From an uncultured Candidatus Saccharibacteria bacterium (lineage in GTDB: Bacteria; Patescibacteriota; Minisyncoccia; Phycocordibacterales; UBA918): 64,000 bases of DNA. Below, piece after piece: positions 1 to 64,000 of this stretch (positions are counted from its first letter, which is position 1; the number at the start of each line of letters is the position of its first letter). Where the stretch lies: contig CAZQIF010000001.1 in the NCBI GenBank assembly GCA_964593375.1, positions 6,405 to 70,404 on the forward strand, given 5' to 3'. Made by a program: the position numbers and the translations under genes. The notes under the pieces were generated by a model. The model had not been told where the DNA came from, ran no database searches, and saw only the letters and a list, made by a program, of their open reading frames with translations.

Positions 1-2
1 TC

Positions 3-635
<633 letters not shown>

Positions 636-637
636 TT

Positions 638-889
638 ATGGCAGAGCAAGCAACATTTACCCTCACCATAACAAACGTTGATTCACCACTTTTTGATGGT
701 GCAGTTGTTTCGATTACGGTACCCGCGAGTGAAGGCGAGATGACGATACTTGCACACCACGAACCAACCGTTACGCTTCTTAAAAATGGTACCGTCACTG
801 TCCGCGTAAATGATACTGATCATAGAACATTCGATGTAGTAAACGGCGTACTTGAAGTAAGTAATAACCACGCAATAGTGCTACTATAA
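638..889 (+). CDS. atpC: F0F1 ATP synthase subunit epsilon (short, N-terminal beta-sandwich domain only)
   Basis: 83-aa ORF immediately after atpD with an epsilon-like N-terminus (MAEQATFTLTITNVDSPLFDGAVVSITVPASEGEMTILAHHEP). A hairpin follows. Confidence 0.85.
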   Translation: MAEQATFTLTITNVDSPLFDGAVVSITVPASEGEMTILAHHEPTVTLLKNGTVTVRVNDTDHRTFDVVNGVLEVSNNHAIVLL

Positions 890-892
890 AAA

Positions 893-921
893 AAGCGCCG
901 CATGTTTCTAACCGCGGCGCT
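893..921. terminator. GC hairpin (GCGCCGC...GCGGCGC) after atpC, flanked by an A-tract upstream and T-rich sequence on the opposite strand; possibly a bidirectional terminator
   Basis: Inverted repeat 894-901 / 914-920 seen in the sequence. Confidence 0.5.
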
Positions 922-1035
922 TGTAGGGTTAATTCCCACCAGGGAGAGAGGTGAGATGACCCAGACAGGAATCTATATAATAGCACGAATTCTTAAATAA
1001 GCAAGTCATTAATTAATGTAATAAATACTAACTAT

Positions 1036-1329
1036 ATGTTCGGAAAAGCAAAAAATTTCATGATGAAGAAGCTACTTGAGCGCCAGCTCAAGAACGCTCC
1101 ACCAGAACAGCGCGAAATGATATTGACTATGTTGGACAAGAACCCAGCGCTTTTTGAAAAAATTGCACTCGAAATGCAAGCTGAAATGAAGGGTGGAAAA
1201 GACCAAATGGCTGCCGCTATGAGAGTACTGCCAAAGTATCAATCAGAACTACAAGCAGCGCTTGGAGACAAAATGCCGACGAAGGGAAGTGGTGCCCAGT
1301 TCAACCCAAATGGTTCAATTCACAGATAG
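1036..1329 (+). CDS. hypothetical protein (97 aa, Lys/Glu-rich, helical)
   Basis: Clean ORF of typical composition. No recognisable family. Confidence 0.55.
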   Translation: MFGKAKNFMMKKLLERQLKNAPPEQREMILTMLDKNPALFEKIALEMQAEMKGGKDQMAAAMRVLPKYQSELQAALGDKMPTKGSGAQFNPNGSIHR

Positions 1330-1339
1330 GGGTTACTTA

Positions 1340-1600
1340 AATTTTTAATTTAAGTCTCTGTAAATTGAAAGTCGGACTGAGAGCTTTGCTCGAAGGAGAC
1401 CGGTGAGGAAGTTCTTAGCGAGTGAAGCGAGCTTAGAAACTTGACCCCGATTCATCGATAGGGCACAAAGCATCAGCACCAACACGAAAGTGTTAGTGCT
1501 GTTATGATTTTGTAGTCCTAAGATGGACTCCAAGGCGGAGCCGGGGCCCCTTTGGGCCGGCGAGCCAGGATAGCTAAAACAATATGGAATATTGTTTTAG
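1340..1600 (+). ncRNA. candidate structured ncRNA with weak RNase P RNA-like motifs (GAAAGUCGGACU, GAUAGGGCACAAAG, GAAAC..ACCCCG); the assignment is not verified
   Basis: This stretch of about 260 nt is noticeably GC-rich, has no credible ORF, and contains several GC stems (for example GCCGGGGCCC..GGGCCGGC at about 1527-1552). It is followed by an AT hairpin (1576-1598) and a strong terminator at 1682-1706. Confidence 0.3.
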
Positions 1601-1681
1601 GCTTAGTATTTTGAATGTATGAAAAATACTTAGTGAATTGCGTCGATTCATCGTTAGACCAGAAAATATATATAAATGAAA

Positions 1682-1706
1682 CCCGCGATTGCTCGCGGGT
1701 TTTTTC
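1682..1706. terminator. intrinsic terminator hairpin CCCGCGA-ttgc-TCGCGGG followed by a T6 run (+), with an A-rich tract on the other side (serves minus gene 1720..2151 as well)
   Basis: Perfect 7-bp GC stem plus TTTTTT seen in the sequence. Confidence 0.65.
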
Positions 1707-1719
1707 GAATACTCAGCGT

Positions 1720-2151
1720 CTACGCGCTGTAGTACATCGAGCTTGGCCTGAATTTTCTATTCTGAATATCAACAGAGCCGAGCCTAAGGACACGAATGTC
1801 CATCGTTCCATTTTCATCAGTGACTGTCTCGAAAACTTCGTATTTCTGGCCAGTTTGCTGAAACTTGCTACGTGCGTGATCGATAAGTGTGCGGACATCA
1901 GTCACAACACAATCATCGATTATCACTTGGACTTCTTTCTTGTCTACAAGCAAGTATCCTTTGCATCCGGATTTGTACGGTACATGTTCTTTGTCGCTCG
2001 CAAATGCACTTCCGAAACACATCGTAATCTCCCGAAACGTTTGAAGCCAGCTCTCCCGTAGATCTGGCAGAACAAGCATATTCCTCAATTTGTCCAATGT
2101 CAATCGTATCGATGTCTGTCTATGTGAATATTGTTGGAATGTTTTTAACAT
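1720..2151 (-). CDS. hypothetical protein (143 aa)
   Basis: Minus-strand ORF that ends right at the bidirectional terminator. The overlapping plus ORF 1615..2061 is antisense and runs through the terminator, so the minus frame is preferred. Confidence 0.5.
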   Translation of the reverse strand: MLKTFQQYSHRQTSIRLTLDKLRNMLVLPDLRESWLQTFREITMCFGSAFASDKEHVPYKSGCKGYLLVDKKEVQVIIDDCVVTDVRTLIDHARSKFQQTGQKYEVFETVTDENGTMDIRVLRLGSVDIQNRKFRPSSMYYSA

Positions 2152-2203
2152 ATCAAAAACTAGTTACATGACACATATGATAATATCTAGGTAACAATAA
2201 CTT

Positions 2204-2779
2204 ATGAAAAAAATTCTCGTTGTACTTGGACATCCGAATACTGACACCTATTCTGGGAGACTTGCAACTGCATATGAATTATCTGCACGTAATGCTGGAA
2301 ATGAGGTTGAACGTATTAATATTGCTGACCTTCATTTCGACCCAAACTTACACATGGGGTATAAGGTAATTCAAGAACTTGAACCAGACCTCAAGATGGT
2401 ACAGGAAAAAATATTGTGGGCAGATCATATCGTGTTCGTGTATCCAAATTGGTGGTGTACGATGCCTGCACTCATGAAGGGAATGTTTGACCGCATGTGG
2501 CTCCCCGGATTTGCATTTAATTTTGATAAAGAAACTAAAAAGCTCGTACAGCGATTAAAAGGGAAAACAGCTCGCGTCATTATCGTTGCGGGAACACACA
2601 GCCCATTTAAAACGTGGTGGAAGTTTGGTGATTTCACCAATGAAATTGCGCACGGCATTCTTGGATTTTCAGGTATCAAGGCACGTGTGTGCGCGTTTGG
2701 ACCAACAGAGCGTGTTCTTCCTAAAAAGCTCGACGAGTGGGCCATTAAAGTTGAAAAACTTGGAGCAAAAGCTCTCTAA
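2204..2779 (+). CDS. NAD(P)H dehydrogenase (quinone) family protein, flavodoxin-like fold (MdaB/KefF/general stress protein 14-like)
   Basis: The N-terminus MKKILVVLGHPNTDTYSGRL and the motifs ...ADHIVFVYPNWWCTMPALMKGMFDRMW...GKTARVIIVAGTHSP are typical of the Flavodoxin_2 / NQO-like family. Confidence 0.8.
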   Translation: MKKILVVLGHPNTDTYSGRLATAYELSARNAGNEVERINIADLHFDPNLHMGYKVIQELEPDLKMVQEKILWADHIVFVYPNWWCTMPALMKGMFDRMWLPGFAFNFDKETKKLVQRLKGKTARVIIVAGTHSPFKTWWKFGDFTNEIAHGILGFSGIKARVCAFGPTERVLPKKLDEWAIKVEKLGAKAL

Positions 2780-2840
2780 ACTCAGAAACTCAATAACAAA
2801 AGAATCACTCATTCGCGAGTGGTTCTTTTGTTGATTTTGG

Positions 2841-5800
2841 TTACGAAGGCAACTTCTTATCGAGAAGTCTCTTTTCATTCCTATAGAACAGTGTTGGTAC
2901 GAGTACGAGTGTAAGAATCATCGCGAACGAAAGTCCGAACATGATTGCAAATGCGAGTGGACTCCAAAAGTCAGAGATAGTCGAAAGTGGAATCATACCA
3001 ACAACCGTTGTAATGGTCGTAAGGAATATTGGACGAAGTCTTGATACGGACGCATCAGCAACAACCTCCATGAGTGAATCACTTGGCACCATTCTTTCTC
3101 GATAATGAATCATTGAATCAAGAAGAATAATAGCGTGATTGATGATAACTCCTGCGAGTGCAATAACACCGAGAAGTGAGGTGAAGGAAAGTGCTTGACC
3201 GGTCAGAGCAAGCCCCGCAAACACACCAATGAGTGAGAGTGGAACTGCGAGGAGTAGATATATCGAGTAACGAATCGAGTTAAAAGAGAGCACCAAGATA
3301 GCAAGCATGAGGAGAAGGCCGGCGACAAACGCAAGACCCATCTCTGTAAATGACTTGTTAATGTCTTCTGCTTCACCGCCATATGAGATTCTCACTGTAG
3401 GTGGAAGCGCAAGCTCAGTAGCGCGATTTTTGAATTCAGCAACAATTTCAGCTGCAGTGACACCACTCTGTGTGTAAGCGGTTACAGTTTCAATGCGCTC
3501 CTCATCTTCATGAGCAATATTTGCATTTGCAGGTGCAAGTCGCTCTTTTACAACCGAGCCAAGGAGTACAGACTTTCCGGTTACCGAGGTAATCGACAAA
3601 TTTCTGAGTGTATCAAGGGTAACCGTTGGTGAAGCAGAAAAGTCAGTTTCATTTGGATCAAGTTCAAGCTTTACAACGATATCGGTATCTTCACCGTTTT
3701 GTGTAAAGGTTGTCGCCGTTACCCCAAACACTGCTGAACGGAGCACTTCACCAACCGCTGCGGGTGAAATTCCTGCAGCGCTTGCCTTACTCCTATCAAC
3801 CTCAAGAATAAGTTCAGTTGCATTATTTGAAGTACTGAGTGTGACGTCACGTGTACCGTTAATCGATGCTAGAATCGCTCCAGCTTTTTCAACAACAAGC
3901 GCAAGCTCATTTAGGTCAGAACCGATGAACTTAAGCGTAACCGGTGCACCGGTAGGTGGACCATTTTGCTGTTCGATTACTTTGACATCAACATTTGGAA
4001 GAATTCTGAGTGAATCCCTCAGGTCAGTTGCAATTTCATCACTCGATTCAACACGGTCAGGATTTAATGTGAGCGTTATATTTGCTTGTTTTGCTCCACT
4101 CTTACCTTCACCGGTAAATGCTGAGCCAGCTCCTGCGGTTGAGGTAAACGATTCAACATATCCTTTGTCGTAGAGAAACTCTTCAGCGGTGCGAAGAGCG
4201 AGGTCAGTTTGACCGAGCGTTGTTCCTTGTCGTGTCTCAAGTTCGACGAAAACATAGTCAACGTTTTCTGGTGGGAAGAAAATCACCTTAAGAAGACCAC
4301 TTATTGGAAGTACGAAGACGAGAAGAAAACTGAGTCCAAGTGTCCACATAAATATTTTCTGAGCTCGTGCATTGTGTAGGAAGCTAATGAGTTTAGCGCG
4401 ATACCATGCCTGAGCGCGTTTGGTATATTCATCTTGTTTTGCTTCAAATTTGTTTGAGTGGGAGTGTTTGGTGAGGTATACCGCAATGAGAGGCACCATA
4501 CCGAGGGCCACCACAATTGAGGCGATGAGCACAAATATGATAGTGAACGGAATAGACTTAATGAATTCACCAACAATACCTGAGAGGAAAAAAAGTGGCG
4601 CAAACACTGCAACGGTTGTCATTGTTCCTCCAATGAGTGGCCATGCGTATTCACGAATAGCAGCCTTTGCAGCCTCGTCTGCATTTCCATACTTCTGCAT
4701 GCGCGTATGAATCGCCTCAGTAATCACGATACCGGAATCAACGAGAATACCCACTGCAAGAATGAGTGAGAAAAGTGAAATGAAGTTAATGGTGTTGCCC
4801 GAAGCGTAGAGACCAATAAAGGCTATCACAAACGAAAGAGGAATTGAGAGCGCAGCAACAAGGGATTCTCTCCAACCAATCGTGAAGAGGAGACAAATGA
4901 CAACCAAAAGAACCGTTTCAAAACCAGACTTCACAAGTTCAGAAAGATCTTTCTTAACATTTTCACCTTGGTCATATACGACAAGCACCTGAGAAGAAGC
5001 GAGAAGACCACCATCATTTTTCATTGCCTCCATTTTGTCGAGTACCGCGCTCGACATTTCCGTAACATCAACACCGGCTCGTTTGAATATTGAAAGCGTG
5101 AACGCAGACTCAGCAAGTTCTCCGTCGACTGAAACACGAGAAATACTTGTCTCACGTTCAACACCATTCGTAACGGTCGCAACATCGCGTACGTAGACGG
5201 GCACGCTATTCATCATGCTTACTGGAATACTTTCAATTTCAGAAATTTCAGTAATTTTGCCCTCATACCGTACTGCATACTCAATATCGTCGGTGACTAC
5301 AGTACCAACGGGCAACGTAAGATTGGCGAGACCAAGTGCACGGCTTACATCACTGAGTGTGAGGCCATACGAGGTGAGTGCCGACTCCTTCACAATCACT
5401 TGTACTTGGTGAGGCCGTGTTCCTTCGATAAGGACATCAGATACACCTCGCACATTCTTAAACTCATCAGAAAGTGTTTCTGCAAGTTCGGTAAATTCAA
5501 GTGCAGGCAGGTCTGATGAAACAGAGAGCACAATAATGGGTTGATTTGCAAAATCTACTTTACTCACCATAGGGTCACGTGCATCAGCAGGAAGTTCGCC
5601 CTTTGCATTATCGACAGCATCCTTAAGGTTTTGAATAGATTTATCAATATCGGCATTTGCATCAAAGTTCACCACAATCACCGAAGCACCGTCACGTGAA
5701 GTTGAAGTCAGTGAATCAAGGTCATCAACATTTCCAATCTCTCGCTCTAACTTATTCGTAATAAGTTCCTCGATATCGAGTGCTGAGGCGCCAGGAAAAA

Positions 5801-5951
5801 TGGTCGAAACAATACCAATTGGTACGATTACTTCCGGCGCTGATTCTTTTGGAATAGCAAAAAGCGAGTAGGTACCAATACCAACAAGCGTCACCATGAG
5901 AAGCAGACTAAATTCTCGTTTACGGAGAAAGAAAAACCAAAGTGCATGCAT
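2841..5951 (-). CDS. efflux RND transporter permease subunit (AcrB/HAE family, 1036 aa)
   Basis: Twelve-TM architecture with two large periplasmic loops and conserved RND TM4 / C-terminal regions (..SGIVITEAIHTRM.., ..LAVPLSLIGVFAGLALTG..). It is translationally coupled to the upstream adaptor gene (1-bp gap). Confidence 0.9.
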   Translation of the reverse strand: MHALWFFFLRKREFSLLLMVTLVGIGTYSLFAIPKESAPEVIVPIGIVSTIFPGASALDIEELITNKLEREIGNVDDLDSLTSTSRDGASVIVVNFDANADIDKSIQNLKDAVDNAKGELPADARDPMVSKVDFANQPIIVLSVSSDLPALEFTELAETLSDEFKNVRGVSDVLIEGTRPHQVQVIVKESALTSYGLTLSDVSRALGLANLTLPVGTVVTDDIEYAVRYEGKITEISEIESIPVSMMNSVPVYVRDVATVTNGVERETSISRVSVDGELAESAFTLSIFKRAGVDVTEMSSAVLDKMEAMKNDGGLLASSQVLVVYDQGENVKKDLSELVKSGFETVLLVVICLLFTIGWRESLVAALSIPLSFVIAFIGLYASGNTINFISLFSLILAVGILVDSGIVITEAIHTRMQKYGNADEAAKAAIREYAWPLIGGTMTTVAVFAPLFFLSGIVGEFIKSIPFTIIFVLIASIVVALGMVPLIAVYLTKHSHSNKFEAKQDEYTKRAQAWYRAKLISFLHNARAQKIFMWTLGLSFLLVFVLPISGLLKVIFFPPENVDYVFVELETRQGTTLGQTDLALRTAEEFLYDKGYVESFTSTAGAGSAFTGEGKSGAKQANITLTLNPDRVESSDEIATDLRDSLRILPNVDVKVIEQQNGPPTGAPVTLKFIGSDLNELALVVEKAGAILASINGTRDVTLSTSNNATELILEVDRSKASAAGISPAAVGEVLRSAVFGVTATTFTQNGEDTDIVVKLELDPNETDFSASPTVTLDTLRNLSITSVTGKSVLLGSVVKERLAPANANIAHEDEERIETVTAYTQSGVTAAEIVAEFKNRATELALPPTVRISYGGEAEDINKSFTEMGLAFVAGLLLMLAILVLSFNSIRYSIYLLLAVPLSLIGVFAGLALTGQALSFTSLLGVIALAGVIINHAIILLDSMIHYRERMVPSDSLMEVVADASVSRLRPIFLTTITTVVGMIPLSTISDFWSPLAFAIMFGLSFAMILTLVLVPTLFYRNEKRLLDKKLPS

Positions 5952-5952
5952 A

Positions 5953-7458
5953 TTAGTTTTGTGTTACTGATACTTTGTCACCTTCCTTGAGTCCGCGGGC
6001 ATCGGTAATGATTCGACTGTCTGAAGTCAGTCCGTCGGTAATAAGTACTGAATCACCAGTGATGCTTCCCAGTGTAACGGGGTATGCAACAAGCGTTCCA
6101 TCGTCGCTTACACCAAAGGCAACAGACACTGAAGCAAGAAGCTTCAGTGCTTTAAGTGGTACGACAATAGTAGCATCTCCAGTAGCTTCCTTCGTAGGTG
6201 CAAATACAACCGAAACAGTGCTCCCGTTCTTAAGTGTCAGTGATTCATCAACACTTATTTTTACCTCACTCTTTCCTGTAAGAGGATCAATTGCAGGTGC
6301 AATTTGAGAAATGGTTCCCGTAGCGGAGTTGTTTATGAATACAGTGTCTCCAATATGCACACGTGCAAGGTCCTTTTCGCCGAGCGCGGTACTAACCTCA
6401 AGTGCACCATTGTTTGCAACAATGGCTGCAGGCTGTCCGGGGTTTATATACTCTCCTGTTGTTACGTAAAGGGCATTTACCACACCACCGATAGGAGTGC
6501 GTACGAGTGTTTTCTCGTAGGTAACTTGTGCACCGCGGAGTGTACCAAGTGCACCTTTGAGAAGTGCACTTGATTGTGACACGGTATCAGATGAAGATGA
6601 GAGTACAGCCTGATCGTATCTGAGTCTTGCTCCAGAAATAGAAGCAAGTGCTCCATCGAGTGATGCACGTGCTCCAGCTAGCCGAGACTGATATTCTTCA
6701 ACTTCTGATTCTGAAAATTGTTCAGTAGATTTCTTATCTGTTAGAGCAAGAGCAAAAGCTGCTGTTAGATTACCTACATCAGTCACAACAAGTTCAGCAT
6801 AAGCAAGCATTTCTGATTCACTTATCTGTATAGAATTGTCGAGAATATCTTCAGACCAATTATCTAACTTAATCTCAATATCCTCACGCTTGCTATTAAA
6901 CTCAGGGGCTTTTCCTGTCCCTCCAAGTTTAAAATATACAACTGTCTCTGTAGGTCTCGAATAGAATTCATCGATTAAATTCCTTACTACATTCTCTACT
7001 GTCGAAAAAGTATCTTTGTAGGTGTTGCGCACACCTACTTTGGCTTCATCAAGACTTGAACCACTCTGGAGAGAGCTCGCAAGAGCAGATTCGTACGCTG
7101 CTTCAGCTTGGAGAAGCTGTGCACGTTCGCGAGCATTATCAATCGAAGCAAGTACGGTACCCGCACTAACTCTATCTCCAATTTTCACGTTCACCGAAGT
7201 GATTCTACCACCCGCTTCAGCTTGGAGTGTTGCTTCAGAGATGGCTCGTACGGTTCCTACGACAGAGAAGCCCCCACTTGAGCTGAATGATGAAACACTT
7301 TGTAGTGTCACCATAGGAAGTATCTCGGCGGTCTCACTCTGATTTTCATCAGAACCACTGAGTACAAAGTACAGTGCTACAACTACGAGTAAAACGAGTA
7401 CAGAAAGTACTCCGATGACAACACGTTTCCCATACCAACTATAAAGACGGTTTAACAT
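5953..7458 (-). CDS. efflux RND transporter periplasmic adaptor (HlyD/membrane fusion protein family)
   Basis: N-terminal TM anchor, then long coiled-coil segments and a beta-barrel / lipoyl-like C-terminal domain (..GDRVSAGTVLASID.. / ..HIGDTVFINNSATG..). It sits immediately upstream of the RND permease on the same strand. Confidence 0.85.
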   Translation of the reverse strand: MLNRLYSWYGKRVVIGVLSVLVLLVVVALYFVLSGSDENQSETAEILPMVTLQSVSSFSSSGGFSVVGTVRAISEATLQAEAGGRITSVNVKIGDRVSAGTVLASIDNARERAQLLQAEAAYESALASSLQSGSSLDEAKVGVRNTYKDTFSTVENVVRNLIDEFYSRPTETVVYFKLGGTGKAPEFNSKREDIEIKLDNWSEDILDNSIQISESEMLAYAELVVTDVGNLTAAFALALTDKKSTEQFSESEVEEYQSRLAGARASLDGALASISGARLRYDQAVLSSSSDTVSQSSALLKGALGTLRGAQVTYEKTLVRTPIGGVVNALYVTTGEYINPGQPAAIVANNGALEVSTALGEKDLARVHIGDTVFINNSATGTISQIAPAIDPLTGKSEVKISVDESLTLKNGSTVSVVFAPTKEATGDATIVVPLKALKLLASVSVAFGVSDDGTLVAYPVTLGSITGDSVLITDGLTSDSRIITDARGLKEGDKVSVTQN

Positions 7459-7767
7459 AATACCTGCGCAAATTAAGCTATTTAGAACTAAGACAGCTAC
7501 AATACAACATAATACACACTTTGTCTATATCGAGGAGGTCACAGCAGTACAAATTATACGGCTTCATAAATATGTAAATCTTCAACATCACTTGGGGCTT
7601 GGATTGTGATGAATTCGAGTATATAAGTGTAAACAATTTCAACAGCTTTCAAATTATATAAACCGCTGTCATTTAAGGATTATAGCGGGTCATCATACAC
7701 CACCACATCTGATGCGCCGTGAAAGAAACTACCATAATATGCGTAGTAGTAATAGAATACTCTTTGA

Positions 7768-8346
7768 ATGGACGGAGCAACAGAACAAACCGATGAACAA
7801 CTTGTCGCGCTGTCATTAAAAGACAAGGAGGCTTTTGGACTACTCATCAATCGATATGATGCACCACTTTCAAGATATATCAGGCGACTAGGAGCTCATG
7901 ACGATGAAGATATACTCGACATTCTCCAAGAGACCTTTATTAAGGTGTACAGAAATCTCAATGAGTTTGATACCTCGCTTAAGTTCTCATCATGGATTTA
8001 CCGTATTGCACACAACGAAGCTATTAGTTGGTTTCGTAAAAAGCATGTTCGACCCGAAGGACATTTGGTCCACGATAGTGAGGCAGTTATCGAACTTTCG
8101 CACAGTGAAGAGTGGGGAAGTGAATATCACTTTGATACATCACTCAGTGCTGATGTTCTCAATACTGCAATTGAACAATTGAGCGACAAATATCGCGAGG
8201 TAGTCATTCTTCGTTTTTTTGAGCATAAAGAATATGATGAAATTTCTGACATTCTTAAAATACCAATTGGTTCCGTTGGCACACTTGTACATCGAGCAAA
8301 AAAAGAAATTAAGAAGAACATCGACCGAGAAAAAATTCATATATGA
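7768..8346 (+). CDS. RNA polymerase sigma factor, ECF (sigma-70 family group 4)
   Basis: Region 2 (FGLLINRYDAPLSRYIRRL...FIKVYRNLNEFDTSLKFSSWIYRIAHNEAISWFRK) and region 4 (YREVVILRFFEHKEYDEISDILKIPIGSVGTLVHRAKKEI) are present. Confidence 0.9.
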   Translation: MDGATEQTDEQLVALSLKDKEAFGLLINRYDAPLSRYIRRLGAHDDEDILDILQETFIKVYRNLNEFDTSLKFSSWIYRIAHNEAISWFRKKHVRPEGHLVHDSEAVIELSHSEEWGSEYHFDTSLSADVLNTAIEQLSDKYREVVILRFFEHKEYDEISDILKIPIGSVGTLVHRAKKEIKKNIDREKIHI

Positions 8347-9251
8347 ATACGATTACATCACCACAGAATAATGACACGCTCAAAAAAGAAGTACTTGAGC
8401 GAATTGTACGTGAGGAAATTACGCCGGTTTCTAAGACACTCTTTGCGCTTAAAAATATTCTATTCTGGACACTGTGGATATTAACGATGCTTCTTGGAGC
8501 ACTCGCCGTTGCGGTGCTCATTTTTACCGAACTCAATATTGGGTGGGAGTTCTATGAGATGACACACAAGAACGCACTTACGTTTTTTGCACATTCACTG
8601 CCGTATCTTTGGATACTCCTTTTGGGGGCGGTGGTAATTCTTGGCATCTACAACCTTCGACATACAAAAACAGGATATCGCTACTCACTAGTTGTCGTAG
8701 TGCTTGTGGGTGTCTGTGGAAGTGTTCTCGGAGGAGTAGTCCTTCATAGCTACGGAATGGGTAAAGTACTCGATGAGGGATTTGGAAAATTTATGCCCAT
8801 GTATGTACCGGTGCGAAGTGAACGAGAAGGTTTTTGGAGACAGCCTGAACGAGGACTATACACCGGCACGATAACAGCGCTCGACAATGAGCAGATGGTT
8901 ATGACACTTGTTTCAACTGATGGGATTACCCATGTCCTTAGTACAGCATATGTACCTCAAACTCAGCTTTCAGAAATTGAAGTAAACACTCGCGTACGAA
9001 TCATGGCAACATCGAGTGATGAAGATGAGAGCATCTTTGTGTGCCGAATTCATGAATGGGAGGATGACGAGGCGCTGACATTTGGTGATATGCATGAACG
9101 TAGACAGATGTTTCGAGATGTATTTGAGAACATTGAAGAGCGAATTGAAGGAGAAGTACCAGAGGTCACTCCTTGTACACCACTTAAACAGGGCGGGGGT
9201 ATGAAAATGAACCGCCCACCTATGCCTGTACTTCCACCTGAAATAAATTAA
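8343..9251 (+). CDS. putative anti-sigma factor / membrane protein, co-translated with the ECF sigma
   Basis: Start overlaps the sigma-factor stop (ATGA, 4-bp overlap). Several TM helices after a cytoplasmic N-terminus. The assignment rests on position in the operon. Confidence 0.55.
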   Translation: MNTITSPQNNDTLKKEVLERIVREEITPVSKTLFALKNILFWTLWILTMLLGALAVAVLIFTELNIGWEFYEMTHKNALTFFAHSLPYLWILLLGAVVILGIYNLRHTKTGYRYSLVVVVLVGVCGSVLGGVVLHSYGMGKVLDEGFGKFMPMYVPVRSEREGFWRQPERGLYTGTITALDNEQMVMTLVSTDGITHVLSTAYVPQTQLSEIEVNTRVRIMATSSDEDESIFVCRIHEWEDDEALTFGDMHERRQMFRDVFENIEERIEGEVPEVTPCTPLKQGGGMKMNRPPMPVLPPEIN

Positions 9252-9312
9252 ATGTTCATGCGTAGTAATAGATGCAGGAGAATGAGCTCCTGCATTCATT
9301 CTTTAAATTACT

Positions 9313-9825
9313 ATGACAACATTTACACAAGATCAAAAACTCGCATTACTCGTAGTTCCCGTGCTCCTTTTTGGGATTCTTGGTAGTAGTTACGCACTTG
9401 CATATGAAACAGACCTTACCGATGAGCAAAAGGAAGCAGTAATTGAAGCTCATGAACTTCGTCAGGCTGGAGATTTCGAGAGTGCACGAAGTATTTTAGA
9501 GAAAGCGGGAGTCAAAGATAGAGTTCTCGGTAATGGCATGGGTAGAAACGGAGTCATGCACGAAAAGCGGGAAGCAATTCGAGAAGCTGTTGAAGCAAAT
9601 GACTATGATGCATATGTAGAGGCAACTAAGGATACGCTCTTTGCAGAAACGGTTACAAAAGATATGTTCAGTACAATAGTTAAAGCACACGAGCTTCGTG
9701 AAGATGGAAAGTTTGCAGAAGCAGAAGCATTACTCGATAAAGCAGGTATTGAACGCCCAGGTCACATGATGGGTGGACGAACTGGTGGCGGTATGGGGAT
9801 GCATCGTGGCATGGGACAAAATTAG
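9313..9825 (+). CDS. hypothetical secreted/anchored protein with an internal duplication (EAHELRQAGDFESARSILEKAGV / KAHELREDGKFAEAEALLDKAGI) and a Gly/Met-rich C-terminus
   Basis: ORF with an N-terminal hydrophobic segment. The repeat is seen directly in the translation. Third gene of the sigma operon, followed by a terminator. Confidence 0.6.
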   Translation: MTTFTQDQKLALLVVPVLLFGILGSSYALAYETDLTDEQKEAVIEAHELRQAGDFESARSILEKAGVKDRVLGNGMGRNGVMHEKREAIREAVEANDYDAYVEATKDTLFAETVTKDMFSTIVKAHELREDGKFAEAEALLDKAGIERPGHMMGGRTGGGMGMHRGMGQN

Positions 9826-9855
9826 TCTTTCAAGACCAGATTGATACAGAATTCA

Positions 9856-9884
9856 AACCGGCGCGCCAAAGTGCGCCGGTTTTG
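9856..9884 (+). terminator. intrinsic terminator (CCGGCGC-gccaaagt-GCGCCGG followed by TTTTG)
   Basis: Seen in the sequence. Confidence 0.65.
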
Positions 9885-9901
9885 TGTAGTATGATATACA
9901 A

Positions 9902-10831
9902 ATGTTCACACAAATTTTCATATTTGCTGTTTCCTTGTTTATCGTGATTCAAAGCTCTGTACTTGCGACAAGATATGCAGCACGCATAGCTAATGGTTTT
10001 AATCTTTCGAAATACACCGTCGGATTTATTGTTATTGCAATTATTTCCATTCTACCTGAGACCTTTATTTCAGTGAATTCTGCACTTGAGGGTGTCCCAT
10101 CATTCGGGTTCGGTATGCTTCTTGGTTCAAACGTTGCGGATCTTACCATCGTATTTGCACTTATAGCATTTTTTGCACATAGACCGCTTAAAGTAGAAGG
10201 TCAAATTCTCAAAAGTCATGTTCTCTATCCCTTCATTCTGTTACTTCCAATCGTACTCGGACTGAATGGTGAACTGAACCGTCCTGAGGGTGCAGGACTC
10301 ATTCTTACGGGAATTATTTTTTACTATATGACGCTCAAGCGCGGTAACAAGGTATCGCATACACAAACGCATTCAAAAGGTCAAACAAAATCTATCCTCC
10401 TACTCCTCTTGAGTATGGCACTTCTCCTATTAGGGGCGCATTTTACGGTCACCTCTGCATCTTCACTTGCGATACTCATGGGAATTAGTCCTGTATTAAT
10501 TGGGATGCTCATTGTCGGGCTCGGTACGACGATGCCGGAGTTTTTCTTTTCACTTCGTGCTGTTCGTGCTCATGACGACTCGCTTGCGATTGGCGATATT
10601 CTTGGCACCGTTCTCGCTGACGCAACGATTGTGGTGGGTATCCTCACACTCATTCAACCGTTTACATTTCCAACAGAAATCATTTATGTTGCAGGTGTCT
10701 TCATGGTTGCTGCTGCATTTATTCTCTTTAGCTTTATGCGCTCAGGTAAAAACATATCAGGGAAGGAAGCATTTGCACTCCTTGTGCTTTGGATAGCATT
10801 TATCGCTGTAGAATGCATTGTTAATCTGTAA
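9902..10831 (+). CDS. cation:calcium antiporter family membrane protein (CaCA / YrbG-like Na+/Ca2+ exchanger)
   Basis: Two repeated alpha-repeat regions (..GFIVIAIISILPETFISVNSALEG.. and ..IVGLGTTMPEFFFSLRAVRAHDDSLAIGDILGTVLAD..) in a roughly 10-TM protein. Confidence 0.8.
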   Translation: MFTQIFIFAVSLFIVIQSSVLATRYAARIANGFNLSKYTVGFIVIAIISILPETFISVNSALEGVPSFGFGMLLGSNVADLTIVFALIAFFAHRPLKVEGQILKSHVLYPFILLLPIVLGLNGELNRPEGAGLILTGIIFYYMTLKRGNKVSHTQTHSKGQTKSILLLLLSMALLLLGAHFTVTSASSLAILMGISPVLIGMLIVGLGTTMPEFFFSLRAVRAHDDSLAIGDILGTVLADATIVVGILTLIQPFTFPTEIIYVAGVFMVAAAFILFSFMRSGKNISGKEAFALLVLWIAFIAVECIVNL

Positions 10832-10878
10832 TAAAGAAGTTCACAGAGTCATACATGTAGAAGAACAATGAATATTCT

Positions 10879-11343
10879 TTGGTGTATGATTATAAAATGT
10901 TTACTCTTGAATTTGTAGGATTGTTTTTGTTTATTGCAGGTTTTGTGATTGGTTTAGGTGCCGTTACAGTTATTGACCTCCACGGTTTTCTCGGTCGCCA
11001 CTCATCATATTGGACTCTCGCGACGACACGTACTCACAAAATCACTAAACCGCTCATTTGGATTGGTCTATTACTCTGTATTGTGGGAGGACTGATATTT
11101 TACCAGCACGAGCCTATAGAAAAAGTACTTCTTTTTCATGTGGCAACACTTCCTGTCATGATTCTAAATGGATTATTTCTTTCGTTCCGCATCAGCCCAC
11201 TTCTTCTGCAGAGAGAAAAGGAAGGAAAGGCTGATGTTATTCTTCATCAATCACTACAGGTTCAAATAACTGTTAGTTTTATTTTTTCATTTATCTGCTG
11301 GTGGGGGAATCTTCTCGCACTTGTGTTTTTCCTCACAAACTAG
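10879..11343 (+). CDS. hypothetical membrane protein (4 TM)
   Basis: Hydrophobic ORF with no recognisable family. Confidence 0.55.
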   Translation: MVYDYKMFTLEFVGLFLFIAGFVIGLGAVTVIDLHGFLGRHSSYWTLATTRTHKITKPLIWIGLLLCIVGGLIFYQHEPIEKVLLFHVATLPVMILNGLFLSFRISPLLLQREKEGKADVILHQSLQVQITVSFIFSFICWWGNLLALVFFLTN

Positions 11344-11357
11344 TATACCGATCACTT

Positions 11358-11600
11358 ATGTCGCATCCTTTTTCCAAAATGTTTGAGAAGGCACTCGCGA
11401 AGAGTTACGGTGATGAAAACTTTGTGCTTGCCGAGGCAGAAAAGCTTATGCAGAAAGGGTATAACGCTCATGAGATTTATACTGTGCTTGTAAAGCTGGA
11501 GAAATCACTTATCCAAGATGCTGATGTTGCAATACTCTCTGAAGCTGTTGAAGAATTTAGCCAGTATGTTGACCACCCAGATGAAGAAGTATTGATATAA
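11358..11600 (+). CDS. hypothetical small protein (80 aa)
   Basis: The ORF track begins at 11301 and overlaps the upstream gene. The first ATG that avoids the overlap is at 11358 (MSHPFSKMFEK...). Confidence 0.45.
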   Translation: MSHPFSKMFEKALAKSYGDENFVLAEAEKLMQKGYNAHEIYTVLVKLEKSLIQDADVAILSEAVEEFSQYVDHPDEEVLI

Positions 11601-11628
11601 TACTGAATCTGTGATATAATCTCAAACA

Positions 11629-12213
11629 ATGAATAACTTCAAAAAAGACGGCTTCCGAAAGGGAGGTGCAGGTTTTGGTGGTAAACCAAAATTCGGAGGT
11701 GGTAAGTTTGGCGGACCAGGACGTGGACATGATAGAGGACACGGTCGCGATGACCGAGGTGGAGAAAAAACTGAAATGTTTTCTGCAACTTGCTCAGCAT
11801 GTCATAAGGCATGTGAGGTTCCATTTCGTCCATCAGGCGACAAGCCAGTGTACTGTCGCGAGTGTTTTATAGAAAAGGGACCAAATGATAACCGTGTTGG
11901 AAAAAGCTTTGAGAAGCGCAGTGACTTTAGTCGAGAAGCTCGCCCACAGCGAGATTCACGACCTTCATATCGCGACGAAGCACCTGCGCATAAATCTTCT
12001 GGAAACGAAGAGCTTAAAAAGCAAATTGCAATACTTGAGACAAAACTAAATCGTGTCATTGAACTCTTGACGGTAGAAACGGTAAAGAAAGTTGAGGTTA
12101 TAACACTTCCAGATACTAGTGAAACTCCCAAGAAAGCAAAAAAAACTAAAATTGAAAAAGTAAAAGTTAAAAAAATAACTAAAAAGAAGGGAACAAAGAA
12201 AGTTAAAGAATAA
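11629..12213 (+). CDS. FmdB-type zinc-ribbon protein with a Gly/Arg-rich N-terminus and a Lys-rich C-terminal tail (putative nucleic-acid binding)
   Basis: CSACHKACEVPFRPSGDKPVYCRECF matches the CxxC-x17-CxxC FmdB-like ribbon. It is flanked by GGxGGKxKFGGG repeats and a KKxKKxK tail. A terminator follows. Confidence 0.7.
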   Translation: MNNFKKDGFRKGGAGFGGKPKFGGGKFGGPGRGHDRGHGRDDRGGEKTEMFSATCSACHKACEVPFRPSGDKPVYCRECFIEKGPNDNRVGKSFEKRSDFSREARPQRDSRPSYRDEAPAHKSSGNEELKKQIAILETKLNRVIELLTVETVKKVEVITLPDTSETPKKAKKTKIEKVKVKKITKKKGTKKVKE

Positions 12214-12223
12214 TGCTAAAGAA

Positions 12224-12258
12224 ATCCCCCGGAACGCTTCGCGTTCCGGGGGATTTTG
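12224..12258. terminator. bidirectional intrinsic terminator (CCCCCGGAACGC-ttc-GCGTTCCGGGGG) between convergent genes
   Basis: 12-bp perfect stem with T-runs on both strands. Confidence 0.75.
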
Positions 12259-13302
12259 TCATACAACAATCGAATTGTTCTCAAAAATAACTGTTCCATC
12301 TGCTGTGACCCTATCAATGACTGGAAAGAGGTCGACGTGGTAGCGAGTTTTGTCGATAACGATTCCAGCTTTCTTGTAGACGCTATGTTTTTCTCCCATT
12401 GAAACATGGAGTCCGAGAATACGTTCAAACGCAGTGATGTCTTTGAGATAGTGTTCTCGTGTAATCGCACGATTAAGTCCAAAACCAATTTCGCGAATGA
12501 GCGGTCGCTCATTTTGTTTTACGAGCGCGACAATTTCACCAAATGATTTTGGTGCATTATCAGCCCAGGAAACAACGATTCCATTTTCTATATCAATGCG
12601 AAATGGCTCATACATATTCATAAGAAAATCTTGTCCGGCAAATCCATAAATCATAAGTGAACCATTTACTTGTGATAAATCTTTTGCTTCAGTAAATACC
12701 TCACCAATAGGAAATGTTCCACCAATGTTGGTCATGCCGGTATAATCACCAATATTGAGTTTGGGTTCTTCGACACCATTTAGGATTGCTAGTGTCGTCC
12801 CGGGCCCTTCTAACTTGAGTGTTTCAGTATTAAGGAGAGCAGTTTTAAGTCTCTGTCCGACTCCACGAAACCAAGTAGGGTCATACGCGAGCGCATTAAT
12901 GTACGTAATCCATGAGTCTGGAGTATTGCGATACAAGTGGAGATGGTCGATTACTTTGAGTCCGTGCTGAAAGAGATGAATACGAATACGAAATTCATTC
13001 AGTCTGAAATCAGTACTTTGAATAAGCACCACAAGGTCTTTGGGCGCGAGCGCATCCATTTTTTTGATAATCTCCTCCTTGCTCGTGGTATTGAAATCAA
13101 TGAACTCTCCATCAGGTAGAGCAGTTCTGTATGCTTCTGTGAGAATGTTGGTCAGACCATTCTCAGTATCAAAGATAACGAGAGCTTTGTGGGGCGCTTT
13201 GTGCTCGAGGGCAATGGTCACGATATCACGAACATTCCGAGTTGCTATTTGAATAAGCTCATTACTATGTGTATCTGATATCGTTTCTGTTTGCGCTTGC
13301 AT
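12259..13302 (-). CDS. aminopeptidase-like protein (peptidase M29 / AmpS-AmpT family-like); family assignment tentative
   Basis: 347-aa ORF. The segments LKLEGPGTTLAI....GTFPIGEVFTEA resemble the ..HFQGPGTDLTV....PTEEVFTAP.. core of thermophilic M29 aminopeptidases. This is recalled from memory and not aligned. Confidence 0.55.
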   Translation of the reverse strand: MQAQTETISDTHSNELIQIATRNVRDIVTIALEHKAPHKALVIFDTENGLTNILTEAYRTALPDGEFIDFNTTSKEEIIKKMDALAPKDLVVLIQSTDFRLNEFRIRIHLFQHGLKVIDHLHLYRNTPDSWITYINALAYDPTWFRGVGQRLKTALLNTETLKLEGPGTTLAILNGVEEPKLNIGDYTGMTNIGGTFPIGEVFTEAKDLSQVNGSLMIYGFAGQDFLMNMYEPFRIDIENGIVVSWADNAPKSFGEIVALVKQNERPLIREIGFGLNRAITREHYLKDITAFERILGLHVSMGEKHSVYKKAGIVIDKTRYHVDLFPVIDRVTADGTVIFENNSIVV

Positions 13303-13308
13303 AGAATT

Positions 13309-13800
13309 TTATTTCTTACGATACAATCTATCGAGATACAACAGAGAAAAAGGTACAAGGATGCCAATGAGTGAACCCACCAAAATTTGAAATGGTGTGT
13401 GTACATGAATAGTTAATCGCGAAAGTGCCACAATAATTGCAGGAATGAATACGAGCGTCTGTAATCCTAGTACATACAGTTGTTTTATGTGTACATGTTC
13501 ATAGATAAACCAACTAAACATAAAAGCAAAGAACATACTGAGCGCTGCATGGTTGCTGGGAAACGCATATCCAGTAATAGGTACAAGAGCACCTTCTGGG
13601 CGCGGAACCGCAAATATAAATTTAAGGAGAAGACCCAAGGAAGCGGTAACAATTAATGAAATCATAAAAATGAGTGCATCACGTCTGAAATGCACGAAAA
13701 GGAGTGTGAGTACAACGCAAACAGAAAACACGCCAAACACTAGTTCAGGTGAGTAATAATGAATGGCGAGTGCAATATGTAACGGAACTAATGTGTCCAT
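13309..13800 (-). CDS. PAP2 superfamily phosphatase (phosphatidic acid phosphatase type 2 / undecaprenyl-diphosphatase-like)
   Basis: All three PAP2 motifs are present: KFIFAVPRPEG (KxxxxxxRP), FPSNHAA (PSGH) and SRLTIHVHTPFQ (SRxxxxxHxxxD). The protein is a 5-6-TM membrane protein. Confidence 0.85.
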   Translation of the reverse strand: MDTLVPLHIALAIHYYSPELVFGVFSVCVVLTLLFVHFRRDALIFMISLIVTASLGLLLKFIFAVPRPEGALVPITGYAFPSNHAALSMFFAFMFSWFIYEHVHIKQLYVLGLQTLVFIPAIIVALSRLTIHVHTPFQILVGSLIGILVPFSLLYLDRLYRKK

Positions 13801-13898
13801 AAGTACGAGTATAACAGTAGTTATGGGATTTCTTCATATGGGACTGTATACCAAAAAGCTCACATGAAGCGAGCTTTTATTGTAGTAATCAGAGTGAG

Positions 13899-14960
13899 CT
13901 AAAGCTTGAGTAGCTTACGCACATTGTCGAGCGCAACTACATAGAGACTTTCGGCCCATCCGAGTGGAATATTCTCATTTGAATCCTTGGTATGTGAGTA
14001 GTAGAGCTCAGGAATTTTTCCGTCAGCGTTAATGGTTCGTGAGGCTCGCTCAAGATATTGAAATGCCTTTTCAGCATTGCCCATTTCTGCATAAATAATT
14101 GAGAGCCATGCGAGTCCCATAGACCACTCTGCTTCCTCACTATAACCATCACGATTCTTATTGTAGTAACGGTCGTTGCGGTAGCGGATAACACCCATGT
14201 CGCGCGTAAGAAAGTATTCAACATTCGCAAGAATCAGATCTCGTTCCTCGTTTGTTACTACACGGAAAGGGTAGAGCAGTGAGAGAAGTGCCAAATCACA
14301 AAACTTTTGTTCAGATTCTCGTGGAAGAAGCATGCGAAGCGCCGATTCACCATTCTCTATCATGTTTTCTGGTACGGTTAGAAAAGGAATTTGTCGCGCA
14401 AGGCGGAGCGCAGCAACAACCGCACCGACTGATGATGCGTGAAGTTCATGATTTTCCTCCCAAATACCTGAATCAGGGTCATGCCAGTACTCAATATTGT
14501 AAAGGTAATCGATGAGTTTTTGTGCCATCTTGCGTTCCTCGTCGGTTTCAAGAATACTTTGTCCAGCAAGTTCAAGTTCACAAAATAAATGAAGTACTTC
14601 TGCAACTGCATCATTCTGTTTGTTACCCCATTCCTCCCAGTATTCATCAAATGTTTCAGGGTTGTAGCGGGCATGGATGTACTGCCATGTTTCTGAAGGC
14701 TTATTGTGAATTGCCCAGTCAATCTTATCGGTGTGTTTTAAAAGAATCTGAAGGAGTGCTCGTGCAAGCTTTTTTACTGTGTCCCATTCACCGGTCACCA
14801 TGAACCCAAGTGACATAAAATATGCATCGCGAAGCCATGCTTTGTTGTATCCGGTCGAAACGTTGTGTGCTGAGGCAGTAAAGAGGCCGGTTGGTGCTTG
14901 GAGGGCACGAACTTCGGCTAAGTGCTTTGCGATTTCACTTTTTAAATCAATATCTGACAT
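13899..14960 (-). CDS. glycoside hydrolase family 15 protein (glucoamylase/glucodextranase-like catalytic domain)
   Basis: WLRDA motif, (alpha/alpha)6 barrel signature regions (..GLFTASAHNVSTGYNKAWLRDAYF.., ..YWHDPDSGIWEE.., ..LGWAESLYVVAL..). Confidence 0.8.
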   Translation of the reverse strand: MSDIDLKSEIAKHLAEVRALQAPTGLFTASAHNVSTGYNKAWLRDAYFMSLGFMVTGEWDTVKKLARALLQILLKHTDKIDWAIHNKPSETWQYIHARYNPETFDEYWEEWGNKQNDAVAEVLHLFCELELAGQSILETDEERKMAQKLIDYLYNIEYWHDPDSGIWEENHELHASSVGAVVAALRLARQIPFLTVPENMIENGESALRMLLPRESEQKFCDLALLSLLYPFRVVTNEERDLILANVEYFLTRDMGVIRYRNDRYYNKNRDGYSEEAEWSMGLAWLSIIYAEMGNAEKAFQYLERASRTINADGKIPELYYSHTKDSNENIPLGWAESLYVVALDNVRKLLKL

Positions 14961-14964
14961 AGAA

Positions 14965-15177
14965 CTATGGTTGTTTCTTTTTGTTCAGTTCAAAACGTTG
15001 GCCTGCCTCTTTCCTGAGCGCAGCAAGCGAAGCATCGTTTTCATCAAGTAGTTTCGCAGCTTCTGGATAATGTGCAAGGATATCTGCATAAATTGCAGTT
15101 ACGCGCTCTTGAGATTCAAATAAATCAAGAAGTTTCGCGAGTGCTTTTTCTTTGTAATACTCATCCTTGGTAGCCAT
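14965..15177 (-). CDS. hypothetical small protein (70 aa)
   Basis: Compact ORF in the same orientation, between prmC and the GH15 gene. Protein-like composition. Confidence 0.4.
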   Translation of the reverse strand: MATKDEYYKEKALAKLLDLFESQERVTAIYADILAHYPEAAKLLDENDASLAALRKEAGQRFELNKKKQP

Positions 15178-15373
15178 TTCTGTGTGTAGTTAAATCCTCA
15201 CTAATGATTTTAATGTAGTCACCGTATGTACCCGGTGTATTGAAAACTTTTCGAATAGCATCACATAATTCCTTTTCAATAATTTTTTCGCCCGACTCAA
15301 GAGCAATTTCCTTTTTTTCGACATTTGCATCGGGGGTTTCGGATGAGTGAACAAAAAATTTATCTATACCCAT
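15161..15373 (-). CDS. hypothetical small protein (70 aa)
   Basis: Compact ORF in the same orientation that overlaps the next ORF by 17 bp. Confidence 0.4.
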   Translation of the reverse strand: MGIDKFFVHSSETPDANVEKKEIALESGEKIIEKELCDAIRKVFNTPGTYGDYIKIISEDLTTHRNGYQG

Positions 15374-15454
15374 ATAAAAAGTTTGATGAATAACGTCTGA
15401 CTATTTTACCGCAGTTACAAAATATAGACACCTTGCAACGTGCGTAATTCTATT

Positions 15455-16204
15455 TCACTTTCTGAGCACAACGTTTGGTGTCGCACTGTATGGGTCGGGC
15501 CAGAACTCAAGCTTTGACCATTTTGTTCCTTTGACCATTTCTTTGATATTTTCGTCTTGATCCATGTCTGCTTCCATGTACAGTGTTCCGCCATCATTAA
15601 GTTTGTCCCATGCGGTTTCGATAAGAAGCTTATGAAAAGCACTTCCGCCGTCATCTGCAAAGAACGCAAGGTGTGGCTCGTAGTTAATCATCTCAGGGTC
15701 GAGGTCAGGAAGTGCTTCGCGAGCAACATAGGGAGGCACTGCAAAGATTGCATCATACGTACCGGTAAGCCCATTAAGGGCACTTTCTGAAATAATTGTA
15801 TAACGTGAAGCTTCGATGTTGTTTTTAGCGCAAGATATTTGAATCTGCTCTTTGAGTTCTGGGTCAAGTTCAGAAAAATCGACAGTGGCATCAGGAAGGT
15901 GCTTAAGGAGCGCAATACCAACATTTCCGGAGCCTGCAAACGTGTCCGCAAGGCGAAGTGGCTTGTTTAGTGCTTTGAGTTCGGCTATTGCACGCTCTAC
16001 CCAAAAAGCTGTTTCATAGCGAGGAATCATAGGTTTTTTAGAGAGGTCAATGTGACAACCGAGAAACTCGGCGAAACCAAGAACATATTCAAAAGGTTCA
16101 CCATTTTCGAGTCTTATTACATCAGCAAAAAACTCAGGGGTATTATTACCATTATATTTCATCGAGAGAAGCTCAGCTTTTTGCTTTTCCTTAAATGTTT
16201 GCAT
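15455..16204 (-). CDS. prmC: peptide chain release factor N(5)-glutamine methyltransferase (HemK/PrmC family)
   Basis: SAM-binding motif (LADTFAGSGNVGIAL) and the catalytic (N/V)PPY motif (FAVPPYVA). Confidence 0.85.
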   Translation of the reverse strand: MQTFKEKQKAELLSMKYNGNNTPEFFADVIRLENGEPFEYVLGFAEFLGCHIDLSKKPMIPRYETAFWVERAIAELKALNKPLRLADTFAGSGNVGIALLKHLPDATVDFSELDPELKEQIQISCAKNNIEASRYTIISESALNGLTGTYDAIFAVPPYVAREALPDLDPEMINYEPHLAFFADDGGSAFHKLLIETAWDKLNDGGTLYMEADMDQDENIKEMVKGTKWSKLEFWPDPYSATPNVVLRK

Positions 16205-16245
16205 AAGACTCCACAGTATAGCGTATTTCGTGTACTCTAGTCTGT

Positions 16246-16626
16246 ATGACCGATACTGAATTTGAAGGCTTCGTGCAAGAGGGAATTAGAGAACTCCCAA
16301 AGTGGGTTCAGGAAAAACTCGTGAATGTTGTTTTCTTTGTGAAAGATGATTTGAGTACAAAACAACGAAAGGATGAGGAATTGGATGACGACGAAACGCT
16401 CTTTGGTCTCTACGAGGGCGTACCACTTTCTGTGCGTGGAAATAATCCACCAGAACTTCCTGATACCATTACCATTTTTAAAAAACCAATTTTAGAGCAT
16501 TACTCAAATACTGAAGAGGTGCGTCAGTGTGTAATTAATACCGTATGGCACGAGGTAGCACATTTCCTTGGCCACGATGAAGACTGGGTTGAAGCAGAGG
16601 AGCAAAAAAGAGGGATGATTCTCTAG
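16246..16626 (+). CDS. zincin-like metallopeptidase family protein (HExxH; PF06262-type)
   Basis: C-terminal WHEVAHFLGHDEDW with an acidic N-terminal region, typical of this small putative Zn-peptidase family. Confidence 0.75.
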   Translation: MTDTEFEGFVQEGIRELPKWVQEKLVNVVFFVKDDLSTKQRKDEELDDDETLFGLYEGVPLSVRGNNPPELPDTITIFKKPILEHYSNTEEVRQCVINTVWHEVAHFLGHDEDWVEAEEQKRGMIL

Positions 16627-16700
16627 TGGACAACATTGCTTTTCGCTGTTAGGGTAATTTCGGATTTAGGGTTCTTCACAACGAACAAAGGAGTATAGAA

Positions 16701-18242
16701 ATGGCCAAGATTCCATCAGCTGTTGCTGAATCGCATCTGTCACATCTTCTCGGGCGCTATTTGCACCGTTTCCACCAAGGCAAGGTTCGGGATTCATACC
16801 TGCTTCCGGATTACGACGACCTCATGCTCGTTGTTGCAACCAATCGCTGCAGTATTTTTGACTTTGTCCTCAACACCACCATTCCGCACAAAGGAGCAAT
16901 CCTCACGGCAATGAATGTGTTTGGAACGAAGTACATCGTCGGCGACCTTTGCCCAACCGACTTAGTTGCCTGTGGAAGCGACATTGTGCGGTATCTCCCA
17001 CGAGAACTTCGGGGAAATATCGAACTGCAAATGACAGGAACGGTTGCGCGGAAGTTCATACCGCCGACGGTTGAGGATGTGGTGCGTAACGCAATAACGG
17101 GAAGTGGCTACAAGAGTTACTGCAAGGATGGCACCATTTGTGGTCACCGTCTTCCACCTGGACTTCAGAATGGTAACTTACTTCCGTATCTGCTCTACAC
17201 ACCAACAACAAAAGCATCTGTTGGTCATGATGAGCCGATTACCGCTGATAGCGTAGGTCTGCAATTTGGACCAGCACGGGAGCGACTCAGTTTGCAACTC
17301 ACTGCGCTTGCCGTACGTCATGCACTTTCGCGCGGTCTCATTCTCGCTGATACAAAGGAAGAGCTCAGTTACTTCGTGAATAAGAACGAAGAGCGCGAGT
17401 GGGTACTCGTCGACGAACGTTTTACGCTTGACTCGTCGCGTATCTGGGACAAACGTGCGTGGGAAATGGCGCAACGCGAAGGAAAGTTGCCACCATCGTT
17501 CGATAAGCAGTATGTGCGTGGCTGGGGCGAAGACAATGGCATCAATGGGACGCTCAATCCCGAAGATGAAGAAGTTCTCGCTCGTGTTCACGCACAAGTT
17601 GTCCCCGATGATGTGGTTCTGGCCTCCACAAAGCTATTTCGCTACGGTTTCTGGCGGTGGACTGGTCAGAAGCTGGAGAATTTTCAGCGAATTGAAATGG
17701 GAATTGACGTTCATGTTCCAAGGCCGAGTGTGCATGTAATCGTGGGGAGCAATAGCGATTTCTTGCAAATTGAGCACGGCATCTCGCACTTTGAATCACA
17801 TGGAATTGAGCACAAGGTGCACGTCATCAGTTGCCACCGCAACCGCGACGAGTTGGCGAATTATGTTGCTGACATTGCACAGCACCAAGAAGGTCGTCCT
17901 GACCGCATCATCGCTGGGGCCGGTATGGCTGCAGCACTCCCTGGAGTGCTTAAAGCTGAGCTCTGCAACTTTGGCCTCAAGGAGATTCCGGTCATTGGTG
18001 TTGCATTTCAAGGAAAGTCTGACACAGACAATCTCGCTGCACAGCTGTCTATCGAGCGCCTTCCTGAAGAGCCTGTTGAGCTCGACAAGGCCGGCAATGC
18101 GTACTTTGGCTCTGAAGGGTTCATGAGAGCATGTGACTCAGCGATACACGATGAATTTCTCACTCGTGGATATACGCACAAACCAGCACAGTTCAACGCT
18201 GACATTCGTCCATATCTTGCTGAAAGGGGTGTTCTCTCCTAA
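16701..18242 (+). CDS. bifunctional SAICAR synthetase (PurC-like, N-terminal) / AIR carboxylase-N5-CAIR mutase (PurE-like, C-terminal) fusion protein
   Basis: N-terminal GKVRDSYLLPDYDDLMLVVATNRCSIFDFVL matches the SAICAR synthetase signature. C-terminal VHVIVGSNSDFLQIEHG...ISCHRNRDEL...IIAGAGMAAALPGVLKAELCNFGLKEIPVIGVAFQ matches PurE. The gene is markedly GC-richer than its neighbours. Confidence 0.85.
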   Translation: MAKIPSAVAESHLSHLLGRYLHRFHQGKVRDSYLLPDYDDLMLVVATNRCSIFDFVLNTTIPHKGAILTAMNVFGTKYIVGDLCPTDLVACGSDIVRYLPRELRGNIELQMTGTVARKFIPPTVEDVVRNAITGSGYKSYCKDGTICGHRLPPGLQNGNLLPYLLYTPTTKASVGHDEPITADSVGLQFGPARERLSLQLTALAVRHALSRGLILADTKEELSYFVNKNEEREWVLVDERFTLDSSRIWDKRAWEMAQREGKLPPSFDKQYVRGWGEDNGINGTLNPEDEEVLARVHAQVVPDDVVLASTKLFRYGFWRWTGQKLENFQRIEMGIDVHVPRPSVHVIVGSNSDFLQIEHGISHFESHGIEHKVHVISCHRNRDELANYVADIAQHQEGRPDRIIAGAGMAAALPGVLKAELCNFGLKEIPVIGVAFQGKSDTDNLAAQLSIERLPEEPVELDKAGNAYFGSEGFMRACDSAIHDEFLTRGYTHKPAQFNADIRPYLAERGVLS

Positions 18243-18258
18243 GCAATGTTTGGTACAG

Positions 18259-18290
18259 GCCGCCCGGAAGTTTCGGGCGGTTTTCTTTTG
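18259..18290 (+). terminator. intrinsic terminator (CGCCCG-gaagttt-CGGGCG followed by a T-run)
   Basis: Seen in the sequence. Confidence 0.7.
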
Positions 18291-18297
18291 CGTAGAA

Positions 18298-18333
18298 TAA
18301 TCCCCCGCGAAGGCAAAGCCTTCGTGGGGGATT
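18298..18333 (-). terminator. intrinsic terminator for minus gene 18351..18986 (CCCCCGCGAAGG-caaag-CCTTCGTGGGGG)
   Basis: 12-bp stem with one GU-type pair, followed by a T-run on the minus strand. Confidence 0.6.
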
Positions 18334-18350
18334 ATATTCAGAGCGAGTAG

Positions 18351-18986
18351 CTAGTTCCTTGCAGTTCCAATCGTGACGGCAGTTTCACCATCAGTTGAAC
18401 CAATGCTAATGATGACACTATCTTCACCTTGTGTAGCAGAAACCATTCCGCCATCGGTGGTTACCATTGTCGCTTCTATCGTCCAGCCTTTATCTGCTAA
18501 TTCTGATTTATAAAATTCAGTTACCTCACTCATTGAATCACGTGTGGTAAACGCAACAGTTTGACCAGATCCATCTGCACTTCCTCCACTTTGTGCATAC
18601 GAAATTTTTGCGTCATTAGGAAGAGGGATTGAACTTGGCCAATTATCAGGAAGTTTTATATTTTCACCAGTGCTGATATTGATTTGTTCTCCATCGTCAC
18701 CCTTAATTTGCATGGTGCCTTGACCGTCATCATTTGTATTCATTTCATAACCATCACCCTTTACCTTAACACTCCCATCGCGGTCAATGTCGACATCGTA
18801 TTGACCTCCGGTTGCTCGCTCAAGCATTTTCTCAGATAGTCGTTCGGGGTTAAAAAACATCGACTGAATAGCTCCAAGAGCAACGAGCACAACAATACCA
18901 ATGATAATCCACTTAGTAGTTTGTGATTTCGCCGGTGTGGCAGTTGTTGCTACTGGCTCAGGTGTTTGATTTTGTGTTTCTTCCAT
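18351..18986 (-). CDS. hypothetical membrane-anchored protein (N-terminal TM, Gly/Asp/Thr-rich extracytoplasmic domain)
   Basis: 211-aa ORF bracketed by terminators. Confidence 0.7.
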   Translation of the reverse strand: MEETQNQTPEPVATTATPAKSQTTKWIIIGIVVLVALGAIQSMFFNPERLSEKMLERATGGQYDVDIDRDGSVKVKGDGYEMNTNDDGQGTMQIKGDDGEQINISTGENIKLPDNWPSSIPLPNDAKISYAQSGGSADGSGQTVAFTTRDSMSEVTEFYKSELADKGWTIEATMVTTDGGMVSATQGEDSVIISIGSTDGETAVTIGTARN

Positions 18987-19067
18987 ATATAAAAATTTAG
19001 AATAAGTAACGTCGTAGTGTTAATTGTAATGTACTCTGGGGGAATTACAACGACTCTACACAAATGA

Positions 19068-19095
19068 AAAGCCGCCAGAAATTCGGCGGCTTTGG
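19068..19095 (-). terminator. hairpin (GCCGCC-agaaattc-GGCGGC) downstream of minus ORF 19114..19326
   Basis: Seen in the sequence. Confidence 0.45.
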
Positions 19096-19113
19096 TGTTA
19101 AACATATACAGCC

Positions 19114-19326
19114 TTAGCGCTGCTGATTGTTCACGAGAACTTGCTGACCTTGTTGTTGCTTGACGTTTGTGGTCGACGAAACTGAAACGCGAGGGATCCA
19201 ACCATCAATCCCACAAACCTTGCAAAATACTCTGAAGAATTCAGCTTTGCGAGCATTCCCGCAAGGACATGGTACTTGGGTCAATTTTTTCTCCTTATTG
19301 TTGTAAGAACTAAAAACGCCACGCAC
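19114..19326 (-). CDS. hypothetical small Cys-containing protein (70 aa; CPCG...CKVCG)
   Basis: ORF followed by a hairpin. It lies in a GC-rich region where several frames are open. Confidence 0.3.
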   Translation of the reverse strand: MRGVFSSYNNKEKKLTQVPCPCGNARKAEFFRVFCKVCGIDGWIPRVSVSSTTNVKQQQGQQVLVNNQQR

Positions 19327-19389
19327 TCGCGTGACTGTGATAGTCTCGCACTAAATCAGTGGTTTGTCAAACTCTTCCCGTACTATTAT

Positions 19390-19416
19390 TAAGCCCCGCG
19401 CAACTTCGCGGGGCTA
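19390..19416 (-). terminator. hairpin (GCCCCGCG-caactt-CGCGGGGC) downstream of minus ORF 19425..19616
   Basis: Seen in the sequence. Confidence 0.5.
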
Positions 19417-19424
19417 TTGTTTGT

Positions 19425-19616
19425 CTACTTCCAACCACGATCAAGCAAGTCCATCGTTTCCGGACCAATGAGATCGCAATGGATATCACGTGCGACTTCA
19501 TCGTGGTCTGGATCATAGACGTACTCGATTGCTCCTCCACAAGGACAGGTCTTAACATCTTCTTTTGTGTGCGAACTTCGACCCTTACACTGACCAATTT
19601 GTGGACATGTCATTTG
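19425..19616 (-). CDS. hypothetical small Cys-rich protein (63 aa; CPQIGQC...CPCGG...HCD), putative zinc-binding
   Basis: ATG with an upstream GAAAGG Shine-Dalgarno-like sequence, followed by a terminator. Other ORFs overlap in alternative frames. Confidence 0.35.
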   Translation of the reverse strand, partial: QMTCPQIGQCKGRSSHTKEDVKTCPCGGAIEYVYDPDHDEVARDIHCDLIGPETMDLLDRGWK

Positions 19617-19722
19617 TGACCTTTCTTTGAGCTTTACGTGCGAAGAACCAATTACCATATCAATGGTATGCCTATGCAAAATTTTAGCAACTGAGTAATC
19701 AACTGTTTAACCACATTAACAA

Positions 19723-19750
19723 ACACCCGAATGGCAAACCATCCGGGTGT
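19723..19750 (-). terminator. hairpin (ACACCCG-aatggcaaaccat-CGGGTGT) overlapping the stop codon of minus gene 19750..20091
   Basis: Seen in the sequence. T-rich tract downstream on the minus strand. Confidence 0.5.
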
Positions 19751-20091
19751 TACTTAACACTTCGTGTGTTCTTAGCGTAGAGTTGTGGGTAACTGCGAAG
19801 AAACTTCTGAATTTCCTTTTCAATTTCTAACCGTGCGTAAACAAAATCTTCTTCTTTAGATTCAGGGTTTCTTCGAAGACGTTTTTGTAAGCATCCAGCT
19901 TTACTTGCGAGTTGTTCGGCAATGTAGTTTTTCCGAGTAGCAACGTACTTCATCGGACGAATGACTTCTTTGAAATAGTCACAATTCAGTATGTCTTCTT
20001 TGGTAAATGCCACATATTCGATTCGTGACACTCCTTCAACTTTTCTTCCTCGTATGAGTAACTTCGCAAGTCTGTATACGTTTGAATCCAT
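19750..20091 (-). CDS. hypothetical protein (113 aa, basic)
   Basis: ORF with a terminator at its 3' end. No recognisable family. Confidence 0.45.
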   Translation of the reverse strand: MDSNVYRLAKLLIRGRKVEGVSRIEYVAFTKEDILNCDYFKEVIRPMKYVATRKNYIAEQLASKAGCLQKRLRRNPESKEEDFVYARLEIEKEIQKFLRSYPQLYAKNTRSVK

Positions 20092-20224
20092 TTCTCCTCC
20101 TCATTTCTTGTTTTGAACCAACATAAGAACCTCTCATTCAATACTACCATCTCAGAAACACGATTTATATCAGACCACGATAATGAAGAGGGCCCAAGCG
20201 TGAAGCTTAGGCCCGGGTCGTTTC

Positions 20225-20625
20225 CTACGGAAAGAACATGTGTTCGACACTTCTTGGGTTGCGTGTCGTGCGCTTGTAGATGACAGACTGAAGTGCCCGG
20301 CGAAAAACATCGACGAGTTTGTCTGCAACTTCGTGCCACGACTTAGTTCTTGCAGCGTCACGTTCAAGCACAATCTTGTCTTCGAATGCAACCACTCGCT
20401 CGATTTCAGGAATCGACTCAAGCTGTGCATAAACGTCGGCCAATTCGTCGTGTCAATGTCATTCAACCGAAGAATCGTTGATCCCTCACGCAACAGTGAA
20501 GTTGAGGGAATGAGATGGAGAGCATAAGCACCATTGTTGTGATGTCCCACGCACACATGTTGGTCACTAACTCGTAAGGGTTCACCTCGAAGAAAATCTT
20601 TTCCGGTAATCATTCTTTCTTCCAT
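20225..20625 (-). pseudogene. HIT-like (histidine triad superfamily-like) gene apparently disrupted by a frameshift near 20444-20455
   Basis: The N-terminal frame (20446..20625) MEERMITGKDFLRGEPLRVSDQHVCVGHHNNGAYALHLIPSTS resembles the Hint-like core (..DD.CLAFHDISPQAPTHFLVIP..). It continues in a different frame (20225..20443, ..ADVYAQLESIPEIERVVAFEDKIVLERDAARTKSWHEVADKL..). The continuation of the first frame is low-complexity Ser/Thr junk. Confidence 0.35.
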
Positions 20626-20853
20626 CCTAACCTCCTAGGTTGGGTTTTTACCTTATGTACAATTGTCTGTATGCATTATAGACATATATTCGTGCACCAT
20701 GTCAAGCTATGACTGTAGGTTTCCAAAAACTCATTTCATTGTGTAATTGTTACTAGTTCGTCGAAGTACGCCTCGTGGCTTAACCCGAGGATACTGCGAC
20801 ATTAAGAATGTATCTTCGGTGGACGATACACCTGCTAGAATAAACGCCAGGTT

Positions 20854-20901
20854 CAGCACGCTATACCCCGTCAGCTAGCTGCTGCGGGGTATAGCGTGCT
20901 G
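20854..20901. repeat. long near-perfect palindrome (17-bp arms CAGCACGCTATACCCCG / CGGGGTATAGCGTGCTG around the palindromic core CAGCTAGCTG); possible regulatory or terminator hairpin
   Basis: Seen directly, upstream of the META-domain gene. Confidence 0.6.
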
Positions 20902-20955
20902 ACGTTTCTACATTCCTTCATACGGCTCGTAAGTAACTGTATAATTAACTATATT

Positions 20956-21876
20956 ATGAAACTTTCACATTTTTTTGTTCTCGCTCTCATCGTGATTATT
21001 ATTGTCATTGCCTATATCAGTTATCAAAATAAACCTGTTGTAACTGTCCCACCAGAAGTACCCGCTCAAGTCACTTCAAATCCAAAAGATATTACCTACG
21101 AAATCGACCACATCATTTTCACACTCGTGAATGGGTATGCAGAACAAGCAGTTGTTCCTGATTCTGCTTCAAAATCAACCGTGCGCATGTTCGGTGAACC
21201 GGTATACGGCGATCTCGATGGCGACGGCGACGAGGACGCAGCTGTACTCCTCACGTACGACGGTGGCGGAACCGGCACGTTCTACTATGCATCACTCGCT
21301 ATCAAGCACTCAGGTGGATTTAGGAGCACCAACACGCTACTCCTCGGCGACCGCATCGCACCACAGACCATAGAGATTCATGACGGCAAAGCAGTATTCA
21401 ATTATGCTGAACGAAAAGCAGGCGAACCGATGACTACTATGCCATCAGTAGGTAAAAGTCTTTGGATTCATCTTGACTCAAAGAAAAATGAAATTGGTGA
21501 GCTTGTACAAAATTTCGAAGGCGAATCGAGTTCAGAGCAAATGACACTCACCATGAAGCCGTGGACATGGGTACGCACCGAGTATGCTGATGGCACCATA
21601 TTCACACCGCGCCAAACGAGTGCGTTTGCAATTACCCTAAAAGAAGACGGTTCCTTTGGAGCAACAACCGACTGCAACAGCATGGGTGGTTCATACACAA
21701 AGACCTCGAGCTCACTCGTTTTCAGTGAAATCATGTCGACACTCATGTACTGCGAGAATTCTGACGAAGCAACCTTCTCCTCACTCCTTAATGAAGTGAA
21801 AACATATCGATTCACGAGTAAAGGTGAGCTCCTCCTCGATACCGACATGGGGCTTAAAACCGCAGTCTTCCGCTAG
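20956..21876 (+). CDS. membrane-anchored META domain-containing protein (HslJ-like)
   Basis: C-terminal MKPWTWVRTEYADGT...FAITLKEDGSFGATTDCNSMGGSYTKTSSSLVFSEIMSTLMYCENSDEATFSSLLNEV matches the META/DUF306 pattern. The ORF track starts at GTG 20896 and the first ATG is at 20956 (MKLSHFF..., signal anchor). Confidence 0.75.
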   Translation: MKLSHFFVLALIVIIIVIAYISYQNKPVVTVPPEVPAQVTSNPKDITYEIDHIIFTLVNGYAEQAVVPDSASKSTVRMFGEPVYGDLDGDGDEDAAVLLTYDGGGTGTFYYASLAIKHSGGFRSTNTLLLGDRIAPQTIEIHDGKAVFNYAERKAGEPMTTMPSVGKSLWIHLDSKKNEIGELVQNFEGESSSEQMTLTMKPWTWVRTEYADGTIFTPRQTSAFAITLKEDGSFGATTDCNSMGGSYTKTSSSLVFSEIMSTLMYCENSDEATFSSLLNEVKTYRFTSKGELLLDTDMGLKTAVFR

Positions 21877-21896
21877 TACTAAATATTCTTTGTGAC

Positions 21897-22445
21897 ATGA
21901 AAATCGCTATCGGTACGCTCCGCAAACCAAAAATCGACGGCATTAAAGAAGGTGTGAGCTCATGTCCGTATTTTCGTGATGTTCTTGAATCGATTGAATT
22001 CATTCCCACTGAAGTCTCTTCAGATATCAGCCATATGCCACTCACAATTCAAGAAGTAATGCAGGGAGCATTCAACCGCGCGAGAAATTTAATTAAACTC
22101 GGCATAGAAGCTGATTACTACATTGGCATCGAAGGTGGTGTCTCTCGTTTTGGTGAAAAAGCGTACATTTTCGGATGCGTATACATACAAAATGCTACAG
22201 GAGAAGGTCACTATGGTTTTTCACCCATGGCAGAAGTACCAAAACTCGTTGATGCACGACTCTATGAGAATGGGGAAGAGCTTGGACACATAATGGGAGA
22301 ACTTTCAGGAAGAACCGATATTCGTTCCGAAAACGGAAGCATGGGCGCATGGACTGATGACATGTTCACAAGAAAAGATGAATTCGTCGACGCCTTCAAA
22401 GCCGCCATCGCCCCGTTTTATAATTCGTTTTATACACTCAAATAA
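21897..22445 (+). CDS. yjjX: inosine/xanthosine triphosphatase (non-canonical purine NTP phosphatase, YjjX family)
   Basis: IGIEGGV, AGEGHYGFSP and a C-terminal ...AFKAAIAPFYNSFY that parallel E. coli YjjX (..AIEAGI.., ..ALSPFHNAVY). Confidence 0.8.
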   Translation: MKIAIGTLRKPKIDGIKEGVSSCPYFRDVLESIEFIPTEVSSDISHMPLTIQEVMQGAFNRARNLIKLGIEADYYIGIEGGVSRFGEKAYIFGCVYIQNATGEGHYGFSPMAEVPKLVDARLYENGEELGHIMGELSGRTDIRSENGSMGAWTDDMFTRKDEFVDAFKAAIAPFYNSFYTLK

Positions 22446-22447
22446 AT

Positions 22448-22463
22448 ATCAACACGTGTTGAT
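22448..22463. promoter_or_regulatory. perfect 16-bp palindrome ATCAACACGTGTTGAT between the yjjX stop and the toxin gene; candidate operator
   Basis: Seen directly. Confidence 0.4.
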
Positions 22464-22482
22464 GAATTATCGGTAAGTATTT

Positions 22483-22932
22483 GTGTACACCAATGTTAAG
22501 ATTTTATCGATGGATATGTACAAAAAAGATTTTGATAAGTGGAACAGTGAAAAGAAACTAATAAACGAAAACCATAGAAAGGTTTTTGGTTACCCTCGTG
22601 AAGTATGGTGGTGTTCACTTGGTGTCAATGTAGGGTCTGAAATAGACGGAAAGAACGAAAATTTTGAACGCCCTGTTATTATCCTTCGTGTATACAACAA
22701 GGAAACCATGCTTGTACTGCCAACTACCGGTAAAGTTCAGGATAACAAATTCCATTTACCAATTGAGATTGAGACATACAACCCAGAGACTAAAAATACA
22801 TACAACAAGACCGTGTATGTAAAATTGACACAAGCTCGTGTGATAAGTAACAAACGATTGCTACGTAAAGTTGATGTGATTAACGAAAATGAGTTTGAGA
22901 AGATACGGGATGCGTTCAAATCATTCACCTAA
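22483..22932 (+). CDS. type II toxin-antitoxin system PemK/MazF-family toxin-like protein (solitary; no adjacent antitoxin ORF)
   Basis: The core ..GYPREVWWCSLGVNVGSEIDGKNENFERPVIILRV...MLVLPTTGK...VKLTQARVISNKRL follows the MazF/PemK fold pattern. The ORF-track start is GTG 22483 and the first ATG is 22510. Confidence 0.7.
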   Translation: MYTNVKILSMDMYKKDFDKWNSEKKLINENHRKVFGYPREVWWCSLGVNVGSEIDGKNENFERPVIILRVYNKETMLVLPTTGKVQDNKFHLPIEIETYNPETKNTYNKTVYVKLTQARVISNKRLLRKVDVINENEFEKIRDAFKSFT

Positions 22933-22937
22933 ATACA

Positions 22938-22968
22938 TCGATACCCCACATTACTGTGGGGTATCTCG
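22938..22968 (+). terminator. hairpin (GATACCCCAC-attact-GTGGGGTATC) after the toxin gene
   Basis: 10-bp perfect stem with a weak T-run. Confidence 0.45.
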
Positions 22969-23128
22969 GAGGCCGAAGCCCTAATGCATATATAATACCT
23001 GATTGAAAATTTTACGCAAGGATGAATAGTATATTCACTTTTCAAAAACTGCGTTCAGTGAAAGAATCGTACAATTCTATCAACACCCGGACCTTTACCC
23101 TCTTTGGACAGGAGTATACTGAAAGTAT

Positions 23129-24565
23129 ATGAAAAAAGAGATACCCCTAGGTCAAAGTAGGGAAGTGGTAGAAGAGATGGCAGAAAAAATTGAGCAGACG
23201 CTCAACGCGTTTGATGTACCCATCAAAGTAGTAAAAGCAATTGAAGGGCTACACAGCTATCACTTTCACCTCAAAACATTAAAGCCGGTACGAATGAAAG
23301 CGATTGAATCATTCGAACAAGATCTTCGGTATGCACTCGGTTCAAGCAAAGTTGAGATACAGGCACCAATACCTGATGAGGTGCTCATCGGTATCAGTGT
23401 GCCTAAAAGTGATTCAATTCCAATGCTACTGTGGAGTGATGCTGTAGAAGCAGAAGAATTTGCTGATTCCGGCTACCTCGTTGTTCCGCTCGGGCAGGAT
23501 GAATTTGGCGAAGAAGTTAATCTCAAGATTCCACGACTTCCACACGTACTCATTGGTGGTGCAACTGGTTCTGGTAAGACTGTTCTTCTCTATTCCATCA
23601 TCAATTCGCTTATGTTGAAGCATAGTCCTGATGAAGTCCGTTTTATTTTTGCTGATCCAAAACGGTGGAGTCTCGTTCAATACAATGGTATACCACACCT
23701 CCTTACGCCGGTTATTACTGACGCAAAGCGTGTGATTCTCGCACTCAAACATTGTATTAAAGAAATGGAACGAAGACTTGATATTTTTCTGGAAAACAGA
23801 ATTCTAAATATTTCTTCGTACCATACAAGTATCTACCAACCCGCTATTGAGAAATTTAAAAAGAGAGGTTCACGAGAAGATGAACGCGATGATCTCCCAG
23901 AACCGCTCCCGTACATTGTTATAGTGCTTGATGAGCTTTCTGATTTGATGGCGGCATACCCAAAAGAACTTGAAGCGTGCATTGTACGATTAGCACAAAA
24001 AAGCCGTACTGTTGGGATACATCTCATACTGAGTACACAACGTCCATCAGTGAATGTCGTAACCGGTCTCATGAAGGCAAATATTCCAACACGTATTGCG
24101 TTTCAAGTAACTTCCTCAATTGACTCACGTACTATTCTTGATCAATCAGGGGCGGAAAAATTGCTTGGCAATGGTGACATGCTCTACATAAACGCAGAAA
24201 TGTTACAACCAGCACGAATACAGGGATACTATATTTCTGATGAGGAAATGTTGAAAAACATAGAATTAATTAGAATGAAATACGACATGCCAGAACTTGA
24301 TTCTATACAATTCAGTAATAATAACTCTACAAATGGAGCATTTTTCAGTAATGATGAAGAAGATGAAGATGATGACCTGTACGAAGATGTAAAAGCGGTT
24401 GTAGTTGAAACAGGGAAGGCATCAACTTCATTTTTGCAACGAAAATTTGGTATCGGATATTCTCGCTCAGCAAAACTCATCGATTTACTCGAGGAGCGTG
24501 GTGTGATCGGCCCCAGCAATGGTTCAGAGCCACGAAAGGTACTTATTCCAAAGGAGGAAGACTAA
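23129..24565 (+). CDS. FtsK/SpoIIIE-family DNA translocase, soluble form (no N-terminal membrane domain) with a C-terminal gamma winged-helix domain
   Basis: Walker A GGATGSGKTV, Walker B IVIVLDELSDL, gamma domain SFLQRKFGIGYSRSAKLIDLLEERGVIG. No TM segments are apparent in the first 130 aa. Confidence 0.85.
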   Translation: MKKEIPLGQSREVVEEMAEKIEQTLNAFDVPIKVVKAIEGLHSYHFHLKTLKPVRMKAIESFEQDLRYALGSSKVEIQAPIPDEVLIGISVPKSDSIPMLLWSDAVEAEEFADSGYLVVPLGQDEFGEEVNLKIPRLPHVLIGGATGSGKTVLLYSIINSLMLKHSPDEVRFIFADPKRWSLVQYNGIPHLLTPVITDAKRVILALKHCIKEMERRLDIFLENRILNISSYHTSIYQPAIEKFKKRGSREDERDDLPEPLPYIVIVLDELSDLMAAYPKELEACIVRLAQKSRTVGIHLILSTQRPSVNVVTGLMKANIPTRIAFQVTSSIDSRTILDQSGAEKLLGNGDMLYINAEMLQPARIQGYYISDEEMLKNIELIRMKYDMPELDSIQFSNNNSTNGAFFSNDEEDEDDDLYEDVKAVVVETGKASTSFLQRKFGIGYSRSAKLIDLLEERGVIGPSNGSEPRKVLIPKEED

Positions 24566-24576
24566 CATCACGTACC

Positions 24577-24948
24577 ATGCAACCACTCGATGAAATACAT
24601 AATCCCGAACTACTTGAAATAATTGAAATTATTTCAATGGTGTACGAAAAATTTGAAATGCCAATCGAAGTTGAGGGAGTTTCTGAAGAAGATTTGCTAT
24701 ATGTCGTTCACTGTCTCGAATTAAATCATGCAAAAATCGATAAGGTAGATAAGTTACCTTCAACAATAGAATACACACTCAATAGAAAACCTGTCACCAT
24801 CAATCGACTATCCGAAGAACCAGACGACTACCGCTTTGAGATTCGTGTTCCTATGAAGTATGAAGAACCTGAAACGGCAATGGTTAAGGAAGAAAAGGAC
24901 AGTATCTTTATAATTTTCAATCCACTTGAATCGCCTGGTTTTGCTTAG
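24577..24948 (+). CDS. hypothetical protein (123 aa, acidic)
   Basis: ORF directly after the FtsK-like gene with no recognisable family. Confidence 0.55.
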   Translation: MQPLDEIHNPELLEIIEIISMVYEKFEMPIEVEGVSEEDLLYVVHCLELNHAKIDKVDKLPSTIEYTLNRKPVTINRLSEEPDDYRFEIRVPMKYEEPETAMVKEEKDSIFIIFNPLESPGFA

Positions 24949-25104
24949 TGATTTGAAGCAAACGCTTCTAAAACAGCCCGCGCCTTCGACGCGGGTGAAG
25001 GCAAAAAGTGAATTGAGTAAACCTACCTTAAATGCTACGATTTGCTATGTCACTTACAATACAATCGACATCCAGTTACGTCATGAAATCAAATAAGCGA
25101 AGCT

Positions 25105-27891
25105 ATGAGAATAAACTTTTCTGAAGTACAACGTAATGTCTCCGAGATTGCTAATCGCCAACAGTATACAATCAATGTGCTATATGAACTGATGGCTGCT
25201 TATGGTCGCTCTGCTTCATCAATCACGAAGCTTAGAAACGGAGTCAATAATCTCGCCGCTGACAAAAATACTACTGTTCTCCAACGCGGTGTAGTTTATT
25301 TTAAAGTCATTCAAAATACCGGCAGTTTGCCAGCTCAAGTCGAAAAACTAGAACAAGACCCTTTAACACAGCGCTACAACCCACGCTTTTTAATTGCGAC
25401 TGACTTAAAAAACTTTGCAGCAAAAGACACGAAGAAAGGAAACACACTTGAAATTGACTGGACTAACATAGACAGAAATGTTGATTTTTTTTATGGCTGG
25501 ACCGGAGACGAGGTTACTAGCGAAAAGACCGAAGCCGTTGCTGACCGCAGAGCTGCAGATAAAATGAAGGAGCTATACCAAGAAGTCGAGAAGGTCAATG
25601 CAAGCAAGTTCAAAAAAACCGGAAAGGATTTTCGTCACAATCTCAATGTATTTTTCACACGCCTGCTTTTCTGCTTCTTTGCTGAAGATACCGGGGTTTT
25701 TGCAAAAGAAGAGAGAGGAGTTTTTACAAGTGCAATACGTGATTATACGCAGATAGACGGTTCGGACTTAGATCAATTCCTCGGGACACTTTTCGAGTCA
25801 CTTGATGAAGAAGATAAAAGTATCTTCACTAGTCCATTTTCTAAGTTCCCATATGTAAATGGAAGATTGTTCGATAAGACTTATGGAATAGAAATTCCAA
25901 AATTTAATGCGCAGTCACGGCATCTTATTCTTGAATGCGGTGCACTTAGTTGGGCCCAAATCAATCCAGACATATTTGGTTCGATGTTCCAGAGTATTGT
26001 TGATGAGGAACATCGCGCTACTCACGGGATGCACTACACAAGCGTGCCAAATATTATGAAGACTATAGAGCCCCTATTCCTAGATGAACTCCGTGATGAA
26101 TTTGATAAATATTATGATGACCCAAAAAAGTTACAAAAACTGCATGAAAGGATATCAAAGATAAAAATATTTGATCCAGCTTGTGGCTCAGGAAATTTTT
26201 TAATCATTGCTTATAAGGAACTCAGAAAACTAGAACATGCCATTATTGAGCGTCTGTTTGAAGATGAATACATTGCCAATCAGCTTAAGAATAAGCTGCA
26301 ATCAAGTATTGACCTGAATAATTTCTACGGAATTGAGATAGATGATTTTGCGTGTGAGGTTGCTGTACTTTCGCTTTACTTGACTAAACATCAAATGAAC
26401 TTGGAGTTTGAAAAGCAGTTTGGTAGGGAAATCAAACTCATCCCACTTGTAGATAAGGCCAATGTTATTCACGGGAATGCAACCAGACTCGATTGGCAAG
26501 AAGTTTGCCCAAACGTCCCAACAAAGAAAAGTATGATTACTGAGCTGCAAGGACAGCTAATTGTGACTGAAGAAAATACCAATCACCTTCTGATGGAGAA
26601 TGAATGGGATGAAATATATCTCATTAGTAATCCTCCGTACTTGGGTCAACCTAATCAAGAAGATTCGCATAAAGCGGACATGGATTTTGTATTTGGGGGG
26701 TTACAGGGTAAGTTTAAGAAACTTGACTATGTCGGGTGTTGGTTTTTTAAGGGTACAGAATACATATCCAATACAAAAGCAAAATTAGCATTCATATCAA
26801 CTAACTCCATTTTTCAAGGTGTTCAAGTTGAGCAACTTTGGCCAAAATTATTCAGTCATAATATCGAGATTCAGTTTGCTTTTTCTCCTTTCAGGTGGAC
26901 TAACAACGCAAGAGATAATGCGGGTGTGTATGTGACTGTGGTCTCCTTAAGAGTGAGAGGAAAGTCAGATAAGTATTTGTTTATTGATGGAATCAAGTTG
27001 AAAGCGCGGAACATTAACGCATACTTGATTGATGCAGATAACATAATCGTAGGCAAGACAAAGCATTCGATTTCAAGCCTACATCCAGTGCTAGGGGGGT
27101 GCCAGCCACGTGAGGGTGGGCATCTCATGCTGTCCGATAAAGAGAAGCATGAGTTGTTAAAAAGATCTCCAGAAGCAAATAGATTCATCAAACCGATGAT
27201 TGGCACAAATGAACTAATTAAGGGAACTCGGAAGTGGTGCATTTGGATAGAAGATTCAGAACTAGATGAAGCTTTCAAGATTAAGGAAATCAAGGAAAGA
27301 GTAAACTCTGTCCGAGCGCATAGAATCTCTGGAAATTCAGTTGAGCGAACATTTGCTAACGTTCCTCATAGGTTTGTTACAATCAAACGCCCAATGGCGC
27401 ATCAAATTGTAATTCCTAACTTAACACCCATTGATAAACCTTATCTTCCATTAGGATACTTAAATAGAGAGTACATTGTAAATAAGCAAGCATATTGCAT
27501 ATTTGACTCTGGTTTGGAATATTTTGCACTTTTAATATCAAAAACTCACATGAAATGGCTCGAAGTAGTTTGCGGTAGATTGGGCAACGCAATAAGCTAT
27601 TCTGCACATATTGGATATAATACTTTCCCGGTAAAGAATATGGATGAAAGTGAAGTTAATAAGCTAAGAGCTTCGGCCAGGGAAATATTATTTACACGAC
27701 AAAATCATTCAGAAATGAGTTTGGGAGAGCTGTACTCTACAACCACCATGCCAGATGATTTGCGTGAGGCGCATCATCAAAATGACTTACTGGTAGACAA
27801 GTTATATCGACAAAAACCGTATGCTAATGATGAAGAACGACTGACTGACTTGTTTAAATTGTATGAAGAAATGATAACTAAAGAGAAATAA
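25105..27891 (+). CDS. MmeI-family Type IIL-like restriction-modification protein (N-terminal nuclease-like domain, gamma-class N6-adenine DNA methyltransferase, C-terminal target-recognition domain)
   Basis: There are long collinear matches to MmeI: RLLFCFFAEDT, FPYVNGRLF, IFGSMFQSIVD, HYTSVPNIMKTIEPLFLDEL, FDPACGSGNFLIIAYKELRKLE (motif I), FYGIEIDDF, HQMN, NPPY (motif IV), FISTNSIFQGVQVEQLWP, FAFSPFRWTNNA, AYLID, RKWCIWI, YNTFP. The upstream segment PRFLIATDLKNF parallels MmeI PRYVLVCDFQRF. Confidence 0.9.
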   Translation: MRINFSEVQRNVSEIANRQQYTINVLYELMAAYGRSASSITKLRNGVNNLAADKNTTVLQRGVVYFKVIQNTGSLPAQVEKLEQDPLTQRYNPRFLIATDLKNFAAKDTKKGNTLEIDWTNIDRNVDFFYGWTGDEVTSEKTEAVADRRAADKMKELYQEVEKVNASKFKKTGKDFRHNLNVFFTRLLFCFFAEDTGVFAKEERGVFTSAIRDYTQIDGSDLDQFLGTLFESLDEEDKSIFTSPFSKFPYVNGRLFDKTYGIEIPKFNAQSRHLILECGALSWAQINPDIFGSMFQSIVDEEHRATHGMHYTSVPNIMKTIEPLFLDELRDEFDKYYDDPKKLQKLHERISKIKIFDPACGSGNFLIIAYKELRKLEHAIIERLFEDEYIANQLKNKLQSSIDLNNFYGIEIDDFACEVAVLSLYLTKHQMNLEFEKQFGREIKLIPLVDKANVIHGNATRLDWQEVCPNVPTKKSMITELQGQLIVTEENTNHLLMENEWDEIYLISNPPYLGQPNQEDSHKADMDFVFGGLQGKFKKLDYVGCWFFKGTEYISNTKAKLAFISTNSIFQGVQVEQLWPKLFSHNIEIQFAFSPFRWTNNARDNAGVYVTVVSLRVRGKSDKYLFIDGIKLKARNINAYLIDADNIIVGKTKHSISSLHPVLGGCQPREGGHLMLSDKEKHELLKRSPEANRFIKPMIGTNELIKGTRKWCIWIEDSELDEAFKIKEIKERVNSVRAHRISGNSVERTFANVPHRFVTIKRPMAHQIVIPNLTPIDKPYLPLGYLNREYIVNKQAYCIFDSGLEYFALLISKTHMKWLEVVCGRLGNAISYSAHIGYNTFPVKNMDESEVNKLRASAREILFTRQNHSEMSLGELYSTTTMPDDLREAHHQNDLLVDKLYRQKPYANDEERLTDLFKLYEEMITKEK

Positions 27892-27892
27892 T

Positions 27893-29851
27893 ATGAACAA
27901 GGAAACAATAAACATAATAGAAAATGAGTATGAGCAGACGGGTGCAAGTAAGCGTCAGAATGAATTTGGCATGCGTGAGATGCAAGTGCGAGCCTATGAA
28001 AAACGTAATAGTAATCATTTACTGATTAAAGCTCCACCTGCATCTGGTAAATCTCGGGCACTAATGTTTATTGCCTTGGACAAACTACACAATCAAGGTA
28101 AGAAGAAAGTAATTGTGGCGGTACCCGAAACTTCAATTGGTGCTTCATTTTCTAGTATCAAACTTACAGAAAACGGTTTCTATGCTGACTGGGTTGTAGA
28201 ACCGATGAATAATCTATGTGCAGGTACTTGTGATGATAAAAGTAAAGTTAAGGCTTTTGTTAGATTCATGAATGGTGAAGATCGAATACTTGTTTGTACT
28301 CACGCAACACTTCGCTTTGCTTTTGAGGAGATACCATCCAAAGATTTCAATGACTGCGTATTGGCAATTGATGAATTCCACCATGTCTCAACGAGTGATT
28401 CGAGTCGGCTAGGAGAATTGGTCAGAAATGTGATGCGTGATTCTAATGTTCAAATGATTGCAATGACCGGGTCATACTTTCGAGGTGATGCTGTGCCCAT
28501 ACTTCGTGCAGAGGATGAAATGAATTTTGATAAAGTCACTTACACTTACTACGAACAACTTAACGGGTATGAGTACTTGAAAACCCTGGGCATAGGTTAT
28601 CACTTCTATACCGGAAACTACCTCGATAAAGGCGCGCTCGATAGTGTGCTAGATACAACAAAGAAGACCATCATTCATATTCCAAATGTGAATTCAAAAG
28701 AGTCAACACAGATTGGTAAGGATGAAGAGGTGCAACATATCTACGGTATCATTGGTGAATGGATCGAACAGGATTCCGATACTGGTATAGAAATTTTAGA
28801 AACAGAAGATGGTAGAAAATTGAAGATCGCAAATCTTGTGGAGGATGAACCAATTCATAGAAGCAAGTTAGACAAATATCTAGCTGACGTGGCTCGAGAT
28901 AGTATCGATGGCGTAGACATTATCATCGCACTTGGTAAGGCAAAAGAAGGATTTGATTGGCCATTTTGTGAACAAGCACTCACCATCGGGTATCGAGCAA
29001 GTCTAACTGAAATCGTACAAATAATAGGTCGTTGCACGAGAGATAGCTACAACAAAAACCACGCACAGTTCACAAATTTAATCGTTCAACCAAATGGAAC
29101 ACAGGATGATGTACAGGTATCGGTCAATAACATGCTCAAGGCGATTACCGCTTCTTTACTCATGGAGCAGGTCCTCGCCCCTAACTTTACTTTCAAACCA
29201 AGGACATCCCCACGAGATAAAACTTCTGCAGGGGAGGTGTTTGTCAAAGGACTCAGACAACCAACGAATGAGAAGGTGAAAAGAATACTGGAAACCGAGT
29301 TGGAAGATTTAACTGCTGCTGTTCTGCAAGACACACAATATCAAAGGTCCGTAGCAGCAGACCATTCTCCTGAGTATCGCAAGCACTTGCAATCAAAAAT
29401 AATTCGAGAAAAACTGCCTGGTCTCACTGACGAGGAAGTGGAGACAACAAGACAGTATCTCGCTAGCAACCTGGCGTTTAAAACCGGAAAGATAACTGCA
29501 GATGGAGATAAGAAATTTATTACCATGGCAAATAGTTTCGTTAATCTTGATGATTTGACCATTGACTTGATTGATTCTGTGAACCCATTCCAGCATGCGT
29601 TTGAGGTTATTTCTAAAAAAGTAGGTGCTGATGTATTCAGGGTCATTCAGGATACGATTGCTGGTTCACGTATAGATATGTCAGACGAGGATGCACTTGT
29701 GCTCGTTCCTCAAATAGAGTCGTTTGTCGTCACTCACAATGGTCAACACCCAAAACTGAATTCAAACGACAAGAATGAGAAGTTACTAGCACAGGCAAAA
29801 GCGTATCTCACTGCTAGATATTCTCAAATCATGAGGGATAAGCAAAAATAA
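27893..29851 (+). CDS. SF2 helicase-family ATPase (DExH box), 652 aa
   Basis: Motif I APPASGKS, Ia VAVPETS, II DEFHH, III MTGS, VI QIIGRCTRD. The start codon lies 1 bp after the stop of the methyltransferase gene. Confidence 0.85.
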   Translation: MNKETINIIENEYEQTGASKRQNEFGMREMQVRAYEKRNSNHLLIKAPPASGKSRALMFIALDKLHNQGKKKVIVAVPETSIGASFSSIKLTENGFYADWVVEPMNNLCAGTCDDKSKVKAFVRFMNGEDRILVCTHATLRFAFEEIPSKDFNDCVLAIDEFHHVSTSDSSRLGELVRNVMRDSNVQMIAMTGSYFRGDAVPILRAEDEMNFDKVTYTYYEQLNGYEYLKTLGIGYHFYTGNYLDKGALDSVLDTTKKTIIHIPNVNSKESTQIGKDEEVQHIYGIIGEWIEQDSDTGIEILETEDGRKLKIANLVEDEPIHRSKLDKYLADVARDSIDGVDIIIALGKAKEGFDWPFCEQALTIGYRASLTEIVQIIGRCTRDSYNKNHAQFTNLIVQPNGTQDDVQVSVNNMLKAITASLLMEQVLAPNFTFKPRTSPRDKTSAGEVFVKGLRQPTNEKVKRILETELEDLTAAVLQDTQYQRSVAADHSPEYRKHLQSKIIREKLPGLTDEEVETTRQYLASNLAFKTGKITADGDKKFITMANSFVNLDDLTIDLIDSVNPFQHAFEVISKKVGADVFRVIQDTIAGSRIDMSDEDALVLVPQIESFVVTHNGQHPKLNSNDKNEKLLAQAKAYLTARYSQIMRDKQK

Positions 29852-29854
29852 TTC

Positions 29855-31021
29855 ATGTCTGACAAAGATTTTACAAAAGAATTACGCGAACTTTTTGAAT
29901 CAGAAGCCGGCGCCTTATTTATCCCGAAGGAGACACCCAGGAAACTTACTGTAGATGATAGATTAGCTGAGTCCTTCCAACAGATAATAAATTTTGTACA
30001 AGAAAATGATTGTAAACCAGAAATTGATTCACTAGACTTCAATGAGGCACTGCTATCAAAACGACTTGAATTGATAAAACATACACCAGAAAAAGTTCAA
30101 GCCTTAGAACAATATGATTCTTTAGGGTTGTTGGTACAGCCTGAAACACCAAAGAGTATTGAAGAGTTATTTGAAAAAGATGAGTTTGGACTTTTTAAAG
30201 GTGATGAGAACAAAATCTTCAACATTGAACACATCAAACAAAGGAAGGTTGTAAATCCAGTGGGAGAAAGAGCCACAAGGATTAAATCGGAAGACTTTGC
30301 TGAATTTGAAATAATCTTTAAAGATGCTCAGGAAAAGCTAAAGAGTGGAGATAATAAGCTCTTCGCATTTAAATCCGTCGAACAACTTCACGTAGGACAT
30401 CTTTATATTAACAGTGGACAAATGGTCTATGTTGCAAGTGAGGGTCAGATAGATGAAAAGGCTGGCTATAAGCAGCAGAGACTACGAGTGATTATTGAGA
30501 ATGGCACTGAATCGAACATGTATAGACGCTCCCTCGCTCAACGATTATATGAAGGTGGATATTGTGTAGTTGGTAACGAAGAATTATCTAGTGGTCTTCC
30601 TGATGAATCGGAAAAGATTAAAGGGTACATTTATGTCGTACGTTCTTTGAGTGAAAATTCAAAAATAAATACAATTGCAAATCTCTACAAAATTGGTTTT
30701 TCCAGAACACCGGTTTCTCAAAGAATTGCTAATGCAAAAATCGATCCTACCTACCTGATGTCTGAAGTGGATCTGGTTGAGAGTTACAGATTAACAGGAG
30801 ATTACAACCCACAAAAAGTAGAGGATATGATTCATAGGGTATTTTCAGATGTTGCCCTCGATATGAAGATAATTGATAACCAAGGTCGAGAGTATAAACC
30901 AAAGGAGTGGTATTCAGTACCAATTCATATTATTCGCGAAGTAGTTGATCTTATAGATTCTGGTGAGATTGTGAATTATGTTTATGATTCAAACCAGCAA
31001 AAGATGGAACTGGTAAAATAA
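29855..31021 (+). CDS. T5orf172 (MUG113/GIY-YIG-like) domain-containing protein, 388 aa
   Basis: C-terminal GYIYVVRSLSENSKINTIANLYKIGFSRTPVSQRIANAKIDP...EDMIHRVF...EWYSVPIHII fits the T5orf172 pattern (G.IYV....KIG.T.....R......EWF). The N-terminal 250 aa are unassigned. The start lies 3 bp after the helicase stop. Confidence 0.75.
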   Translation: MSDKDFTKELRELFESEAGALFIPKETPRKLTVDDRLAESFQQIINFVQENDCKPEIDSLDFNEALLSKRLELIKHTPEKVQALEQYDSLGLLVQPETPKSIEELFEKDEFGLFKGDENKIFNIEHIKQRKVVNPVGERATRIKSEDFAEFEIIFKDAQEKLKSGDNKLFAFKSVEQLHVGHLYINSGQMVYVASEGQIDEKAGYKQQRLRVIIENGTESNMYRRSLAQRLYEGGYCVVGNEELSSGLPDESEKIKGYIYVVRSLSENSKINTIANLYKIGFSRTPVSQRIANAKIDPTYLMSEVDLVESYRLTGDYNPQKVEDMIHRVFSDVALDMKIIDNQGREYKPKEWYSVPIHIIREVVDLIDSGEIVNYVYDSNQQKMELVK

Positions 31022-31190
31022 GCAACAAGAAATTTTTTGTATAGTAACTATATCAACCTTACCATGTGATTTTTATTTATTAAAAAAGTAATCGTGAATA
31101 GAATCTAGTTTACCTGATTGTGGACAAATATACGTTCATTAATTTAAAATTTGTAACATCAGTTGATGTGTTCGAAAAATTTGCATTCTT

Positions 31191-32507
31191 TCATTTAACT
31201 TTTTTTAGTTTGTGAAAATCTACGAGTGTCTTTCCGAGTCTGTCAATGACACCTACAACAAGAGCGTTTCCCATGAAGAAAGCTCTCCGCGCGTCGCCAT
31301 GTCCTTGTGTGTGATTGTCAGGGAACATGCACAGTCTTTCTAGTTCAAGTGGTGTGAGGCGTCGAAGACCTTTCTTAGTCTGAACCACATGTTTAAACCG
31401 TGATGGACTCTTTCCACCTTCTCCAGTAATTATAGTCCGAGAGGGTTTATCAAGTGGGTCAGGGAAGACCATACCTCCTTCTGTGTATATGAACTCAAAA
31501 CCATTTGCCGCCTTTCTTGGTTCATTCTTCGCTCCTTTTAAATACTCCCAACGTTTTAAATCATTCTCTGAAATATAGAAATCATCAGGAACATCCGTTT
31601 CATCTAACAAAATATCGCCGATTGTGATTGAGGACCCTTCATATTTTGGTTGTACCTTTACAGTGTGAATTTTGTAATCAAAAGCAATACCTGCGTTTTT
31701 AAATGGTGAATGATTAGGTTTGTAGGTTTCAAAATCATTAGAGATGATTACTGGGTCTGTGTGAAGATGTCTTGTTTGAACCTCAGAAGCAAATTCAACA
31801 GGAAAAGCTTTTGCAGTTAATCCTTTATCATGTAACCATGACTCGATAGAATTGTGAGCGACAAATTTCTCATGTATTGGAGAACCTTTCTTATATCCAA
31901 GTATAAAAATGCGCCTTCTTCTTTGTGGTAATCCATACTCAGCAGCGTTAATAACTCTCCACTCCACTACATACCCAAGTTCATTTAGAGTTGAAAGGAT
32001 AATTGCGAAATCACGACCGCGCTGTGAGGCTGGGGACTTAAGGAGACGGTCAACATTTTCCAACATAAGGTAGTTGGGTGATTTATCTCCCTTTTTTTTA
32101 AGAATATTATATATAGACCACCAAAGAACACCCTTCTTTCCTTCGAGTCCTTTAGCGGCAGAAAGATTTCTCGCAACAGAATAGTCCTGGCAAGGGAATC
32201 CACCAACAAGTAAATCGTGATCAGGAACCATATCAATGACCCGAGCGATATCCTTATTGGTATATTCATCAAAGTCACCAAAATTTCTCACATAAGTTTC
32301 ATGTGCATGCTGCTTCTTTGTTGAAGGTTCCCACTGATTGAACCAAATGGTTTCGTAGTGCTTGTGATGAGGCTTTCTGTTTCCCTTGTACCCCTCGAGC
32401 CCAAGTCGGAATCCCCCGACACCCGCAAATAATTCAACAACTTTCAAACTATCTGTTTTAGATTTTCTATTGATCTTTTTTTGATTTGTGGTGTTATTTT
32501 GTGTCAT
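31191..32507 (-). CDS. DNA (cytosine-5)-methyltransferase
   Basis: Motif I ELFAGVGGFRLGLEG, motif IV GGFPCQDYS, ENV (LMLENV), QRR (YGLPQRRRRIF). Confidence 0.9.
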   Translation of the reverse strand: MTQNNTTNQKKINRKSKTDSLKVVELFAGVGGFRLGLEGYKGNRKPHHKHYETIWFNQWEPSTKKQHAHETYVRNFGDFDEYTNKDIARVIDMVPDHDLLVGGFPCQDYSVARNLSAAKGLEGKKGVLWWSIYNILKKKGDKSPNYLMLENVDRLLKSPASQRGRDFAIILSTLNELGYVVEWRVINAAEYGLPQRRRRIFILGYKKGSPIHEKFVAHNSIESWLHDKGLTAKAFPVEFASEVQTRHLHTDPVIISNDFETYKPNHSPFKNAGIAFDYKIHTVKVQPKYEGSSITIGDILLDETDVPDDFYISENDLKRWEYLKGAKNEPRKAANGFEFIYTEGGMVFPDPLDKPSRTIITGEGGKSPSRFKHVVQTKKGLRRLTPLELERLCMFPDNHTQGHGDARRAFFMGNALVVGVIDRLGKTLVDFHKLKKVK

Positions 32508-32569
32508 TTAGTGCTAGCATTCTAACATGTGAGTTAAAAGTGATCAATCACTTACACCAACACACCACA

Positions 32570-33376
32570 ATGAACGCAAAAGATCAAGATAATGGTAATT
32601 TAAGTCTTGAATTAACGAGCAAACTTGCTGTAAATCTTGATGAACTCAAAACCAACGTCAGTGGTGTAAGAAGAATTGAAAGAGCAAAAGAGGCAATATC
32701 GTGGTCTTCTGGTTTAGCTTTAGAAAATCAACATTTTCATGAGATTTGGAAAGATAATAATGGTTTTTATTCTGTAAAAATGGCAAAGCCGGGTAAGGAG
32801 TTTTTTGAAACTGCAATCAGATATAAGGACGGTCACCGTGACAACAATCCAAATGATATGAGGCCGACGCTTTTTGTCGGTGCTGTACAGCAATCAAATT
32901 ATGCTACCTTCCAGGAAGTGTTTCATGAGCTCCAAATAACTTGGCGAAAAAGTGAATTTGCTGCTGAATTACTTGCTTGTCTTTTGTTTAGGTCTGCATT
33001 TATGGTTGATCATACAAAAAATAAATTTGGGGAAGAGGGCTACTGGAGATATGTCCCAAATCAAGATGTCGTTTCAATTCTCGAGTCAGAACTCAATTCA
33101 ATGCATGGCATCTCCTGTCTAGCTTTTTTGCATTATCTTGATGCTATAGGTTTAAATGAGGATGTGAAATATCTGACACTGGGTTACCCAATTCAACAAG
33201 GATACGGTAGACGTAACAACCTTCTTACTTATGTAAATATTCTCTCTATGTTTCTTGAGAGGGAGACTTTTGGAGCAGTGGCTGGTGCGTTTTCAAGACC
33301 CCCAGCTGGAGTTGCACCGATATCTCAAAGTAAAGCGATACAATTTTTCCCGTGGCTTTCAAGTGTTCCTCGCTAG
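32570..33376 (+). CDS. hypothetical protein, divergent from the C5-methyltransferase gene; candidate cognate Type II restriction endonuclease (positional inference only)
   Basis: The ORF track starts at TTG 32486 and overlaps the methyltransferase start. The first ATG (32570) gives a 63-bp divergent spacer. No recognisable motifs. The C-terminal 40 aa are low complexity. Confidence 0.4.
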   Translation: MNAKDQDNGNLSLELTSKLAVNLDELKTNVSGVRRIERAKEAISWSSGLALENQHFHEIWKDNNGFYSVKMAKPGKEFFETAIRYKDGHRDNNPNDMRPTLFVGAVQQSNYATFQEVFHELQITWRKSEFAAELLACLLFRSAFMVDHTKNKFGEEGYWRYVPNQDVVSILESELNSMHGISCLAFLHYLDAIGLNEDVKYLTLGYPIQQGYGRRNNLLTYVNILSMFLERETFGAVAGAFSRPPAGVAPISQSKAIQFFPWLSSVPR

Positions 33377-33435
33377 GATATTGACGTTGTCTTTCTTACA
33401 CAGTTTACTTTTATATAATATTTAGCTTAACTTAT

Positions 33436-34632
33436 ATGAATCAAATAATATGTCCACATTGTAAAAAGACTTTCACAATCGATGATGAGGGTTTCGCTAA
33501 TATCTTAGTGCAGGTACGTAACCAAGAGTTTGAGAAAGAGTTACATGAGCGTCTTGAGTTACTAGAGAAAGATAAAGAAAGTGCGATCAAATTATCAGAA
33601 GCAAGTTTAAAGAACCAACTACAAAGTGATTTAGCAATCAAAGATGCTGAGTTGGCGGAGTTGAAATCAAAAGTAAGTAACATTGAACTTGAGAAAAAAC
33701 TTGCCGTAACTGAAGCAGTGACTGCAATTGAAAAGGAGCGCGATGCTCTTTCATCTAAACTTCAAAACAAGGAGCATGAAAGTAAAATTCTTGAAGCCTC
33801 ACTGAAAGATAAATATGAAAGTGAACTGAAATTCAAGGATGAGACGATTGATCGCCTCAAAGATATGAAGTTGAAACTCAGCACAAAGATGGTTGGCGAG
33901 ACACTGGAACAACACTGTGAAACTGAATTTAATAAATTACGCGCCACAGGTTTCAAAAATGCTTATTTTGAAAAAGATAATGATTCAAAAACTGGTAGCA
34001 AAGGTGACTATATTTATCGCGAAGACGATGATTCAGGCAATGAGATTATCTCAATAATGTTTGAAATGAAAAATGAAAGTGATGAGACTACTACCAAGAA
34101 AAAGAATGAGGACTTTTTACGCGAACTTGATAAAGACCGTATTGAAAAGAAATGCGAGTTCGCTGTTCTTGTTTCGCTTTTAGAGTTAGACAGCGAACTA
34201 TACAACACCGGAATTGTCGATGTATTTCACAAGTATCCAAAAATGTATGTCGTTCGTCCACAATTTTTCATTCCAATCATAACCTTGTTACGCAACGCTG
34301 CCTTGAGTTCTCTTGAATACAAAGCAGAGCTTGCAGTAGTTCGAGCACAAAATATTGATATCACGAACTTCGAAGAAAATATGGAGGAGTTTAAAAGTGC
34401 ATTTGGTAAGAATTATGAACTATGGGGTCGAAAGTTTGGCGAAGCAATTGAAGGCATCGATAAGACAATTACTCAGCTAGAGAAAACAAAAGCTGCACTT
34501 CTTTCTTCAGAGAATAATCTTCGACTAGCAAATGGTAAAGCCCAAGACCTTACCATTAAAAAATTGACCCGAGGTAATCCTACAATGAAAGTAAAGTTTG
34601 AGGAGCTTTCAGATACTAAAAAGCCACTGTAA
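33436..34632 (+). CDS. DUF2130-like protein (N-terminal CxxC zinc ribbon, long coiled coil, conserved C-terminal domain)
   Basis: [13 protein letters not shown]..., then about 150 aa of coiled coil, then the C-terminal region ..[27 protein letters not shown].. typical of the family. The family name is recalled from memory. Confidence 0.65.
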
Positions 34633-34634
34633 AA

Positions 34635-35006
34635 ATGAAAGCAAATAATAAAAGTATTTTAGGTCTACTAAACAGAGCAAAAATTTATGGCCTCCCAGAG
34701 GAAAAATTAAGGGAAATTTTACTGAGAGATAAAAACTGTATTTTTTGCGGTATAAAAATGAAGACTCACGTATCCTCTATTGGAACACCACGAGATAAAA
34801 AGACAATTGAGCATTTTAGTAATAAAGCTGAATGGGGAGAAGCGGTTGATGTCGGTATTTGTTGTGGTAGCTGCAATTCGAGTAAAAGTAATAAAAAAAT
34901 ATTTGATTGGTTTAAAACTAAATATTGCCTAGAACGAAATATCAATGAAAGAACAGTGGCAGAGCCAGTCAAAGATTATATTAAGAACAATAGTAAAAAG
35001 AGTTAA
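34635..35006 (+). CDS. HNH endonuclease family protein (small)
   Basis: CIFCGIKM...KTIEHFSNKAEWGEAVDVGICCGSCNSSK gives the CxxC...H...CxxC HNH/zinc-finger arrangement. The start lies 3 bp after the DUF2130 stop. Confidence 0.7.
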   Translation: MKANNKSILGLLNRAKIYGLPEEKLREILLRDKNCIFCGIKMKTHVSSIGTPRDKKTIEHFSNKAEWGEAVDVGICCGSCNSSKSNKKIFDWFKTKYCLERNINERTVAEPVKDYIKNNSKKS

Positions 35007-35052
35007 TAAGTATCATATAGTTCATCATATGTAACTAGTTTGAATAAGGAAT

Positions 35053-35358
35053 ATGGAAATCAAGAATAGCATTGAGGAAATAACTGAATTGGCTGAAAAA
35101 AGTGAGGAAGATACGTACATGGGATTAAAATACTCTATTTTGATGAGTGTTGTTGGAGCTTTATTATGTTATTACGCACATGGATTGTTATGGTGGGGAG
35201 GAGTTTTTTTGTTAGGACTTGCATTAAGGGATTTTTTTCAGAGAGAAGGATATCAAAAAGGATTCATCAGTGGATATGATGCCGGTGTTGAAGATGCGTC
35301 TCCAGATAGTACTGAATATAAAAACTGGTTATCCGGAAATGAGGACAGTCACGATTAA
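35053..35358 (+). CDS. hypothetical small membrane protein (101 aa)
   Basis: ORF with one or two hydrophobic helices. Confidence 0.5.
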   Translation: MEIKNSIEEITELAEKSEEDTYMGLKYSILMSVVGALLCYYAHGLLWWGGVFLLGLALRDFFQREGYQKGFISGYDAGVEDASPDSTEYKNWLSGNEDSHD

Positions 35359-35467
35359 TTTCAAAGTATCGGGCCACCTCACGGGTACTTCTTCCTTCGC
35401 GCACCATACGCACCGCCTGTGCGTGGAGACGTGGTAGTTTATCATTTGTGCAATATGTCATTTTCAT
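35267..35467 (-). mobile_element. transposase N-terminal helix-turn-helix fragment (remnant of an IS element; truncated)
   Basis: ..DKLPRLHAQAVRMVREGRSTREVARYFEI.. resembles the HTH of IS3/IS630-type transposase N-termini. Only about 66 aa are open and it overlaps the 3' end of the preceding gene, so it is a decayed remnant. Confidence 0.4.
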
Positions 35468-35580
35468 ACCTTAAGCCATATGTGATTACAAAGTACTGAA
35501 CAATTGCGATTGATTGACGAGCATCGATATAAATTGTATAGTTCTGTTGTTAGAGGTGGTAAATAACTCACATTTTTTAT

Positions 35581-37203
35581 ATGAAAAAGGCCATTATTTC
35601 GTTCGCCGTTGCACTCATTCTGGTACCATCAATTTCCTTTGCGGCAACACCTCCCAATATGGCCGCTCTAGAGGCACATAAAATTCAGATAATGGAGCAA
35701 CTTATCGTGCTTCTTAAAGCACAAATCGAACAGCTTGTTGCCATTCTCGCACAGCGTCAGATGGTTTTGGGGGTAAGCACAACTACTCTTACCTCCTCGC
35801 CTACTACAACCACTGAAACGACTGTCCCCATAGTTAAAAAGAAACGGTCTGGCGGTGGTGGAGGTGGTGGTTCTTCGCACAGCAATCCTCCCCCAGAACC
35901 GCTCGTTCTCGATATGACTGCGCTCGAGAATCATTTCACTATTTCTGCTAATTACCCACTCGACCCACAGTTCATCACAGTGACCCTTAACCAAGCACCT
36001 GAATATACAGAAATACCGACAGTGCTTTCACTCCATAGTGCTGTGAGTGATGGTTCATTTCAAGATATTGAACTCACCAAAGTACCAAACGAACTCGCAT
36101 ACACCGTTGATATGCGTGCACGACTTGGGGCTGGTTTGAGTTTTATTGGAGAGTTTGATGTAGTCTTCCCTGATGCTCTTCTTCCTGAAGTATTTGAGTA
36201 CACCACCTATTGGGACGGCAATGGTGTAACAAGAACTACTAGTATGACAAATCCGGGCTTAATAGGAGATGACCTCAATTTTATGCAATCAGCCGAAAAC
36301 CCAGATGCGATGACTTTTGCTCTTGATGAGGATGAAAAAGTTGAATACGGCATCTTCGCGTTTGACCTCTCCACTGTAGAGAGTGTTGGCTACGTTACTC
36401 TCAATCAAATTAGCATCAACGTTACTGTTGGAACATTCGCATCAGGATCAAATCTAGATACGCTTGTTAATGACTTTCGTATTGAAGTTGATGGAGTGTC
36501 TTATGATGCTGAACCATATGTAGGAACTGGTTCTTCTGCATTAATAACTTTTGACATAAATGGTGAGCTAGCAATCCTCAGAAATCAGACTGTAGCTGTC
36601 GTTCTATTTGCTGACTTCAATTCGATGGATAGTGTAGACGAGGGTTCGACAATAGTCGCTTCTGCCTCAGCATCAGGTATCAGTACCATCGAACCAATAA
36701 CGGTGGATGGAGGAACGGTCACGGGAGATACGCACACATTAAGGGTTAGTGGTGCTTTTAGTGAAGCAACCGATGAATCAGTATCAATGCAAGAAAATAG
36801 CGATTTTACTACTGAGGATAATTCAGGAATCTTCACCATTGAGTTTGATGTGACGGGATTTGGAACGGACTTGTACATCGATGATTCTGCTGTTCAGGGA
36901 ACGAATCTCGGTATCGAAGGAGTGAATTACTTAATGATGACAACGGATGGTGCAACGACCTCTGGTTCAGCGGTTGCGTCGGTTAGTTCTACTGCAAGTA
37001 ATGAAGGTGGGCGTTACTTAGTCTCTGAAGGTGAAACCGAAAGCTTTACACTTACCGTTGAGTATGACCCAGTGTCATCAGCATCGTATAGGATGCAACT
37101 ACACAGCTTGAACTTTAAGAACATAAATGGTGACCCCGACACACAGCAACTAACAATTCCTGTTGAGGATTATCGAACCAGCAATCTTGTGATTTTGAAT
37201 TAA
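35581..37203 (+). CDS. hypothetical secreted protein (signal peptide, Thr-rich linker, Gly8 tract, large beta-rich domain)
   Basis: MKKAIISFAVALILVPSISFAATP signal peptide. No family recognised. Confidence 0.75.
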   Translation: MKKAIISFAVALILVPSISFAATPPNMAALEAHKIQIMEQLIVLLKAQIEQLVAILAQRQMVLGVSTTTLTSSPTTTTETTVPIVKKKRSGGGGGGGSSHSNPPPEPLVLDMTALENHFTISANYPLDPQFITVTLNQAPEYTEIPTVLSLHSAVSDGSFQDIELTKVPNELAYTVDMRARLGAGLSFIGEFDVVFPDALLPEVFEYTTYWDGNGVTRTTSMTNPGLIGDDLNFMQSAENPDAMTFALDEDEKVEYGIFAFDLSTVESVGYVTLNQISINVTVGTFASGSNLDTLVNDFRIEVDGVSYDAEPYVGTGSSALITFDINGELAILRNQTVAVVLFADFNSMDSVDEGSTIVASASASGISTIEPITVDGGTVTGDTHTLRVSGAFSEATDESVSMQENSDFTTEDNSGIFTIEFDVTGFGTDLYIDDSAVQGTNLGIEGVNYLMMTTDGATTSGSAVASVSSTASNEGGRYLVSEGETESFTLTVEYDPVSSASYRMQLHSLNFKNINGDPDTQQLTIPVEDYRTSNLVILN

Positions 37204-37294
37204 AGGAAAATAGGGACAGTCATGATTAACTCATGGGCAAATCATAAGCACTTAGTCATGAGACGGCAAGAAGGAGTCCGTATATAATTCATAG

Positions 37295-38410
37295 ATGCTC
37301 GAGAATAATTTCTTACTCAGACTCTATCGAGGTGATATTGATTTTGTTGTATCCTTTTGGGTTTACTCAATATTTGTTCCGATTGTTACTTTTTGTATCG
37401 TTGGCTTCTTTATTGATGTATTTAGTGACGATATATTTCTCGCAATCGCAATTTTTTATATTTTTTATGTCATCATTGCATGGATTGGTACGTGGCGAGC
37501 AGGAAGAAGGCATGCTGGGTCTGTGAAAATTAAAGAAGCATTGCAAGCACTTTTTATTCTCATCATTGTCTACGGTGTATACAGTGTCAGTTCGGAGAAT
37601 ATGGCTGACAAATCACCTGAGAAAGTAATCATAACGCAGGGAACAACAACTATTACGAATAATGTAGATAATCAGACAGAAGCTGATTCTGAAGCAGCCA
37701 CAGAAGATAAGTGTAATGTTGTTGCGATTGAAATGCATGGTGGTCTGCTCACGTACATTCCAACAAAAGGCTACGACGACATGTTTGAAAATTATGGTGA
37801 CACAGTCGCGAGTGAAAATATAACATCAACTATTACATCAGCAAATAAAACTGAGAATATTAAAGCAATCATAATAGAAGTTGATTCGGGCGGAGGTTCG
37901 CCGGTCGCGGCTGAGGAAGTAGCTATTGCGATAAAAAATAGTGAGAAACCAGTCGTTGCATTTATTCGTGAAGGAGGACTTTCTGCTGCGTACTGGGGAA
38001 TTAGTAGTGCAGATAAAATCTACGCATCAAAAAATTCAGACGTGGGGAGTATCGGTGTAACTATGTCGTATTTGAGTAATGCTGAAAACAATGAAAATGC
38101 TGGTTATCGGTATGAGCAACTCAGTTCAGGCAAATTCAAAGACTCTGGTGACCCTGATAAATCGCTCACTGACGAGGAGCGAGAACTTTTCATGAGAGAC
38201 ATTAATATTATTAGTGAAAACTTCATTCAAGCAGTGGCAGAAAATCGAAACATACCGATTGAAGAGGTGACAAAAATTGCTGACGGTTCGTCAGTGCTTG
38301 GTGAGGCTGCTAAAAATTTAAGATTGATTGATGAAATTGGTGGACTTCCTGAGGTTTTGAAGGAAATTGAAGCTCGCATTGGTGAAAAACCAGTCCTTTG
38401 TTGGGATTGA
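37295..38410 (+). CDS. sppA: signal peptide peptidase SppA (S49 family, 36K type) with an N-terminal multi-TM extension
   Basis: S49 core IIIEVDSGGGSPVAAEEVAIAI...SAAYWGISSADKIYA...GSIGV. Confidence 0.85.
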   Translation: MLENNFLLRLYRGDIDFVVSFWVYSIFVPIVTFCIVGFFIDVFSDDIFLAIAIFYIFYVIIAWIGTWRAGRRHAGSVKIKEALQALFILIIVYGVYSVSSENMADKSPEKVIITQGTTTITNNVDNQTEADSEAATEDKCNVVAIEMHGGLLTYIPTKGYDDMFENYGDTVASENITSTITSANKTENIKAIIIEVDSGGGSPVAAEEVAIAIKNSEKPVVAFIREGGLSAAYWGISSADKIYASKNSDVGSIGVTMSYLSNAENNENAGYRYEQLSSGKFKDSGDPDKSLTDEERELFMRDINIISENFIQAVAENRNIPIEEVTKIADGSSVLGEAAKNLRLIDEIGGLPEVLKEIEARIGEKPVLCWD

Positions 38411-38466
38411 TATTTTATCGACACATACGCCTTTAACGTGCGAGTGTTGGTGTATCATTAATCCAT

Positions 38467-38811
38467 ATGGCCTACGTTGAGGACTTATACGATATTCAAG
38501 AAGTTACAAATGCGCTTCATGAACTATTTGCTGGCTCTGGACTTCAGGTGGAATTTGAGGAGGTGTACATTGGCGACCTCCACACAAGTTATCTCATAAA
38601 CTTGCCACAACCCGAACAACTCGCGGAATACAAACCACTTTTATATGATGCGGTTGCAGAACTTCTCGGTACGACAAACTTCACCATCGAAGCTCCTGTT
38701 GGGGAAACCAATAATCAAATGCTCATAACGCTGCTCATTCCATACATTGAAAGTGAGGAAAGTTTTTTTGATACCATCAAGTCATACTTTCAAAGTTGGA
38801 ATGATTTTTAG
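38467..38811 (+). CDS. hypothetical protein (114 aa, acidic)
   Basis: ORF with no family recognised. Confidence 0.55.
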   Translation: MAYVEDLYDIQEVTNALHELFAGSGLQVEFEEVYIGDLHTSYLINLPQPEQLAEYKPLLYDAVAELLGTTNFTIEAPVGETNNQMLITLLIPYIESEESFFDTIKSYFQSWNDF

Positions 38812-38841
38812 TACACAATCCCTGAGTGATATAATATTTTA

Positions 38842-40107
38842 ATGAAATTAACTAAAAAACAGCTTTTCGGTTTACTTGCAGTTATTTTTATTTTTGGAGC
38901 AATATATTACATATTTTTTTATTCACCTTCGTATTTTTCATACTCAAGTTGTAGCAACAGTAGTCTTGGATTACCAAATCGAATTGAGTCTGTGGAATGG
39001 TCTGGTAATGATTTGATAGTACACACGAAAGCAAATGCTAATTGCGCAATACGAAAACTTGTAGGTAACTACTCAGTTTCAGGAGAAACGATTACTCTTA
39101 CGGTTGAATCAAAATTCTGGCCTGTATTTGCAATGTGTAATTGTGCATACAACAGTACGTTTGTGCTTGATTCTCTACCCAAAAAGGATTATACGATTAA
39201 CTTACTTATCGAAGGGAGACAAACCGACACTTTAACGTACAAATCAAATGGTGAAGTGAGTGATTATTGTGATAGTGATAGAAGTTATACGTGCTATGCC
39301 TCATACGCAGGAGATGTCCAACGGTTTAACCTCTTCACTAAAAATATGGAGACAAAGGTGACTCAACCAATGATTGTATACGATACAGAGGAAAACAAAC
39401 GTATAGCAGAAAGCGACCCAAATTTTCTCAGACTTTTCAAAAAATATGATATGCCTTACGTGAATAACTACAAAGTGGTACGTTTCTATTTTGATGAAAA
39501 CTCACAAGGCATTCGTATAAAAAGCACCGACTCAGTTGAGAGTGAGTCCGGGGCAGACAGCCCGCTTTCAGTACGTGACTCAAGCGCAAGAAATTTTACA
39601 GAAGGAGTTGAGCAGTATGTTGCAGCAAAATCATTCTTGGAATCTCAAGGTTCACTCGAGTGGAATTTGAAAAAACGACTTAATTTAGAAAATCTTAGCA
39701 TCCATGCAAACGAAGCGGGCTTTGATTTTTCCATCAATGGTGAACCATATTCTTATCAAGGTCCATTTAGTGGTTATGAACAAAAGGGGAGTATAAATTA
39801 CGGCGATATGCGATTTGATTTTGAAACTGGATTTCCGACTGTGTCAGAACTCGAGCGCACAACATTAAACTCGTTCATTGATGTTGTGAATAGAGTTCAT
39901 ACGCTCATCATAAACGACACTAACATTGATGCAGAGAGCATAATCTTCATTTCAATTGACATGCAAAAAATGACTGCAAGCTTTAATGCACAGACAAATC
40001 CAGAAAAGGAAGGGAAGGAAGAACACATAACCGTACATAATTACGACATTACGAAATACATTCCAATACAAAAATCGTATAATCTTGATATTAGTCTTCC
40101 AGAATAA
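38842..40107 (+). CDS. hypothetical membrane-anchored/secreted protein (421 aa, Cys-containing extracytoplasmic domain)
   Basis: N-terminal TM anchor. No family recognised. Confidence 0.7.
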   Translation: MKLTKKQLFGLLAVIFIFGAIYYIFFYSPSYFSYSSCSNSSLGLPNRIESVEWSGNDLIVHTKANANCAIRKLVGNYSVSGETITLTVESKFWPVFAMCNCAYNSTFVLDSLPKKDYTINLLIEGRQTDTLTYKSNGEVSDYCDSDRSYTCYASYAGDVQRFNLFTKNMETKVTQPMIVYDTEENKRIAESDPNFLRLFKKYDMPYVNNYKVVRFYFDENSQGIRIKSTDSVESESGADSPLSVRDSSARNFTEGVEQYVAAKSFLESQGSLEWNLKKRLNLENLSIHANEAGFDFSINGEPYSYQGPFSGYEQKGSINYGDMRFDFETGFPTVSELERTTLNSFIDVVNRVHTLIINDTNIDAESIIFISIDMQKMTASFNAQTNPEKEGKEEHITVHNYDITKYIPIQKSYNLDISLPE

Positions 40108-40119
40108 TTATCTAATCAT

Positions 40120-40371
40120 ATGAGTATAGAAGGAGCACCAAAATCACAGTCTAAAGGCCCACAACCAAATTTATCTGATCCCGAGGCACGAAATGCTGAA
40201 ATGATACGAGAGCGCGACCGAATTCAAGGAGAAGTTGATGAAATACAGACAGAGATTTTTGAACTTAATGAAAGTACTGATCCAGACAAATACTCAAAGA
40301 TTAAGGAACTACATCGCAAACAAGAAATGTTAGGAGCGGAAATGGAAGCGATGATGAAACGGTATTCGTAG
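40120..40371 (+). CDS. hypothetical small coiled-coil protein (83 aa)
   Basis: ORF with charged helical composition. Confidence 0.5.
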   Translation: MSIEGAPKSQSKGPQPNLSDPEARNAEMIRERDRIQGEVDEIQTEIFELNESTDPDKYSKIKELHRKQEMLGAEMEAMMKRYS

Positions 40372-40428
40372 CAAACTCTCTAAGAGACCGTAGAGAGTTT
40401 GACTTTGGTGTTGATATATAATAATTCA

Positions 40429-41046
40429 ATGTTGATTTTCATTGATGATTCTGGTGATCCTGGATTTAAATTTGAAAAGGGTTCTTCAAAATATTTTGTT
40501 ATTGCTTTACTAATTTTTGATGACAATCTTGAAGCAGAAAAAATGGCAGTTGCTGTAAAAGAGTTAAGAAGGCAGTTTAAATTATCAGATCGTGAGGAAT
40601 TTAAATTTAATAAATCAAACGATAGAATTCGTAAAGCATTTCTAATTAAAATATGTGAGTATTCGTTCAGAATTCGCTGTCTTATTGTTAATAAAACCCA
40701 TATCTACAGTCCTGAGTTAAAAAATCAAAAAGATAAATTCTATGCGTTTTTTATTAAAGAAGCGCTCAAATATTCTAATGAAACAATTATCGATGCGAAA
40801 ATTCGTATAGATGGAAGTGGCGACAGGGAATTTAAAAAACAGTTTTTTACTTATCTCAGAAAAGAATTAAACTCAAAAGATAAAAGTATTATAAAAAATT
40901 GTAAAATGGTTAACTCAAGAACTGATGTTTTGATTCAAACTGTTGATATGATTGCTGGTGCTGTACGAAGATCTTATGAAAAGAATGAAAAAGTTTATAA
41001 AAGCATTATTCAAAAGCATATCGAAGATGAGTGGTATTTTAGATAA
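40429..41046 (+). CDS. DUF3800 family protein (RNase H-like fold family)
   Basis: N-terminal MLIFIDDSGDPGF matches the hallmark i-y-iDESG start of DUF3800. The gene is very AT-rich. The ORF track starts at TTG 40399 and the first ATG is 40429. Confidence 0.65.
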   Translation: MLIFIDDSGDPGFKFEKGSSKYFVIALLIFDDNLEAEKMAVAVKELRRQFKLSDREEFKFNKSNDRIRKAFLIKICEYSFRIRCLIVNKTHIYSPELKNQKDKFYAFFIKEALKYSNETIIDAKIRIDGSGDREFKKQFFTYLRKELNSKDKSIIKNCKMVNSRTDVLIQTVDMIAGAVRRSYEKNEKVYKSIIQKHIEDEWYFR

Positions 41047-41052
41047 CAAAAA

Positions 41053-41074
41053 ATATCCCGCGAGGGATATTTCC
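41053..41074 (+). terminator. hairpin ATATCCC-gcga-GGGATAT after the DUF3800 gene, preceded by an A-run
   Basis: Seen in the sequence. Confidence 0.45.
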
Positions 41075-41204
41075 AACCACTCGGTCTAGACTGGTTGTCC
41101 CAGCCACGCCACCATCCGGTGACAGTTCGACACGAAAGTTTTTGTATATACACTATATCACTTGACAGACTGAAAATCAATTGTTTTCCACAGACGATTC
41201 AAGT

Positions 41205-41313
41205 ATTTGAAAAACGTAAATATAGTTCAAATTTGAGTATAATTTACGTTTTTCATAGCAAAATACGTAAATTTGAACGAATTCTTAGGTAAATTTACGT
41301 TTTTCAAATTTGA
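41205..41313. repeat. iteron-like array: four copies in alternating orientation of the core ACGTAAAT/ATTTACGT (TGAAAAACGTAAAT, AATTTACGTTTTTCA, AAAATACGTAAATTTGA, AAATTTACGTTTTTCAAATTTGA) plus three AAATTTGA units; a TATAAT sits at 41238-41243
   Basis: Seen directly. A strong terminator follows at 41326-41357. Confidence 0.6.
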
Positions 41314-41325
41314 TAACACATACTA

Positions 41326-41357
41326 ACCGCGAGGGGCGAAGCTCCTCGCGGTTTTTG
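41326..41357 (+). terminator. intrinsic terminator (CCGCGAGG-ggcgaagct-CCTCGCGG followed by TTTTT)
   Basis: Seen in the sequence. No protein-coding gene lies between the previous terminator and this one, which implies a short non-coding transcript. Confidence 0.7.
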
Positions 41358-41470
41358 AAGTGATTTTTGATGCATAATTTCGAAAATCTGGTACGCTAAC
41401 GTCTTACCCCAGTCGCAGAAACTTCCTTACGTCGTTTCGCACGGGGCAGGTGTCATTAACTTTTTAAACT

Positions 41471-42571
41471 ATGAGTTTAAGTGTCGGGATAGTTGGTTTA
41501 CCTAATGTTGGCAAAAGCACGCTTTTTAATGCGCTTACCAAAAATTCTGTACCGGCGGAAAACTATCCATTTTGTACCATTGACCCATCGGTCGGGGTAG
41601 TTCCCGTTCCTGACCATCGACTCGAGACGCTCTCTAAGATTTCAAATTCTGAAAAAATTATTCCTGCGATTGTTGAATTTGTTGATATTGCCGGCATTGT
41701 GAAAGGAGCTTCTGAAGGAGAGGGGCTTGGAAACAAGTTTCTCTCAAATATTCGTGAAGTCGATATGATTGCAGAAGTGGTGCGCATTTTCGATGACCCC
41801 GATGTCATTCACGTCGGTGGTGCCGTTGATCCACTTTCCGACATTGAGGTGATTAACCTTGAGCTCATTCTCGCTGATGCTGAAACCGTTTCAAAAAGAC
41901 TTGGCAACGTCGAAAAGGATGCACGCCGTGGTGATAAGACTGCGATTAAAGAAAAAGAGATGCTCGAACGACTCCTTCCACATCTTGAAAATGGACAACT
42001 TGCAAACACACTACCTATGGACGAGGAGGAAATGTTTATTCTGAAAAGCATTCATCTCCTTACCATGAAGAAGTTCCTTTATGTGCTCAATAAGAAAAAC
42101 GGTTCGTACAACTTTGATGAAACAAATGACGACCGTTGGACTGAGCTTATGGAATTTATGGAAACAACCGGCTCAGAATATGTGCTCATTGATGCCGGTA
42201 TTGAACAAGAGCTTAAAGATTTGGATGAAGCAGACAAAGTTGAGTTTCGTCGTGAGTATGCAACACTCGATTCAGGAATCGATTCACTCATCAAAGCGTG
42301 TTATCACCGCCTTGGACTCATGTCGTATTTCACGACAGGAGAGAAGGAGACACGCGCATGGACGGTACGACAGGGTGCGACTGGCCCAGAAGCAGGTGCA
42401 GCGATTCACACTGATTTTCAGACGAGATACATTCGCGCACAAGTAGTAACATTCGATGATTTGGTGAACTGCGGTTCAATCGCTCAAGCACGCGCAACGG
42501 GAAAGCTTCGTACTGAAGGAAAGGAATACATTGTGCAGGAAAGCGATGTTATTGAATTCATGATTGCATAG
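41471..42571 (+). CDS. ychF: redox-regulated ribosome-binding ATPase YchF
   Basis: G1 [17 protein letters not shown], the conserved NYPFCTIDP, and the TGS-domain C-terminus ..[21 protein letters not shown]. Confidence 0.92.
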
Positions 42572-42732
42572 AGTTTGTTCAAAAACTTCTCATACTGCGT
42601 TGCACTTCGTTCGAAAACACTCATCGTATGTTTAATACGTCTTGTATTTTCTCACTTGTGCGCCTTGTCTGAGAAGCTTTTAACCACACTCTTTACGAGA
42701 TATATAATCAAAAGGTAAACAAGAAATATAGT

Positions 42733-43002
42733 ATGGCTTGGTTTGTATATATTTTACGATGTAGCGACGGCTCACTCTATACGGGAGTGACGACCGATAT
42801 TGATAGACGTTTTATTGAACATAAGGAAGGGAAGACGGGTGCGAAATATACGCGTTCAAGGTTTCCTATTGAAGTTGTGTATCGGGAGACCTGCGCTTCG
42901 CGGAGCGAGGCGCAGGTAAAGGAGTCTGCGCTCAAAAAACTACGGAAAGCAGACAAAGAACTGGTCGTAAAAACATACAGAAAATCTAAGCGAAAACATT
43001 GA
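42733..43002 (+). CDS. GIY-YIG nuclease family protein (UPF0213 / YhbQ-like, standalone)
   Basis: WFVYILRCSDGSLYTGVTTDIDRRFIEHKEG... Confidence 0.8.
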   Translation: MAWFVYILRCSDGSLYTGVTTDIDRRFIEHKEGKTGAKYTRSRFPIEVVYRETCASRSEAQVKESALKKLRKADKELVVKTYRKSKRKH

Positions 43003-43024
43003 CAAAATCGAAACTAATCGTATA

Positions 43025-43558
43025 GTGTCGCCAGTAACTTTGTTCACTGAAAGGGAGAACACAATGGAATTTGAACAACGTATTGAATCACTTTGCTACG
43101 GCGCACAGCCGACTGCGCGCGAAGCAGTGAAGCTTGGTAGGGCGTTTGAACTGCCAAACAAAATCAAGAAGGTAGCCACCTTCACAAACAACTTTGGCGA
43201 GGTGTCGGATATATCGTTTATTCCACACCACTACGCATCGGCGTATCCAAGACTTGAACAACATGACGGGGGCGGCGATATTTCGTCGGGCATTGTCGCA
43301 CTTCCACAACGCTTCAACTGGATTTATCTTGTCATCATGTTGCAAGAGTACAAGGATAATGAAGAAACTAAACAAACAAACGAGATTGACAGCGTCGTGT
43401 ATGCTGACTGGTGGATTGTCGGTAATAGACTTGAACTTCCTCAGGAGCAAGATGGCGCCAAGTGGGTCAAGTATTTCGGGAGCTGGGCGCACTCATCCAT
43501 TTGGCTCATGCGTCCGTCTGGGCTTGGCGTGTTCCTAGCCTGCCTCTACAGATTCTAA
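43025..43558 (+). CDS. hypothetical protein (GC-rich ORF)
   Basis: A strong intrinsic terminator 7 bp after the stop supports the plus frame. There are alternative overlapping ORFs on both strands. Confidence 0.4.
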   Translation: MSPVTLFTERENTMEFEQRIESLCYGAQPTAREAVKLGRAFELPNKIKKVATFTNNFGEVSDISFIPHHYASAYPRLEQHDGGGDISSGIVALPQRFNWIYLVIMLQEYKDNEETKQTNEIDSVVYADWWIVGNRLELPQEQDGAKWVKYFGSWAHSSIWLMRPSGLGVFLACLYRF

Positions 43559-43564
43559 GCAACC

Positions 43565-43597
43565 GGGCGTCGCGAACTTGCGACGCCCTTTCTTTTG
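43565..43597 (+). terminator. intrinsic terminator (GGGCGTCGC-gaactt-GCGACGCCC followed by TTTCTTTT)
   Basis: Seen in the sequence. Confidence 0.75.
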
Positions 43598-43659
43598 GTA
43601 CACTCGCGCACTATTTTTTGTTTACGCAATCATGTGTCACTGATAAAATTTATGCATAC

Positions 43660-44226
43660 ATGAAGAAAAAGCACAAGCGCGTATCCATCACCACTGATGA
43701 ATGGTTTGTTATTGGCTCTATTGCTGCTCTTGCAACGACACTCATCGCACTCCTTCCACCCATGATGAATTCTCCATGGTTCACGGATTTGATTCCACCT
43801 ATTCAATATTTGATATACAACATTGGATTCATACTGCTTACTATCGTCCTCATTGGTGTTCCTATTTCTTACTTACATGACCAAGCGATTGAATACTGGA
43901 ACGTTTTTCGTAGTGGTGTGAGTTCATGGCTTATCTTTAGTTTTATTCTTGACGTATGGCAACCACCATTTGCGTTTGGTACGAATGGTAGCTCACTCAT
44001 CAATGACCCACATTCTTTGTACGGAGCAAGTGTTGACCATATGCTCGGCTGGGTCTACCTACATTTTGTTGATCCAACCGTATTCTTTAATCTACCAGTG
44101 TTAGGCCCTGTTTCATTTCTGTTTATTCTTATTTACTTTATTACACCAATTTGTGCGGTATTTGTCTCTGCACTCCTCTTCAAACCCGGTTTTCTCGTGA
44201 GTATGTTCGGAAATGAGGTATTGTAG
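43660..44226 (+). CDS. hypothetical membrane protein (5-6 TM)
   Basis: The first ATG that clears the upstream terminator (MKKKHKRVSITTDEWFVIGSIAALATT...). The ORF-track frame opens at 43462 inside the previous gene. Confidence 0.6.
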   Translation: MKKKHKRVSITTDEWFVIGSIAALATTLIALLPPMMNSPWFTDLIPPIQYLIYNIGFILLTIVLIGVPISYLHDQAIEYWNVFRSGVSSWLIFSFILDVWQPPFAFGTNGSSLINDPHSLYGASVDHMLGWVYLHFVDPTVFFNLPVLGPVSFLFILIYFITPICAVFVSALLFKPGFLVSMFGNEVL

Positions 44227-44286
44227 CCCAAAGTGTGGACTAACATTTGACTAAATAGCAATTTTCTAGTACTCTGTCACCACTTC

Positions 44287-44310
44287 GCGCCCCACGCTGG
44301 CGCATTTTTA
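44287..44310 (+). terminator. hairpin GCGCC-ccacgct-GGCGC followed by ATTTTTA
   Basis: Seen in the sequence. Confidence 0.55.
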
Positions 44311-44319
44311 TTTCATTGT

Positions 44320-46116
44320 ATGCACGGAAAAGAAACACGAAACATTGCGATTATCGCACACGTTGACCATGGTAAAACAACGCTCACTGACGCCATTATG
44401 CGCCAGACTGGTGCGGTAACAGACGCAAATGTCACCATGGACAGTAACGCACTCGAACAAGAGCGCGGTATTACTATTTACGCAAAGAACACCTCAATCG
44501 AGTACAAGGGTACTAAAATTAACATTGTTGATACACCGGGACACGCAGACTTCGGTTCTGAAGTGGAGCGTGTGCTTCGTTCAATCGACTCAGTGCTTCT
44601 CATCGTCGACGCTCAGGAAGGGCCGATGCCACAAACACGCTTCGTACTTAAGAAATCTCTCGAACTCGGACTCAATCCGATTGTCGTCATTAACAAAATC
44701 GATAAGCCTGCAGCTGACCCACACAAGGCAGAAGAGCAGGTACTTGAACTTTTCCTTGAACTCGGTGCGCATGATGAGCAAGCTGATTTTCCTGTTGTAT
44801 ACGCAATTGGACGACAGGGAATTGCAAAGCGAAAACTCACCGACGAATCGAGTGACCTCACACCGCTTCTCGATGTGATTCTTGAAAACGTTCCACCTGC
44901 AAAAGGATATTCAGAAGGTGAAATTCTTCGTGCACAGGTGTTTAATCTTGGCTATGACAATTTCCTTGGGCGTCTTGCAGTAGCACGCATCTACGAAGGT
45001 GAACTCAAAAATGGACAGAATGTGCATATTCTTCATAATGGACAAACACCACGCAAAGGAAAAGTTGCCAAGCTATTCACCTTCAAAGGTATTGAGCGCG
45101 TTGAGTCAGAAAGTGCTTATGCGGGCGACATAGTAATCGTCGCAGGGTTCAGTGATATCAATATTGGAGAAACGATTAGCGACATTGACGGTGCGCAACC
45201 ACTTGATGCGATTGCAGTAGACCAACCAACGATTGCGCTTGATTTTGTGGTCAACAACTCACCCTTTGCAGGACGAGAAGGAAAATTTGTGACCTCACGA
45301 CAGCTTCGTGAGCGACTTGAGAAAGAACTTGAAATCAATGTAGGACTCAAGGTAGATTTTAATAACGGTGATTCGTTCAAAGTGTATGGACGAGGAGAAA
45401 TGCATATTTCTATTCTTCTTGAGAATATGCGCCGTGAAGGATACGAAATGCAGGTGTCACAACCACAGGCGATTATTGAAGAACGAGAGGATGGGAAGTA
45501 TGAACCGTTTGAGGAAGTAACTGTTGATATTCCAAGCGAGTACCAAGGAGCAGTTATTGACCGCCTCGGACGACGTGCATTCATCATGACCGATATGATT
45601 ACTCATGGTAATCAGGTACGGCTCATTCTCGAAGGTCCAACACGTGGACTTCTTGGCTACAAAGGACAATTTATTATTGACACACGTGGCGAAGGAATTC
45701 TTTGTTCTCGTGTACTCGGTTTCAAGCCATACGCAGGAGAAATCAAAAAACGACAGGCTGGTTCAATGGTTTCAATGGCGAGTGGGAAGGCGCTCGGATT
45801 TTCTCTCTGGAATCTTCAGGATCGTGGACAACTCTACATCGGCCCCGCAACTGAGGTGTATGAAGGAATGGTTATTGGTAACACCTCAAAGGGTGAAGAA
45901 ATGATGGTGAACCCAACGAAAGGAAAACAACTTTCTAACGTGCGTTCTTCAGGAACTGACGAGGCGCTCACGCTCGTGCCACACCGTCCTGTTTCGATTG
46001 AAATTGGTCTTGAAATCATGGCTGACGATGAATATCTCGAGGTTACTCCGCAATCAACGCGTATTCGAAAGCAGGTGCTCAAAGAGACTGATAGAGTTAA
46101 GTCACGAAGAAATTAG
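44320..46116 (+). CDS. typA: translational GTPase TypA/BipA
   Basis: [43 protein letters not shown], and the full domain set through a TypA-specific C-terminus. Confidence 0.93.
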
Positions 46117-46126
46117 CTATTACAAC

Positions 46127-46202
46127 TAGCACTTAGCTTTTAGCTTCTGGATTTCTGGTCAAGCCGGAATGACAGACGCGACTAGCATTTAGCTTCTGGA
46201 TT
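46127..46202. repeat. intergenic repeat: two direct copies of CTAGCA(C)TT(AGCTTT)TAGCTTCTGGATT separated by a ..GCCGGAATGACAGA.. spacer; related copy at 63045-63215
   Basis: Seen directly. Confidence 0.5.
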
Positions 46203-46237
46203 GCTTCACTTCGTTCGCAAAGACGTAACTTGCTTAT

Positions 46238-46287
46238 ATTCCATATTCAATATTCTCTATTCCATATTCATTATTCTCCCGTATAAT
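46238..46287 (+). promoter_or_regulatory. tandem 21-bp repeat (ATTCCATATTCAATATTCTCT / ATTCCATATTCATTATTCTCC) followed by a TATAAT -10 box 10 bp upstream of the next start codon
   Basis: Seen directly. Confidence 0.35.
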
Positions 46288-46296
46288 GAAATACAC

Positions 46297-46683
46297 ATGA
46301 AAACGACATACATTTATATTGCACTTATCATTGTGCTCATTGTTGGGCTTGTAGTTGCTCGAAATGCTTCAGATAGACAAATTGTTACCGTAACCTCAAA
46401 GTACGATGTGTTTGCTGAATGTATCAGTAATGCGGGAGCAAAATTCTATGGAGCGTACTGGTGTCCTCACTGCCAAGACCAAAAAAAACTTTTTGAGAAT
46501 TCAAAGAAGCTTCCGTACATTGAGTGTTCTACCCCAGACGGAAAAGGGCAGACAAAGGTATGTGCTGAAGCGGGTGTAACTAGCTACCCAACCTGGAAAT
46601 TTGCTGACGGAACAACTGAAGATGGCCTCCTCCAATTTGATAAACTCGCTGAAAAAACTAATTGTTCTGTACCAACTGAATGA
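46297..46683 (+). CDS. membrane-anchored thioredoxin-fold protein with a CPHC active site (DsbA/thiol-disulfide oxidoreductase-like)
   Basis: GAYWCPHCQDQK. Start set at the first ATG (MKTTYIYIAL...). The ORF-track frame opens at 46201. Confidence 0.75.
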   Translation: MKTTYIYIALIIVLIVGLVVARNASDRQIVTVTSKYDVFAECISNAGAKFYGAYWCPHCQDQKKLFENSKKLPYIECSTPDGKGQTKVCAEAGVTSYPTWKFADGTTEDGLLQFDKLAEKTNCSVPTE

Positions 46684-47204
46684 TAGAGACCATACAAACA
46701 ACAAATTATATTCTGGCGCTCGGCGGTATAGTAATTTTTTTGTTATCAACACTATTTGTTGTTGATTTGTACACAAGCAAATCGCTCAAGCCACTCATTT
46801 CGAGGTGGTGGCTTTGCTTAGCGCTCGCTACAACATTTGGCTCCTCTATGATGACTCTCGTCTACTCAGAAATTTTTGGACTAGTACCTTGTGGCCTTTG
46901 TTGGTTAGGGCGACTATTTCTCTTTCCACAAGTTTTTCTGCTTGCGACTGCTCTCTATTACAAAGATAAAATGTTCGCGCGATACGGAATCGTGCTTTCA
47001 TCATTAGGATTCTGTGTTTCGCTTTATCATCACTATATACAAATGGGTGGAAGTGAGTTCATTAAATGTCCAGCCTCAGGAGCGAGCTGTACACAACGAT
47101 TTCTGTTTGAATTTAACTTTATTACGTTTCCACTCCTTTCAGCGGGGCTCTTTTTCTTTTTAATTGTGCTCTATTACTACGTGCTCAAAGTAGGTAGTGA
47201 TTAA
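46680..47204 (+). CDS. disulfide bond formation protein B-like / VKOR-like membrane oxidoreductase (partner of the thioredoxin-fold protein)
   Basis: Four TM helices. Cys pairs sit in loops (LVPCGLCW; FIKCPASGASC). It overlaps the thioredoxin-like gene by 4 bp (ATGA). Confidence 0.65.
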   Translation: MIETIQTTNYILALGGIVIFLLSTLFVVDLYTSKSLKPLISRWWLCLALATTFGSSMMTLVYSEIFGLVPCGLCWLGRLFLFPQVFLLATALYYKDKMFARYGIVLSSLGFCVSLYHHYIQMGGSEFIKCPASGASCTQRFLFEFNFITFPLLSAGLFFFLIVLYYYVLKVGSD

Positions 47205-47476
47205 CTCATCTCAGTCGGTGGGTTTGCCTTTTGTACTGGGCTTACGATATTCGGATTCCATTCAGCGACAATTTTGCCATGCGCAGTTTCATATTGTTCT
47301 ATCTCATGCGTGAGATATTGAAGTAATCGCTTAGTATGTCCGGGGGTAAGCGAGTAGATTGTTGCCTGTGTTCCTGAGCTCATGCCGATAGCAAAAAATT
47401 CTGGAGTAAATCCAATTTTGATATTTTCACAAAAAAGTTTTGGTGCTTTCTGAAGATCTTCTGATTGCATACGCAT
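47201..47476 (-). CDS. hypothetical protein (DUF3467-like, 91 aa)
   Basis: ..LFCENIKIGFTPEFFAIGM.. resembles the DUF3467 core. The family name is recalled from memory. Confidence 0.5.
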   Translation of the reverse strand: MRMQSEDLQKAPKLFCENIKIGFTPEFFAIGMSSGTQATIYSLTPGHTKRLLQYLTHEIEQYETAHGKIVAEWNPNIVSPVQKANPPTEMS

Positions 47477-47562
47477 TATATTGATGGACTTATAATAAAA
47501 CAGCAGTATACTCCAAATTAGGTAGTTTTGTATTTTAAATCACTTACGCGGAAAGGACTAGG

Positions 47563-47754
47563 ATGTTCTACAATCGACCCATACGTCTATGGAAAGACTC
47601 AGGGTACTATCCCGAACAGTATCAGAGTAACACCACGAACTACGCAAAGAGACTTGATTTGCGACTCTTGCGCTGGGATCTCAAGGATGCGTGCACTATC
47701 ACGCAAACGTGCACGGTTCTCATCAAGATTCTTGTACGAAAGCTCGCTCCATGA
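47563..47754 (+). CDS. candidate small basic protein (63 aa), or else part of a GC-rich ncRNA
   Basis: A GGAAAGGA Shine-Dalgarno sits 5 nt upstream of the ATG, and the stop lies 10 nt before a strong terminator. The locus is GC-rich relative to its neighbours, and an overlapping 77-aa TTG-start ORF also exists. Confidence 0.3.
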   Translation: MFYNRPIRLWKDSGYYPEQYQSNTTNYAKRLDLRLLRWDLKDACTITQTCTVLIKILVRKLAP

Positions 47755-47764
47755 ACAATAGCAA

Positions 47765-47790
47765 GGGCGACCTCCGGTCGCCCTTTCTTA
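47765..47790 (+). terminator. intrinsic terminator (GGGCGACC-tcc-GGTCGCCC followed by TTTCTT)
   Basis: Seen in the sequence. Confidence 0.75.
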
Positions 47791-47842
47791 AGACAAGGTA
47801 TGTACTGTACAAATCCGTAAAACAAGCGCACAATTTAGACGT

Positions 47843-48865
47843 ATGATAAGTCTAATAGCATTAGGCTTAATAGTGCTGGTCATTGTCGTACCAGCAACCT
47901 TATTATCAAGCTTTAATACTAACTCTATGGAAAATACTGCAAAAAACTTTGCTCTACAATTGGGCTCACTCGTTTCACTCTACGTCTCAATTACCGCACT
48001 CATTATGATGCTTTTTGGCATCATCACGATTCAATATCCTGACGTTGCACAAGGGTACTATGAATATGATTCAGCGAGCTCTGGCATTCGCTTTGGTATC
48101 GCCCTTCTCATTGTATTCTTCCCAACGTATATTTTGCTTACCCGTCTGGTAAACAACATTCGAAGGCGTGAACAAGGCACCTACCTCATGCTTACCAAAT
48201 GGCTCATCTACCTTTCACTCCTCATTGGTGGCGCAACAATCCTCGGTGACCTTGTAGCAGTGGTAAACAGTTTTCTCATGGGAGAACTCACCATTCGCTT
48301 CGTACTTAAAGCACTTTCATTCTTCATCGTTGTGAGTGCTGCATTTGTGTACTATTTGCTTGACGCAAAAGGATATTGGCAAGCTAATGAGAAAATCTCA
48401 ATTCAATATGCAGGAGGCGTTGCCGTGTTTGTTGTTATCGCGCTCATACTTGGATTTACACGAGTTGAGCCACCAACAAAGGTGCGCGAAATGAAAATTG
48501 ATGCACAACAGATAAATGATTTGAGTATTATTCAATCCGGTATTGAAGAGTACTATGCAGTAAACGGAAACTTACCTGACACGATAGATGACGTATATGT
48601 TGATGTTCCTGCCCCAACGGCACCCGAAGGGCGAACACCATACTCGTATAATCTCACAAGCGCAGGCTCGTTTGAGCTCTGTGCACGTTTTGAAAGTGCT
48701 TCATCGAAAGCTGAACAAGCACAGTATTCTGAACCAATGTTTGACACCGGACGAATCATAAAGAATCCATACAACTGGACACATGCAGAAGGGAACGTGT
48801 GCTTCTCACGCACACTGAACGTCATGGATGCATCTGCTGTACCGAGTGTACCCGTTAAGAAATAG
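47843..48865 (+). CDS. hypothetical membrane protein (6 TM N-terminal domain plus a soluble C-terminal domain)
   Basis: ORF with no family recognised. Confidence 0.7.
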   Translation: MISLIALGLIVLVIVVPATLLSSFNTNSMENTAKNFALQLGSLVSLYVSITALIMMLFGIITIQYPDVAQGYYEYDSASSGIRFGIALLIVFFPTYILLTRLVNNIRRREQGTYLMLTKWLIYLSLLIGGATILGDLVAVVNSFLMGELTIRFVLKALSFFIVVSAAFVYYLLDAKGYWQANEKISIQYAGGVAVFVVIALILGFTRVEPPTKVREMKIDAQQINDLSIIQSGIEEYYAVNGNLPDTIDDVYVDVPAPTAPEGRTPYSYNLTSAGSFELCARFESASSKAEQAQYSEPMFDTGRIIKNPYNWTHAEGNVCFSRTLNVMDASAVPSVPVKK

Positions 48866-48869
48866 TTGG

Positions 48870-49180
48870 TCTGTAGTTTGCTTTACTAGTTCGTCGCAGA
48901 ATGAATCGACAGCTCTGCTGCGAGAATGAATGCGACAAATGTTTAGTATGGCAGAGGCCATATCCTTAGCTAGAAAACTGCCCATGGTCCTATGCGGTTA
49001 GCACAGGGCAGTTTACTGGTGAGCGCCAAGAATGCCCTGTCTCGTTAGAGCGGGGCTGAATTGGCGATTAAAATTGCGTCTGCGGTGGCAGACTCATATG
49101 CCAGAACAGCAACCTGGTGTTTGTTGCAACTCACTAATGCTCTGCATTAGTGAGTTGCAACAAACTTGCTTTACTTGTTA
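48870..49180 (+). promoter_or_regulatory. structured 5' leader of leuS ending in a 22-bp perfect terminator/attenuator hairpin (49119-49140 / 49144-49165) 55 bp before the start codon; candidate T-box-like or other attenuation element
   Basis: Several nested hairpins (GTCGCAG..CTGCGA, AAACTGCCC..GGGCAGTTT, GTCTGC-ggtg-GCAGAC), two GAATGAAT units, and a GGTGG motif upstream of the terminator. The T-box consensus is not convincingly matched. Confidence 0.45.
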
Positions 49181-49233
49181 CCAATTAATGGCATAATGAC
49201 GCCACTGTTAGTCGCGTATACATAACGTTCATT

Positions 49234-52080
49234 ATGCATAAAAAATTTGACCACGAATCGATAGAAAAGAAATGGCAGAAGGAGTGGAAGGAACGTGGTC
49301 TCTATGACGTCGGTGAACGCGACCTCGCTAAGGAAAAAGAGTACGTACTCGTTGAATGGCCATATCCCTCTGGCAACCTCCATATTGGGCACTGGTTTGC
49401 CTTCGCGGTTGTCGACATCTATGTACGCACAAAACGCATGCAGGGAAAGCAGGTGCTTTTCCCGATGGGTTTTGATGCATTCGGCCTTCCAGCTGAAAAT
49501 GCTGCGATAAAGCGAAATCTCGACCCAAAGGCGTGGACATACGAGAACATGGCGTTCATGCGCTCACAGCTTGAGAGTATGGGAAATGCATTCTCGTGGG
49601 ACAAAACTACAAGCTCAACAGACCCTGAGTACTACAAGTGGACACAATGGATGTTTATCAAGTTTTTTGAGAACGATATTGCGTTTCGTGGAAAGGCAAC
49701 CGTGAACTGGTGCCCAGGGTGTAACACGGTGATTGCAAATGAACAGGTCTTGCCTGATAACACCTGTAACCGATCGGGGGATGTTATAGAGAAACGTGAT
49801 GCAGAACAGTGGATGCTTCGCATAACAAAGTACGCTGACAGGCTCATTGATTCACTCGACACACTTGATTGGCCAGAGCATATTAAGGAATCACAACTAC
49901 AGTGGATTGGGCGAAGTAAGGGTGCCGAACTGACGTTCCCACTTTCAACCGGCGATTCACTTACGGTTTTCACCACACGTCCTGACACACTTTTTGGGGC
50001 AACATATGTCGTGCTTGCTCCTGAACATGAGCTAGTTTTGAAAAACAAGGACTTGATAACAAACTGGATTGAAGTCGAGACATATATCAAAGAAGCGTCA
50101 CAGAAAGATGAGATTGACCGAACGAATGCGAATAAAGAAAAAACTGGTGTACAACTTCAGGGAATTACCGCAACAAACCCCGCAACAGGTGAAGAAATTC
50201 CAGTGTATATTGCCGATTATGTACTCAAAGGCTACGGAAGCGGTGCAATCATGGCAGTGCCGGCACACGATGAACGCGACTTTGCGTTTGCAACTAAGTT
50301 TGGTCTCAAAATTCAACAAGTTATTGCACCTCTATTCGTTGAAAAGCATAACCCACCAAAAGAAGGTCTTAAGGATGTAAGGAGAGATACTATTCTTGTC
50401 TTTCTGCGTGACACCGTTACTGACACATACGCTCTTCTTGACTGGCATAAAACACTTGAAGGTATTACCACAACCATCATGGGGGGTATTGAAGAAGGAG
50501 AAGATGTGCAGACAGCGGCACTTCGAGAAATTGCTGAGGAAAGCGGAATAACATCAGCACGTTTTGTTAAGGAATCACCATGGATTTCTGAAGCAAAGTA
50601 TTGTGCCTCACACAAAAATGAGAACCGGCATGCAATTGCAAAGGTATGTCTTTTTGAGGTTGATGGCGTTTCGCCGGAAATCAGTGTGGCAGAAAACGAA
50701 ACTGAAAATCATACGCTTCGATGGGTTCATCGAGATATGATTGAGAGTTCACTTACACCTCCGCACCAAAAGTTCTGCTGGAGAACAATACTTTCTGATT
50801 TTGCAATATCTGAAAGTGGTAATCTCATCAATTCAGGAGAGTTTACGGGAATGAATTCAGAGGAAGCTAAAATTGCAATCACAACGAAAGTTGGCGGTAA
50901 GCTTGCTAATACGTATCGTCTTCGTGATTGGTCTATCGGGCGACAGCGCTACTGGGGAGTTCCTATTCCTATTGTCTATGATCCAGAGGGGAAAGCACAC
51001 GCAATACCAAAGGAACATTTGCCATGGCATCTGCCAACCGATGTCGATTTTAAACCAACTGGTGAGGCACCACTCGCAAAGAGTCAGGAACTTAAAGAGC
51101 GAGTTAAGAGGATTTTTGGAAAGGGCTGGACACCTGAGGTTGAAACGATGGACACCTTCGTAGATTCTTCTTGGTACTTCTTCCGATACTTTGACAACCA
51201 CAATGAGCTCGAACTTTCATCAGTCGAAAAACAGAAAGAGTGGATGCCGATTGATATCTATTTTGGTGGTTCGGAACACAACACGATGCACCTTCTCTAT
51301 TCTCGCTTCTGGACTAAAGCACTTTACGATTTGGGTCTTTCAATCGTCGATGAGCCGTACGAGCACCGTATCAATCGTGGGTTGGTGCTTGGGCCCGATG
51401 GTAACAAAATGAGCAAGTCAAAAGGGAACGTTATTGACCCAGACGAGCAGGTGAAACGACTTGGTGCTGATACGGTCAAAATGTACCTTGCATTCATGGG
51501 CCCATACGGTGAGATGGCAAACTATCCATGGGACATGGGCGGAATTGTTGGTCTCCGACGATTTCTTGAACGCGTCTACGGACTTCAAGACCACGTTATT
51601 GAAGCAGAGCCACTTCTGACATCTCAATTACTCCACCGCACCCTTCAAAAACTCAAAAGTGATATCAATGCCTACAAATTTAATACGGCAATCAGTGCGC
51701 TTATGATTTTTGTAAACACTGCAGAAAAATCTGGACTTACTAAAGAAAGCTACCAAATATTTCTCAAGCTTCTTGCCCCATTCGCACCACACCTTGCTGA
51801 TGAACTTTGGCATGAAGTGGGGAATGAACATTCAGTCCATGAGGAAGCCTTTCCAGAAGCGGATTCAGAGCTTGCGCGAGTGGATGAAGCAACCATTGGT
51901 GTGCAGGTGAATGGAAAGATGAGAGGTTCTATCACAATTTCGAGTAATGCAACCGAGGAAGAGGCAGTGAAAGTCGCACTCAAGAACACTGCCATTAGTG
52001 AACGTGTGGGGAAGGGTATAACAAAGGTTATCTATAAGCAGGAGAGAATCCTTAATCTCATCGTATCCGAGTCAAGCTAG
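49234..52080 (+). CDS. leuS: leucine--tRNA ligase carrying an inserted Nudix hydrolase domain
   Basis: HIGH (NLHIGHWF), editing-domain signatures (TTRPDTLFGATYVVLAPEH, AVPAHDERDFAFATKFGL), KMSKS (KMSKSKGN) and the C-terminal domain are present. Between ..GLKIQQVI and ..LINSGEFTG the gene encodes an extra stretch of about 165 aa containing a perfect Nudix box GGIEEGEDVQTAALREIAEESGI (nt about 50482-50550). Confidence 0.93.
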   Translation: MHKKFDHESIEKKWQKEWKERGLYDVGERDLAKEKEYVLVEWPYPSGNLHIGHWFAFAVVDIYVRTKRMQGKQVLFPMGFDAFGLPAENAAIKRNLDPKAWTYENMAFMRSQLESMGNAFSWDKTTSSTDPEYYKWTQWMFIKFFENDIAFRGKATVNWCPGCNTVIANEQVLPDNTCNRSGDVIEKRDAEQWMLRITKYADRLIDSLDTLDWPEHIKESQLQWIGRSKGAELTFPLSTGDSLTVFTTRPDTLFGATYVVLAPEHELVLKNKDLITNWIEVETYIKEASQKDEIDRTNANKEKTGVQLQGITATNPATGEEIPVYIADYVLKGYGSGAIMAVPAHDERDFAFATKFGLKIQQVIAPLFVEKHNPPKEGLKDVRRDTILVFLRDTVTDTYALLDWHKTLEGITTTIMGGIEEGEDVQTAALREIAEESGITSARFVKESPWISEAKYCASHKNENRHAIAKVCLFEVDGVSPEISVAENETENHTLRWVHRDMIESSLTPPHQKFCWRTILSDFAISESGNLINSGEFTGMNSEEAKIAITTKVGGKLANTYRLRDWSIGRQRYWGVPIPIVYDPEGKAHAIPKEHLPWHLPTDVDFKPTGEAPLAKSQELKERVKRIFGKGWTPEVETMDTFVDSSWYFFRYFDNHNELELSSVEKQKEWMPIDIYFGGSEHNTMHLLYSRFWTKALYDLGLSIVDEPYEHRINRGLVLGPDGNKMSKSKGNVIDPDEQVKRLGADTVKMYLAFMGPYGEMANYPWDMGGIVGLRRFLERVYGLQDHVIEAEPLLTSQLLHRTLQKLKSDINAYKFNTAISALMIFVNTAEKSGLTKESYQIFLKLLAPFAPHLADELWHEVGNEHSVHEEAFPEADSELARVDEATIGVQVNGKMRGSITISSNATEEEAVKVALKNTAISERVGKGITKVIYKQERILNLIVSESS

Positions 52081-52167
52081 GTTACTTGACGACTGTACTT
52101 TATCGTGATAAAAAGGTGTTACATTTACATAAATATTAGGTGATATCAAAGGAAAACCGAAATTACT

Positions 52168-53193
52168 ATGATTACATTTAAACCAAAAGTCGTCACAAAG
52201 AAGCTGCTCTCAGTCCTTCCTGACCGAGCGCGCGATGTACTTAAAAAGCGATATGGACTCGGAGATTCTTCAGAAACTCAAACTCTTGAGTCAATCGGTT
52301 CTACCTACGGCATCACCCGTGAGCGTGTACGTCAGATTGAAAACTATGGCATCCAGAGTATTCAAAAATCTGAAGTATACAAAGAATTCAAGTTAGTTTT
52401 TGATGAAATTCATGCTCAAGTTGAGGCACTCGGATGTGTGGTAAACGAGGAGGAACTTCTTAGTGAGCTTTCTACTGACCCTACCGTTCGCAACCACATG
52501 TACTTCCTCCTCGTCATTGGTAGTCCATTTTTCCGCAGTCGAGAGGACGCATATTTTACCCATCGCTGGTATATCGAGAAGAAAATTGCCGACAAGGTTG
52601 AAACTGCACTTAAAAATATTTTCGAGTCACTTCAGGAAGAAGAACTTATTCCAGAAGAAGATATTATTGCTCGCCTTAAAGACCACGTTATTGATCTTGA
52701 AGAACGTTACCATGATGACAAGATTCTTCGAAGGTGGCTCGCTATTTCTAAGGAGATTGACCGTAACCCACTTGGCGAATGGGGTCTCGCTTCAAGTCAC
52801 AATGTACGCGCGAAAGGAATCCGTGACTATGCGTACCTTGCAGTGAAGCGTCACGGTTCTCCTATGCACTTTAAAGAGGTTGCGGAGTCAATTCAGCGAC
52901 TTTTCAGCAAGAAAGCACACATTGCCACTACTCACAACGAACTCATCAAAGATAAGCGTTTTGTTCTCGTCGGCAGGGGACTTTATGCACTCACCGAATG
53001 GGGTTACTCAGCGGGAGTTGTAAAGGATGTCGTACGAGAAATTTTGAAACGCTCTGGCCCACTCACGCGTGAAGAAATTATTGATAAAGTTCGTAAAGAG
53101 CGATATGTAAAAGACAATACGATTATCGTCAATTTACAGGATACGACACTGTTCAAGAAACTTCCTGACGGAAACTATATTGTTATCGAATAA
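52168..53193 (+). CDS. DNA-binding protein with an N-terminal sigma-70 region 4 HTH and a C-terminal HARE-HTH-like winged helix
   Basis: LPDRARDVLKKRYGLGDSSETQTLESIGSTYGITRERVRQIENYGIQ is close to RpoD region 4.2. The C-terminal ..SPMHFKEVAESIQ...DKRFVLVGRGLYALTEWGY resembles the RNAP delta N-terminal (HARE-HTH) pattern. Confidence 0.7.
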   Translation: MITFKPKVVTKKLLSVLPDRARDVLKKRYGLGDSSETQTLESIGSTYGITRERVRQIENYGIQSIQKSEVYKEFKLVFDEIHAQVEALGCVVNEEELLSELSTDPTVRNHMYFLLVIGSPFFRSREDAYFTHRWYIEKKIADKVETALKNIFESLQEEELIPEEDIIARLKDHVIDLEERYHDDKILRRWLAISKEIDRNPLGEWGLASSHNVRAKGIRDYAYLAVKRHGSPMHFKEVAESIQRLFSKKAHIATTHNELIKDKRFVLVGRGLYALTEWGYSAGVVKDVVREILKRSGPLTREEIIDKVRKERYVKDNTIIVNLQDTTLFKKLPDGNYIVIE

Positions 53194-53206
53194 TCTATCT
53201 GTGCAT

Positions 53207-53243
53207 AAACCCCGAGAAAGGCTGCGCCTTTCTCGGGGTTTTG
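53207..53243 (+). terminator. intrinsic terminator (CCCCGAGAAAGG-ctgcg-CCTTTCTCGGGG followed by TTTTG)
   Basis: Seen in the sequence. Confidence 0.75.
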
Positions 53244-53271
53244 CGTTAGAATATATCTATACACAGAACAT

Positions 53272-54609
53272 ATGAAAACGCCGATTGAATTCGTCGAAGG
53301 TTTCGGAGTGAATGCTGCGTGGATTTTTGTAGCACTTGGACTCGGGCTTTTTTATGTTGTCTTTACGTTTATTGAAGTCCCTTCATGGGAAGTCTTTAAT
53401 TGGATGTTTATCACTGCTCCCGTCTGGCTCCCCGTGATTACGTTTTACCTTTTGCACGAATACTGGCTCTATTTCGTGCGCAAGCAGTTTGATATTGCAC
53501 AAGGAAGAGTGACGCTCGAAATAAAGTTACCTCAGGAAGTATTTAAATCCCCAGAGGCTATGGAACTCGTGCTCATTCAAATGCACCAAACAGCTGCACC
53601 CGATAACCACACCCAAACATATTGGGACGGAAAACATCCACCCGTATATGGTCTTGAGCTTGTTTCAAGAGGGGGTGATGTTCGCTTCTATATCAGTGTC
53701 CCACGCAAGAAGTTTAAAAATATTGTTGAGACACAGCTGTATGCGCAATACCCTGGGGTTGAAGTACATGAGCTTGATATAGACTACACTGCAGAAGTGC
53801 CGTGGGACACGAGCAAGTTTTCCTATTTTTCACTCCATTTTGGACCCAAGAAGGCTGACGCGTACCCAATAAAAACATATCTCGATTACGAACTCGATAA
53901 GATGCCAAAAGAAGAAGAAAAAGTTGATCCAATTAGCTCAATGCTTGAAGCTCTTGGGAGCATAAAACAGGGTGAATACTTGTGGGTACAAATTCTTATC
54001 AGTGCACACCGAGAAGAGAACTTCAAAGTTGGTGCAATCGGGACTCACCCAGATTGGAAAGATGAAGCAAAAGCAGAAATTAAAAGAATTATTGAAAATG
54101 CAAATAAGCGTGTAGGAATTGATCCAAAAAAAGACAAAACGAAGACGCTCACGATGATGAACGTTTCAGATGCTGAAAAGGAAACCATTAAATCGATTGA
54201 GAGAAGCATCGGCAAGAATGCTTACAATACGGCTATTCGTGGCATGTACATAGGCAAAAATGAAGCCTATCTTCCAGGAGAGCGCATCGGTGCGCTCATT
54301 ACCGGTTGGCGCTCTTTTGATGATCTCAACCGCAATGCAATCGGCGTGAAGTGGCGTACGGACTTCGACTGGAATTGGTGGCAAGACCCGAGAGATAAGC
54401 GAAAGACTGCACTCAAGAAACAAGAGCTCGATGAATACAAACGCCGTGTGTACACAAACCACAATAGCAATGATAAAAAGAAAGTGATGACCACTGAAGA
54501 GCTCGCGACGATTTTCCATCTCCCTGGAAAGGTCATTAACACCCCATCGCTTGGTCGCCTGCAATCAAAGCGTGGTGAACCACCCGTTAATCTCCCTATC
54601 AGTGGGTAG
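53272..54609 (+). CDS. hypothetical membrane protein (N-terminal 3 TM, large basic soluble domain)
   Basis: ORF with no family recognised. Confidence 0.7.
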   Translation: MKTPIEFVEGFGVNAAWIFVALGLGLFYVVFTFIEVPSWEVFNWMFITAPVWLPVITFYLLHEYWLYFVRKQFDIAQGRVTLEIKLPQEVFKSPEAMELVLIQMHQTAAPDNHTQTYWDGKHPPVYGLELVSRGGDVRFYISVPRKKFKNIVETQLYAQYPGVEVHELDIDYTAEVPWDTSKFSYFSLHFGPKKADAYPIKTYLDYELDKMPKEEEKVDPISSMLEALGSIKQGEYLWVQILISAHREENFKVGAIGTHPDWKDEAKAEIKRIIENANKRVGIDPKKDKTKTLTMMNVSDAEKETIKSIERSIGKNAYNTAIRGMYIGKNEAYLPGERIGALITGWRSFDDLNRNAIGVKWRTDFDWNWWQDPRDKRKTALKKQELDEYKRRVYTNHNSNDKKKVMTTEELATIFHLPGKVINTPSLGRLQSKRGEPPVNLPISG

Positions 54610-54610
54610 T

Positions 54611-55606
54611 ATGCAACCTCTCATACTTGAACCTGACGATGTTCTCACAAGCAAGTCTATTGTTGGACGAACTTTTCTTTTCATTGTTCTCATTGTTATT
54701 GTTGGCTTAGTCGTAGTCCTCTTTTCTTGGTTTCGAACCCTAGAAGAACCTCCAGAACTTTTTCCCGTTAATGTAGATATCACAATCCCCGAAGGGGCAA
54801 CTGTTTCTGCTGTTTCAGATCATTTCGACGAACTCGGACTCGTAACCTCAGGTTTTTACTTTTATCTAATTCTTGAATCAGATTTTAGTAATAATTTCAT
54901 TCAAGCAGGAACATATCGCTTTCCTCGACCTCTTACAGTCACTGAAATCAGTCAGGCAATTACTACCGGTGATTATTCTTCACCTCCGGTATCTGTGACC
55001 TTTCCAGAAGGTTTTAAAGTAAAAGATATGCTCCAATATCTTCCCGAGTCATATGACACCATCGACGTCGAAGTTTCTCAAGATAGAGAAGGGTATCTTT
55101 TCCCTGACACGTACTTTATTAAATCGGACACCACGTTTGCAGAACTGCTGGAGACGATGCGTGAAAATTTCGATGAAAAGATTAAACCACTTCAGACTCT
55201 TATCCTAGAATCTTCACTTTCGTTAGAAGAAATTATCACACTCGCATCAATCGTTGAACGCGAAGGAAATGACAAGGCTTCAATGGGAATGGTTGCGGGT
55301 ATTTTACAAAAACGACTTGAACTCGGGATGCCGCTACAGGTTGATGCTACACTTGATTATCTTTTAGGAAAAACGAGTGAGGAGCTGACTGGTGATGACC
55401 TCGAGATTGATTCACCTTTTAATACGTACTTGTACAAAGGCTTGCCCCCAGCGCCAATTTCTAATCCAGGTATTAACGCGATTATGGCAGTACTCGAACC
55501 AATTGATTCACCGTATCTCTACTACCTCACCGGAGATGACGGTGAGTTCTACTACGCGAAAACATTTGAGGAACATAAACAGAACAAGGCACGGTACCTG
55601 AGATAA
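54611..55606 (+). CDS. mltG: endolytic murein transglycosylase MltG (YceG family)
   Basis: N-terminal TM anchor and the C-terminal ..ASIVEREGN.. ..NTYLYKGLPPAPISNPG.. signature. The start is the ATG 2 bp after the upstream stop. The ORF-track frame opens at 54551. Confidence 0.85.
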   Translation: MQPLILEPDDVLTSKSIVGRTFLFIVLIVIVGLVVVLFSWFRTLEEPPELFPVNVDITIPEGATVSAVSDHFDELGLVTSGFYFYLILESDFSNNFIQAGTYRFPRPLTVTEISQAITTGDYSSPPVSVTFPEGFKVKDMLQYLPESYDTIDVEVSQDREGYLFPDTYFIKSDTTFAELLETMRENFDEKIKPLQTLILESSLSLEEIITLASIVEREGNDKASMGMVAGILQKRLELGMPLQVDATLDYLLGKTSEELTGDDLEIDSPFNTYLYKGLPPAPISNPGINAIMAVLEPIDSPYLYYLTGDDGEFYYAKTFEEHKQNKARYLR

Positions 55607-55653
55607 ATTTAAAAACTAAAATTTAAAAACTAAAATTTTAGTTCATATTTATA

Positions 55654-56739
55654 TTGTTATATGATACGTTTGATTTTATGAAGAGAGAAACCGTATATGT
55701 AGGCCTATCGGGAGGCGTCGATTCTGCAGTGAGCGCAAAGCGTTTAATTGATGCGGGTCACAACGTTGTGGGCGTTTTTATAAAGGTGTGGCAACCTGAT
55801 TTTTTGTCGTGCAACTGGGAAGCAGAGCGCCTTGATGCGATGCGTGTTGCAGCACACCTCCAAATTCCGTTTCTCACCTTTGATGCTGTGGATGCTTATA
55901 AAAAAGAGGTGGCTGATTACATGATTTCTGAATATAAAGAGGGAAGAGTGCCAAACCCCGATGTGATGTGTAATCAACATGTAAAATTTGGTGCATTTCT
56001 CCAGTTTGCGCGGAGGAGCGGTGCAGATAAAGTTGCGACGGGACACTACGCACAGGTCAAAAAACAGGGTGACCGTTTTGTACTTCACCGTGGTGCCGAC
56101 CAAACAAAAGACCAAAGTTACTTTCTCTGGACACTCACGCAAGAACAACTTGCTCATATATATTTTCCTGTCGGAGATACTCTGAAGGTTCAGATTCGAA
56201 AAGAAGCAGAGCGTGCAGAGCTTCCCGTCTTTAATAAGCACGACAGTCAAGGAATTTGTTTCCTTGGTCAGGTTGATATCGAAGAATTTCTCTCACACTA
56301 TATTAAAACTGAAAAGGGTCGTGTCCTTGATGTCCAAGGAAATCATATTGGAACTCACCATGGAGCGGTCTACTACACACTTGGGCAACGACAAGGGTTT
56401 AGTATTTTCGTTGCGGGCACAGAGAGTAAAGCACACTATGTCGTTAAAAAGGATTTACATACAAACACCATAACCGTTGATACAAAACCGCGCGTGCTCA
56501 TTTCTTCAAAAGAAAAAATTATGTTGCGAAGCGTTAATCGAATTCAACCTTCGCTTGAGGGAATGTTAACGGCCGAATTTAGATACCGACAAAAACCTTT
56601 TCGAGTAGAAATAAGAGAAGAGAGTGATGATTATGTTATGCTTACAGTGCTTGATGAGGGAATTGAAATTCCTTCAGTCGGGCAATCATGTGTACTCTAT
56701 CGTGATGATGAGTGCATTCTAGGTGGAATCATTTCGTAA
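55654..56739 (+). CDS. mnmA: tRNA-specific 2-thiouridylase MnmA
   Basis: PP-loop VGLSGGVDSAVSA and the conserved Cys regions. The true start may be the second ATG at 55678 (MKRETVYVGLSGG). Confidence 0.9.
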   Translation: MLYDTFDFMKRETVYVGLSGGVDSAVSAKRLIDAGHNVVGVFIKVWQPDFLSCNWEAERLDAMRVAAHLQIPFLTFDAVDAYKKEVADYMISEYKEGRVPNPDVMCNQHVKFGAFLQFARRSGADKVATGHYAQVKKQGDRFVLHRGADQTKDQSYFLWTLTQEQLAHIYFPVGDTLKVQIRKEAERAELPVFNKHDSQGICFLGQVDIEEFLSHYIKTEKGRVLDVQGNHIGTHHGAVYYTLGQRQGFSIFVAGTESKAHYVVKKDLHTNTITVDTKPRVLISSKEKIMLRSVNRIQPSLEGMLTAEFRYRQKPFRVEIREESDDYVMLTVLDEGIEIPSVGQSCVLYRDDECILGGIIS

Positions 56740-56902
56740 AAACATCTGCCTGCGGTACCCCGCAGTAAGCTCTTGGGGCATTACGGGGGCAGAACCAGGT
56801 GTTTGTTCTAGCAGAAGAATCGTCCGCCGACGATGCATATTAATGTCGCATTCATCCTCGAGGCAGAGCCCCGAGGCATTCTGCGACGAACTAGTAATAA
56901 TC

Positions 56903-57730
56903 ATGAAAATAACTAAAGCAGACGGAACACAAGAGGAATTTAAAACACAAAAGTTACGCTCATCACTCAAACGTGCTGGTGCTGGAAACAATGAAGTCAA
57001 TCGCATCGTTGCGCAAATTGAATCAACACTTACTGACGGAGCACATACGCAAGAAATTTATCGAAAAGCATTTGATTTACTTCGTGAGAGCAACGATCCA
57101 GTTGCAGCAAAGTACTCTCTACGTAGGGCAATATATGGACTTGGTCCAACCGGTTTTCCGTTTGAAGATTATCTGGCACGACTTTTTGAAATCGAAGGTC
57201 ACCGAACACGAAAGCGTCTTATTCTGAAGGGACACTGTGCAACACATGAGGTGGATTTAGCAGTGTACACACCAACCGAAACCTTTGTTGCTGAAGCAAA
57301 ATTTCATATGCAACCAGGTATCAAATCTGACTTGCAAGTAGTCATGTACTCATACGCGCGATTCCTTGATTTACGTTCACGACCCGTCGCACGAGACGAT
57401 AAATTTGGAATTTCTTCACTCTACATTATTACCAACACAAAGTTTACACAAGCTGCGATTAAATATGCTGATTGTGTAGGTATCAAACTCATTAGTTGGG
57501 ATTATCCAAGAGTTGATTCACTCCAAGCGCGTATTGAACGAGCAGGTGTATACCCCATTACTGTGCTCACACGTTTGCCTCTTGCGCAGAAGCGTCGCCT
57601 CATTGAAATGGGAGTCATTCTCTGTGTTGATTTAGTTAAAAACCCCAGTATCTTGCATCTTATGGGCCTTTCGAATATAAAAATTGACTCAATTATTGGT
57701 GAGGCATCGATGCTTTGTGGCTCAAAATAA
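56903..57730 (+). CDS. ATP-cone domain fused to a restriction endonuclease-like (Mrr-type PD-(D/E)xK) domain
   Basis: N-terminal MKITKADGTQEEFKTQKLRSSLKRAGAGNNEVNRIVAQIESTL is an ATP-cone. The C-terminal ..GHCATHEVDLAVYTPTETFVAEAKFH.. is an Mrr_cat-like nuclease core. Start set at the first ATG after the GC-rich spacer. The ORF-track frame opens at 56723 and overlaps mnmA. Confidence 0.7.
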   Translation: MKITKADGTQEEFKTQKLRSSLKRAGAGNNEVNRIVAQIESTLTDGAHTQEIYRKAFDLLRESNDPVAAKYSLRRAIYGLGPTGFPFEDYLARLFEIEGHRTRKRLILKGHCATHEVDLAVYTPTETFVAEAKFHMQPGIKSDLQVVMYSYARFLDLRSRPVARDDKFGISSLYIITNTKFTQAAIKYADCVGIKLISWDYPRVDSLQARIERAGVYPITVLTRLPLAQKRRLIEMGVILCVDLVKNPSILHLMGLSNIKIDSIIGEASMLCGSK

Positions 57731-57796
57731 GGAAATTGACACTTTTAGCCATTTAATGCCGTAATACTGTGGCCTTCACACGTGCTAAAAAATGCG

Positions 57797-57805
57797 TGTT
57801 ATAAT
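57797..57805 (+). promoter_or_regulatory. extended -10 promoter element TGtTATAAT about 40 bp upstream of the 57845 start
   Basis: Seen in the sequence. No well-spaced -35 is present (the TTGACA at 57736 is too far away). Confidence 0.35.
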
Positions 57806-57844
57806 CGCCGAGATATTATAGGAGTTAGCAGAGTTAAGCATAAT

Positions 57845-58402
57845 ATGTCAGAAACAGAAAAGCAGGAGGGACAAAAAACAGTAGTAGCGTTTATCGCAGG
57901 TCTTCTTATTGGCGGACTGCTCGTCTGGGTATTTTCATCAACACCAACAGACAAGTCAGTCGAGAAAGCAGTCGAAACAGACAATACTACAGAGACAGCA
58001 AAGACAGACAATACCCCAAAGACTGCTCCTGTAGAAGTTAAAAAGGATGTAGTAACAACACCAGAACCTAAAGTTAGCACCATCAAAGCAGGTGATGCAA
58101 CACTCAAGGCAGATGATCAGGTCGCTGGAAAAGTTGTAACCATAGCGGAATCAAAGTATCCAGCAGAGGCAGGGTGGGTTGTAGTTCGTGATTACACCGA
58201 TGGCGTAGCAGGGTGGGTTCTCGGGGCAGCACGATTCAATACTGAGGAAGGACTTACTCCAACAGCCGTAAACCTACTTCGTGACACTGTAGCAGGAAAC
58301 AGCTATCAGGTTGTGTACTACAGCGACAATGGCGATAAGGTTTTCGATTTAGGAGATGACCTCGTTATCGATGGTGTTTCAGCTTCATTCAAGGCTAAAT
58401 AA
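57845..58402 (+). CDS. hypothetical membrane-anchored protein (Thr/Lys-rich linker, C-terminal beta domain)
   Basis: The first ATG is at 57845 (MSETEKQEG...). The ORF-track start is GTG 57782. Confidence 0.65.
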   Translation: MSETEKQEGQKTVVAFIAGLLIGGLLVWVFSSTPTDKSVEKAVETDNTTETAKTDNTPKTAPVEVKKDVVTTPEPKVSTIKAGDATLKADDQVAGKVVTIAESKYPAEAGWVVVRDYTDGVAGWVLGAARFNTEEGLTPTAVNLLRDTVAGNSYQVVYYSDNGDKVFDLGDDLVIDGVSASFKAK

Positions 58403-58483
58403 TCAACGATTTTACTACAAAAATGCTCCATATTGGGGCTTTTTTGTATTTACTAACACGTGTGATGATATACTATCCTGAAT

Positions 58484-59266
58484 ATGGCTGAATACATAAA
58501 AAAATACAACCCAACACGCTCTTCTGAGTGGAATTACGGTGGTCCAAAATGGAAGCTTTCACGCTCAAAAATTGATTTATTCATAGAATGTCCACGATGC
58601 TTTTATCTCGATAACAAACTCGGCACGAAACGTCCGAGTATGCCATCCTTTAATCTCAACATTGCGGTTGATACACTTTTTAAAAAAGAGTTTGATGTAC
58701 ATCGCAATAACAAAACACGCCATCCAATTATGGAGGAATATAACATCGATGCGCTTCCACTCGTACATAATGACTTAGATATATGGCGTGACCCGTTTGT
58801 CGGCGTTACCCACTTGCATACACAAACAGGACTACTTGTTTCGGGAGGTGTTGATGATATCTGGGAAGCGAGTGATGGTTCACTTATTGTTGTTGACTAC
58901 AAAGCAACCTCAAAAAGCGAGCGCATCGTGACACTCAGTGATTCACCATGGGAAAGCCAGTATCGAAGACAGATTGGAGTGTACCAATGGCTTCTCAAAC
59001 AAAACGGTTTCAAAGTTTCAAATACAGGGTACTTTGTGTACGCAAACGGAAGCACTGATGTGGGTGGCTTTAATAACACGCTCACGTTTGAAACCACACT
59101 CGTACCCTGTGAAGGAGAGACAGATTGGATAGAGCCTACACTTCTTGAAATTAAAAAATGCCTCGAGAGCGACATCTTCCCAAAAAGCGGAGAAACATGT
59201 GAATTCTGCCCATACCGTGAGGCATGTGGAAAAAAGCTACAAGCAATTCATAATGGTAAAAAATAA
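58484..59266 (+). CDS. PD-(D/E)xK nuclease superfamily protein, Cas4/RecB-like, with a C-terminal Cys cluster
   Basis: ..IVVDYKATSK.. (D-x-K core), ..QYRRQIGVYQWLL.., C-terminal CEFCPYREAC. Confidence 0.7.
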   Translation: MAEYIKKYNPTRSSEWNYGGPKWKLSRSKIDLFIECPRCFYLDNKLGTKRPSMPSFNLNIAVDTLFKKEFDVHRNNKTRHPIMEEYNIDALPLVHNDLDIWRDPFVGVTHLHTQTGLLVSGGVDDIWEASDGSLIVVDYKATSKSERIVTLSDSPWESQYRRQIGVYQWLLKQNGFKVSNTGYFVYANGSTDVGGFNNTLTFETTLVPCEGETDWIEPTLLEIKKCLESDIFPKSGETCEFCPYREACGKKLQAIHNGKK

Positions 59267-59531
59267 AGCTTTACAATTGATTTTTACCGAATCGGTCAAG
59301 GCAGTGGTACGCTCGATTCCAAAGGGTAGCACGCTCTCGTACTGTGATGTCGCCAAGCGCGCTGGGAATCCAAGGGCAGCACGTGCAGTTGCACGCATTA
59401 TGGCAGGAAATTATGACCCCTCCATACCATGTCACCGCGTTATACGAAGTGATGGTACAATGGGCGGGTATAATAGAGGAGGCGCAGAAGTGAAAAAAGA
59501 AAAATTAAAAAAGGAAAAATTTAATATATAA
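59253..59531 (+). CDS. MGMT-family DNA-binding domain protein (6-O-methylguanine-DNA methyltransferase-like, PCHRV motif)
   Basis: ..IPKGSTLSYCDVAKRAGNPRAARAVARIMAGN...IPCHRVIRSDGTMGGY. It overlaps the upstream nuclease gene by 14 bp. The start is the ATG at 59253 within ORF-track frame 59145. Confidence 0.7.
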   Translation: MVKNKALQLIFTESVKAVVRSIPKGSTLSYCDVAKRAGNPRAARAVARIMAGNYDPSIPCHRVIRSDGTMGGYNRGGAEVKKEKLKKEKFNI

Positions 59532-59534
59532 ATT

Positions 59535-59897
59535 ATGAATAACGCTGACGCTCTAAATGCTGTAAAAAAGGATATTGCTCGAATTAATGCTGACATTACA
59601 AAAATTGAAACGCAAGAGAATGATGCAAAGAGAGAACTTGCAAAAGCAAGTGCAAAAGTACTCGAGGAAGAAAAGAAAGTAACTAAAGCGGAGCAAGAGC
59701 TTGCTCGAGCCAACGAAGATCTAAACAGGGTAGAATCAGTCGTTCGTCAAATCAATAGTAAGCAAGAGGGAATTGTGACCGAGAAGAAAAATATAACAAG
59801 CTTACTCACTGCAAAAAATTCAGAAATGGAAAAGCTTACCTTAGCAGTAAAATCAGATGCAGATAAAGCTAAGAAAGACTCTGAAACAACGAAATAG
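59535..59897 (+). CDS. hypothetical coiled-coil protein (120 aa)
   Basis: ORF with Lys/Glu/Ala-rich heptad-like composition. Confidence 0.55.
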   Translation: MNNADALNAVKKDIARINADITKIETQENDAKRELAKASAKVLEEEKKVTKAEQELARANEDLNRVESVVRQINSKQEGIVTEKKNITSLLTAKNSEMEKLTLAVKSDADKAKKDSETTK

Positions 59898-59902
59898 GTT
59901 CT

Positions 59903-60499
59903 ATGAGTTATTCGTATCGAATTGAACAGGCAATCCGCGCAGCGTCGGTCCTTCACAAGGGGCAGGTGCGTCGTGGACAAACACCATTTCCATATGTCAC
60001 CCACCTCTACGCCGTGGCATTTTTGGTAGCGGATTATACTGACGATGAAGATGTTATCGTCGGCGCACTGCTCCATGACACACTCGAAGATACCGACTAC
60101 ACACCTGAGGAACTACAAAACGACTTTGGTGGTACCGTAATGGAACTGGTGCTTGGAGTTACTGAGCCAGTAACTCCAACTGGAGAGAAGGTAAATTGGA
60201 AAGATAACAAAAAGCGCTATTTGAAACAACTGAGTAAAGCACCTAAAGGTTCACTCATGATTGCGGCTGCTGATAAAATCCACAATATGCGTTGTGTCGT
60301 TGAAGAATACTACGACAACCACTCACAGTTCCTCGCAGATTTTGGTGGTTCACTCGAGGAACGCTTGTTTATGTACCAAGAAATTAGTAATATCCTCAAT
60401 CGGAATCTCGATAACGGCATTCTCGCAGAGTTCAACCACGTATTTAAAGAATATAAGAATTTTATAGAGCAAGTACAACGAAACAATGAATATGCCTAA
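59903..60499 (+). CDS. HD-domain protein resembling the (p)ppGpp hydrolase domain of RelA/SpoT (small alarmone hydrolase-like)
   Basis: ..PYVTHLYAVAFLVADYTDDEDVIVGALLHDTLEDTDYT.. matches the SpoT HD signature (H..HD..ED). Confidence 0.75.
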   Translation: MSYSYRIEQAIRAASVLHKGQVRRGQTPFPYVTHLYAVAFLVADYTDDEDVIVGALLHDTLEDTDYTPEELQNDFGGTVMELVLGVTEPVTPTGEKVNWKDNKKRYLKQLSKAPKGSLMIAAADKIHNMRCVVEEYYDNHSQFLADFGGSLEERLFMYQEISNILNRNLDNGILAEFNHVFKEYKNFIEQVQRNNEYA

Positions 60500-61781
60500 A
60501 CGCACCTCTACCCTGAAAGCGCAGTTTAAGAAACTTGTGACGGTAGGCAATATCACCGAATACACATTTCAAAAAAACGGAATGCGTATTTTGAATGTAC
60601 GTGCAGACGCGTGCCCTACAGTTACCACCTGTATCGTCTATGGTGTTGGTTCACAGCATGAAGGGAAAGGTGAGACCGGGCTCGCGCATATGCTCGAGCA
60701 CATGCTTTTTAAAGAAACAGGAACGCAAGGCCCCACATGGAAGAAGCTCGAAGAAAAGGGTGCGGTACTGAATGCCACCACATGGCTCGATCGTACACTG
60801 TACTACTTCAATCTTCCAAAGCAGTATCTCGGCGACATGCTCGCGGTCGAAGCTGACCGTATGCGTAATGTAAAACTCACCAAGAAGGAATTCGAACCAG
60901 AGCGTACGAATGTCCTCAGTGAATACGAAATGCACAACAGCGAAGCTGAATCGGCGCTCGAATGGAACATCGTTGCGTCAGCATTTCAATCACACGGATA
61001 CAAACACGACACCATTGGATTCCGTACTGATATTGAAAACTACACAACCCTGAAACTACAAAACTTTTATAACAAATTTTATTGGCCTAACAACGCAACG
61101 CTCATCGTTGTGGGTGATATAGGAAAAATGGAACTATTTGAGAGTGTTGCACAGCACTTTGGGCACATTCCTCCGAATTTTGATTCAAAGCTTCATGAGA
61201 CGACACGTGAAATGAAGCAAGAGGGTGTACGACGCGTGGTACTTGAGCGCGAGACACCTATTCGTGCTGTCCATATTGCATTCAAGGCGCCTCCGTTTAC
61301 GAGCCGTGAGTGGACTGCACTCTATCTCGCGATTCTCCATCTTACTGACGGAAAGACAAGTGTTCTCTATAAAAAGCTTGTCGATACGCATCTTGCGACT
61401 GCAGTTGGGGGAAGTCTCTATCCAACCAAAGATCCATTTCTAGCTGAATTTTCTGTTACCGCGACCGAGAAGTCCTCGTATACAAAAATTGAACACGTCG
61501 TACGCACTGAAATTGATTTCCTCAAAAAGCATCCGATTCCTGCAAAACGACTTAAGGAACTGAAAACGTATGCGCATGCTGAAGAGCTTTTTTCACGCGA
61601 TGGTACACTCCGCATAGCTTCCCAGCTTGCTGAATACGTTGCAACGGGTGACTGGACGAGGTACGAGACTGAACTTACCGAATTAAAACAGATAACGGCG
61701 AAAGAAATTATGCAAGCGATAGCAACCTACCTCACGCTTCCACAGTCGACTGTTGGCACTATAGAAAAACCTTCACTATGA
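60486..61781 (+). CDS. M16 family zinc peptidase (pitrilysin/insulinase-like), probably the active subunit
   Basis: Inverted zinc motif HxxEH (GLAHMLEHMLFKET) and a downstream E (..EFEPERTNVLSEYEM..). Confidence 0.88.
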   Translation: MNMPKRTSTLKAQFKKLVTVGNITEYTFQKNGMRILNVRADACPTVTTCIVYGVGSQHEGKGETGLAHMLEHMLFKETGTQGPTWKKLEEKGAVLNATTWLDRTLYYFNLPKQYLGDMLAVEADRMRNVKLTKKEFEPERTNVLSEYEMHNSEAESALEWNIVASAFQSHGYKHDTIGFRTDIENYTTLKLQNFYNKFYWPNNATLIVVGDIGKMELFESVAQHFGHIPPNFDSKLHETTREMKQEGVRRVVLERETPIRAVHIAFKAPPFTSREWTALYLAILHLTDGKTSVLYKKLVDTHLATAVGGSLYPTKDPFLAEFSVTATEKSSYTKIEHVVRTEIDFLKKHPIPAKRLKELKTYAHAEELFSRDGTLRIASQLAEYVATGDWTRYETELTELKQITAKEIMQAIATYLTLPQSTVGTIEKPSL

Positions 61782-63046
61782 ACTACACTTCACTAGCTCA
61801 CCTTGGCGCCGTAACTGTACAAAGTATCGTGCCTGTTGACGCACGCATGGTAACGGTCGCCATTTCGGTAAAAATCCATGGATACATGGAATCGATGAGC
61901 GATGAGCTCCTTCTGGCATATACACACCTCGCACTTTCCGGAACAAATGAAAAGGATGAGGAATCGATTGATGCGCATCTTCGCAGTAACGGTATAGTGC
62001 TCAGTGTGAGCACCGACCTTGGATTTGTGCATTACAAACTCACCACCGAAGCTTCATTACTCAAAAAAGGTCTCTCTATGGTGCACGAGCTCATTCACAA
62101 ATCGGTTTTTCCCCATGCTCATGTGAAGCGAACAATTGCACTTATGCTCGAAGAAAACCGAGAAGCACACGACGATGCAAAGCGCCGAGCTGAAGCTGAT
62201 TTTATAAACACACTGTACGCCTATGATTCGTATGTGCGCTACCACACGTTAGCGGAAGAGCGCGAAGAGATTACAAAGGTTTCGCGACAACGACTGCTTA
62301 ATTTACTACTCAATATTCGAGAGGGTGAGTGGTATATTTCTGTTGTCGGCAATGAAGTTGCTCTGCGAGAAGTCAAAGCATTTGCAAAGCAAGCAGGAAA
62401 ACATTCGACCAAAGTTGAGCGCGATGAGCTTGAGTATGCACATATCCAAAGTGCCCATACGTTCACAACCATCACAGGTAAAACTAATGTCGAAGTCCGT
62501 ATAGGAAACAGACTCCCCATTACTTTTCTCGAGAAGGAATATGTACCGCTCTCATTTGGACTTACCGTACTTGGTAAGATGGGTGGATTTTCAGGAAGAC
62601 TCATGAGCATAGTTCGTGAAAAGGAGGGACTCACCTATGGGATATACACAAAAATGAGTGCACCTGATATTACAAGTCTGGGTCACTGGAACATCTTCAC
62701 TTTTTTCACTGGAAAAGATCTTGCCCAAGGATTAACTTCGACCCTACGTGAAATCAAAAAAATTGTCACAAAGGGAATAACCGACAGGGAACTTGTGGTG
62801 TTTAAAGAAATTCTTGATAATCAATTTCTCATTGCACATGAATCAAACCGACAGCGTCTAGCGTTGTACCACTCGGTGGTGCTACAAGGAGGAACTGAGT
62901 TACTCATTACCGAAAACAGAATGAGGACACAAAAACTCACAAAACATGAAGTGAATGAAGCGCTCAAAAAATTCATTAATTCAAACAACCTTGCAGTAAC
63001 AGGCGCCGGTCCTGTCACCGAGGAGGGAATAGGAATAGTAAGTTAG
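61778..63046 (+). CDS. M16 family peptidase-like protein (second subunit; no HxxEH motif, so probably non-catalytic)
   Basis: Overlaps the preceding M16 gene by 4 bp (ATGA). It has M16 C-terminal-domain-like composition. The HxxEH motif is absent. Confidence 0.75.
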   Translation: MNYTSLAHLGAVTVQSIVPVDARMVTVAISVKIHGYMESMSDELLLAYTHLALSGTNEKDEESIDAHLRSNGIVLSVSTDLGFVHYKLTTEASLLKKGLSMVHELIHKSVFPHAHVKRTIALMLEENREAHDDAKRRAEADFINTLYAYDSYVRYHTLAEEREEITKVSRQRLLNLLLNIREGEWYISVVGNEVALREVKAFAKQAGKHSTKVERDELEYAHIQSAHTFTTITGKTNVEVRIGNRLPITFLEKEYVPLSFGLTVLGKMGGFSGRLMSIVREKEGLTYGIYTKMSAPDITSLGHWNIFTFFTGKDLAQGLTSTLREIKKIVTKGITDRELVVFKEILDNQFLIAHESNRQRLALYHSVVLQGGTELLITENRMRTQKLTKHEVNEALKKFINSNNLAVTGAGPVTEEGIGIVS

Positions 63047-63215
63047 CTCTTAGCGACTAGCTGTTAGCACTGAGCTTCTGGGTCCCGAGTCCCTGCCTGT
63101 CCGGTAGGCAGGGCAGGCAGGAAGCCCAGGATGACAAATGGATTAAAATTATATAACTAAATTCTGAGTTTGTAATTTAGCTTGTACTAAGAGCTAAGTG
63201 CTAAAAGCTAATTTT
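63045..63215. repeat. intergenic repeat element related to 46127-46202 (..CTAGCTGTTAGCACTGAGCTTCTGGGT..), with an internal 8-bp GC hairpin (CCCTGCCT-gtccggt-AGGCAGGG), a ..CCAGGATGACAAA.. block and an inverted TAGCTCTTAG.. copy at the far end
   Basis: Seen directly. It lies between the second M16 gene and alaS. Confidence 0.45.
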
Positions 63216-63261
63216 TCTTGTATAGTATGACTCATTACCTATTTACATTAAGTGTTTTACT

Positions 63262-64000
63262 ATGTCTGGGAACGAAATTCGAAAAAAATATCTTGATTTC
63301 ATGGCTAAAAATGGGCATGCAATAATCCCATCGGCCGCGCTCGTGCCCCAAAATGATCCCACAACCCTCTTCACGGGCAGTGGCATGCAACCACTCGTCC
63401 CATATCTCATGGGCGAGAAGCACCCAATGGGAACACGCCTCAGTAACTCACAAAAATGTTTCCGTGCGGATGACATCGAAGAGGTAGGTGACAATCGACA
63501 TACAACTTTTTTTGAGATGCTCGGTAACTGGTCACTCGGTGACTACTTCAAGAAAGAACAGCTTCCTTGGTTTTACACATTTGTTACCGAAGAGGTAGGA
63601 CTTAATCCTGAAAATATTTATGTAACTGTTTTTGCCGGCAGTGAGGCGGACAATATTCCACGAGATGATGAGACAGTAGCGATTTGGCAAAGTGAGTTTC
63701 TTAAGCGTGGAGTTTCTAATGGTGTCGCACATATCGGTTCCGAAGAAGATGGTGGAAAGCGAGGAATCAAAGAGGGTGAACGAATTTTCTTTTACGACTC
63801 AGCTAAGAACTGGTGGAGTAGAGCAGGGAAGCCAGAAAAAATGCCCGTAGGTGAAATCGGTGGTCCTGATAGTGAAATGTTTTATGATTTTGGTACCCAG
63901 CACGACACGAAGTTTGGTGAGTACTGTCACCCAAACTGTGATTGTGGACGTTTTCTTGAAATTGGAAACTCAGTATTCATGGAGTACATCAAAACTGAAA
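63262..64000 (+). CDS. alaS: alanine--tRNA ligase, N-terminal part (continues beyond the window)
   Basis: MSGNEIRKKYLDFMAKNGHAIIPSAALVPQNDPTTLFTGSGMQPLVPYLMGEKHPMGTRLSNSQKCFRADDIEEVGDNRHTTFFEMLGNWSLGDYFK matches the AlaS N-terminus. The frame is open to the window end. Confidence 0.9.
   Translation, partial: MSGNEIRKKYLDFMAKNGHAIIPSAALVPQNDPTTLFTGSGMQPLVPYLMGEKHPMGTRLSNSQKCFRADDIEEVGDNRHTTFFEMLGNWSLGDYFKKEQLPWFYTFVTEEVGLNPENIYVTVFAGSEADNIPRDDETVAIWQSEFLKRGVSNGVAHIGSEEDGGKRGIKEGERIFFYDSAKNWWSRAGKPEKMPVGEIGGPDSEMFYDFGTQHDTKFGEYCHPNCDCGRFLEIGNSVFMEYIKTE

Follow-up and report, generated by a model that had tools for sequence, protein, structure and literature searches.

A fused PurC-PurE protein of the Patescibacteria (CPR), probably a bifunctional enzyme of de novo purine synthesis

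Introduction

What does a gene that joins PurC and PurE in one reading frame do in a patescibacterium, and how did it come by a GC content well above that of its neighbours? Animal PAICS is the textbook PurC-PurE joined protein. Other arrangements of the CAIR-forming step, reached by fusion or by the loss of PurK, are seen in the PurK-PurE fusion Ade2 of fungi and plants, where PurE is joined to PurK and not to PurC, and in class II bacterial PurE. As the PurK/class I step is unlike the human route, it is pursued as a target for antibacterials. Searches of the literature for a PurCE or PurC-PurE fusion in prokaryotes gave eukaryotic PAICS or irrelevant matches and nothing else, and an archaeal review describes fused PurCE as 'common in eukaryotes'. 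De novo nucleotide synthesis is itself missing from 93% of Patescibacteria genomes according to a 2026 preprint (doi 10.64898/2026.06.21.733656).

The gene lies in a window of 64 kb, the whole stretch of DNA analysed here, which forms part of a contig that measures 217 kb or more. We read it, with a probability of roughly 80%, as a functional, bifunctional gene of de novo purine synthesis that belongs to a CPR-specific family, in which the fusion was born within CPR and the gene is not a recent import. A widespread bacterial family would then have made the same fusion as animals independently, with a class-I-derived PurE and with no purK found nearby, and the CPR fusion would offer a natural test of why the two steps are coupled, be it through channelling or through thermodynamic pull.

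Results

A single reading frame encodes a PurC and a PurE domain

The gene and its signals are as follows.

16688..16693, plus strand: Shine-Dalgarno sequence AAGGAG, 7 nt 5' of the ATG (direct sequence reading)
16701..18242, plus strand: PurC-PurE coding sequence, 513 aa, ATG start (ORF listing, two Pfam domains)
16770..17537, plus strand: SAICAR synthetase (PurC) domain, aa 24-279 by Pfam PF01259 (E 1.3e-39)
17730..18155, plus strand: divergent class-I-like PurE domain, aa 344 to about 485 (Pfam PF00731, Foldseek)
18257..18293, plus strand: intrinsic terminator, a GC-rich 12-bp stem with a 3-nt loop followed by a T-run (terminator scan, sequence)
18300..18333, minus strand: second hairpin (sequence, minus-strand terminator scan, blastn against the relative L090)

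The single 513-aa fusion described in an earlier sequence-only reading of this DNA stands exactly as it was given, with both Pfam domains above their cutoffs. The protein is 100% identical to a protein (P0001) of a 216,871-bp NCBI contig, and its AlphaFold monomer model (AF2) reaches a pLDDT of 92.3 and a pTM of 0.89. Since the MAKIP N-terminus is kept throughout the alignment of the fused family, the position of the start codon is correct. The intrinsic terminator follows the TAA stop at a distance of 15 nt. The second hairpin probably terminates the next gene downstream, which runs convergently at 18351-18986 on the minus strand, and the hairpin is kept in L090, the closest known relative, as an inverted match of 94% identity (blastn). 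The genes flanking purC-purE are a zincin gene and a gene for a 211-aa protein.

The N-terminal half is a long-type SAICAR synthetase

The motifs of the PurC half, placed with the family alignment and all on the plus strand, are these.

16779-16793, plus strand: GKVRD
16842-16865, plus strand: NRCSIFDF
17070-17105, plus strand: VEDVVRNAITGS
17199-17234, plus strand: TPTTKASVGHDE
17343-17363, plus strand: LADTKEE
17412-17447, plus strand: DERFTLDSSRIW
17502-17525, plus strand: DKQYVRGW

The SAICAR_synt model PF01259 scores 136.8 bits against a gathering cutoff of 20, and the PurC fold extends past the Pfam boundary to about aa 335. All of the nucleotide, CAIR and aspartate motifs are present in the window protein (GKxRD, DRxSxFD, ExxxR...TGS and TKA..GHDE, and likewise ADTKxE, DExxTxDSSRxW and DKQxxRxW), and the set is invariant in the 26-member family alignment from which we took residue conservation. 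Invariant in all 26 members are G27-K28-V29-R30, R49, S51, D54, E125, R129, K171, H176, D177, D217, K219, E221, D238-E239, D244-S245-S246-R247, D268-K269 and R273. Against the family consensus the window protein carries the minor variants D48N, P243L and F220E (DTKEELS for DTKFEFG).

The best matches, from aa 1 to about 335, are the long-type SAICAR synthetases of Saccharomyces cerevisiae (Ade1, 1a48/2cnq) and Mycobacterium abscessus (PurC, 6yvq), which have all of these motifs in common with it. The family profile finds them at E 9e-73 (yeast 1a48) and 8e-70, and the AF2 model superposes on them by Foldseek with a TM score of 0.80-0.86 (0.86 for yeast 2cnq) at 30-35% identity. These enzymes stand alone, whereas the window protein adds a C-terminal PurE domain. 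The half nevertheless misses the purC equivalog cutoffs (NCBIfam NF010568, TIGR00081 and others), with a best score of 198.3 bits against 251 and a TIGR00081 score of 95.6 against 189.9.

The C-terminal half is a divergent PurE of class I type

The following segments of the PurE half were identified by alignment with Escherichia coli PurE.

17745-17759, plus strand: P-loop GSNSD
17829-17843, plus strand: 40s loop SCHRN
17913-17945, plus strand: 70s loop AGAGMAAALPG
17985-18008, plus strand: segment IPVIGVAF
18045-18065, plus strand: segment LSIERLP

The AIRC model PF00731 matches from aa 344 to 456 with 66 bits, for a cutoff of 30 (E 3.6e-18). The half shares its fold with class I PurE (E. coli 1qcz/1d7a, A. 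aceti 2fw1, F. tularensis 3oow) at an rmsd of about 2 A, the Foldseek superpositions giving 1.9 A for 3oow and 1.9-3 A at about 30% identity for class I PurE overall, and the family profile finds class I enzymes at E 3e-19 to 4e-14. Chain 3rg8, which we take to be the class II, stand-alone PurE of Treponema denticola, is found at E 0.006. In common with class I enzymes are the GSxSD P-loop, the S-x-H-R 40s loop and the AG...LPG 70s loop. G349, S350, S352, D353, S377, R380 and G408 are invariant in the 26 members, and the catalytic histidine, H379, is present in at least 90% of them, with Asp instead in two. Class I enzymes follow the catalytic His with Arg and class II enzymes with Lys (PMC10484210), and the window protein has Arg there (R380), as in class I.

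The differences from class I PurE are nonetheless several. Where class I has SAHRTP in its 40s loop the fused form has SCHRN, with Cys for Ala beside the catalytic His; GVP becomes GVA; the 70s-loop His is absent, with Ala there throughout the fused family (AAALPG against AAHLPG); an insertion of about seven residues follows the 70s loop; and the C-terminal segment, whose helix is swapped in the homo-octamer of class I, is different. The fused form is, moreover, joined to PurC and has no adjacent purK. The sequence-only reading had singled out ISCHRNRD as atypical, and the motif is indeed present at aa 376-383. It is not specific to this gene, however, since S-C-H-R-N is invariant or nearly so across the fused family, of which SCHRN is, by alignment, a signature. 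The purE equivalog TIGR01162 is likewise missed, at 58.1 bits against 149.6. As it falls below the NCBIfam equivalog cutoffs for both purC and purE, the protein is not a standard orthologue of either.

The fusion belongs to a CPR family and arose independently of PAICS

The same architecture occurs in more than 100 clusters at 43-53% identity, of which the named ones are Patescibacteria, and GTDB genomes have the same architecture with the same Patescibacteria pattern. The PurE half finds 88 representatives at E <= 1e-10 among 1.84 billion proteins. Databases name the fused proteins PurC only, so that surveys of pathways in Patescibacteria may score the PurE step as missing. Two apparent relatives were set aside: the Micrarchaeota 'fusions' L046-L048 are pairs of separate, adjacent genes in which stop codons part purC from purE, and L036 is a frameshifted, low-coverage assembly.

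In neighbour-joining trees of the separate halves, which carry no support values, the PurE domains of the fused proteins group together, with the divergent stand-alone PurE of CPR as their sister clade, and the fused PurC halves nest among CPR PurC, as do PurC sequences of Myxococcota. Both halves fall among CPR sequences. The protein belongs to a Patescibacteria (CPR) family, and its host, judged from LeuRS, is a patescibacterium. The divergent stand-alone CPR PurEs (L050, L061, L043, L083) have in common with the fused form the insertion after the 70s loop, the changes in the GVA/GVP region and a shortened C-terminus. They differ in being encoded by separate genes, mostly in the order purE then purC, in retaining the 70s-loop His (AGWAAHLPG or AGWANHLTG) and in having Q, I or V at the Cys position of the fused form. 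In L083 the divergent purE lies 30 nt 3' of purC in another reading frame. The fusion would have been born within the CPR lineage, from a CPR-type purC and a CPR-specific divergent purE.

The likeness to animal PAICS noted in the sequence-only reading holds for domain order and not for kinship, each half being far closer to stand-alone microbial enzymes. PAICS (2h31, 6yb8, 7ale and the insect 4ja0) is also one chain with SAICAR synthetase at the N-terminus and a PurE fold at the C-terminus; it too unites consecutive purine steps and, by analogy, may share the rationale of coupling or channelling CAIR. Against it stand an identity of 16%, a two-domain rmsd of 13-16 A with TM 0.30-0.48, and the lack of any phmmer match between PAICS and the window protein at E <= 1. 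The family profile leaves the PurC half of PAICS unmatched and covers only part of its PurE half, at 1e-6 to 1e-7 compared with 3e-19 for class I. The PurE of PAICS is of class II and carries Lys where the window protein has Arg behind the catalytic His, and PAICS differs also in that the PurC half of the window protein is of the long yeast/actinobacterial type. Because both halves are closest to microbial enzymes and nest among CPR sequences, the CPR fusion arose, on this sequence evidence, independently of animal PAICS.

Genomic context points to ordinary purine synthesis

The window holds no further purine gene, as the sequence-only reading had stated: none was found by tblastn with 12 E. 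coli pur/gua and two CPR PurB/PurH queries over the 64 kb (E <= 1e-4), and none by Pfam scans of 40 other window ORFs, the pathway search covering the window only. In relatives the fused gene keeps different company. The most complete cluster (L009) has purF, purM, purN and purL nearby; L020 has purL and purN, and L022 purL. Eight fused loci have purB near the fusion (L002, L004, L005, L006, L007, L017, L019 and L025), purH is found in L002 and L007, purD in L005 and L008, and guaA in L010, L014 and L018. The position of these fusions beside pur and guaA genes suggests that the protein works in ordinary de novo purine synthesis. With the catalytic Ser, Asp, His and Arg kept and the relatives in pur clusters, the earlier suggestion of a non-canonical role for the PurE domain is not borne out.

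In molecular terms, a long-type PurC would run straight into a divergent class-I-like PurE, with no long flexible linker between the two. The PurE half would make CAIR from N5-CAIR or, if PurK is absent, from AIR and CO2 via spontaneously formed N5-CAIR, and the PurC half would convert CAIR and aspartate, with the use of ATP, to SAICAR. By analogy with the logic proposed for animal PAICS, joining the two activities could allow the ATP-driven step to pull the reversible carboxylation and could keep CAIR near. Catalysis, channelling, oligomeric state and PurK independence of the fusion protein are predictions from sequence.

A purK gene is missing from the 64-kb window and also from the +/-10 kb around each of about 22 fused copies, although other pur genes and guaA occur near the copies in relatives, and the L009 cluster has no ATP-grasp gene; in the ordinary bacteria L060 and L065, purE adjoins purK. 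The absence of purK beside every fused copy suggests that the enzyme may work without PurK, in which case the PurE half would be a PurK-independent CAIR former, an analogue of class II on a class-I-derived scaffold, and being joined to PurC would make up for the missing PurK. In keeping with such a reading, the 70s-loop His is lost and a family-invariant Cys stands beside the catalytic His, and precedent exists in that many archaea lack purK and high bicarbonate lets E. coli PurE convert AIR to CAIR (PMC3261824). We hold it to be tentative and on balance doubtful, however, as the Arg after the catalytic His is that of class I, the 70s-loop His is also replaced by Ala in otherwise canonical PurEs (L054, L035 and Micrarchaeota loci), and at least one CPR genome with an unfused purC holds purK (L031). 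It is scarcely probable that the PurE-like half is a non-catalytic scaffold for oligomerisation or has a task other than purine synthesis, such as that of a carboxylase like LarB, a PurE-like NaAD carboxylase/hydrolase. The score under the purE equivalog cutoff, the altered loops and C-terminal region and the Asp in place of the catalytic His in two members could be taken to favour it, but the catalytic Ser, Asp, Ser, His, Arg and Gly positions are kept family-wide and the genomic association is with pur genes only. A LarB-like or other non-purine role was rejected as a candidate because no chain named LarB occurs among the PDB sequence matches, and no LarB model among the NCBIfam matches, at E <= 1. 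An active, bifunctional enzyme of purine synthesis is the reading that we prefer.

High GC is a family trait and argues against recent import

The gene had also been described as GC-richer than its neighbours and probably horizontally acquired. Its composition is as described: the GC content is 0.512 against 0.418 +/- 0.036 in the 47 other ORFs with 150 aa or more, so that the gene ranks first of 48 (z 2.6), GC3 is 0.504 against 0.363 +/- 0.056 in other window ORFs, and GC steps sharply at the borders, from 0.42 to 0.51 to 0.41. Amino-acid composition contributes +0.039 and synonymous codon choice +0.053 to the excess, each the highest among 35 long genes. The codons NCG, CGG and AAG are enriched, and because NCG and CGG are among them, classic translational selection was rejected as the only source of the high GC3.

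The excess is, however, present in 19 of 20 orthologues (mean +0.065), and 23 pur/gua neighbours of orthologues are offset by +0.066 in GC and +0.094 in GC3. High GC is a trait common to the orthologues and to other CPR purine genes. Being normal for the fused family, it is not evidence of recent foreign origin. Among loci, gene GC correlates with host GC (r = 0.79; GC3 slope 0.90), and a regression from the other loci predicts 0.509 for the window gene, close to the 0.512 observed. The closest relative, L090, has an identical set of flanking genes and likewise a GC excess. The flanks and the gene resemble one another in their four-fold-site identity between the window and L090 (0.53, 0.47 and 0.42), and GC4 of purC-purE is equal in the two lineages. 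The gene would then have occupied its present chromosomal position before the split from L090. Synonymous divergence from L090 is about 0.9 per site, which fits a maintained GC offset and a slowly ameliorating ancient import alike.

How far, then, could transfer account for the composition? Recent acquisition from a GC-richer donor, with the excess as an un-ameliorated foreign signature, would agree with the gene's rank as the GC-richest of 48 ORFs and its sharp borders, with a synonymous component unlike that of classic translational selection, with its isolation from other pur genes, and with identities to relatives that fall from 81% directly to 53%, whereas those of LeuRS form a continuum from 87% down to 62%. 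Recent transfer is nonetheless unlikely, and to our mind very much so, because orthologues share the excess, the host-GC trend predicts its value and the syntenic L090 has it too. The host is, furthermore, a patescibacterium, and the gene falls within CPR clades; in relatives of about 50% identity the fusion sits in partial to nearly complete pur clusters, largely the finding that the sequence-only reading had named as speaking against its view; and there is no tRNA in the window, no integrase or transposase in the ten ORFs scanned (12.3-24.6 kb), and no CPR-type fusion in viral contigs, whose best matches are PurC-only at 36-39% identity. An older lateral spread of a purine set that included the fusion, among CPR or into CPR from GC-richer bacteria, is a serious possibility that we do not favour, and it is compatible with the functional explanation given above. 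Such a spread would yield a patchy distribution and a lasting GC offset, and indeed all pur/gua neighbours are offset, the Myxococcota PurC sequences nest among CPR PurCs, and nucleotide-biosynthesis genes of Patescibacteria show 'scattered phylogenetic distributions' (doi 10.64898/2026.06.21.733656). The housekeeping genes of the window (LeuRS 0.451, BipA 0.458, YchF 0.442 and FtsK 0.411 GC) exceed its mean of 0.416-0.418 by at most about +0.04. On the other hand, the tracking of host GC by gene GC indicates long residence or co-evolution rather than frequent transfer, and the offset is equally explicable as a selected or gene-class property. We accordingly retain a fusion born within CPR, which in the window genome is not a recent import.

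The window gene is an ordinary member of the CPR fused family. A bolder proposal, to which we give a rather low but not negligible likelihood, is that CPR PurC-PurE is a third kind of CAIR former, a PurK-free AIR-to-SAICAR module convergent with PAICS, and that the GC and GC3 excess of the purine genes marks a distinct, possibly laterally circulating set. If true, a class-I-derived PurE, recognisable by its invariant Cys and by the lack of the 70s-loop His, would have been freed of PurK, the ATP-dependent ligation by the joined PurC would pull AIR carboxylation forward, and a self-contained module would have evolved in genome-reduced bacteria.

That CPR purine genes are offset in GC throughout the family is in itself a small observation, and it warns against inferring transfer from the GC content of one gene. 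The pile-up of spurious overlapping ORFs noted in the sequence-only reading is real: five alternative-frame ORFs of at least 80 aa lie over purC-purE, or 3.2 per kb against a median of 1.05, which ranks second of 28 genes, although the gene at 13899-14960 has a still higher density of 4.7 per kb.

A fused purC-purE gene in a Patescibacterium

The sequence-only reading had placed a two-domain PurC-PurE protein in a single 513-aa frame. The ORF listing and Pfam bear this out, with both domain matches in the one ORF lying far over their gathering scores.

16701..18242, + strand: fusion gene (fused purCE), ATG start, 513 aa
7 nt 5' of the ATG, + strand: Shine-Dalgarno AAGGAG, read from the sequence
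starting 15 nt past the TAA, + strand: strong intrinsic terminator with a 12-bp stem and T-run (terminator scan and sequence)
aa 24-279: SAICAR_synt domain, Pfam E 1.3e-39
aa 344-456: AIRC/PurE domain, Pfam E 3.6e-18

The MAKIP N-terminus is kept among homologues in the family alignment, and the AlphaFold model built from that alignment is confident (pLDDT 92.3, pTM 0.89). All matches of the protein to the NCBIfam purC and purE equivalog models fall under the curated cutoffs. The original observation is thus confirmed, and its interpretation is supported in part.

Among 5.8 billion clustered proteins, more than 100 clusters of 483-526 aa carry both Pfam domains at 43-53% identity to the fusion protein, with one further cluster at 81%; all named clusters are Patescibacteria/CPR. 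Scanning GTDB at one genome per species showed the fusion in numerous Patescibacteria MAGs and in a few with other labels, which are probably mislabelled bins. Searched alone, the PurE half gave only 88 matches at E <= 1e-10 among 1.84 billion representatives, roughly 35-40 of them proteins of fusion-like length (about 450-560 aa), and by these searches the fused PurE is a small, distinct subfamily. The host itself is a Patescibacterium as judged from its LeuRS sequence, which has an unbroken series of relatives at 62-73% identity; those with names are Ca. Pacebacteria, Patescibacteria group and Ca. Kaiserbacteria. Database names for the fusion proteins mention PurC only, and no description of a prokaryotic PurC-PurE fusion was found in the searchable literature. 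Within this uncharacterised Patescibacteria family of PurC-PurE proteins, the gene is nothing out of the ordinary.

Relation to animal PAICS

The earlier comparison with PAICS holds for the domain order, which is the sole resemblance; sequence, profile, structure and trees all speak against anything further. No PAICS appeared among the phmmer matches of the fusion protein at E <= 1. The family profile matched yeast PurC (E 9e-73), M. abscessus PurC (8e-70) and class I PurE (3e-19 to 4e-14), whereas PAICS reached just 1e-6 to 1e-7, over part of its PurE half only; PDB chain 3rg8, which we take to be the class II PurE of T. denticola, scored 0.006. In the predicted structure, the PurC half superposes on yeast and Mycobacterium PurC (TM 0.80-0.86) and the PurE half on class I PurE (rmsd about 2 A), whereas superposition on both domains of PAICS gives 16% identity and an rmsd of 13-16 A. 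In neighbour-joining trees, computed without support values, the fused PurC halves group as one clade inside the CPR PurCs, and the fused PurE domains form one clade, apart from canonical PurE and sister to the divergent stand-alone PurE of some CPR genomes. Together, the profile scores, the modelled superpositions and the clade placement argue that the fusion originated within CPR, convergently with animals, yielding a prokaryotic counterpart of PAICS whose PurE derives from class I.

Other CPR genomes have an unfused arrangement (e.g., purH-purB-purE-purC in locus L061), and in locus L083 (3434-4962) a divergent CPR-type purE starts 30 nt 3' of purC in another reading frame, this pair representing the fusion in split or in frameshifted form. 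Candidate fusions in three Micrarchaeota loci (L046-L048, ~10000-11400) were rejected, as purC and purE there are neighbouring but distinct genes that share a frame by chance; the PurE of these loci reads AGLSAALPG, the 70s-loop His being absent. Among IMG/VR contigs, several large viral ones (L104-L106, L108, L112 and L123, three labelled giant-virus MAGs) gave two-domain PAICS-like matches (query aa 25-419 or 25-441, 26-27% identity), and these proteins are distinct from the CPR fusion family.

The GC offset and horizontal transfer

As the sequence-only reading had noticed, the gene is GC-richer than its neighbours: its GC is 0.512 against 0.418 +/- 0.036 in the 47 other ORFs (rank 1/48) and its GC3 0.504 against 0.363, and windowed GC rises at one border of the gene and falls at the other. 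Of the +0.094 excess, amino-acid composition accounts for +0.039 and synonymous codon choice for +0.053, each the highest value among 35 long genes. The reported pile-up of overlapping ORFs is also real (3.2 alternative-frame ORFs per kb against a median of 1.05), the gene ranking second, not first, of 28. Neither tblastn with 12 E. coli and 2 CPR queries nor Pfam scans of 40 further ORFs found another pur or gua gene in the 64 kb, in agreement with the claim that none is nearby. In relatives, such genes do adjoin the fusion:

purF, purM, purN, purL: L009
purL and purN: L020
purL: L022
purB: L002, L004, L005, L006, L007, L017, L019, L025
purH: L002, L007
purD: L005, L008
guaA: L010, L014, L018

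From its GC richness to a probable horizontal acquisition, the earlier reading does not carry. The fusion exceeds its neighbours in GC in 19 of 20 fused loci (mean offset +0.065 GC, +0.106 GC3; Wilcoxon p about 1e-4) and follows host GC across loci (r = 0.79; GC3 slope 0.90); a regression that leaves the window out gives 0.509 for it, against the 0.512 observed. The anomaly is therefore real but not peculiar to this genome. Nor is it confined to the fusion: 23 pur and gua genes beside it (purB, purH, purD, purL, purN, purM, purF and guaA, in the fusion flanks of L002, L004-L010, L014 and L017-L020) exceed other neighbours by +0.066 GC and +0.094 GC3. Gene order around the fusion is unchanged in the closest relative, L090, where protein identities are 85% for the upstream zincin gene, 81% for the fusion and about 75% for the downstream 211-aa gene, and four-fold-site identities over these three genes are 0.53, 0.47 and 0.42; both lineages have a fusion GC4 of 0.46-0.47, while the flanks have 0.30-0.41. 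This synteny and matching divergence indicate that the fusion already sat here when the two lineages diverged, at a synonymous distance of about 0.9 substitutions per site. The window holds no tRNA, the ORFs scanned either side of the gene include no integrase or transposase, and a scan of viral contigs did not find the family. Given the family-wide offset, the L090 synteny and the lack of mobile-element signs, recent acquisition by this genome is unlikely.

Purine genes may have moved laterally at an older date, between CPR lineages or into the group from outside; a 2026 preprint (doi 10.64898/2026.06.21.733656) reports de novo nucleotide synthesis to be absent from 93% of Patescibacteria genomes and the nucleotide-biosynthesis genes to be scattered phylogenetically. 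The codons enriched in the fusion (NCG, CGG, AAG) are unlike those of classic translational selection, and housekeeping genes of the window are offset by at most about +0.04; the pathway-wide pur/gua offset may be maintained, or may be slowly ameliorating.

Predicted function and the carboxylation step

In the 26 aligned members the PurC motifs GKVRD, (D/N)RxSIFDF, ExxxR...TGS, TKA..GHD, ADTKxE, DExxTxDSSRxW and DKQxxRxW are invariant, and the PurE half conserves the P-loop G-S-x-S-D, the 40s loop S-C-H-R-N and the 70s loop A-G-x-A-A-A-L-P-G. The PurE motif flagged earlier as atypical is present, but it is a family signature rather than a peculiarity of this gene, since SCHRN is invariant or almost so throughout the fusion family. 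It keeps the catalytic His plus a class-I-type Arg, where class II PurE has Lys (PMC10484210). The best-supported prediction is that the fusion performs two consecutive de novo purine steps, in which the PurE half would form CAIR and the PurC half would then ligate aspartate, ATP-dependently, to give SAICAR. Such a role is not exotic for the phylum, because one survey of CPR MAGs found the complete de novo purine pathway in about a third of them (PMC11608272).

Two family members in alignment A1, P0007 and P0120, read SCDRN in the PurE 40s loop, where Asp takes the place of the catalytic His. In A. aceti PurE the corresponding His-to-Asp mutant is reportedly inactive, and its structure (2fwi, PurE H59D) was among the fold-search matches; these two copies may be inactive or work differently.

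None of about 22 fused copies has a purK within +/-10 kb, and L009, the fullest pur cluster with the fusion, has no ATP-grasp gene, whereas purE and purK adjoin in the ordinary bacteria compared (L060, L065). The fused PurE also differs from class I PurE in having lost the 70s-loop His, in a family-invariant Cys next to the catalytic His, in an insertion following the 70s loop and in an unlike C-terminus. As purK is absent from many archaea and E. coli PurE makes CAIR from AIR at high bicarbonate (PMC3261824), a PurK-independent fusion is a reasonable, if rather doubtful, hypothesis, in which the ATP-dependent step of the fused PurC would draw the reversible carboxylation of AIR forward.

Other features of the window

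The remaining genes fit an ordinary CPR chromosome (BipA, YchF, MnmA, FtsK, YceG, DUF5671 and an R-M island).

21897-22445, +: NTPase_I-T/DUF84 protein (Pfam E 2.4e-35), 3.6 kb 3' of the fusion, presumably of the inosine/xanthosine triphosphatase family
56723-57730: ATP-cone protein
49234-52080, +: LeuRS with a NUDIX hydrolase domain (aa 384-511) inserted directly past the editing domain
~25105-34632: R-M/defence island of lower GC (0.36-0.41), with a 928-aa MmeI-type fused R-M enzyme, a DEAD/ResIII helicase, a T5orf172/MUG113 protein, a C5 cytosine methylase (minus strand) and a DUF2130 protein
2841-7458, -: full-length AcrB-type RND transporter (E 5.9e-178) adjoining an HlyD-family membrane-fusion protein
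40399-41140: DUF3800 gene of very low GC (0.276), followed directly by an Rfam DUF3800-IX RNA motif (41072-41140, minus strand; 50.3 bits, gathering score 36.8)

Besides the DUF84 protein, the ATP-cone protein and the NUDIX insert are the only nucleotide-related Pfam matches among the 40 scanned ORFs. The insert is common to most of the best 120 related LeuRS clusters (62-73% identity; Patescibacteria wherever named), while some relatives about 800 aa long do without it. For a CPR bacterium, believed to have no outer membrane, components of a tripartite pump are unusual.

Follow-up and report, generated by a model that had tools for sequence, protein, structure and literature searches.

The locus downstream of yjjX raises the question of whether its toxin, translocase and restriction genes form a single integrated element and, if not, where the inserted DNA begins and ends. 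The earlier note took the stretch from a MazF gene (22448) to a transposase remnant (35467) as one integrated island of about 13 kb, and each gene that it named is present where it was placed in the window (the whole 64,000-nt stretch of DNA that was analysed). The left boundary of that island was wrong, because the tetranucleotide content of both MazF and FtsK resembles that of the host, and FtsK is a core gene kept in synteny. We consider it likely that the locus is a chromosomal defence-gene cluster lying between the core ftsK gene, with a small trailing ORF, and a core gene for an S49/NfeD-like protease. The insertion proper spans ~24.95–35.36 kb, giving a cargo of ~10.4 kb, and the whole gap from ftsK to the S49 gene is 12.7 kb if the gene for a 540-aa secreted protein is counted. 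The cluster is of an ordinary kind, with restriction-modification and nuclease genes between two conserved chromosomal genes, and features of this kind are already known.

The left flank: yjjX, MazF and FtsK

The flank begins with a yjjX-like NTPase gene (NTPase_I-T, 21897–22445, + strand; PF01931, E 2.4e-35), a core gene outside the island that is 85% identical to its counterpart in the closest relative, L011, where the order is yjjX, HigBA and ftsK. In the gap that separates the yjjX stop codon from the start of mazF lies the perfect 16-bp palindrome ATCAACACGTGTTGAT (22448–22463), which may be an operator and is statistically not unusual; the window contains two perfect palindromes of this length, against a mean of 1.1 in shuffles. 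The MazF/PemK-like toxin gene follows at 22510–22932 on the + strand (alternative start 22483; PF02452, 49.7 bits; phrog_9567, E 1e-14; GC 0.364), and no antitoxin-sized ORF was found adjoining it. Thus a solitary toxin behind a palindrome was correctly described, but it is not the island boundary. The slot between yjjX and ftsK holds HigBA-like Gp49/HTH genes (HigB/HigA) in L011 and L019, and MazF here occupies an independent, variable toxin slot between two core genes, outside the cluster. Because it lies beyond the core ftsK gene in this separate small slot, it does not bound the island.

The membrane-less FtsK gene (23129–24565, + strand), the left anchor of the insertion, encodes the Pfam alpha, beta and gamma domains, and its product aligns to residues 887–1352 of E. 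coli FtsK. It belongs to a lineage-wide family of membrane-less homologues of ~460–480 aa (about 465 aa) in uncultured bacteria, with which it shares 53–68% identity; beyond this family, the next closest are 4TM FtsK proteins from Paceibacterota and Pacebacteria. In relatives, ftsK is surrounded by housekeeping genes (UvrC, Ddl, ATP synthase and enolase), is preceded by yjjX or META, and stays linked to the S49 protease gene. FtsK is the soluble chromosome translocase native to this lineage, a conserved core gene outside the cluster. It was earlier read as a membrane-domain-less translocase of the type used by integrative and conjugative elements; the lack of a membrane domain holds, but the ICE-type reading is ruled out by family, housekeeping synteny and S49 linkage. 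Like the FtsK/SpoIIIE-like translocases of ICEs and actinomycete AICEs, it is an FtsK-domain ATPase without membrane helices beside accessory genes, whereas its full cellular domain architecture and its synteny set it apart from them, and it has no integrase, relaxase, replication or att partner.

The same evidence bears on the proposal of a single integrative or mobilisable element of 13 kb, with MazF (22448) and the transposase remnant (35467) at its ends, in which FtsK would be the translocase and MazF the addiction toxin. Such an element would fit the missing membrane domain, the toxin genes that adjoin ftsK in several relatives, the drop in GC from ~22.4 kb and a Logan contig of 100% identity to the window whose end (23054) falls in the interval separating mazF from ftsK. 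However, the short FtsK homologues sit among housekeeping genes between yjjX or META and S49, their next-nearest relatives and domain architecture are cellular, the k-mer content of the ftsK region is host-like, and an integrase, an att site or a tRNA was not found. The proposal is largely refuted by synteny, and we regard it as very improbable.

A 123-aa ORF (24577–24948, + strand) starts 12 nt after ftsK and is probably co-transcribed with it. Its product shows a weak relationship to small proteins encoded beside ftsK in relatives, with 32% identity to L019_133 (E 3e-6 in a database of only 17 sequences) and 28% identity to the N-terminus of a second FtsK-like protein in L018; a GC-rich hairpin (24977–24995) lies 3′ of it. 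Whether this ORF is a member of the island is uncertain.

The interrupted junction between ftsK and S49

The right anchor of the insertion is the core S49/NfeD-like protease gene (37295–38410, + strand; PF01343, 9.5e-32). In L008/L009 the S49 gene is directly 3′ of ftsK with a gap of 34 nt, and L010 likewise has ftsK followed directly by S49, whereas here the S49 gene starts at 37295, 12.7 kb past ftsK. The S49 protein of the window is 39–41% identical to those of L008/L009 and L010, and the range is 39–43% when the S49 genes near ftsK in L013 and L019 are included. L008 and the window also have a long-range gene order in common, namely ATP synthase beta (93%), flavodoxin, META, ftsK and S49. 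The empty ftsK–S49 site in L008/L009 and L010 indicates an insertion/deletion polymorphism at the locus, of the kind that the earlier note had asked for; the empty site expected by the earlier note does exist, but at this junction and not between yjjX and the gene at 35581. Since none of the relatives compared exceeds 68% FtsK identity, the junctions are not mappable to the base, and insertion here is not rigorously separable from deletion in the relatives.

Base composition sets the cargo apart from the rest of the window. Mean GC is 0.377 in the cargo genes and 0.428 in the other window genes (Mann–Whitney p 7e-5, with MazF and the 540-aa gene also taken into the low-GC set), and GC3 is lower as well. 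The k-mer deviation that had been proposed as a check of the island is present in part, as the tetranucleotide signal peaks at 30–36 kb and is only mild over the yeeABC segment described below, but mazF and ftsK are host-like. Two of the genes resemble foreign ones: the helicase shares 57% identity with Proteus plasmid genes and the DUF2130 protein 63% with Bradyrhizobium plasmid genes, compared with only 53–68% for FtsK within its own family. Searches, as suggested for the island ends, found no att-type direct repeats flanking the region, and there is no tRNA in the window and no integrase or recombinase domain among the region's genes. With no recombinase, att site or tRNA, and only a truncated transposase-type HTH at the right edge, the cluster is probably immobile now. 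The integrated defence island of the earlier note stands as a defence block interrupting an order that is contiguous in relatives, but not as an element with evidence of present mobility.

Gene modules of the cargo and its right edge

The operon, the divergent methylase pair and the DUF2130–HNH pair that had been described in the cargo were all borne out. The first module starts with a gene for a YeeA/DnmA-class, MmeI-like N6-adenine methylase with a target-recognition domain (25105–27891, + strand; MmeI_Mtase 4e-98, MmeI_TRD 3.5e-62), followed in tight packing by a YeeB-type helicase gene (27893–29851, + strand; Pfam DEAD and ResIII) and a gene for a YeeC-type T5orf172/GIY-YIG-like nuclease (29855–31021, + strand; T5orf172 1.9e-10, MUG113 2.8e-11). 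Alignment of the MmeI-like protein to the MmeI structure 5HR4 begins only at residue 87. The Proteus plasmid genes related to the helicase, at 57% identity over 97% of its length, themselves follow MmeI-like genes, and helicases of Bacillus and Rhodococcus plasmids show similar identity; the YeeC-type protein is 36.5% identical to a pair, one hypothetical and one GIY-YIG protein, encoded after the helicase on the plasmid from Proteus. By analogy with their families, the MmeI-like subunit, without a nuclease of its own, would recognise an asymmetric site and methylate adenine on host DNA, and the helicase and T5orf172/GIY-YIG nuclease would act on unmodified incoming DNA.

The second module consists of a C5 cytosine DNA methylase gene (31191–32507, − strand; PF00145, 7.6e-60) and a divergent ORF for a putative restriction endonuclease (32567–33376, + strand; also readable from a TTG at 32486, giving 269–296 aa). 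The partner ORF has no Pfam, PADLOC or NCBIfam match; its AF2 model has a pLDDT of 94.4, and there is no PDB match by fold or by sequence. It has 59 matches, mostly of ~250 aa, in a protein collection clustered at 90% identity, and on three contigs a homologue sharing 45% identity is encoded divergently from a C5 methylase. The ORF probably encodes a restriction endonuclease from a family that has not been described, and the two genes would form a type II m5C restriction-modification pair. Plasmid homologues of the methylase (44–47% identity) are paired with MutH/Sau3AI or BglII/BstYI enzymes, and the specificity, judged from these homologues and from the avoidance of GATC described next, is probably of GATC type.

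GATC has an observed/expected ratio of 0.32 in the window (z −9.7) and 0.38 in the cargo, and this equal depletion of cargo and core argues against recent arrival from an unrelated donor. In most relatives, too, no 4-bp palindrome is depleted more than GATC, and the methylase shares 69% identity with one in L006 that lies downstream of ftsK, in the same divergent layout, beside a MutH-like nuclease; on this identity at the same locus, the C5 module may be an old one, passed on vertically and not imported. These observations would fit a model without insertion, in which the cluster, or at least the GATC pair, is ancestral at ftsK, relatives having lost or replaced it, and the empty site is a secondary deletion. 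We consider it unlikely, because L008 and L010, branches that differ in upstream synteny, both have ftsK followed directly by S49, the L006 methylase pairs with a nuclease of a different type, the helicase and DUF2130 protein have closer matches among proteobacterial and Gram-positive plasmid genes than FtsK has within its own family, and a transposase-type remnant stands at the edge.

The third module would be a nuclease pair. The DUF2130 gene (33436–34632, + strand; PF09903, 2.4e-87) encodes a zinc ribbon and a PD-(D/E)XK-type domain, DUF2130 being listed in that superfamily (PMC3424549); the N-terminal half is rich in charged heptad-like residues, a coiled coil by reading rather than by prediction, and the protein is 63% identical to products of both Bradyrhizobium and Ralstonia plasmid genes. 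Three nt past its stop codon starts a 123-aa ORF (34635–35006, + strand) without a Pfam match that resembles phage HNH endonucleases (phrog_2214, E 1.2e-8) and has a CxxC...H...CxxCN pattern, read in the sequence. The last gene of the low-GC cargo is a hydrophobic 101-aa ORF (35053–35358, + strand; GC 0.363).

Directly after it, at the right edge, lies a locally GC-rich HTH remnant of ~110 bp (35359–35467, − strand), of the type found at transposase N-termini. A phmmer search of 1.8 billion representatives gave 14 matches, in which residues 1–40 (the first 36–40 aa) are ~55–68% identical to the N-termini of short proteins and similarity ends near residue 37. The decayed transposase HTH reported earlier is real and at the right edge, but only ~110 bp long, and several of its homologues give mostly sub-threshold HTH_23, HTH_28, HTH_Tnp_IS630 or HTH_Tnp_1 signals, with only two HTH matches reaching the Pfam gathering score. 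Its position exactly where the low-GC cargo ends (35358/35359) would suit an IS-bounded composite transposon or IS-mediated capture, the fragment being the last trace of one flanking IS. This is improbable in our judgement, as the remnant is single, its homologues are themselves short and without a catalytic domain, and a second IS copy, terminal inverted repeats or a target-site duplication was not found. Beyond the remnant, the 540-aa protein gene (35581–37203, + strand; GC 0.439, host-like composition) has the signal peptide expected of a secreted product, read in the sequence, and has no significant Pfam match and no homologue in any relative locus; it may or may not be part of the insertion.

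A variable locus beside ftsK and its known counterparts

Returning to a cluster inserted between ftsK and S49, the relatives carry other genes of this sort at the same place. Restriction-modification, SNF2/methylase, HigBA and Fic genes differ beside ftsK in L006, L008, L011, L012, L013 and L019, and in L012 an insertion truncates the conserved ~144-aa gene that follows ftsK. These other defence and toxin genes make the locus look like a recurrent hotspot, as seen in only seven distinct relative loci at 54–68% FtsK identity. Most likely, the cluster would have been assembled by horizontal transfer and then by recombination at a site where defence genes accumulate again and again in related genomes.

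The first module resembles yeeABC of B. subtilis in its gene order, its tight packing and the succession of a DEAD helicase and a T5orf172/GIY-YIG protein, and the conserved three-gene order has been described (PMC2731913, PMC9973331). Its methylase and target-recognition domain are those of YeeA/MmeI homologues, of which the YeeA class lacks the endonuclease motif (Morgan et al. 2009, PMC2731913); here too, the first ~90 residues are divergent, and no D-X9-E-X-K (PD-ExK nuclease) motif was seen on reading the N-terminal sequence. The differences are that YeeC is one 388-aa ORF here and two ORFs in the Proteus plasmid annotation, and that this host is uncultured and probably belongs to the candidate phyla radiation, as judged only from how its homologues are named. 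In Vibrio, phage resistance mediated by yeeAB has been reported in a preprint (10.1101/2021.05.05.442762), whereas reported tests of B. subtilis yeeABC showed no protection against phage (PMC9973331). The second module is like the m5C systems of Sau3AI and BstYI type, with their GATC core, in that its methylase homologues are paired with such enzymes and the genome strongly avoids GATC, but its partner is neither MutH-like nor BglII-like and belongs to an unannotated family of ~250 aa.

Defence hotspots anchored by core genes are familiar from surveys of E. coli and Pseudomonas, and chromosomal defence islands were reportedly described by Makarova et al. in 2011. The present cluster shares with them the close grouping of several unrelated restriction and nuclease systems, flanked by conserved genes, a cargo that varies among relatives, a lower GC content and an IS-type remnant, and differs from other core-anchored hotspots in its anchors, here the genes for a soluble FtsK and an S49 protease.

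Core genes on either side of the cargo

The best reading of this stretch is a cluster of defence genes at a variable locus anchored by core genes, not a toxin-bounded 13-kb mobile element. An ORF listing and Pfam, PADLOC, NCBIfam and PHROG searches recovered in place every gene named in the earlier note, which had described one ~13-kb defence/mobile island reaching from MazF (22448) to a transposase HTH remnant (35467). At least two recognised systems adjoin one another, as in a defence island: PADLOC matched a type IIG enzyme-methylase model (5.8e-265) and a type II methylase (7.5e-161), the architecture of a YeeABC system is present, and an HNH nuclease and a DUF2130 gene come in addition. 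MADS and SspH readings of the ftsK and MmeI-like genes were discarded as generic domain similarity (NCBIfam MADS2, 18 bits vs a cut-off of 720), and a promoter/terminator scan gave counts no higher than in shuffles.

The ftsK gene (23129–24565, forward strand) encodes a 478-aa protein that has the alpha, beta and gamma domains and no membrane segment, and had been taken for the translocase of a mobile element. A protein search returned a membrane-less family of ~460–480 aa with 53–68% identity to the window FtsK, followed by ordinary cellular 4TM FtsK proteins as the next-best matches (51–56%). The top homologues came from metagenomic assemblies, the named ones being from Kaiserbacteria (short form), Paceibacterota and Pacebacteria; judged by the names of homologues, the host is no gammaproteobacterium and would belong within or close to the candidate phyla radiation. 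In seven relatives the surroundings of ftsK are housekeeping genes (UvrA/UvrC, UDP-glucose dehydrogenase, Ddl, ATP synthase, pyruvate kinase, enolase and guanylate kinase), and the relative's locus L008 has a long-range order in common with the window, namely ATP synthase beta (93% identity), epsilon, flavodoxin, META, ftsK and S49. This housekeeping synteny, together with cellular 4TM proteins as next-nearest homologues, argues against a mobile-element translocase, and a short membrane-less protein consisting of the alpha, beta and gamma domains seems to be what one group of uncultured bacteria normally has as its chromosomal FtsK. For annotation, this means that a membrane-less FtsK beside defence genes is by itself no sign of a conjugative element.

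Linkage with a gene for an S49/NfeD-like protease is frequent in the short FtsK family (P0002–P0015 and P0021); this gene lies just upstream of ftsK in the relative's locus L013 and 9 kb downstream in L019. In the window, the S49/NfeD-like gene (37295–38410, forward strand; product 39–43% identical to S49 of the relatives) is located 12.7 kb past ftsK. The empty site expected of an island was found as a presence/absence polymorphism, since the S49 gene directly follows ftsK in L008/L009 and L010, the relatives being distant ones (54–68% FtsK identity). Because of this adjacency, ftsK lies outside the island. Searches for closer relatives gave little: yjjX found three distant matches among 185,579 species representatives, the best (59%) in a genome labelled Candidatus Peribacteria and without common synteny; a scan of metagenome contigs for FtsK, made with low-complexity patterns, gave only uninformative matches of 36% identity; and exact look-ups of the 540-aa protein and FtsK gave no recorded identical entry.

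A 123-aa ORF (24577–24948) begins 12 nt past ftsK and resembles small near-ftsK proteins in the relatives' loci L019 and L018, and a GC-rich hairpin follows it at 24977–24995; thus the left junction of the cargo is probably at ~24.95–25.10 kb. On the other side, the ORF 3′ of the S49 gene (38467–38811, 114 aa) resembles the ORF 3′ of S49 in L010. The 123-aa and 114-aa proteins show weak similarity to each other and also weakly resemble L019 8084–8485, L010 12471–12809 and the N-terminal end of another FtsK-like ATPase (L018 229–1257), with E-values that refer to a database of 17 sequences only. The small proteins may all belong to one family associated with FtsK.

Variable genes around ftsK

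The MazF/PemK gene (22510–22932, forward strand) lies between ftsK and the gene for a yjjX-like NTPase (21897–22445, forward strand, identified by Pfam). In the closest relative's locus, L011 (FtsK 68%), the upstream gene is also yjjX (85% identity), and a Gp49/HTH (HigBA-like) pair stands between it and ftsK; such a pair is likewise found 5′ of ftsK in L019, and a Fic/RhuM gene in L013. Because other toxin genes occupy this position in the three relatives, MazF fills a small, independently variable toxin slot, and since the core gene ftsK separates this slot from the main cargo, MazF does not serve as an island boundary. No ORF suitable for a MazE-type antitoxin was found within 64 nt upstream or 196 nt downstream of mazF, and a viral MazF homologue is likewise without an obvious MazE. 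The 16-bp palindrome ahead of the toxin gene (22448–22463) is real, but special significance could not be upheld: the window has two perfect 16-bp palindromes vs 1.1 expected in shuffles, and the palindrome is therefore no evidence by itself.

Other features were noted in this region. A 10-bp perfect hairpin, ATACCCCACA-TTAC-TGTGGGGTAT, lies 3′ of the mazF stop codon (22942–22965), and a perfect inverted repeat of 18 nt, its loop 14 nt long (20853–20902), overlaps the META-domain gene at its predicted GTG start. The only public contig with an identical yjjX, a 2.1-kb Logan contig from SRR12762274 (L004), is 100% identical to window positions 20936–23054; it ends at 23054 in the mazF–ftsK intergenic region, which may reflect a gap in coverage or variation within the population.

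Differing defence and toxin genes also occur at the ftsK locus of the relatives: a MutH-type restriction-modification pair and HigBA in L006, SNF2/DUF4391/methylase in L008, HTH_17/methylase in L012, and PLD-SNF2 with an MmeI-like methylase in L013. This variety suggests that the locus would be a recurrent hotspot, within a sample of seven distant genomes. Moreover, a gene of ~144 aa 3′ of ftsK is conserved in L006 (12048–12488), L013 and L019, and its copy in L012 (1666–1863) is only 65 aa long, the first 62 aa being 85% identical to L006 and the cut falling exactly where the HTH_17/N6_N4 methylase block starts. The truncated copy directly records an insertion at this putative hotspot.

Right edge, mobility and composition

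The right end of the cargo holds a hydrophobic 101-aa ORF known from the ORF listing (35053–35358, forward strand), overlapped by the HTH fragment (35267–35467, reverse strand), which had been described as a decayed transposase. A HMMER scan of this fragment against 1.8 billion representatives gave 14 matches, in which its first 36–40 residues match short proteins at 55–68% identity. Several of these homologues carry HTH_23, HTH_28, HTH_Tnp_IS630 or HTH_Tnp_1 signals, mostly sub-threshold ones (in a Pfam scan of ~8 short proteins only two matches reached the gathering score and two proteins had no match); Pfam on the fragment itself likewise gave only sub-threshold HTH matches, and tblastn against plasmids gave none. 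The homology stops at about residue 37, at position ~35358, exactly where the low-GC cargo ends. The HTH fragment is real and the transposase reading plausible, but what can be recognised is ~110 bp coding for ~37 residues of an N-terminal HTH, with no transposase catalytic domain, terminal inverted repeats or second copy, and falls short of an IS element.

Direct repeats or att sites at the island's ends had been proposed as a check, and only short, imperfect, chance-like flanking repeats were found. No ORF at 22.4–37.3 kb contains a recombinase or integrase domain, and there are no tRNA genes in the window; the region lacks the recombinase, the att/tRNA site and the element-specific FtsK of an integrative element. 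Acquisition would have proceeded by transfer and then recombination, possibly IS-assisted.

The mean GC of the cargo is 0.377 vs 0.428 for other genes (p 7e-5; the low-GC set tested also took in MazF and the 540-aa gene). Tetranucleotide deviation has a peak at 30–36 kb; the mazF and ftsK segments are host-like, as are the S49 gene and the gene for the secreted 540-aa protein with a signal peptide (35581–37203, forward strand). A second peak lies at 38–42 kb. There, a DUF3800 gene (40399–41046, GC 0.276, Pfam E 2e-16), an adjoining DUF3800-IX RNA motif (41072–41140, reverse strand, 50.3 bits at a gathering score of 36.8) and a 421-aa ORF (38842–40107) make up another segment of deviant composition, beyond the island. 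At 16701–18242, where GC is locally high (0.51), a 513-aa ORF unites PurC (SAICAR synthase) and PurE-like regions in one polypeptide.

Restriction genes of the cargo and known systems

At the right of the cargo, the DUF2130 gene (33436–34632, forward strand, Pfam) is followed by a gene for a 123-aa HNH nuclease (34635–35006, forward strand), detected by phage profiles only (E 1.2e-8). DUF2130 has been placed in the PD-(D/E)XK superfamily (PMC3424549), and the window protein is 63% identical to those of Bradyrhizobium and Ralstonia plasmid genes. A conserved DUF2130–HNH pair was considered and rejected, as the HNH neighbour is absent on the single Bradyrhizobium plasmid inspected.

The C5 methylase gene (31191–32507, reverse strand) is divergent from an ORF of 269 aa (32567–33376, forward strand; 296 aa from an upstream start) that matches no annotated family, here termed the partner. 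Its own family is small and unannotated, of ~250 aa, with 59 matches in a 90%-identity protein collection, and three contigs (L020–L022), probably of a single organism, likewise have a C5 methylase gene divergent from a homologue with 45% identity. The invariant residues include K74, E78, D97, D148, H149, E198, D199 and K201. The AlphaFold model is a confident one, with a pLDDT of 94.4, and comparison with the PDB gave no match by fold or by profile, nor was a nuclease fold or motif assigned. The C5 methylase is 69% identical to the one that has a MutH-like nuclease as its partner 3′ of ftsK in L006, and on plasmids its homologues are paired with MutH/Sau3AI or BglII/BstYI enzymes. Moreover, GATC is strongly avoided throughout the window, where no other 4-bp palindrome is nearly as depleted (66 vs 205 expected, observed/expected 0.32, z −9.7). 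From these nuclease partners and this depletion we infer that the methylase/partner pair probably recognises a GATC-type site. GATC likewise ranks as the most depleted 4-bp palindrome in the majority of related loci (L020, L001, L006, L012 and L013), at 0.16 in L020, where this pair is also present, and such avoidance suggests that GATC restriction is long-standing in the lineage. Depletion is equal in cargo (0.38) and core (0.28–0.31), whereas loci with homologous genes on plasmids show no depletion (0.82 and 1.09); thus the cargo either has been in place for a long time or derives from donors exposed to the same restriction pressure. The partner represents a candidate new family of restriction endonucleases, possibly GATC-specific. 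The fuller proposal, that the flanks of the soluble, membrane-less ftsK are a dedicated hotspot where toxin and restriction modules are swapped by integrase-free recombination, and that the partner is a GATC-specific endonuclease of a previously unseen fold, is tentative, and as a whole we consider it somewhat doubtful.

A further block of the cargo is an operon on the forward strand, with intergenic gaps of 1 and 3 nt, of an MmeI-like gene (25105–27891, Pfam), a DEAD helicase gene (27893–29851, Pfam DEAD/ResIII) and a T5orf172 gene (29855–31021, Pfam T5orf172/MUG113). Alignment of the MmeI-like protein to the MmeI structure 5HR4 begins only at residue 87, and a D-X9-E-X-K motif, the catalytic motif of MmeI, was not seen by eye in residues 1–86. 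The helicase is 57% identical to copies on Proteus plasmids, where it also follows an MmeI-like gene in unchanged order, with close values on Bacillus and Rhodococcus plasmids. MmeI homologues without PD-ExK that diverge in the first ~100 residues and always have a helicase and a GIY-YIG protein as neighbours have been described (Morgan et al., PMC2731913). On its gene order and domains, the operon is a predicted YeeA(DnmA)–YeeB–YeeC system, like which it has an MmeI-like methylase and target-recognition domain without PD-ExK, a DEAD helicase and then a T5orf172/GIY-YIG protein. A system of this class would methylate adenine at an asymmetric site and restrict DNA that lacks the modification. 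The function of YeeABC is debated: no phage protection was seen for yeeABC in B. subtilis (PMC9973331), and yeeAB-dependent resistance was reported in Vibrio crassostreae (preprint 10.1101/2021.05.05.442762). The window adds an intact predicted YeeABC system to an uncultured bacterium with a reduced genome. Defence clusters at variable loci are well known in general, and most components of this one come from known families; the C5 methylase's partner, as the exception, is the most promising lead.

What the first reader, a model, noticed from the sequence alone, without database searches (positions are those of the whole stretch)
25105..31021. Three-gene operon of an MmeI-family RM protein, a DExH helicase and a T5orf172/GIY-YIG-like protein: candidate undescribed translocating RM-like defence system
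The three genes are packed with 1-bp and 3-bp gaps, so they almost certainly form one operon.
- Gene 1 is collinear with the Type IIL enzyme MmeI over its whole length: nuclease-like N-terminus, gamma-class N6-adenine methyltransferase with DPACGSGNFL and NPPY, and a C-terminal TRD.
- Gene 2 is an SF2 helicase (GKS, DEFH, QxxGRxxR).
- Gene 3 carries a C-terminal T5orf172 (GIY-YIG clan) domain behind a 250-aa unassigned N-terminal region.

MmeI-type enzymes normally act as single polypeptides. The only known helicase-coupled relatives are the single-chain Type ISP enzymes (nuclease + helicase + MTase + TRD in one protein) and the BREX/DISARM systems. The diagnostic partners of those systems (PglZ, BrxC, DrmB/DUF1998) are absent here. 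The arrangement therefore looks like a split, Type ISP-like translocating RM system, or a new helicase-dependent defence module, with the T5orf172 protein as a possible second nuclease.
Basis: partly seen in the sequence, partly recalled or inferred. Interest (0 to 1): 0.85.

Follow-up and report, generated by a model that had tools for sequence, protein, structure and literature searches.

The report
Known YeeA–YeeB–YeeC restriction-like gene triad
The three genes are a real and intact operon, but they are another copy of the already described dnmA(yeeA)-yeeB-yeeC cluster (an MmeI-like methyltransferase without its nuclease motif, a helicase and a GIY-YIG-type nuclease), so this is a new member of a known, still mechanistically unsolved, restriction-like defence family.

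Summary
Observation confirmed. Three intact co-directional ORFs (25105-27891, 27893-29851, 29855-31021) lie 1 bp and 3 bp apart and carry the stated domains and motifs.

The claim that the system is undescribed is wrong. Morgan et al. 2009 defined this class: MmeI homologs lacking the PD-ExK nuclease motif, "invariably" followed by a DEAD helicase (YeeB) and a GIY-YIG-like protein (YeeC).

All defining features are met here:
- Gene 1 aligns to MmeI only from residue 87 and has no counterpart of D70/E80/K82.
- Gene 2 is 57% identical to B. subtilis YeeB.
- Gene 3 is 34% identical to B. subtilis YeeC.

Synteny holds in 23/23 and 28/28 informative loci across many phyla, and on plasmids.

Published tests disagree. 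Inactivating yeeAB made Vibrio crassostreae phage-sensitive, while the B. subtilis copy gives no defence. The window's proteins are full length with invariant catalytic motifs.

The most likely function is an ATP-dependent, Type I/ISP-like restriction-modification system. YeeA would supply specificity and single-strand m6A, YeeB the motor and YeeC the nuclease. This mechanism is inferred, not shown.

My additions: target-recognition domain swapping on a co-evolving chassis, defence cargo inserted at the gene 1-helicase junction, and a Patescibacteria host.

Verdict: new member of a known kind, modest interest.

The parts
25105..27891 (+). Gene 1: YeeA/DnmA-class MmeI homolog (928 aa). Predicted specificity and N6-adenine methyltransferase subunit, without the PD-ExK nuclease motif.
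   Evidence: All five MmeI Pfam domains hit. PADLOC REase_MTase_IIG scores 5.8e-265. The PDB MmeI chain 5HR4 matches at 4.9e-143, but only from residue 87.
25105..25614 (+). Gene 1 N-terminal domain (aa 1-170). A degenerate MmeI_N-type domain lacking counterparts of MmeI D70/E80/K82. Proposed docking platform for YeeB/YeeC.
   Evidence: This stretch alone finds no MmeI match. No conserved D...ExK appears in 31 homologs. Its divergence tracks that of the helicase (Pearson 0.95).
26104..26982 (+). Gene 1 gamma-class N6-adenine methyltransferase domain (aa 334-626). Motif I FDPACGSGNFL lies at nt 26170-26202 and motif IV NPPY at nt 26629-26640.
   Evidence: Pfam MmeI_Mtase scores 4e-98. In the 31-sequence family alignment DPACGSGNFL is invariant, its leading F is not, and NPP of NPPY is invariant or at least 90% conserved.
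27034..27639 (+). Gene 1 target recognition domain (aa 644-845), the hypervariable specificity module.
   Evidence: Pfam MmeI_TRD scores 3.5e-62. It is only 28-48% identical in relatives whose helicase is 82-88% identical. It is uncoupled from helicase divergence (Pearson 0.29).
27893..29851 (+). Gene 2: YeeB-type SF2 helicase/translocase (652 aa). Motif I PPASGKS lies at nt 28034-28054, motif II DEFHH at 28370-28384, motif III MTGSYFRGD at 28463-28489 and motif VI QIIGRCTRD at 29018-29044.
   Evidence: Pfam DEAD and ResIII hit. It is 57% identical to B. subtilis YeeB and 50% to V. crassostreae YeeB. DEFHH and MTGSYFRGD are invariant in 33 sequences, and PPASGKS and QIIGRCTRD are invariant or at least 90% conserved apart from C381.
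29855..31021 (+). Gene 3: YeeC-type protein (388 aa). It has a helical N-terminal module, a beta-rich middle module and a C-terminal T5orf172 (GIY-YIG clan) domain.
   Evidence: Pfam T5orf172/MUG113 hit. It is 34% identical to B. subtilis YeeC and 32% to V. crassostreae YeeC. The AlphaFold2 model has pLDDT 76.
30623..30955 (+). Gene 3 T5orf172 domain (aa 257-367). Conserved core residues are G257, Y260, K279-I-G281, R290, E323, H327 and E351-W352.

Best explanation
The locus is a complete, apparently functional member of the YeeA(DnmA)-YeeB-YeeC three-gene family. This is the branch of the MmeI family in which the N-terminal PD-ExK nuclease has been lost and replaced in trans by a helicase subunit and a GIY-YIG/T5orf172 subunit.

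Proposed mechanism, mostly inferred and following Morgan 2009:
1. YeeA binds a short asymmetric site through its target recognition domain. It methylates one adenine on one strand of host DNA.
2. On unmodified sites, its non-catalytic N-terminal domain recruits or activates YeeB.
3. YeeB uses ATP to move along DNA away from the site.
4. The T5orf172 domain of YeeC cuts the DNA at a distance. This may need two converging complexes from head-to-head sites, as in Type ISP and Type III enzymes. Such a requirement would solve the problem of protecting freshly replicated DNA that is modified on one strand only.

Shown here: the domain content, the loss of the nuclease motif, intact catalytic motifs in all three proteins, tight conserved synteny and orthology to YeeB/YeeC.

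Shown by others:
- DnmA is a site-specific single-strand m6A methyltransferase.
- YeeA alone has no endonuclease activity.
- Inactivating yeeAB sensitises Vibrio crassostreae to some phages.

Not shown by anyone: complex formation, translocation and cleavage by YeeC.
For: Family membership:
- Gene 1 is MmeI-like throughout but lacks the catalytic region.
- Gene 2 is 57% identical to B. subtilis YeeB and 50% to Vibrio YeeB. Gene 3 is 34% and 32% identical to the two YeeC proteins (sequences transcribed from Fig. S5 of PMC9973331).
- The class definition and proposed mechanism are in PMC2731913.

One functional unit:
- The gaps are 1 bp and 3 bp.
- Gene 1 is upstream in 23/23 informative loci and gene 3 downstream in 28/28, spanning Patescibacteria, Proteobacteria, Bacteroidota, Campylobacterota, Actinomycetota and others.
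- The same triad is annotated on S. aureus and Synechococcus plasmids.
- A context search anchored on gene 3 gave one full triad and one truncated relic that still keeps the helicase 3' half next to YeeC.
- No other neighbour of the window's triad recurs elsewhere.

Likely active:
- Methyltransferase, helicase and T5orf172 core motifs are invariant.
- YeeB and YeeC keep the C-terminal tails that are present in the defence-active Vibrio proteins and missing in B. subtilis.

Restriction-modification-like evolution:
- The target recognition domain is swapped on a conserved chassis.
- The N-terminal domain of gene 1 co-varies most tightly with the helicase.
- The gene 1-helicase junction collects defence cargo.

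Other support:
- A defence phenotype is reported in V. crassostreae.
- A T5orf172 domain acts as a nuclease in ICP1 Gp88/Odn.
Against: - The only copy studied in detail, in B. subtilis, restricts neither three tested phages nor plasmid transformation. Its recognition motif is not depleted in phage genomes.
- The Vibrio evidence is a knock-out phenotype for yeeA/yeeB without biochemistry.
- No enzyme activity has been shown for any YeeB or YeeC.
- YeeB has no specific sequence affinity to known restriction motors. The profile search of PDB finds only RIG-I-like helicases at E about 1e-3, so dsDNA translocation is an assumption.
- The helicase model was poor, with pLDDT 60.
- Expression and activity in this uncultured host are unknown.
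Confidence: 0.7

Rival explanations
1. Relic system. As proposed for B. subtilis, the locus could be a defunct restriction-modification remnant. Only the methyltransferase would matter, as an orphan epigenetic regulator, and yeeB/yeeC would be inactive passengers.
For: - B. subtilis dnmA-yeeB-yeeC gives no phage or plasmid restriction, and DnmA modulates gene expression.
- A DnmA-like orphan methyltransferase is reported in S. mutans.
- Decayed copies exist: the L046/L047 relic, in-frame stops in L015 and helicase fragments on Acinetobacter plasmids.
Against: - All three window ORFs are intact and full length, with invariant catalytic motifs.
- They retain the C-terminal segments that the B. 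subtilis proteins lack.
- The helicase is 76-88% identical across distant hosts, which indicates strong purifying selection and recent transfer.
- Diversification of the target recognition domain is what is expected of a system under selection for changing specificity.
Confidence: 0.15
2. Ordinary single-chain Type IIG/IIL enzyme. Gene 1 alone would be the restriction-modification system, as PADLOC's REase_MTase_IIG model would label it. The helicase and T5orf172 genes would be unrelated neighbours.
For: - The full-length PADLOC REase_MTase_IIG hit scores 5.8e-265.
- All five MmeI Pfam domains are present.
Against: - The catalytic D70/E80/K82 region has no counterpart.
- YeeA-class proteins expressed alone showed no endonuclease activity.
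- The neighbours are conserved in 23/23 and 28/28 loci.
Confidence: 0.03
3. Methylation-marked defence that does not work by classical restriction. For example, it could act as a BREX-like replication block, or as an abortive-infection effector in which YeeB/YeeC sense phage DNA or replication intermediates and YeeA only marks self.
For: - The DnmA motif is not avoided by Bacillus phages. The authors note that any defence must then differ from canonical restriction-modification.
- The YeeB profile is nearest to RIG-I-like sensor helicases rather than restriction motors, though weakly.
- YeeC has two unassigned modules, one of them SH3/Tudor-like at low confidence.
Against: - No BREX or DISARM partner genes are present.
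- A conserved GIY-YIG-type core argues for DNA cutting.
- Swapping of the target recognition domain is the hallmark of sequence-specific restriction-modification.
Confidence: 0.12

Closest known systems
B. subtilis DnmA(YeeA)-YeeB-YeeC and V. crassostreae YeeA-YeeB-YeeC (the class of MmeI homologs lacking PD-ExK; Morgan 2009, Nye 2020, Fernandez 2023, Piel 2021/22)
   Same: - Same three genes in the same order.
- MmeI-like methyltransferase and target recognition domain without the nuclease motif.
- YeeB ortholog (57% and 50% identity) and YeeC ortholog (34% and 32% identity).
- Located in a low-GC island.
   Different: - Different host phylum (Patescibacteria).
- Different target recognition domain, hence presumably a different recognition site.
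- YeeB and YeeC are full length like the Vibrio proteins, unlike the C-terminally shorter B. subtilis proteins.
MmeI / Type IIL single-chain restriction-modification enzymes
   Same: Helical spacer, gamma-class N6-adenine methyltransferase, target recognition domain and C-terminal bundle are collinear and strongly similar (E 4.9e-143). Modification is probably single-strand.
   Different: - No catalytic D70/E80/K82 equivalent.
- Conserved helicase and GIY-YIG partners, whereas MmeI-type genes have no consistent neighbours.
- Presumably ATP-dependent.
Type ISP enzymes (LlaGI, LlaBIII)
   Same: Both combine an MmeI-related gamma-methyltransferase and target recognition domain, an SF2 motor and a nuclease. 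Both have asymmetric sites with one methylated strand. The translocation-collision logic is a plausible model.
   Different: - Type ISP is a single polypeptide ordered nuclease-helicase-methyltransferase-TRD with an Mrr/PD-(D/E)xK nuclease.
- Here there are three proteins ordered methyltransferase/TRD, helicase, GIY-YIG-type nuclease.
- The YeeB profile finds no ISP, HsdR or Res chain in the PDB at E <= 0.1.
Type I restriction-modification systems (HsdM/HsdS/HsdR)
   Same: - Separate modification/specificity and motor functions.
- Swapping of the target recognition domain.
- The operon junction accumulates embedded defence cargo (AIPR, DUF1016, RhuM, Shedu and others).
   Different: - Specificity and methyltransferase are fused in one protein that recognises a continuous asymmetric site.
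- Motor and nuclease are separate proteins.
- The nuclease is of the GIY-YIG type rather than PD-(D/E)xK.
BREX (PglX) and DISARM (DrmMI) methyltransferases
   Same: Distant homology of the methyltransferase/TRD region (DrmMI 2.1e-25 partial; PglX about 1e-8).
   Different: - PglX NCBIfam scores are 15-41 bits against cut-offs of 400-900.
- No PglZ, BrxC, BrxL, DrmA, DrmB or DrmC nearby.

Membership tests
YeeA(DnmA)-YeeB-YeeC triad (MmeI homologs lacking PD-ExK; Morgan 2009) | Gene 1 is highly similar to MmeI beyond about the first 100 residues (spacer, gamma-methyltransferase, target recognition domain, C-terminal domain). | tested here: met
   Five MmeI Pfam domains hit. 5HR4 matches at E 4.9e-143, covering residues 87-468 and 505-924.
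YeeA(DnmA)-YeeB-YeeC triad (MmeI homologs lacking PD-ExK; Morgan 2009) | The N-terminal PD-ExK endonuclease motif is absent. | tested here: met
   - The alignment to MmeI starts after its D70/E80/K82 region.
- The N-terminal 170 aa alone find no MmeI match.
- No conserved D...ExK appears in 31 homologs.
- The loose D100/D108/K110 pattern is not invariant, and both Asp residues also occur in MmeI outside its active site.
YeeA(DnmA)-YeeB-YeeC triad (MmeI homologs lacking PD-ExK; Morgan 2009) | A YeeB-type DEAD/SF2 helicase gene lies immediately downstream. | tested here: met
   The gap is 1 bp. Gene 2 is 57% identical over 611 aa to B. subtilis YeeB and 50% to V. crassostreae YeeB (sequences transcribed from a machine-read supplement).
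YeeA(DnmA)-YeeB-YeeC triad (MmeI homologs lacking PD-ExK; Morgan 2009) | A YeeC-type GIY-YIG/T5orf172 gene follows. | tested here: met
   The gap is 3 bp. T5orf172/MUG113 hit. Gene 3 is 34% identical to B. subtilis YeeC (E 8e-53) and 32% to Vibrio YeeC (E 5e-46).
YeeA(DnmA)-YeeB-YeeC triad (MmeI homologs lacking PD-ExK; Morgan 2009) | The three genes co-occur as a conserved cluster across genomes. | tested here: met
   Gene 1 is upstream in 23/23 loci and gene 3 downstream in 28/28.
YeeA(DnmA)-YeeB-YeeC triad (MmeI homologs lacking PD-ExK; Morgan 2009) | Site-specific single-strand m6A methylation, and phage defence dependent on the partner genes. | not testable with these tools
   This needs methylome sequencing and plaque assays. 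The only published data are for B. subtilis (methylation yes, defence no) and V. crassostreae (defence yes).
Type IIL / MmeI-family single-chain restriction-modification enzyme | A catalytic PD-(D/E)xK endonuclease domain in the same polypeptide (MmeI D70, E80, K82). | tested here: not met
Type IIL / MmeI-family single-chain restriction-modification enzyme | The enzyme acts alone, with no consistently associated flanking genes. | tested here: not met
   The helicase and T5orf172 neighbours are conserved. The contrast between the two classes is stated in PMC2731913.
Type ISP restriction-modification enzyme | A single polypeptide ordered Mrr-type nuclease, SF2 translocase, gamma-methyltransferase, target recognition domain. 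| tested here: not met
   There are three separate ORFs in a different order. The nuclease candidate is T5orf172/GIY-YIG.
Type ISP restriction-modification enzyme | The motor domain is related to the LlaGI/LlaBIII translocase. | tested here: not met
   phmmer and a 22-sequence profile against all PDB chains return only Cas3 (E 0.015) and RIG-I-like helicases (E 1e-3). No ISP, HsdR or Res chain is found. Sequence-level test only.
BREX | A PglX methyltransferase passing the family cut-off, together with PglZ and BrxC/BrxL. | tested here: not met
   PglX models score 15-41 bits against cut-offs of 400-900. No PglZ or BrxC is found among the neighbours.
DISARM | DrmA helicase, DrmB (DUF1998) and DrmC, with DrmMI or DrmMII. 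| tested here: not met
   There is only a partial DrmMI-like hit in the TRD/methyltransferase region. Gene 2 does not hit DrmA or DrmD. No DUF1998 or PLD domain is found nearby.

The most novel reading that the evidence does not exclude
The YeeABC class, including this intact Patescibacteria copy, could be a mechanistically distinct, still unnamed type of ATP-dependent restriction-modification system. An ex-nuclease N-terminal domain of an MmeI-like methyltransferase/TRD subunit would have been repurposed as a docking platform. That platform would co-evolve with a dedicated SF2 motor of its own family and a GIY-YIG/T5orf172 nuclease. The result would be long-range cleavage that relies on single-strand methylation. 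It would be the first translocating restriction-modification enzyme armed with a GIY-YIG nuclease.
Probability: 0.5. Interest if true: 0.55.

Novelty: new member of a known kind. Interest (0 to 1): 0.3.

Why it matters
The family is widespread.

Yet it is absent as a system from PADLOC v2. PADLOC would label gene 1 as a self-sufficient Type IIG enzyme although it lacks the nuclease motif. No biochemistry exists for YeeB or YeeC.

A full-length, motif-intact copy such as this one is a reasonable candidate for reconstitution. Reconstitution could settle three things:
- whether the 2009 hypothesis of a Type I-like, single-strand-modifying, GIY-YIG-armed restriction-modification system is right;
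- why the B. subtilis copy is silent;
- how defence annotation pipelines should treat these loci.

For this scan the practical message is that the finding is real but already explained at the level of kind.

Tried and rejected
- **Hidden fourth component or known system just outside the finding.** Pfam, PADLOC and PHROG scans of all neighbours from about 20.9 to 41 kb, and tblastn of those neighbours against 41 related loci, found nothing that recurs with the triad. Rejected.
- **Relocated active site in the gene 1 N-domain (D100...D108-T-K110).** The pattern is semi-conserved, but K110 is C, L or A in 3 of 31 sequences. Both Asp residues also exist in MmeI outside its catalytic triad. YeeA alone is inactive in vitro. 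Rejected, weakly.
- **Structure of gene 2.** The model is poor (pLDDT 60, and the second RecA-like domain (RecA2) of the helicase core is disordered) because the available alignment was shallow (at least 76% identity).
- **Profile searches of YeeB and YeeC against PDB sequences.** No informative relatives were found.
- **Promoter and terminator scan.** Counts did not exceed the shuffled-sequence expectation, so nothing usable emerged beyond a GC-rich hairpin upstream of gene 1.
- **Exact look-up of the window helicase.** No contig is on record. Cluster look-up gave no names.
- **Apparent exception P0198, a YeeC homolog without YeeA or YeeB.** It turned out to be a truncated relic. The abutting 331-aa ORF is 81% identical to helicase residues 326-652.
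- **Literature searches for a newer name or mechanism.** Nothing was found beyond the papers cited.
- **Direct comparison of gene 1 with B. subtilis DnmA.** Not possible, because the supplement holds only fragments of that alignment.

Full report
**1. Observation**

The ORF list contains three co-directional ATG-initiated ORFs at exactly the stated coordinates:
- 25105-27891 (928 aa)
- 27893-29851 (652 aa)
- 29855-31021 (388 aa)

The junctions read TAA-t-ATG and TAA-ttc-ATG, so the gaps are 1 bp and 3 bp. A consensus scan finds no credible internal terminator or promoter above shuffled expectation.

Gene 1 matches all five Pfam domains of MmeI: MmeI_N 4e-14, MmeI_hel 6e-21, MmeI_Mtase 4e-98, MmeI_TRD 3.5e-62 and MmeI_C 3.2e-17. 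It matches the solved MmeI chain 5HR4 at E 4.9e-143.

Gene 2 matches DEAD and ResIII. Gene 3 matches T5orf172/MUG113 at residues 257-367, with nothing assigned to residues 1-250. All quoted motifs are present at the positions computed.

**2. One correction to the observation**

MmeI's catalytic residues are D70, E80 and K82 (PMC4833311).
- The pairwise alignment of gene 1 with MmeI begins only at residue 87, which equals MmeI residue 102.
- The first 170 residues alone find no MmeI chain.
- In a 31-sequence alignment of gene 1 relatives, residues 1-95 have almost no conserved column and no D...ExK.
- A loose D100/D108/K110 pattern is not invariant. Both Asp residues also occur in MmeI outside its active site.

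So the N-terminal domain is related to the MmeI N-domain family but has lost the nuclease centre.

**3. What it is**

A full-text search led directly to the B. subtilis dnmA(yeeA)-yeeB-yeeC cluster.

Morgan et al. 2009 (PMC2731913) split MmeI homologs into two sets.
- One set has the PD-ExK motif and no consistent neighbours.
[quoted passage not shown] These are a DEAD-family helicase (YeeB-like) and a protein with GIY-YIG motifs (YeeC-like).

They proposed that the MmeI-like subunit gives specificity and protective modification. Its altered N-terminal domain would interact with separate helicase and endonuclease subunits. YeeA and a Moraxella homolog expressed alone had no endonuclease activity.

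Later work:
- Fernandez 2023 showed conserved synteny, with the helicase at position +1 and T5orf172 at +2. They found no defence against three Bacillus phages.
- Piel et al. showed that inactivating yeeAB in Vibrio crassostreae restored sensitivity to one phage group.
- The Type ISP literature also alludes to related enzymes with associated helicase subunits and GIY-YIG nucleases.

**4. Membership tests run here**

(a) Gene 1 is MmeI-like but lacks PD-ExK. Met, as shown above.

(b) and (c) Orthology to YeeB and YeeC. I reconstructed the B. subtilis and V. crassostreae YeeB and YeeC sequences from the machine-read Fig. S5 of PMC9973331. The transcription is imperfect.
- Gene 2 is 57% identical to B. 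subtilis YeeB over 611 aa, and 50% identical to Vibrio YeeB over 681 aa.
- Gene 3 is 34% identical to B. subtilis YeeC (E 8e-53) and 32% to Vibrio YeeC (E 5e-46).
- The window's YeeB (652 aa) and YeeC (388 aa) extend through the C-terminal segments. Fernandez et al. noted that these segments are present in the defence-active Vibrio proteins and missing in B. subtilis.

(d) Conserved co-occurrence.
- A scan of one genome per species with the helicase returned 41 loci. They come from Patescibacteria, Thermodesulfobacteriota, Gamma-, Beta- and Alphaproteobacteria, Campylobacterota, Bacteroidota, Lentisphaerota, Actinomycetota and others.
- Every locus with a full helicase and at least 5.5 kb upstream has gene 1 on the same strand (23/23). 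Every locus with at least 1.3 kb downstream has gene 3 (28/28).
- The helicase family is on 265 plasmid records. S. aureus and Synechococcus plasmids are annotated 'DNA methyltransferase / DEAD/DEAH box helicase / GIY-YIG nuclease family protein'.
- Anchoring on gene 3 instead gave one full triad and one apparent exception. The exception is a relic: the abutting 331-aa ORF is 81% identical to helicase residues 326-652.
- None of the window's other neighbours recurs next to the triad, so it is a self-contained three-gene module.

BREX and DISARM are excluded. PglX models score 15-41 bits against cut-offs of 400-900. No PglZ, BrxC, DrmA, DrmB or DrmC lies nearby.

**5. Anatomy and evolution**

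Across 31-33 family members the methyltransferase motifs are conserved: DPACGSGNFL of motif I is invariant and NPP of NPPY is invariant or at least 90% conserved. DEFHH and MTGSYFRGD of the helicase are invariant, and PPASGKS and QIIGRCTRD are invariant or at least 90% conserved apart from C381. The T5orf172 core is G257, Y260, K279-I-G281, R290, E323, H327 and E351-W352; G257 and H327 are at least 90% conserved in that set and the rest invariant, and all are invariant in alignments A1 and A4.

Eight relatives have a helicase 82-88% identical to the window's. In these relatives:
- the gene 1 N-domain is 67-89% identical;
- the target recognition domain is only 28-48% identical.

Over all pairs, divergence of the N-domain tracks the helicase best. 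Pearson is 0.95, and Spearman is 0.81 even when the tight clade is excluded. The target recognition domain is uncoupled, with Pearson 0.29. This fits a specificity module that is swapped on a co-evolving chassis. It is compatible with, but does not prove, a docking role for the N-domain.

In 11 of 33 loci, 1-4.5 kb of unrelated genes sit between gene 1 and the helicase. These genes are AIPR, YhcG/DUF1016, Shedu SduA, RhuM, Bro-N, an AAA_21/SMC ATPase, Schlafen/AlbA_2, DUF3800 and SIR2_2. The Synechococcus plasmid carries toxin-antitoxin genes there. From my own knowledge, Type I restriction-modification operons accumulate similar embedded cargo.

**6. Structures**

The AlphaFold2 model of gene 3 (pLDDT 76, pTM 0.38) shows three modules:
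- a helical N-terminal module, about residues 33-107;
- a beta-rich middle module, about residues 142-240;
- the T5orf172 domain.

Foldseek against PDB gives no hit with E <= 0.001.

- SH3/Tudor-like barrels also match: FeoA and the Esa1 Tudor domain.

This is consistent with, but not proof of, a GIY-YIG fold plus a small barrel domain.

A T5orf172 domain with nuclease function has precedent in ICP1 Gp88/Odn. The helicase model was poor (pLDDT 60) and was not used. Sequence and profile searches of all PDB chains find no HsdR, Res or Type ISP motor. They find only Cas3 (E 0.015) and RIG-I-like helicases (E 1e-3). YeeC finds nothing. YeeB therefore belongs to its own SF2 family, and 'split Type ISP' is a functional analogy, not a relationship.

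**7. Mechanism**

The best-supported explanation, mostly inferred, is as follows.
1. YeeA recognises an asymmetric site and methylates one adenine.
2. On unmodified sites it engages YeeB through its non-catalytic N-domain.
3. YeeB translocates using ATP.
4. YeeC cuts at a distance, possibly after two complexes converge from head-to-head sites. That requirement would spare freshly replicated host DNA, which carries the mark on only one strand.

Rivals:
- A relic with an orphan methyltransferase, as argued for B. subtilis. The intact, full-length, motif-invariant genes here argue against it.
- A self-sufficient Type IIG enzyme. This is refuted by the missing catalytic motif and the conserved partners.
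- A methylation-marked but non-restricting defence. This is not excluded. It is hinted at by the lack of motif avoidance in Bacillus phages.

**8. Context**

The window is chromosomal, with leuS, typA, ychF, purC and RND efflux genes. It comes from a Patescibacteria/CPR bacterium: its TypA is 90% identical to Pacebacteria and Minisyncoccia proteins.

The triad lies in a low-GC stretch, 36-40% against 42-48% in the flanks, from about 22 to 41 kb. That stretch also holds:
- a MazF-like toxin;
- an FtsK-like ATPase;
- a C5-methyltransferase with a divergent ORF that has no family;
- DUF2130 plus an HNH-like ORF;
- a DUF3800 gene.

**9. Verdict**

This is a real operon and an intact new member of a family recognised since 2009. 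One homolog has a genetic defence phenotype and none has biochemistry. It is not a new kind of system. The interest lies in the unsolved mechanism of the family, not in this instance.

Noticed in passing
window 49234-52080: Leucyl-tRNA synthetase (948 aa) carries an internal NUDIX domain at aa 384-511 (Pfam 36.5 bits, above the cut-off). NCBIfam also gives an RppH-like match at aa 417-524. The insert lies directly after the editing domain, which is an unusual insertion for LeuS.
   Followed up: partly
window 16701-18242: A single ORF fuses a SAICAR synthetase (PurC, aa 24-279) with an AIR carboxylase/PurE-like domain (aa 344-456).
   Followed up: no
window 31191-33376: A C5-cytosine methyltransferase on the minus strand (31191-32507; PADLOC MTase_II 7.5e-161) sits next to a divergently oriented 296-aa ORF (32486-33376). 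That ORF has no Pfam, PADLOC or PHROG family. It is a candidate cognate Type II restriction endonuclease immediately downstream of the triad.
   Followed up: partly
window 22483-24948: Upstream of the triad lie a MazF/PemK-like toxin (22483-22932) and a 478-aa FtsK-like ATPase (23129-24565) with alpha, motor and gamma domains but no membrane part. The ATPase also hits the SspH and mad8 models in PADLOC. A 123-aa ORF without family follows (24577-24948). None of these recurs with the triad elsewhere.
   Followed up: partly
window 33436-35006 and 40399-41046: A DUF2130 protein (33436-34632) is followed, 2 bp later, by a small HNH-like ORF (34635-35006; PHROG HNH endonuclease 1.2e-08). A DUF3800 gene lies at the far end of the low-GC island.
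   Followed up: no
L013, L014, L015, L020, L023, L024, L030, L034, L038, L040, L041 (between gene 1 and helicase); L043:2812-3750: In about a third of related loci the gene 1-helicase junction holds 1-4.5 kb of unrelated defence-type cargo. The cargo includes AIPR, YhcG/DUF1016, Shedu SduA_C, RhuM, Bro-N, an AAA_21/SMC ATPase, Schlafen AlbA_2, DUF3800, SIR2_2 and toxin-antitoxin genes. The triad's internal junction therefore behaves as an insertion hotspot.
   Followed up: partly
L046:6006-8158 and L047 (same arrangement): A decayed triad. Only the 3' half of the helicase (81% identical to window residues 326-652) and the YeeC-like gene survive. They sit in an island with a STAND NTPase, a GmrSD-type gene, a resolvase and Rep/FtsK genes.
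   Followed up: yes
L015:6001-9079; Acinetobacter plasmids (hits H15-H22): Further signs of decay. The Sulfurovum MAG copy has an in-frame stop in both the helicase and the YeeC-like gene. Many A. baumannii plasmids carry only a 5' fragment of the helicase, with 24% coverage at 64% identity.
   Followed up: no
window 27893-29851 and its homologs: The helicase is unusually conserved across hosts. The best 120 database clusters are all 76-88% identical and come from Patescibacteria, Thermodesulfobacteriota and Gammaproteobacteria MAGs. Gene 1 and gene 3 in the same loci are only 55-75% identical. This suggests recent horizontal spread of one clade.
   Followed up: partly
window 24977-24995: A GC-rich 8-bp-stem hairpin (CCCGCGTCGAAGGCGCGGG) lies in the 156-bp spacer between ORF 24577-24948 and gene 1. 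It scores as terminator-like only on the minus strand.
   Followed up: no
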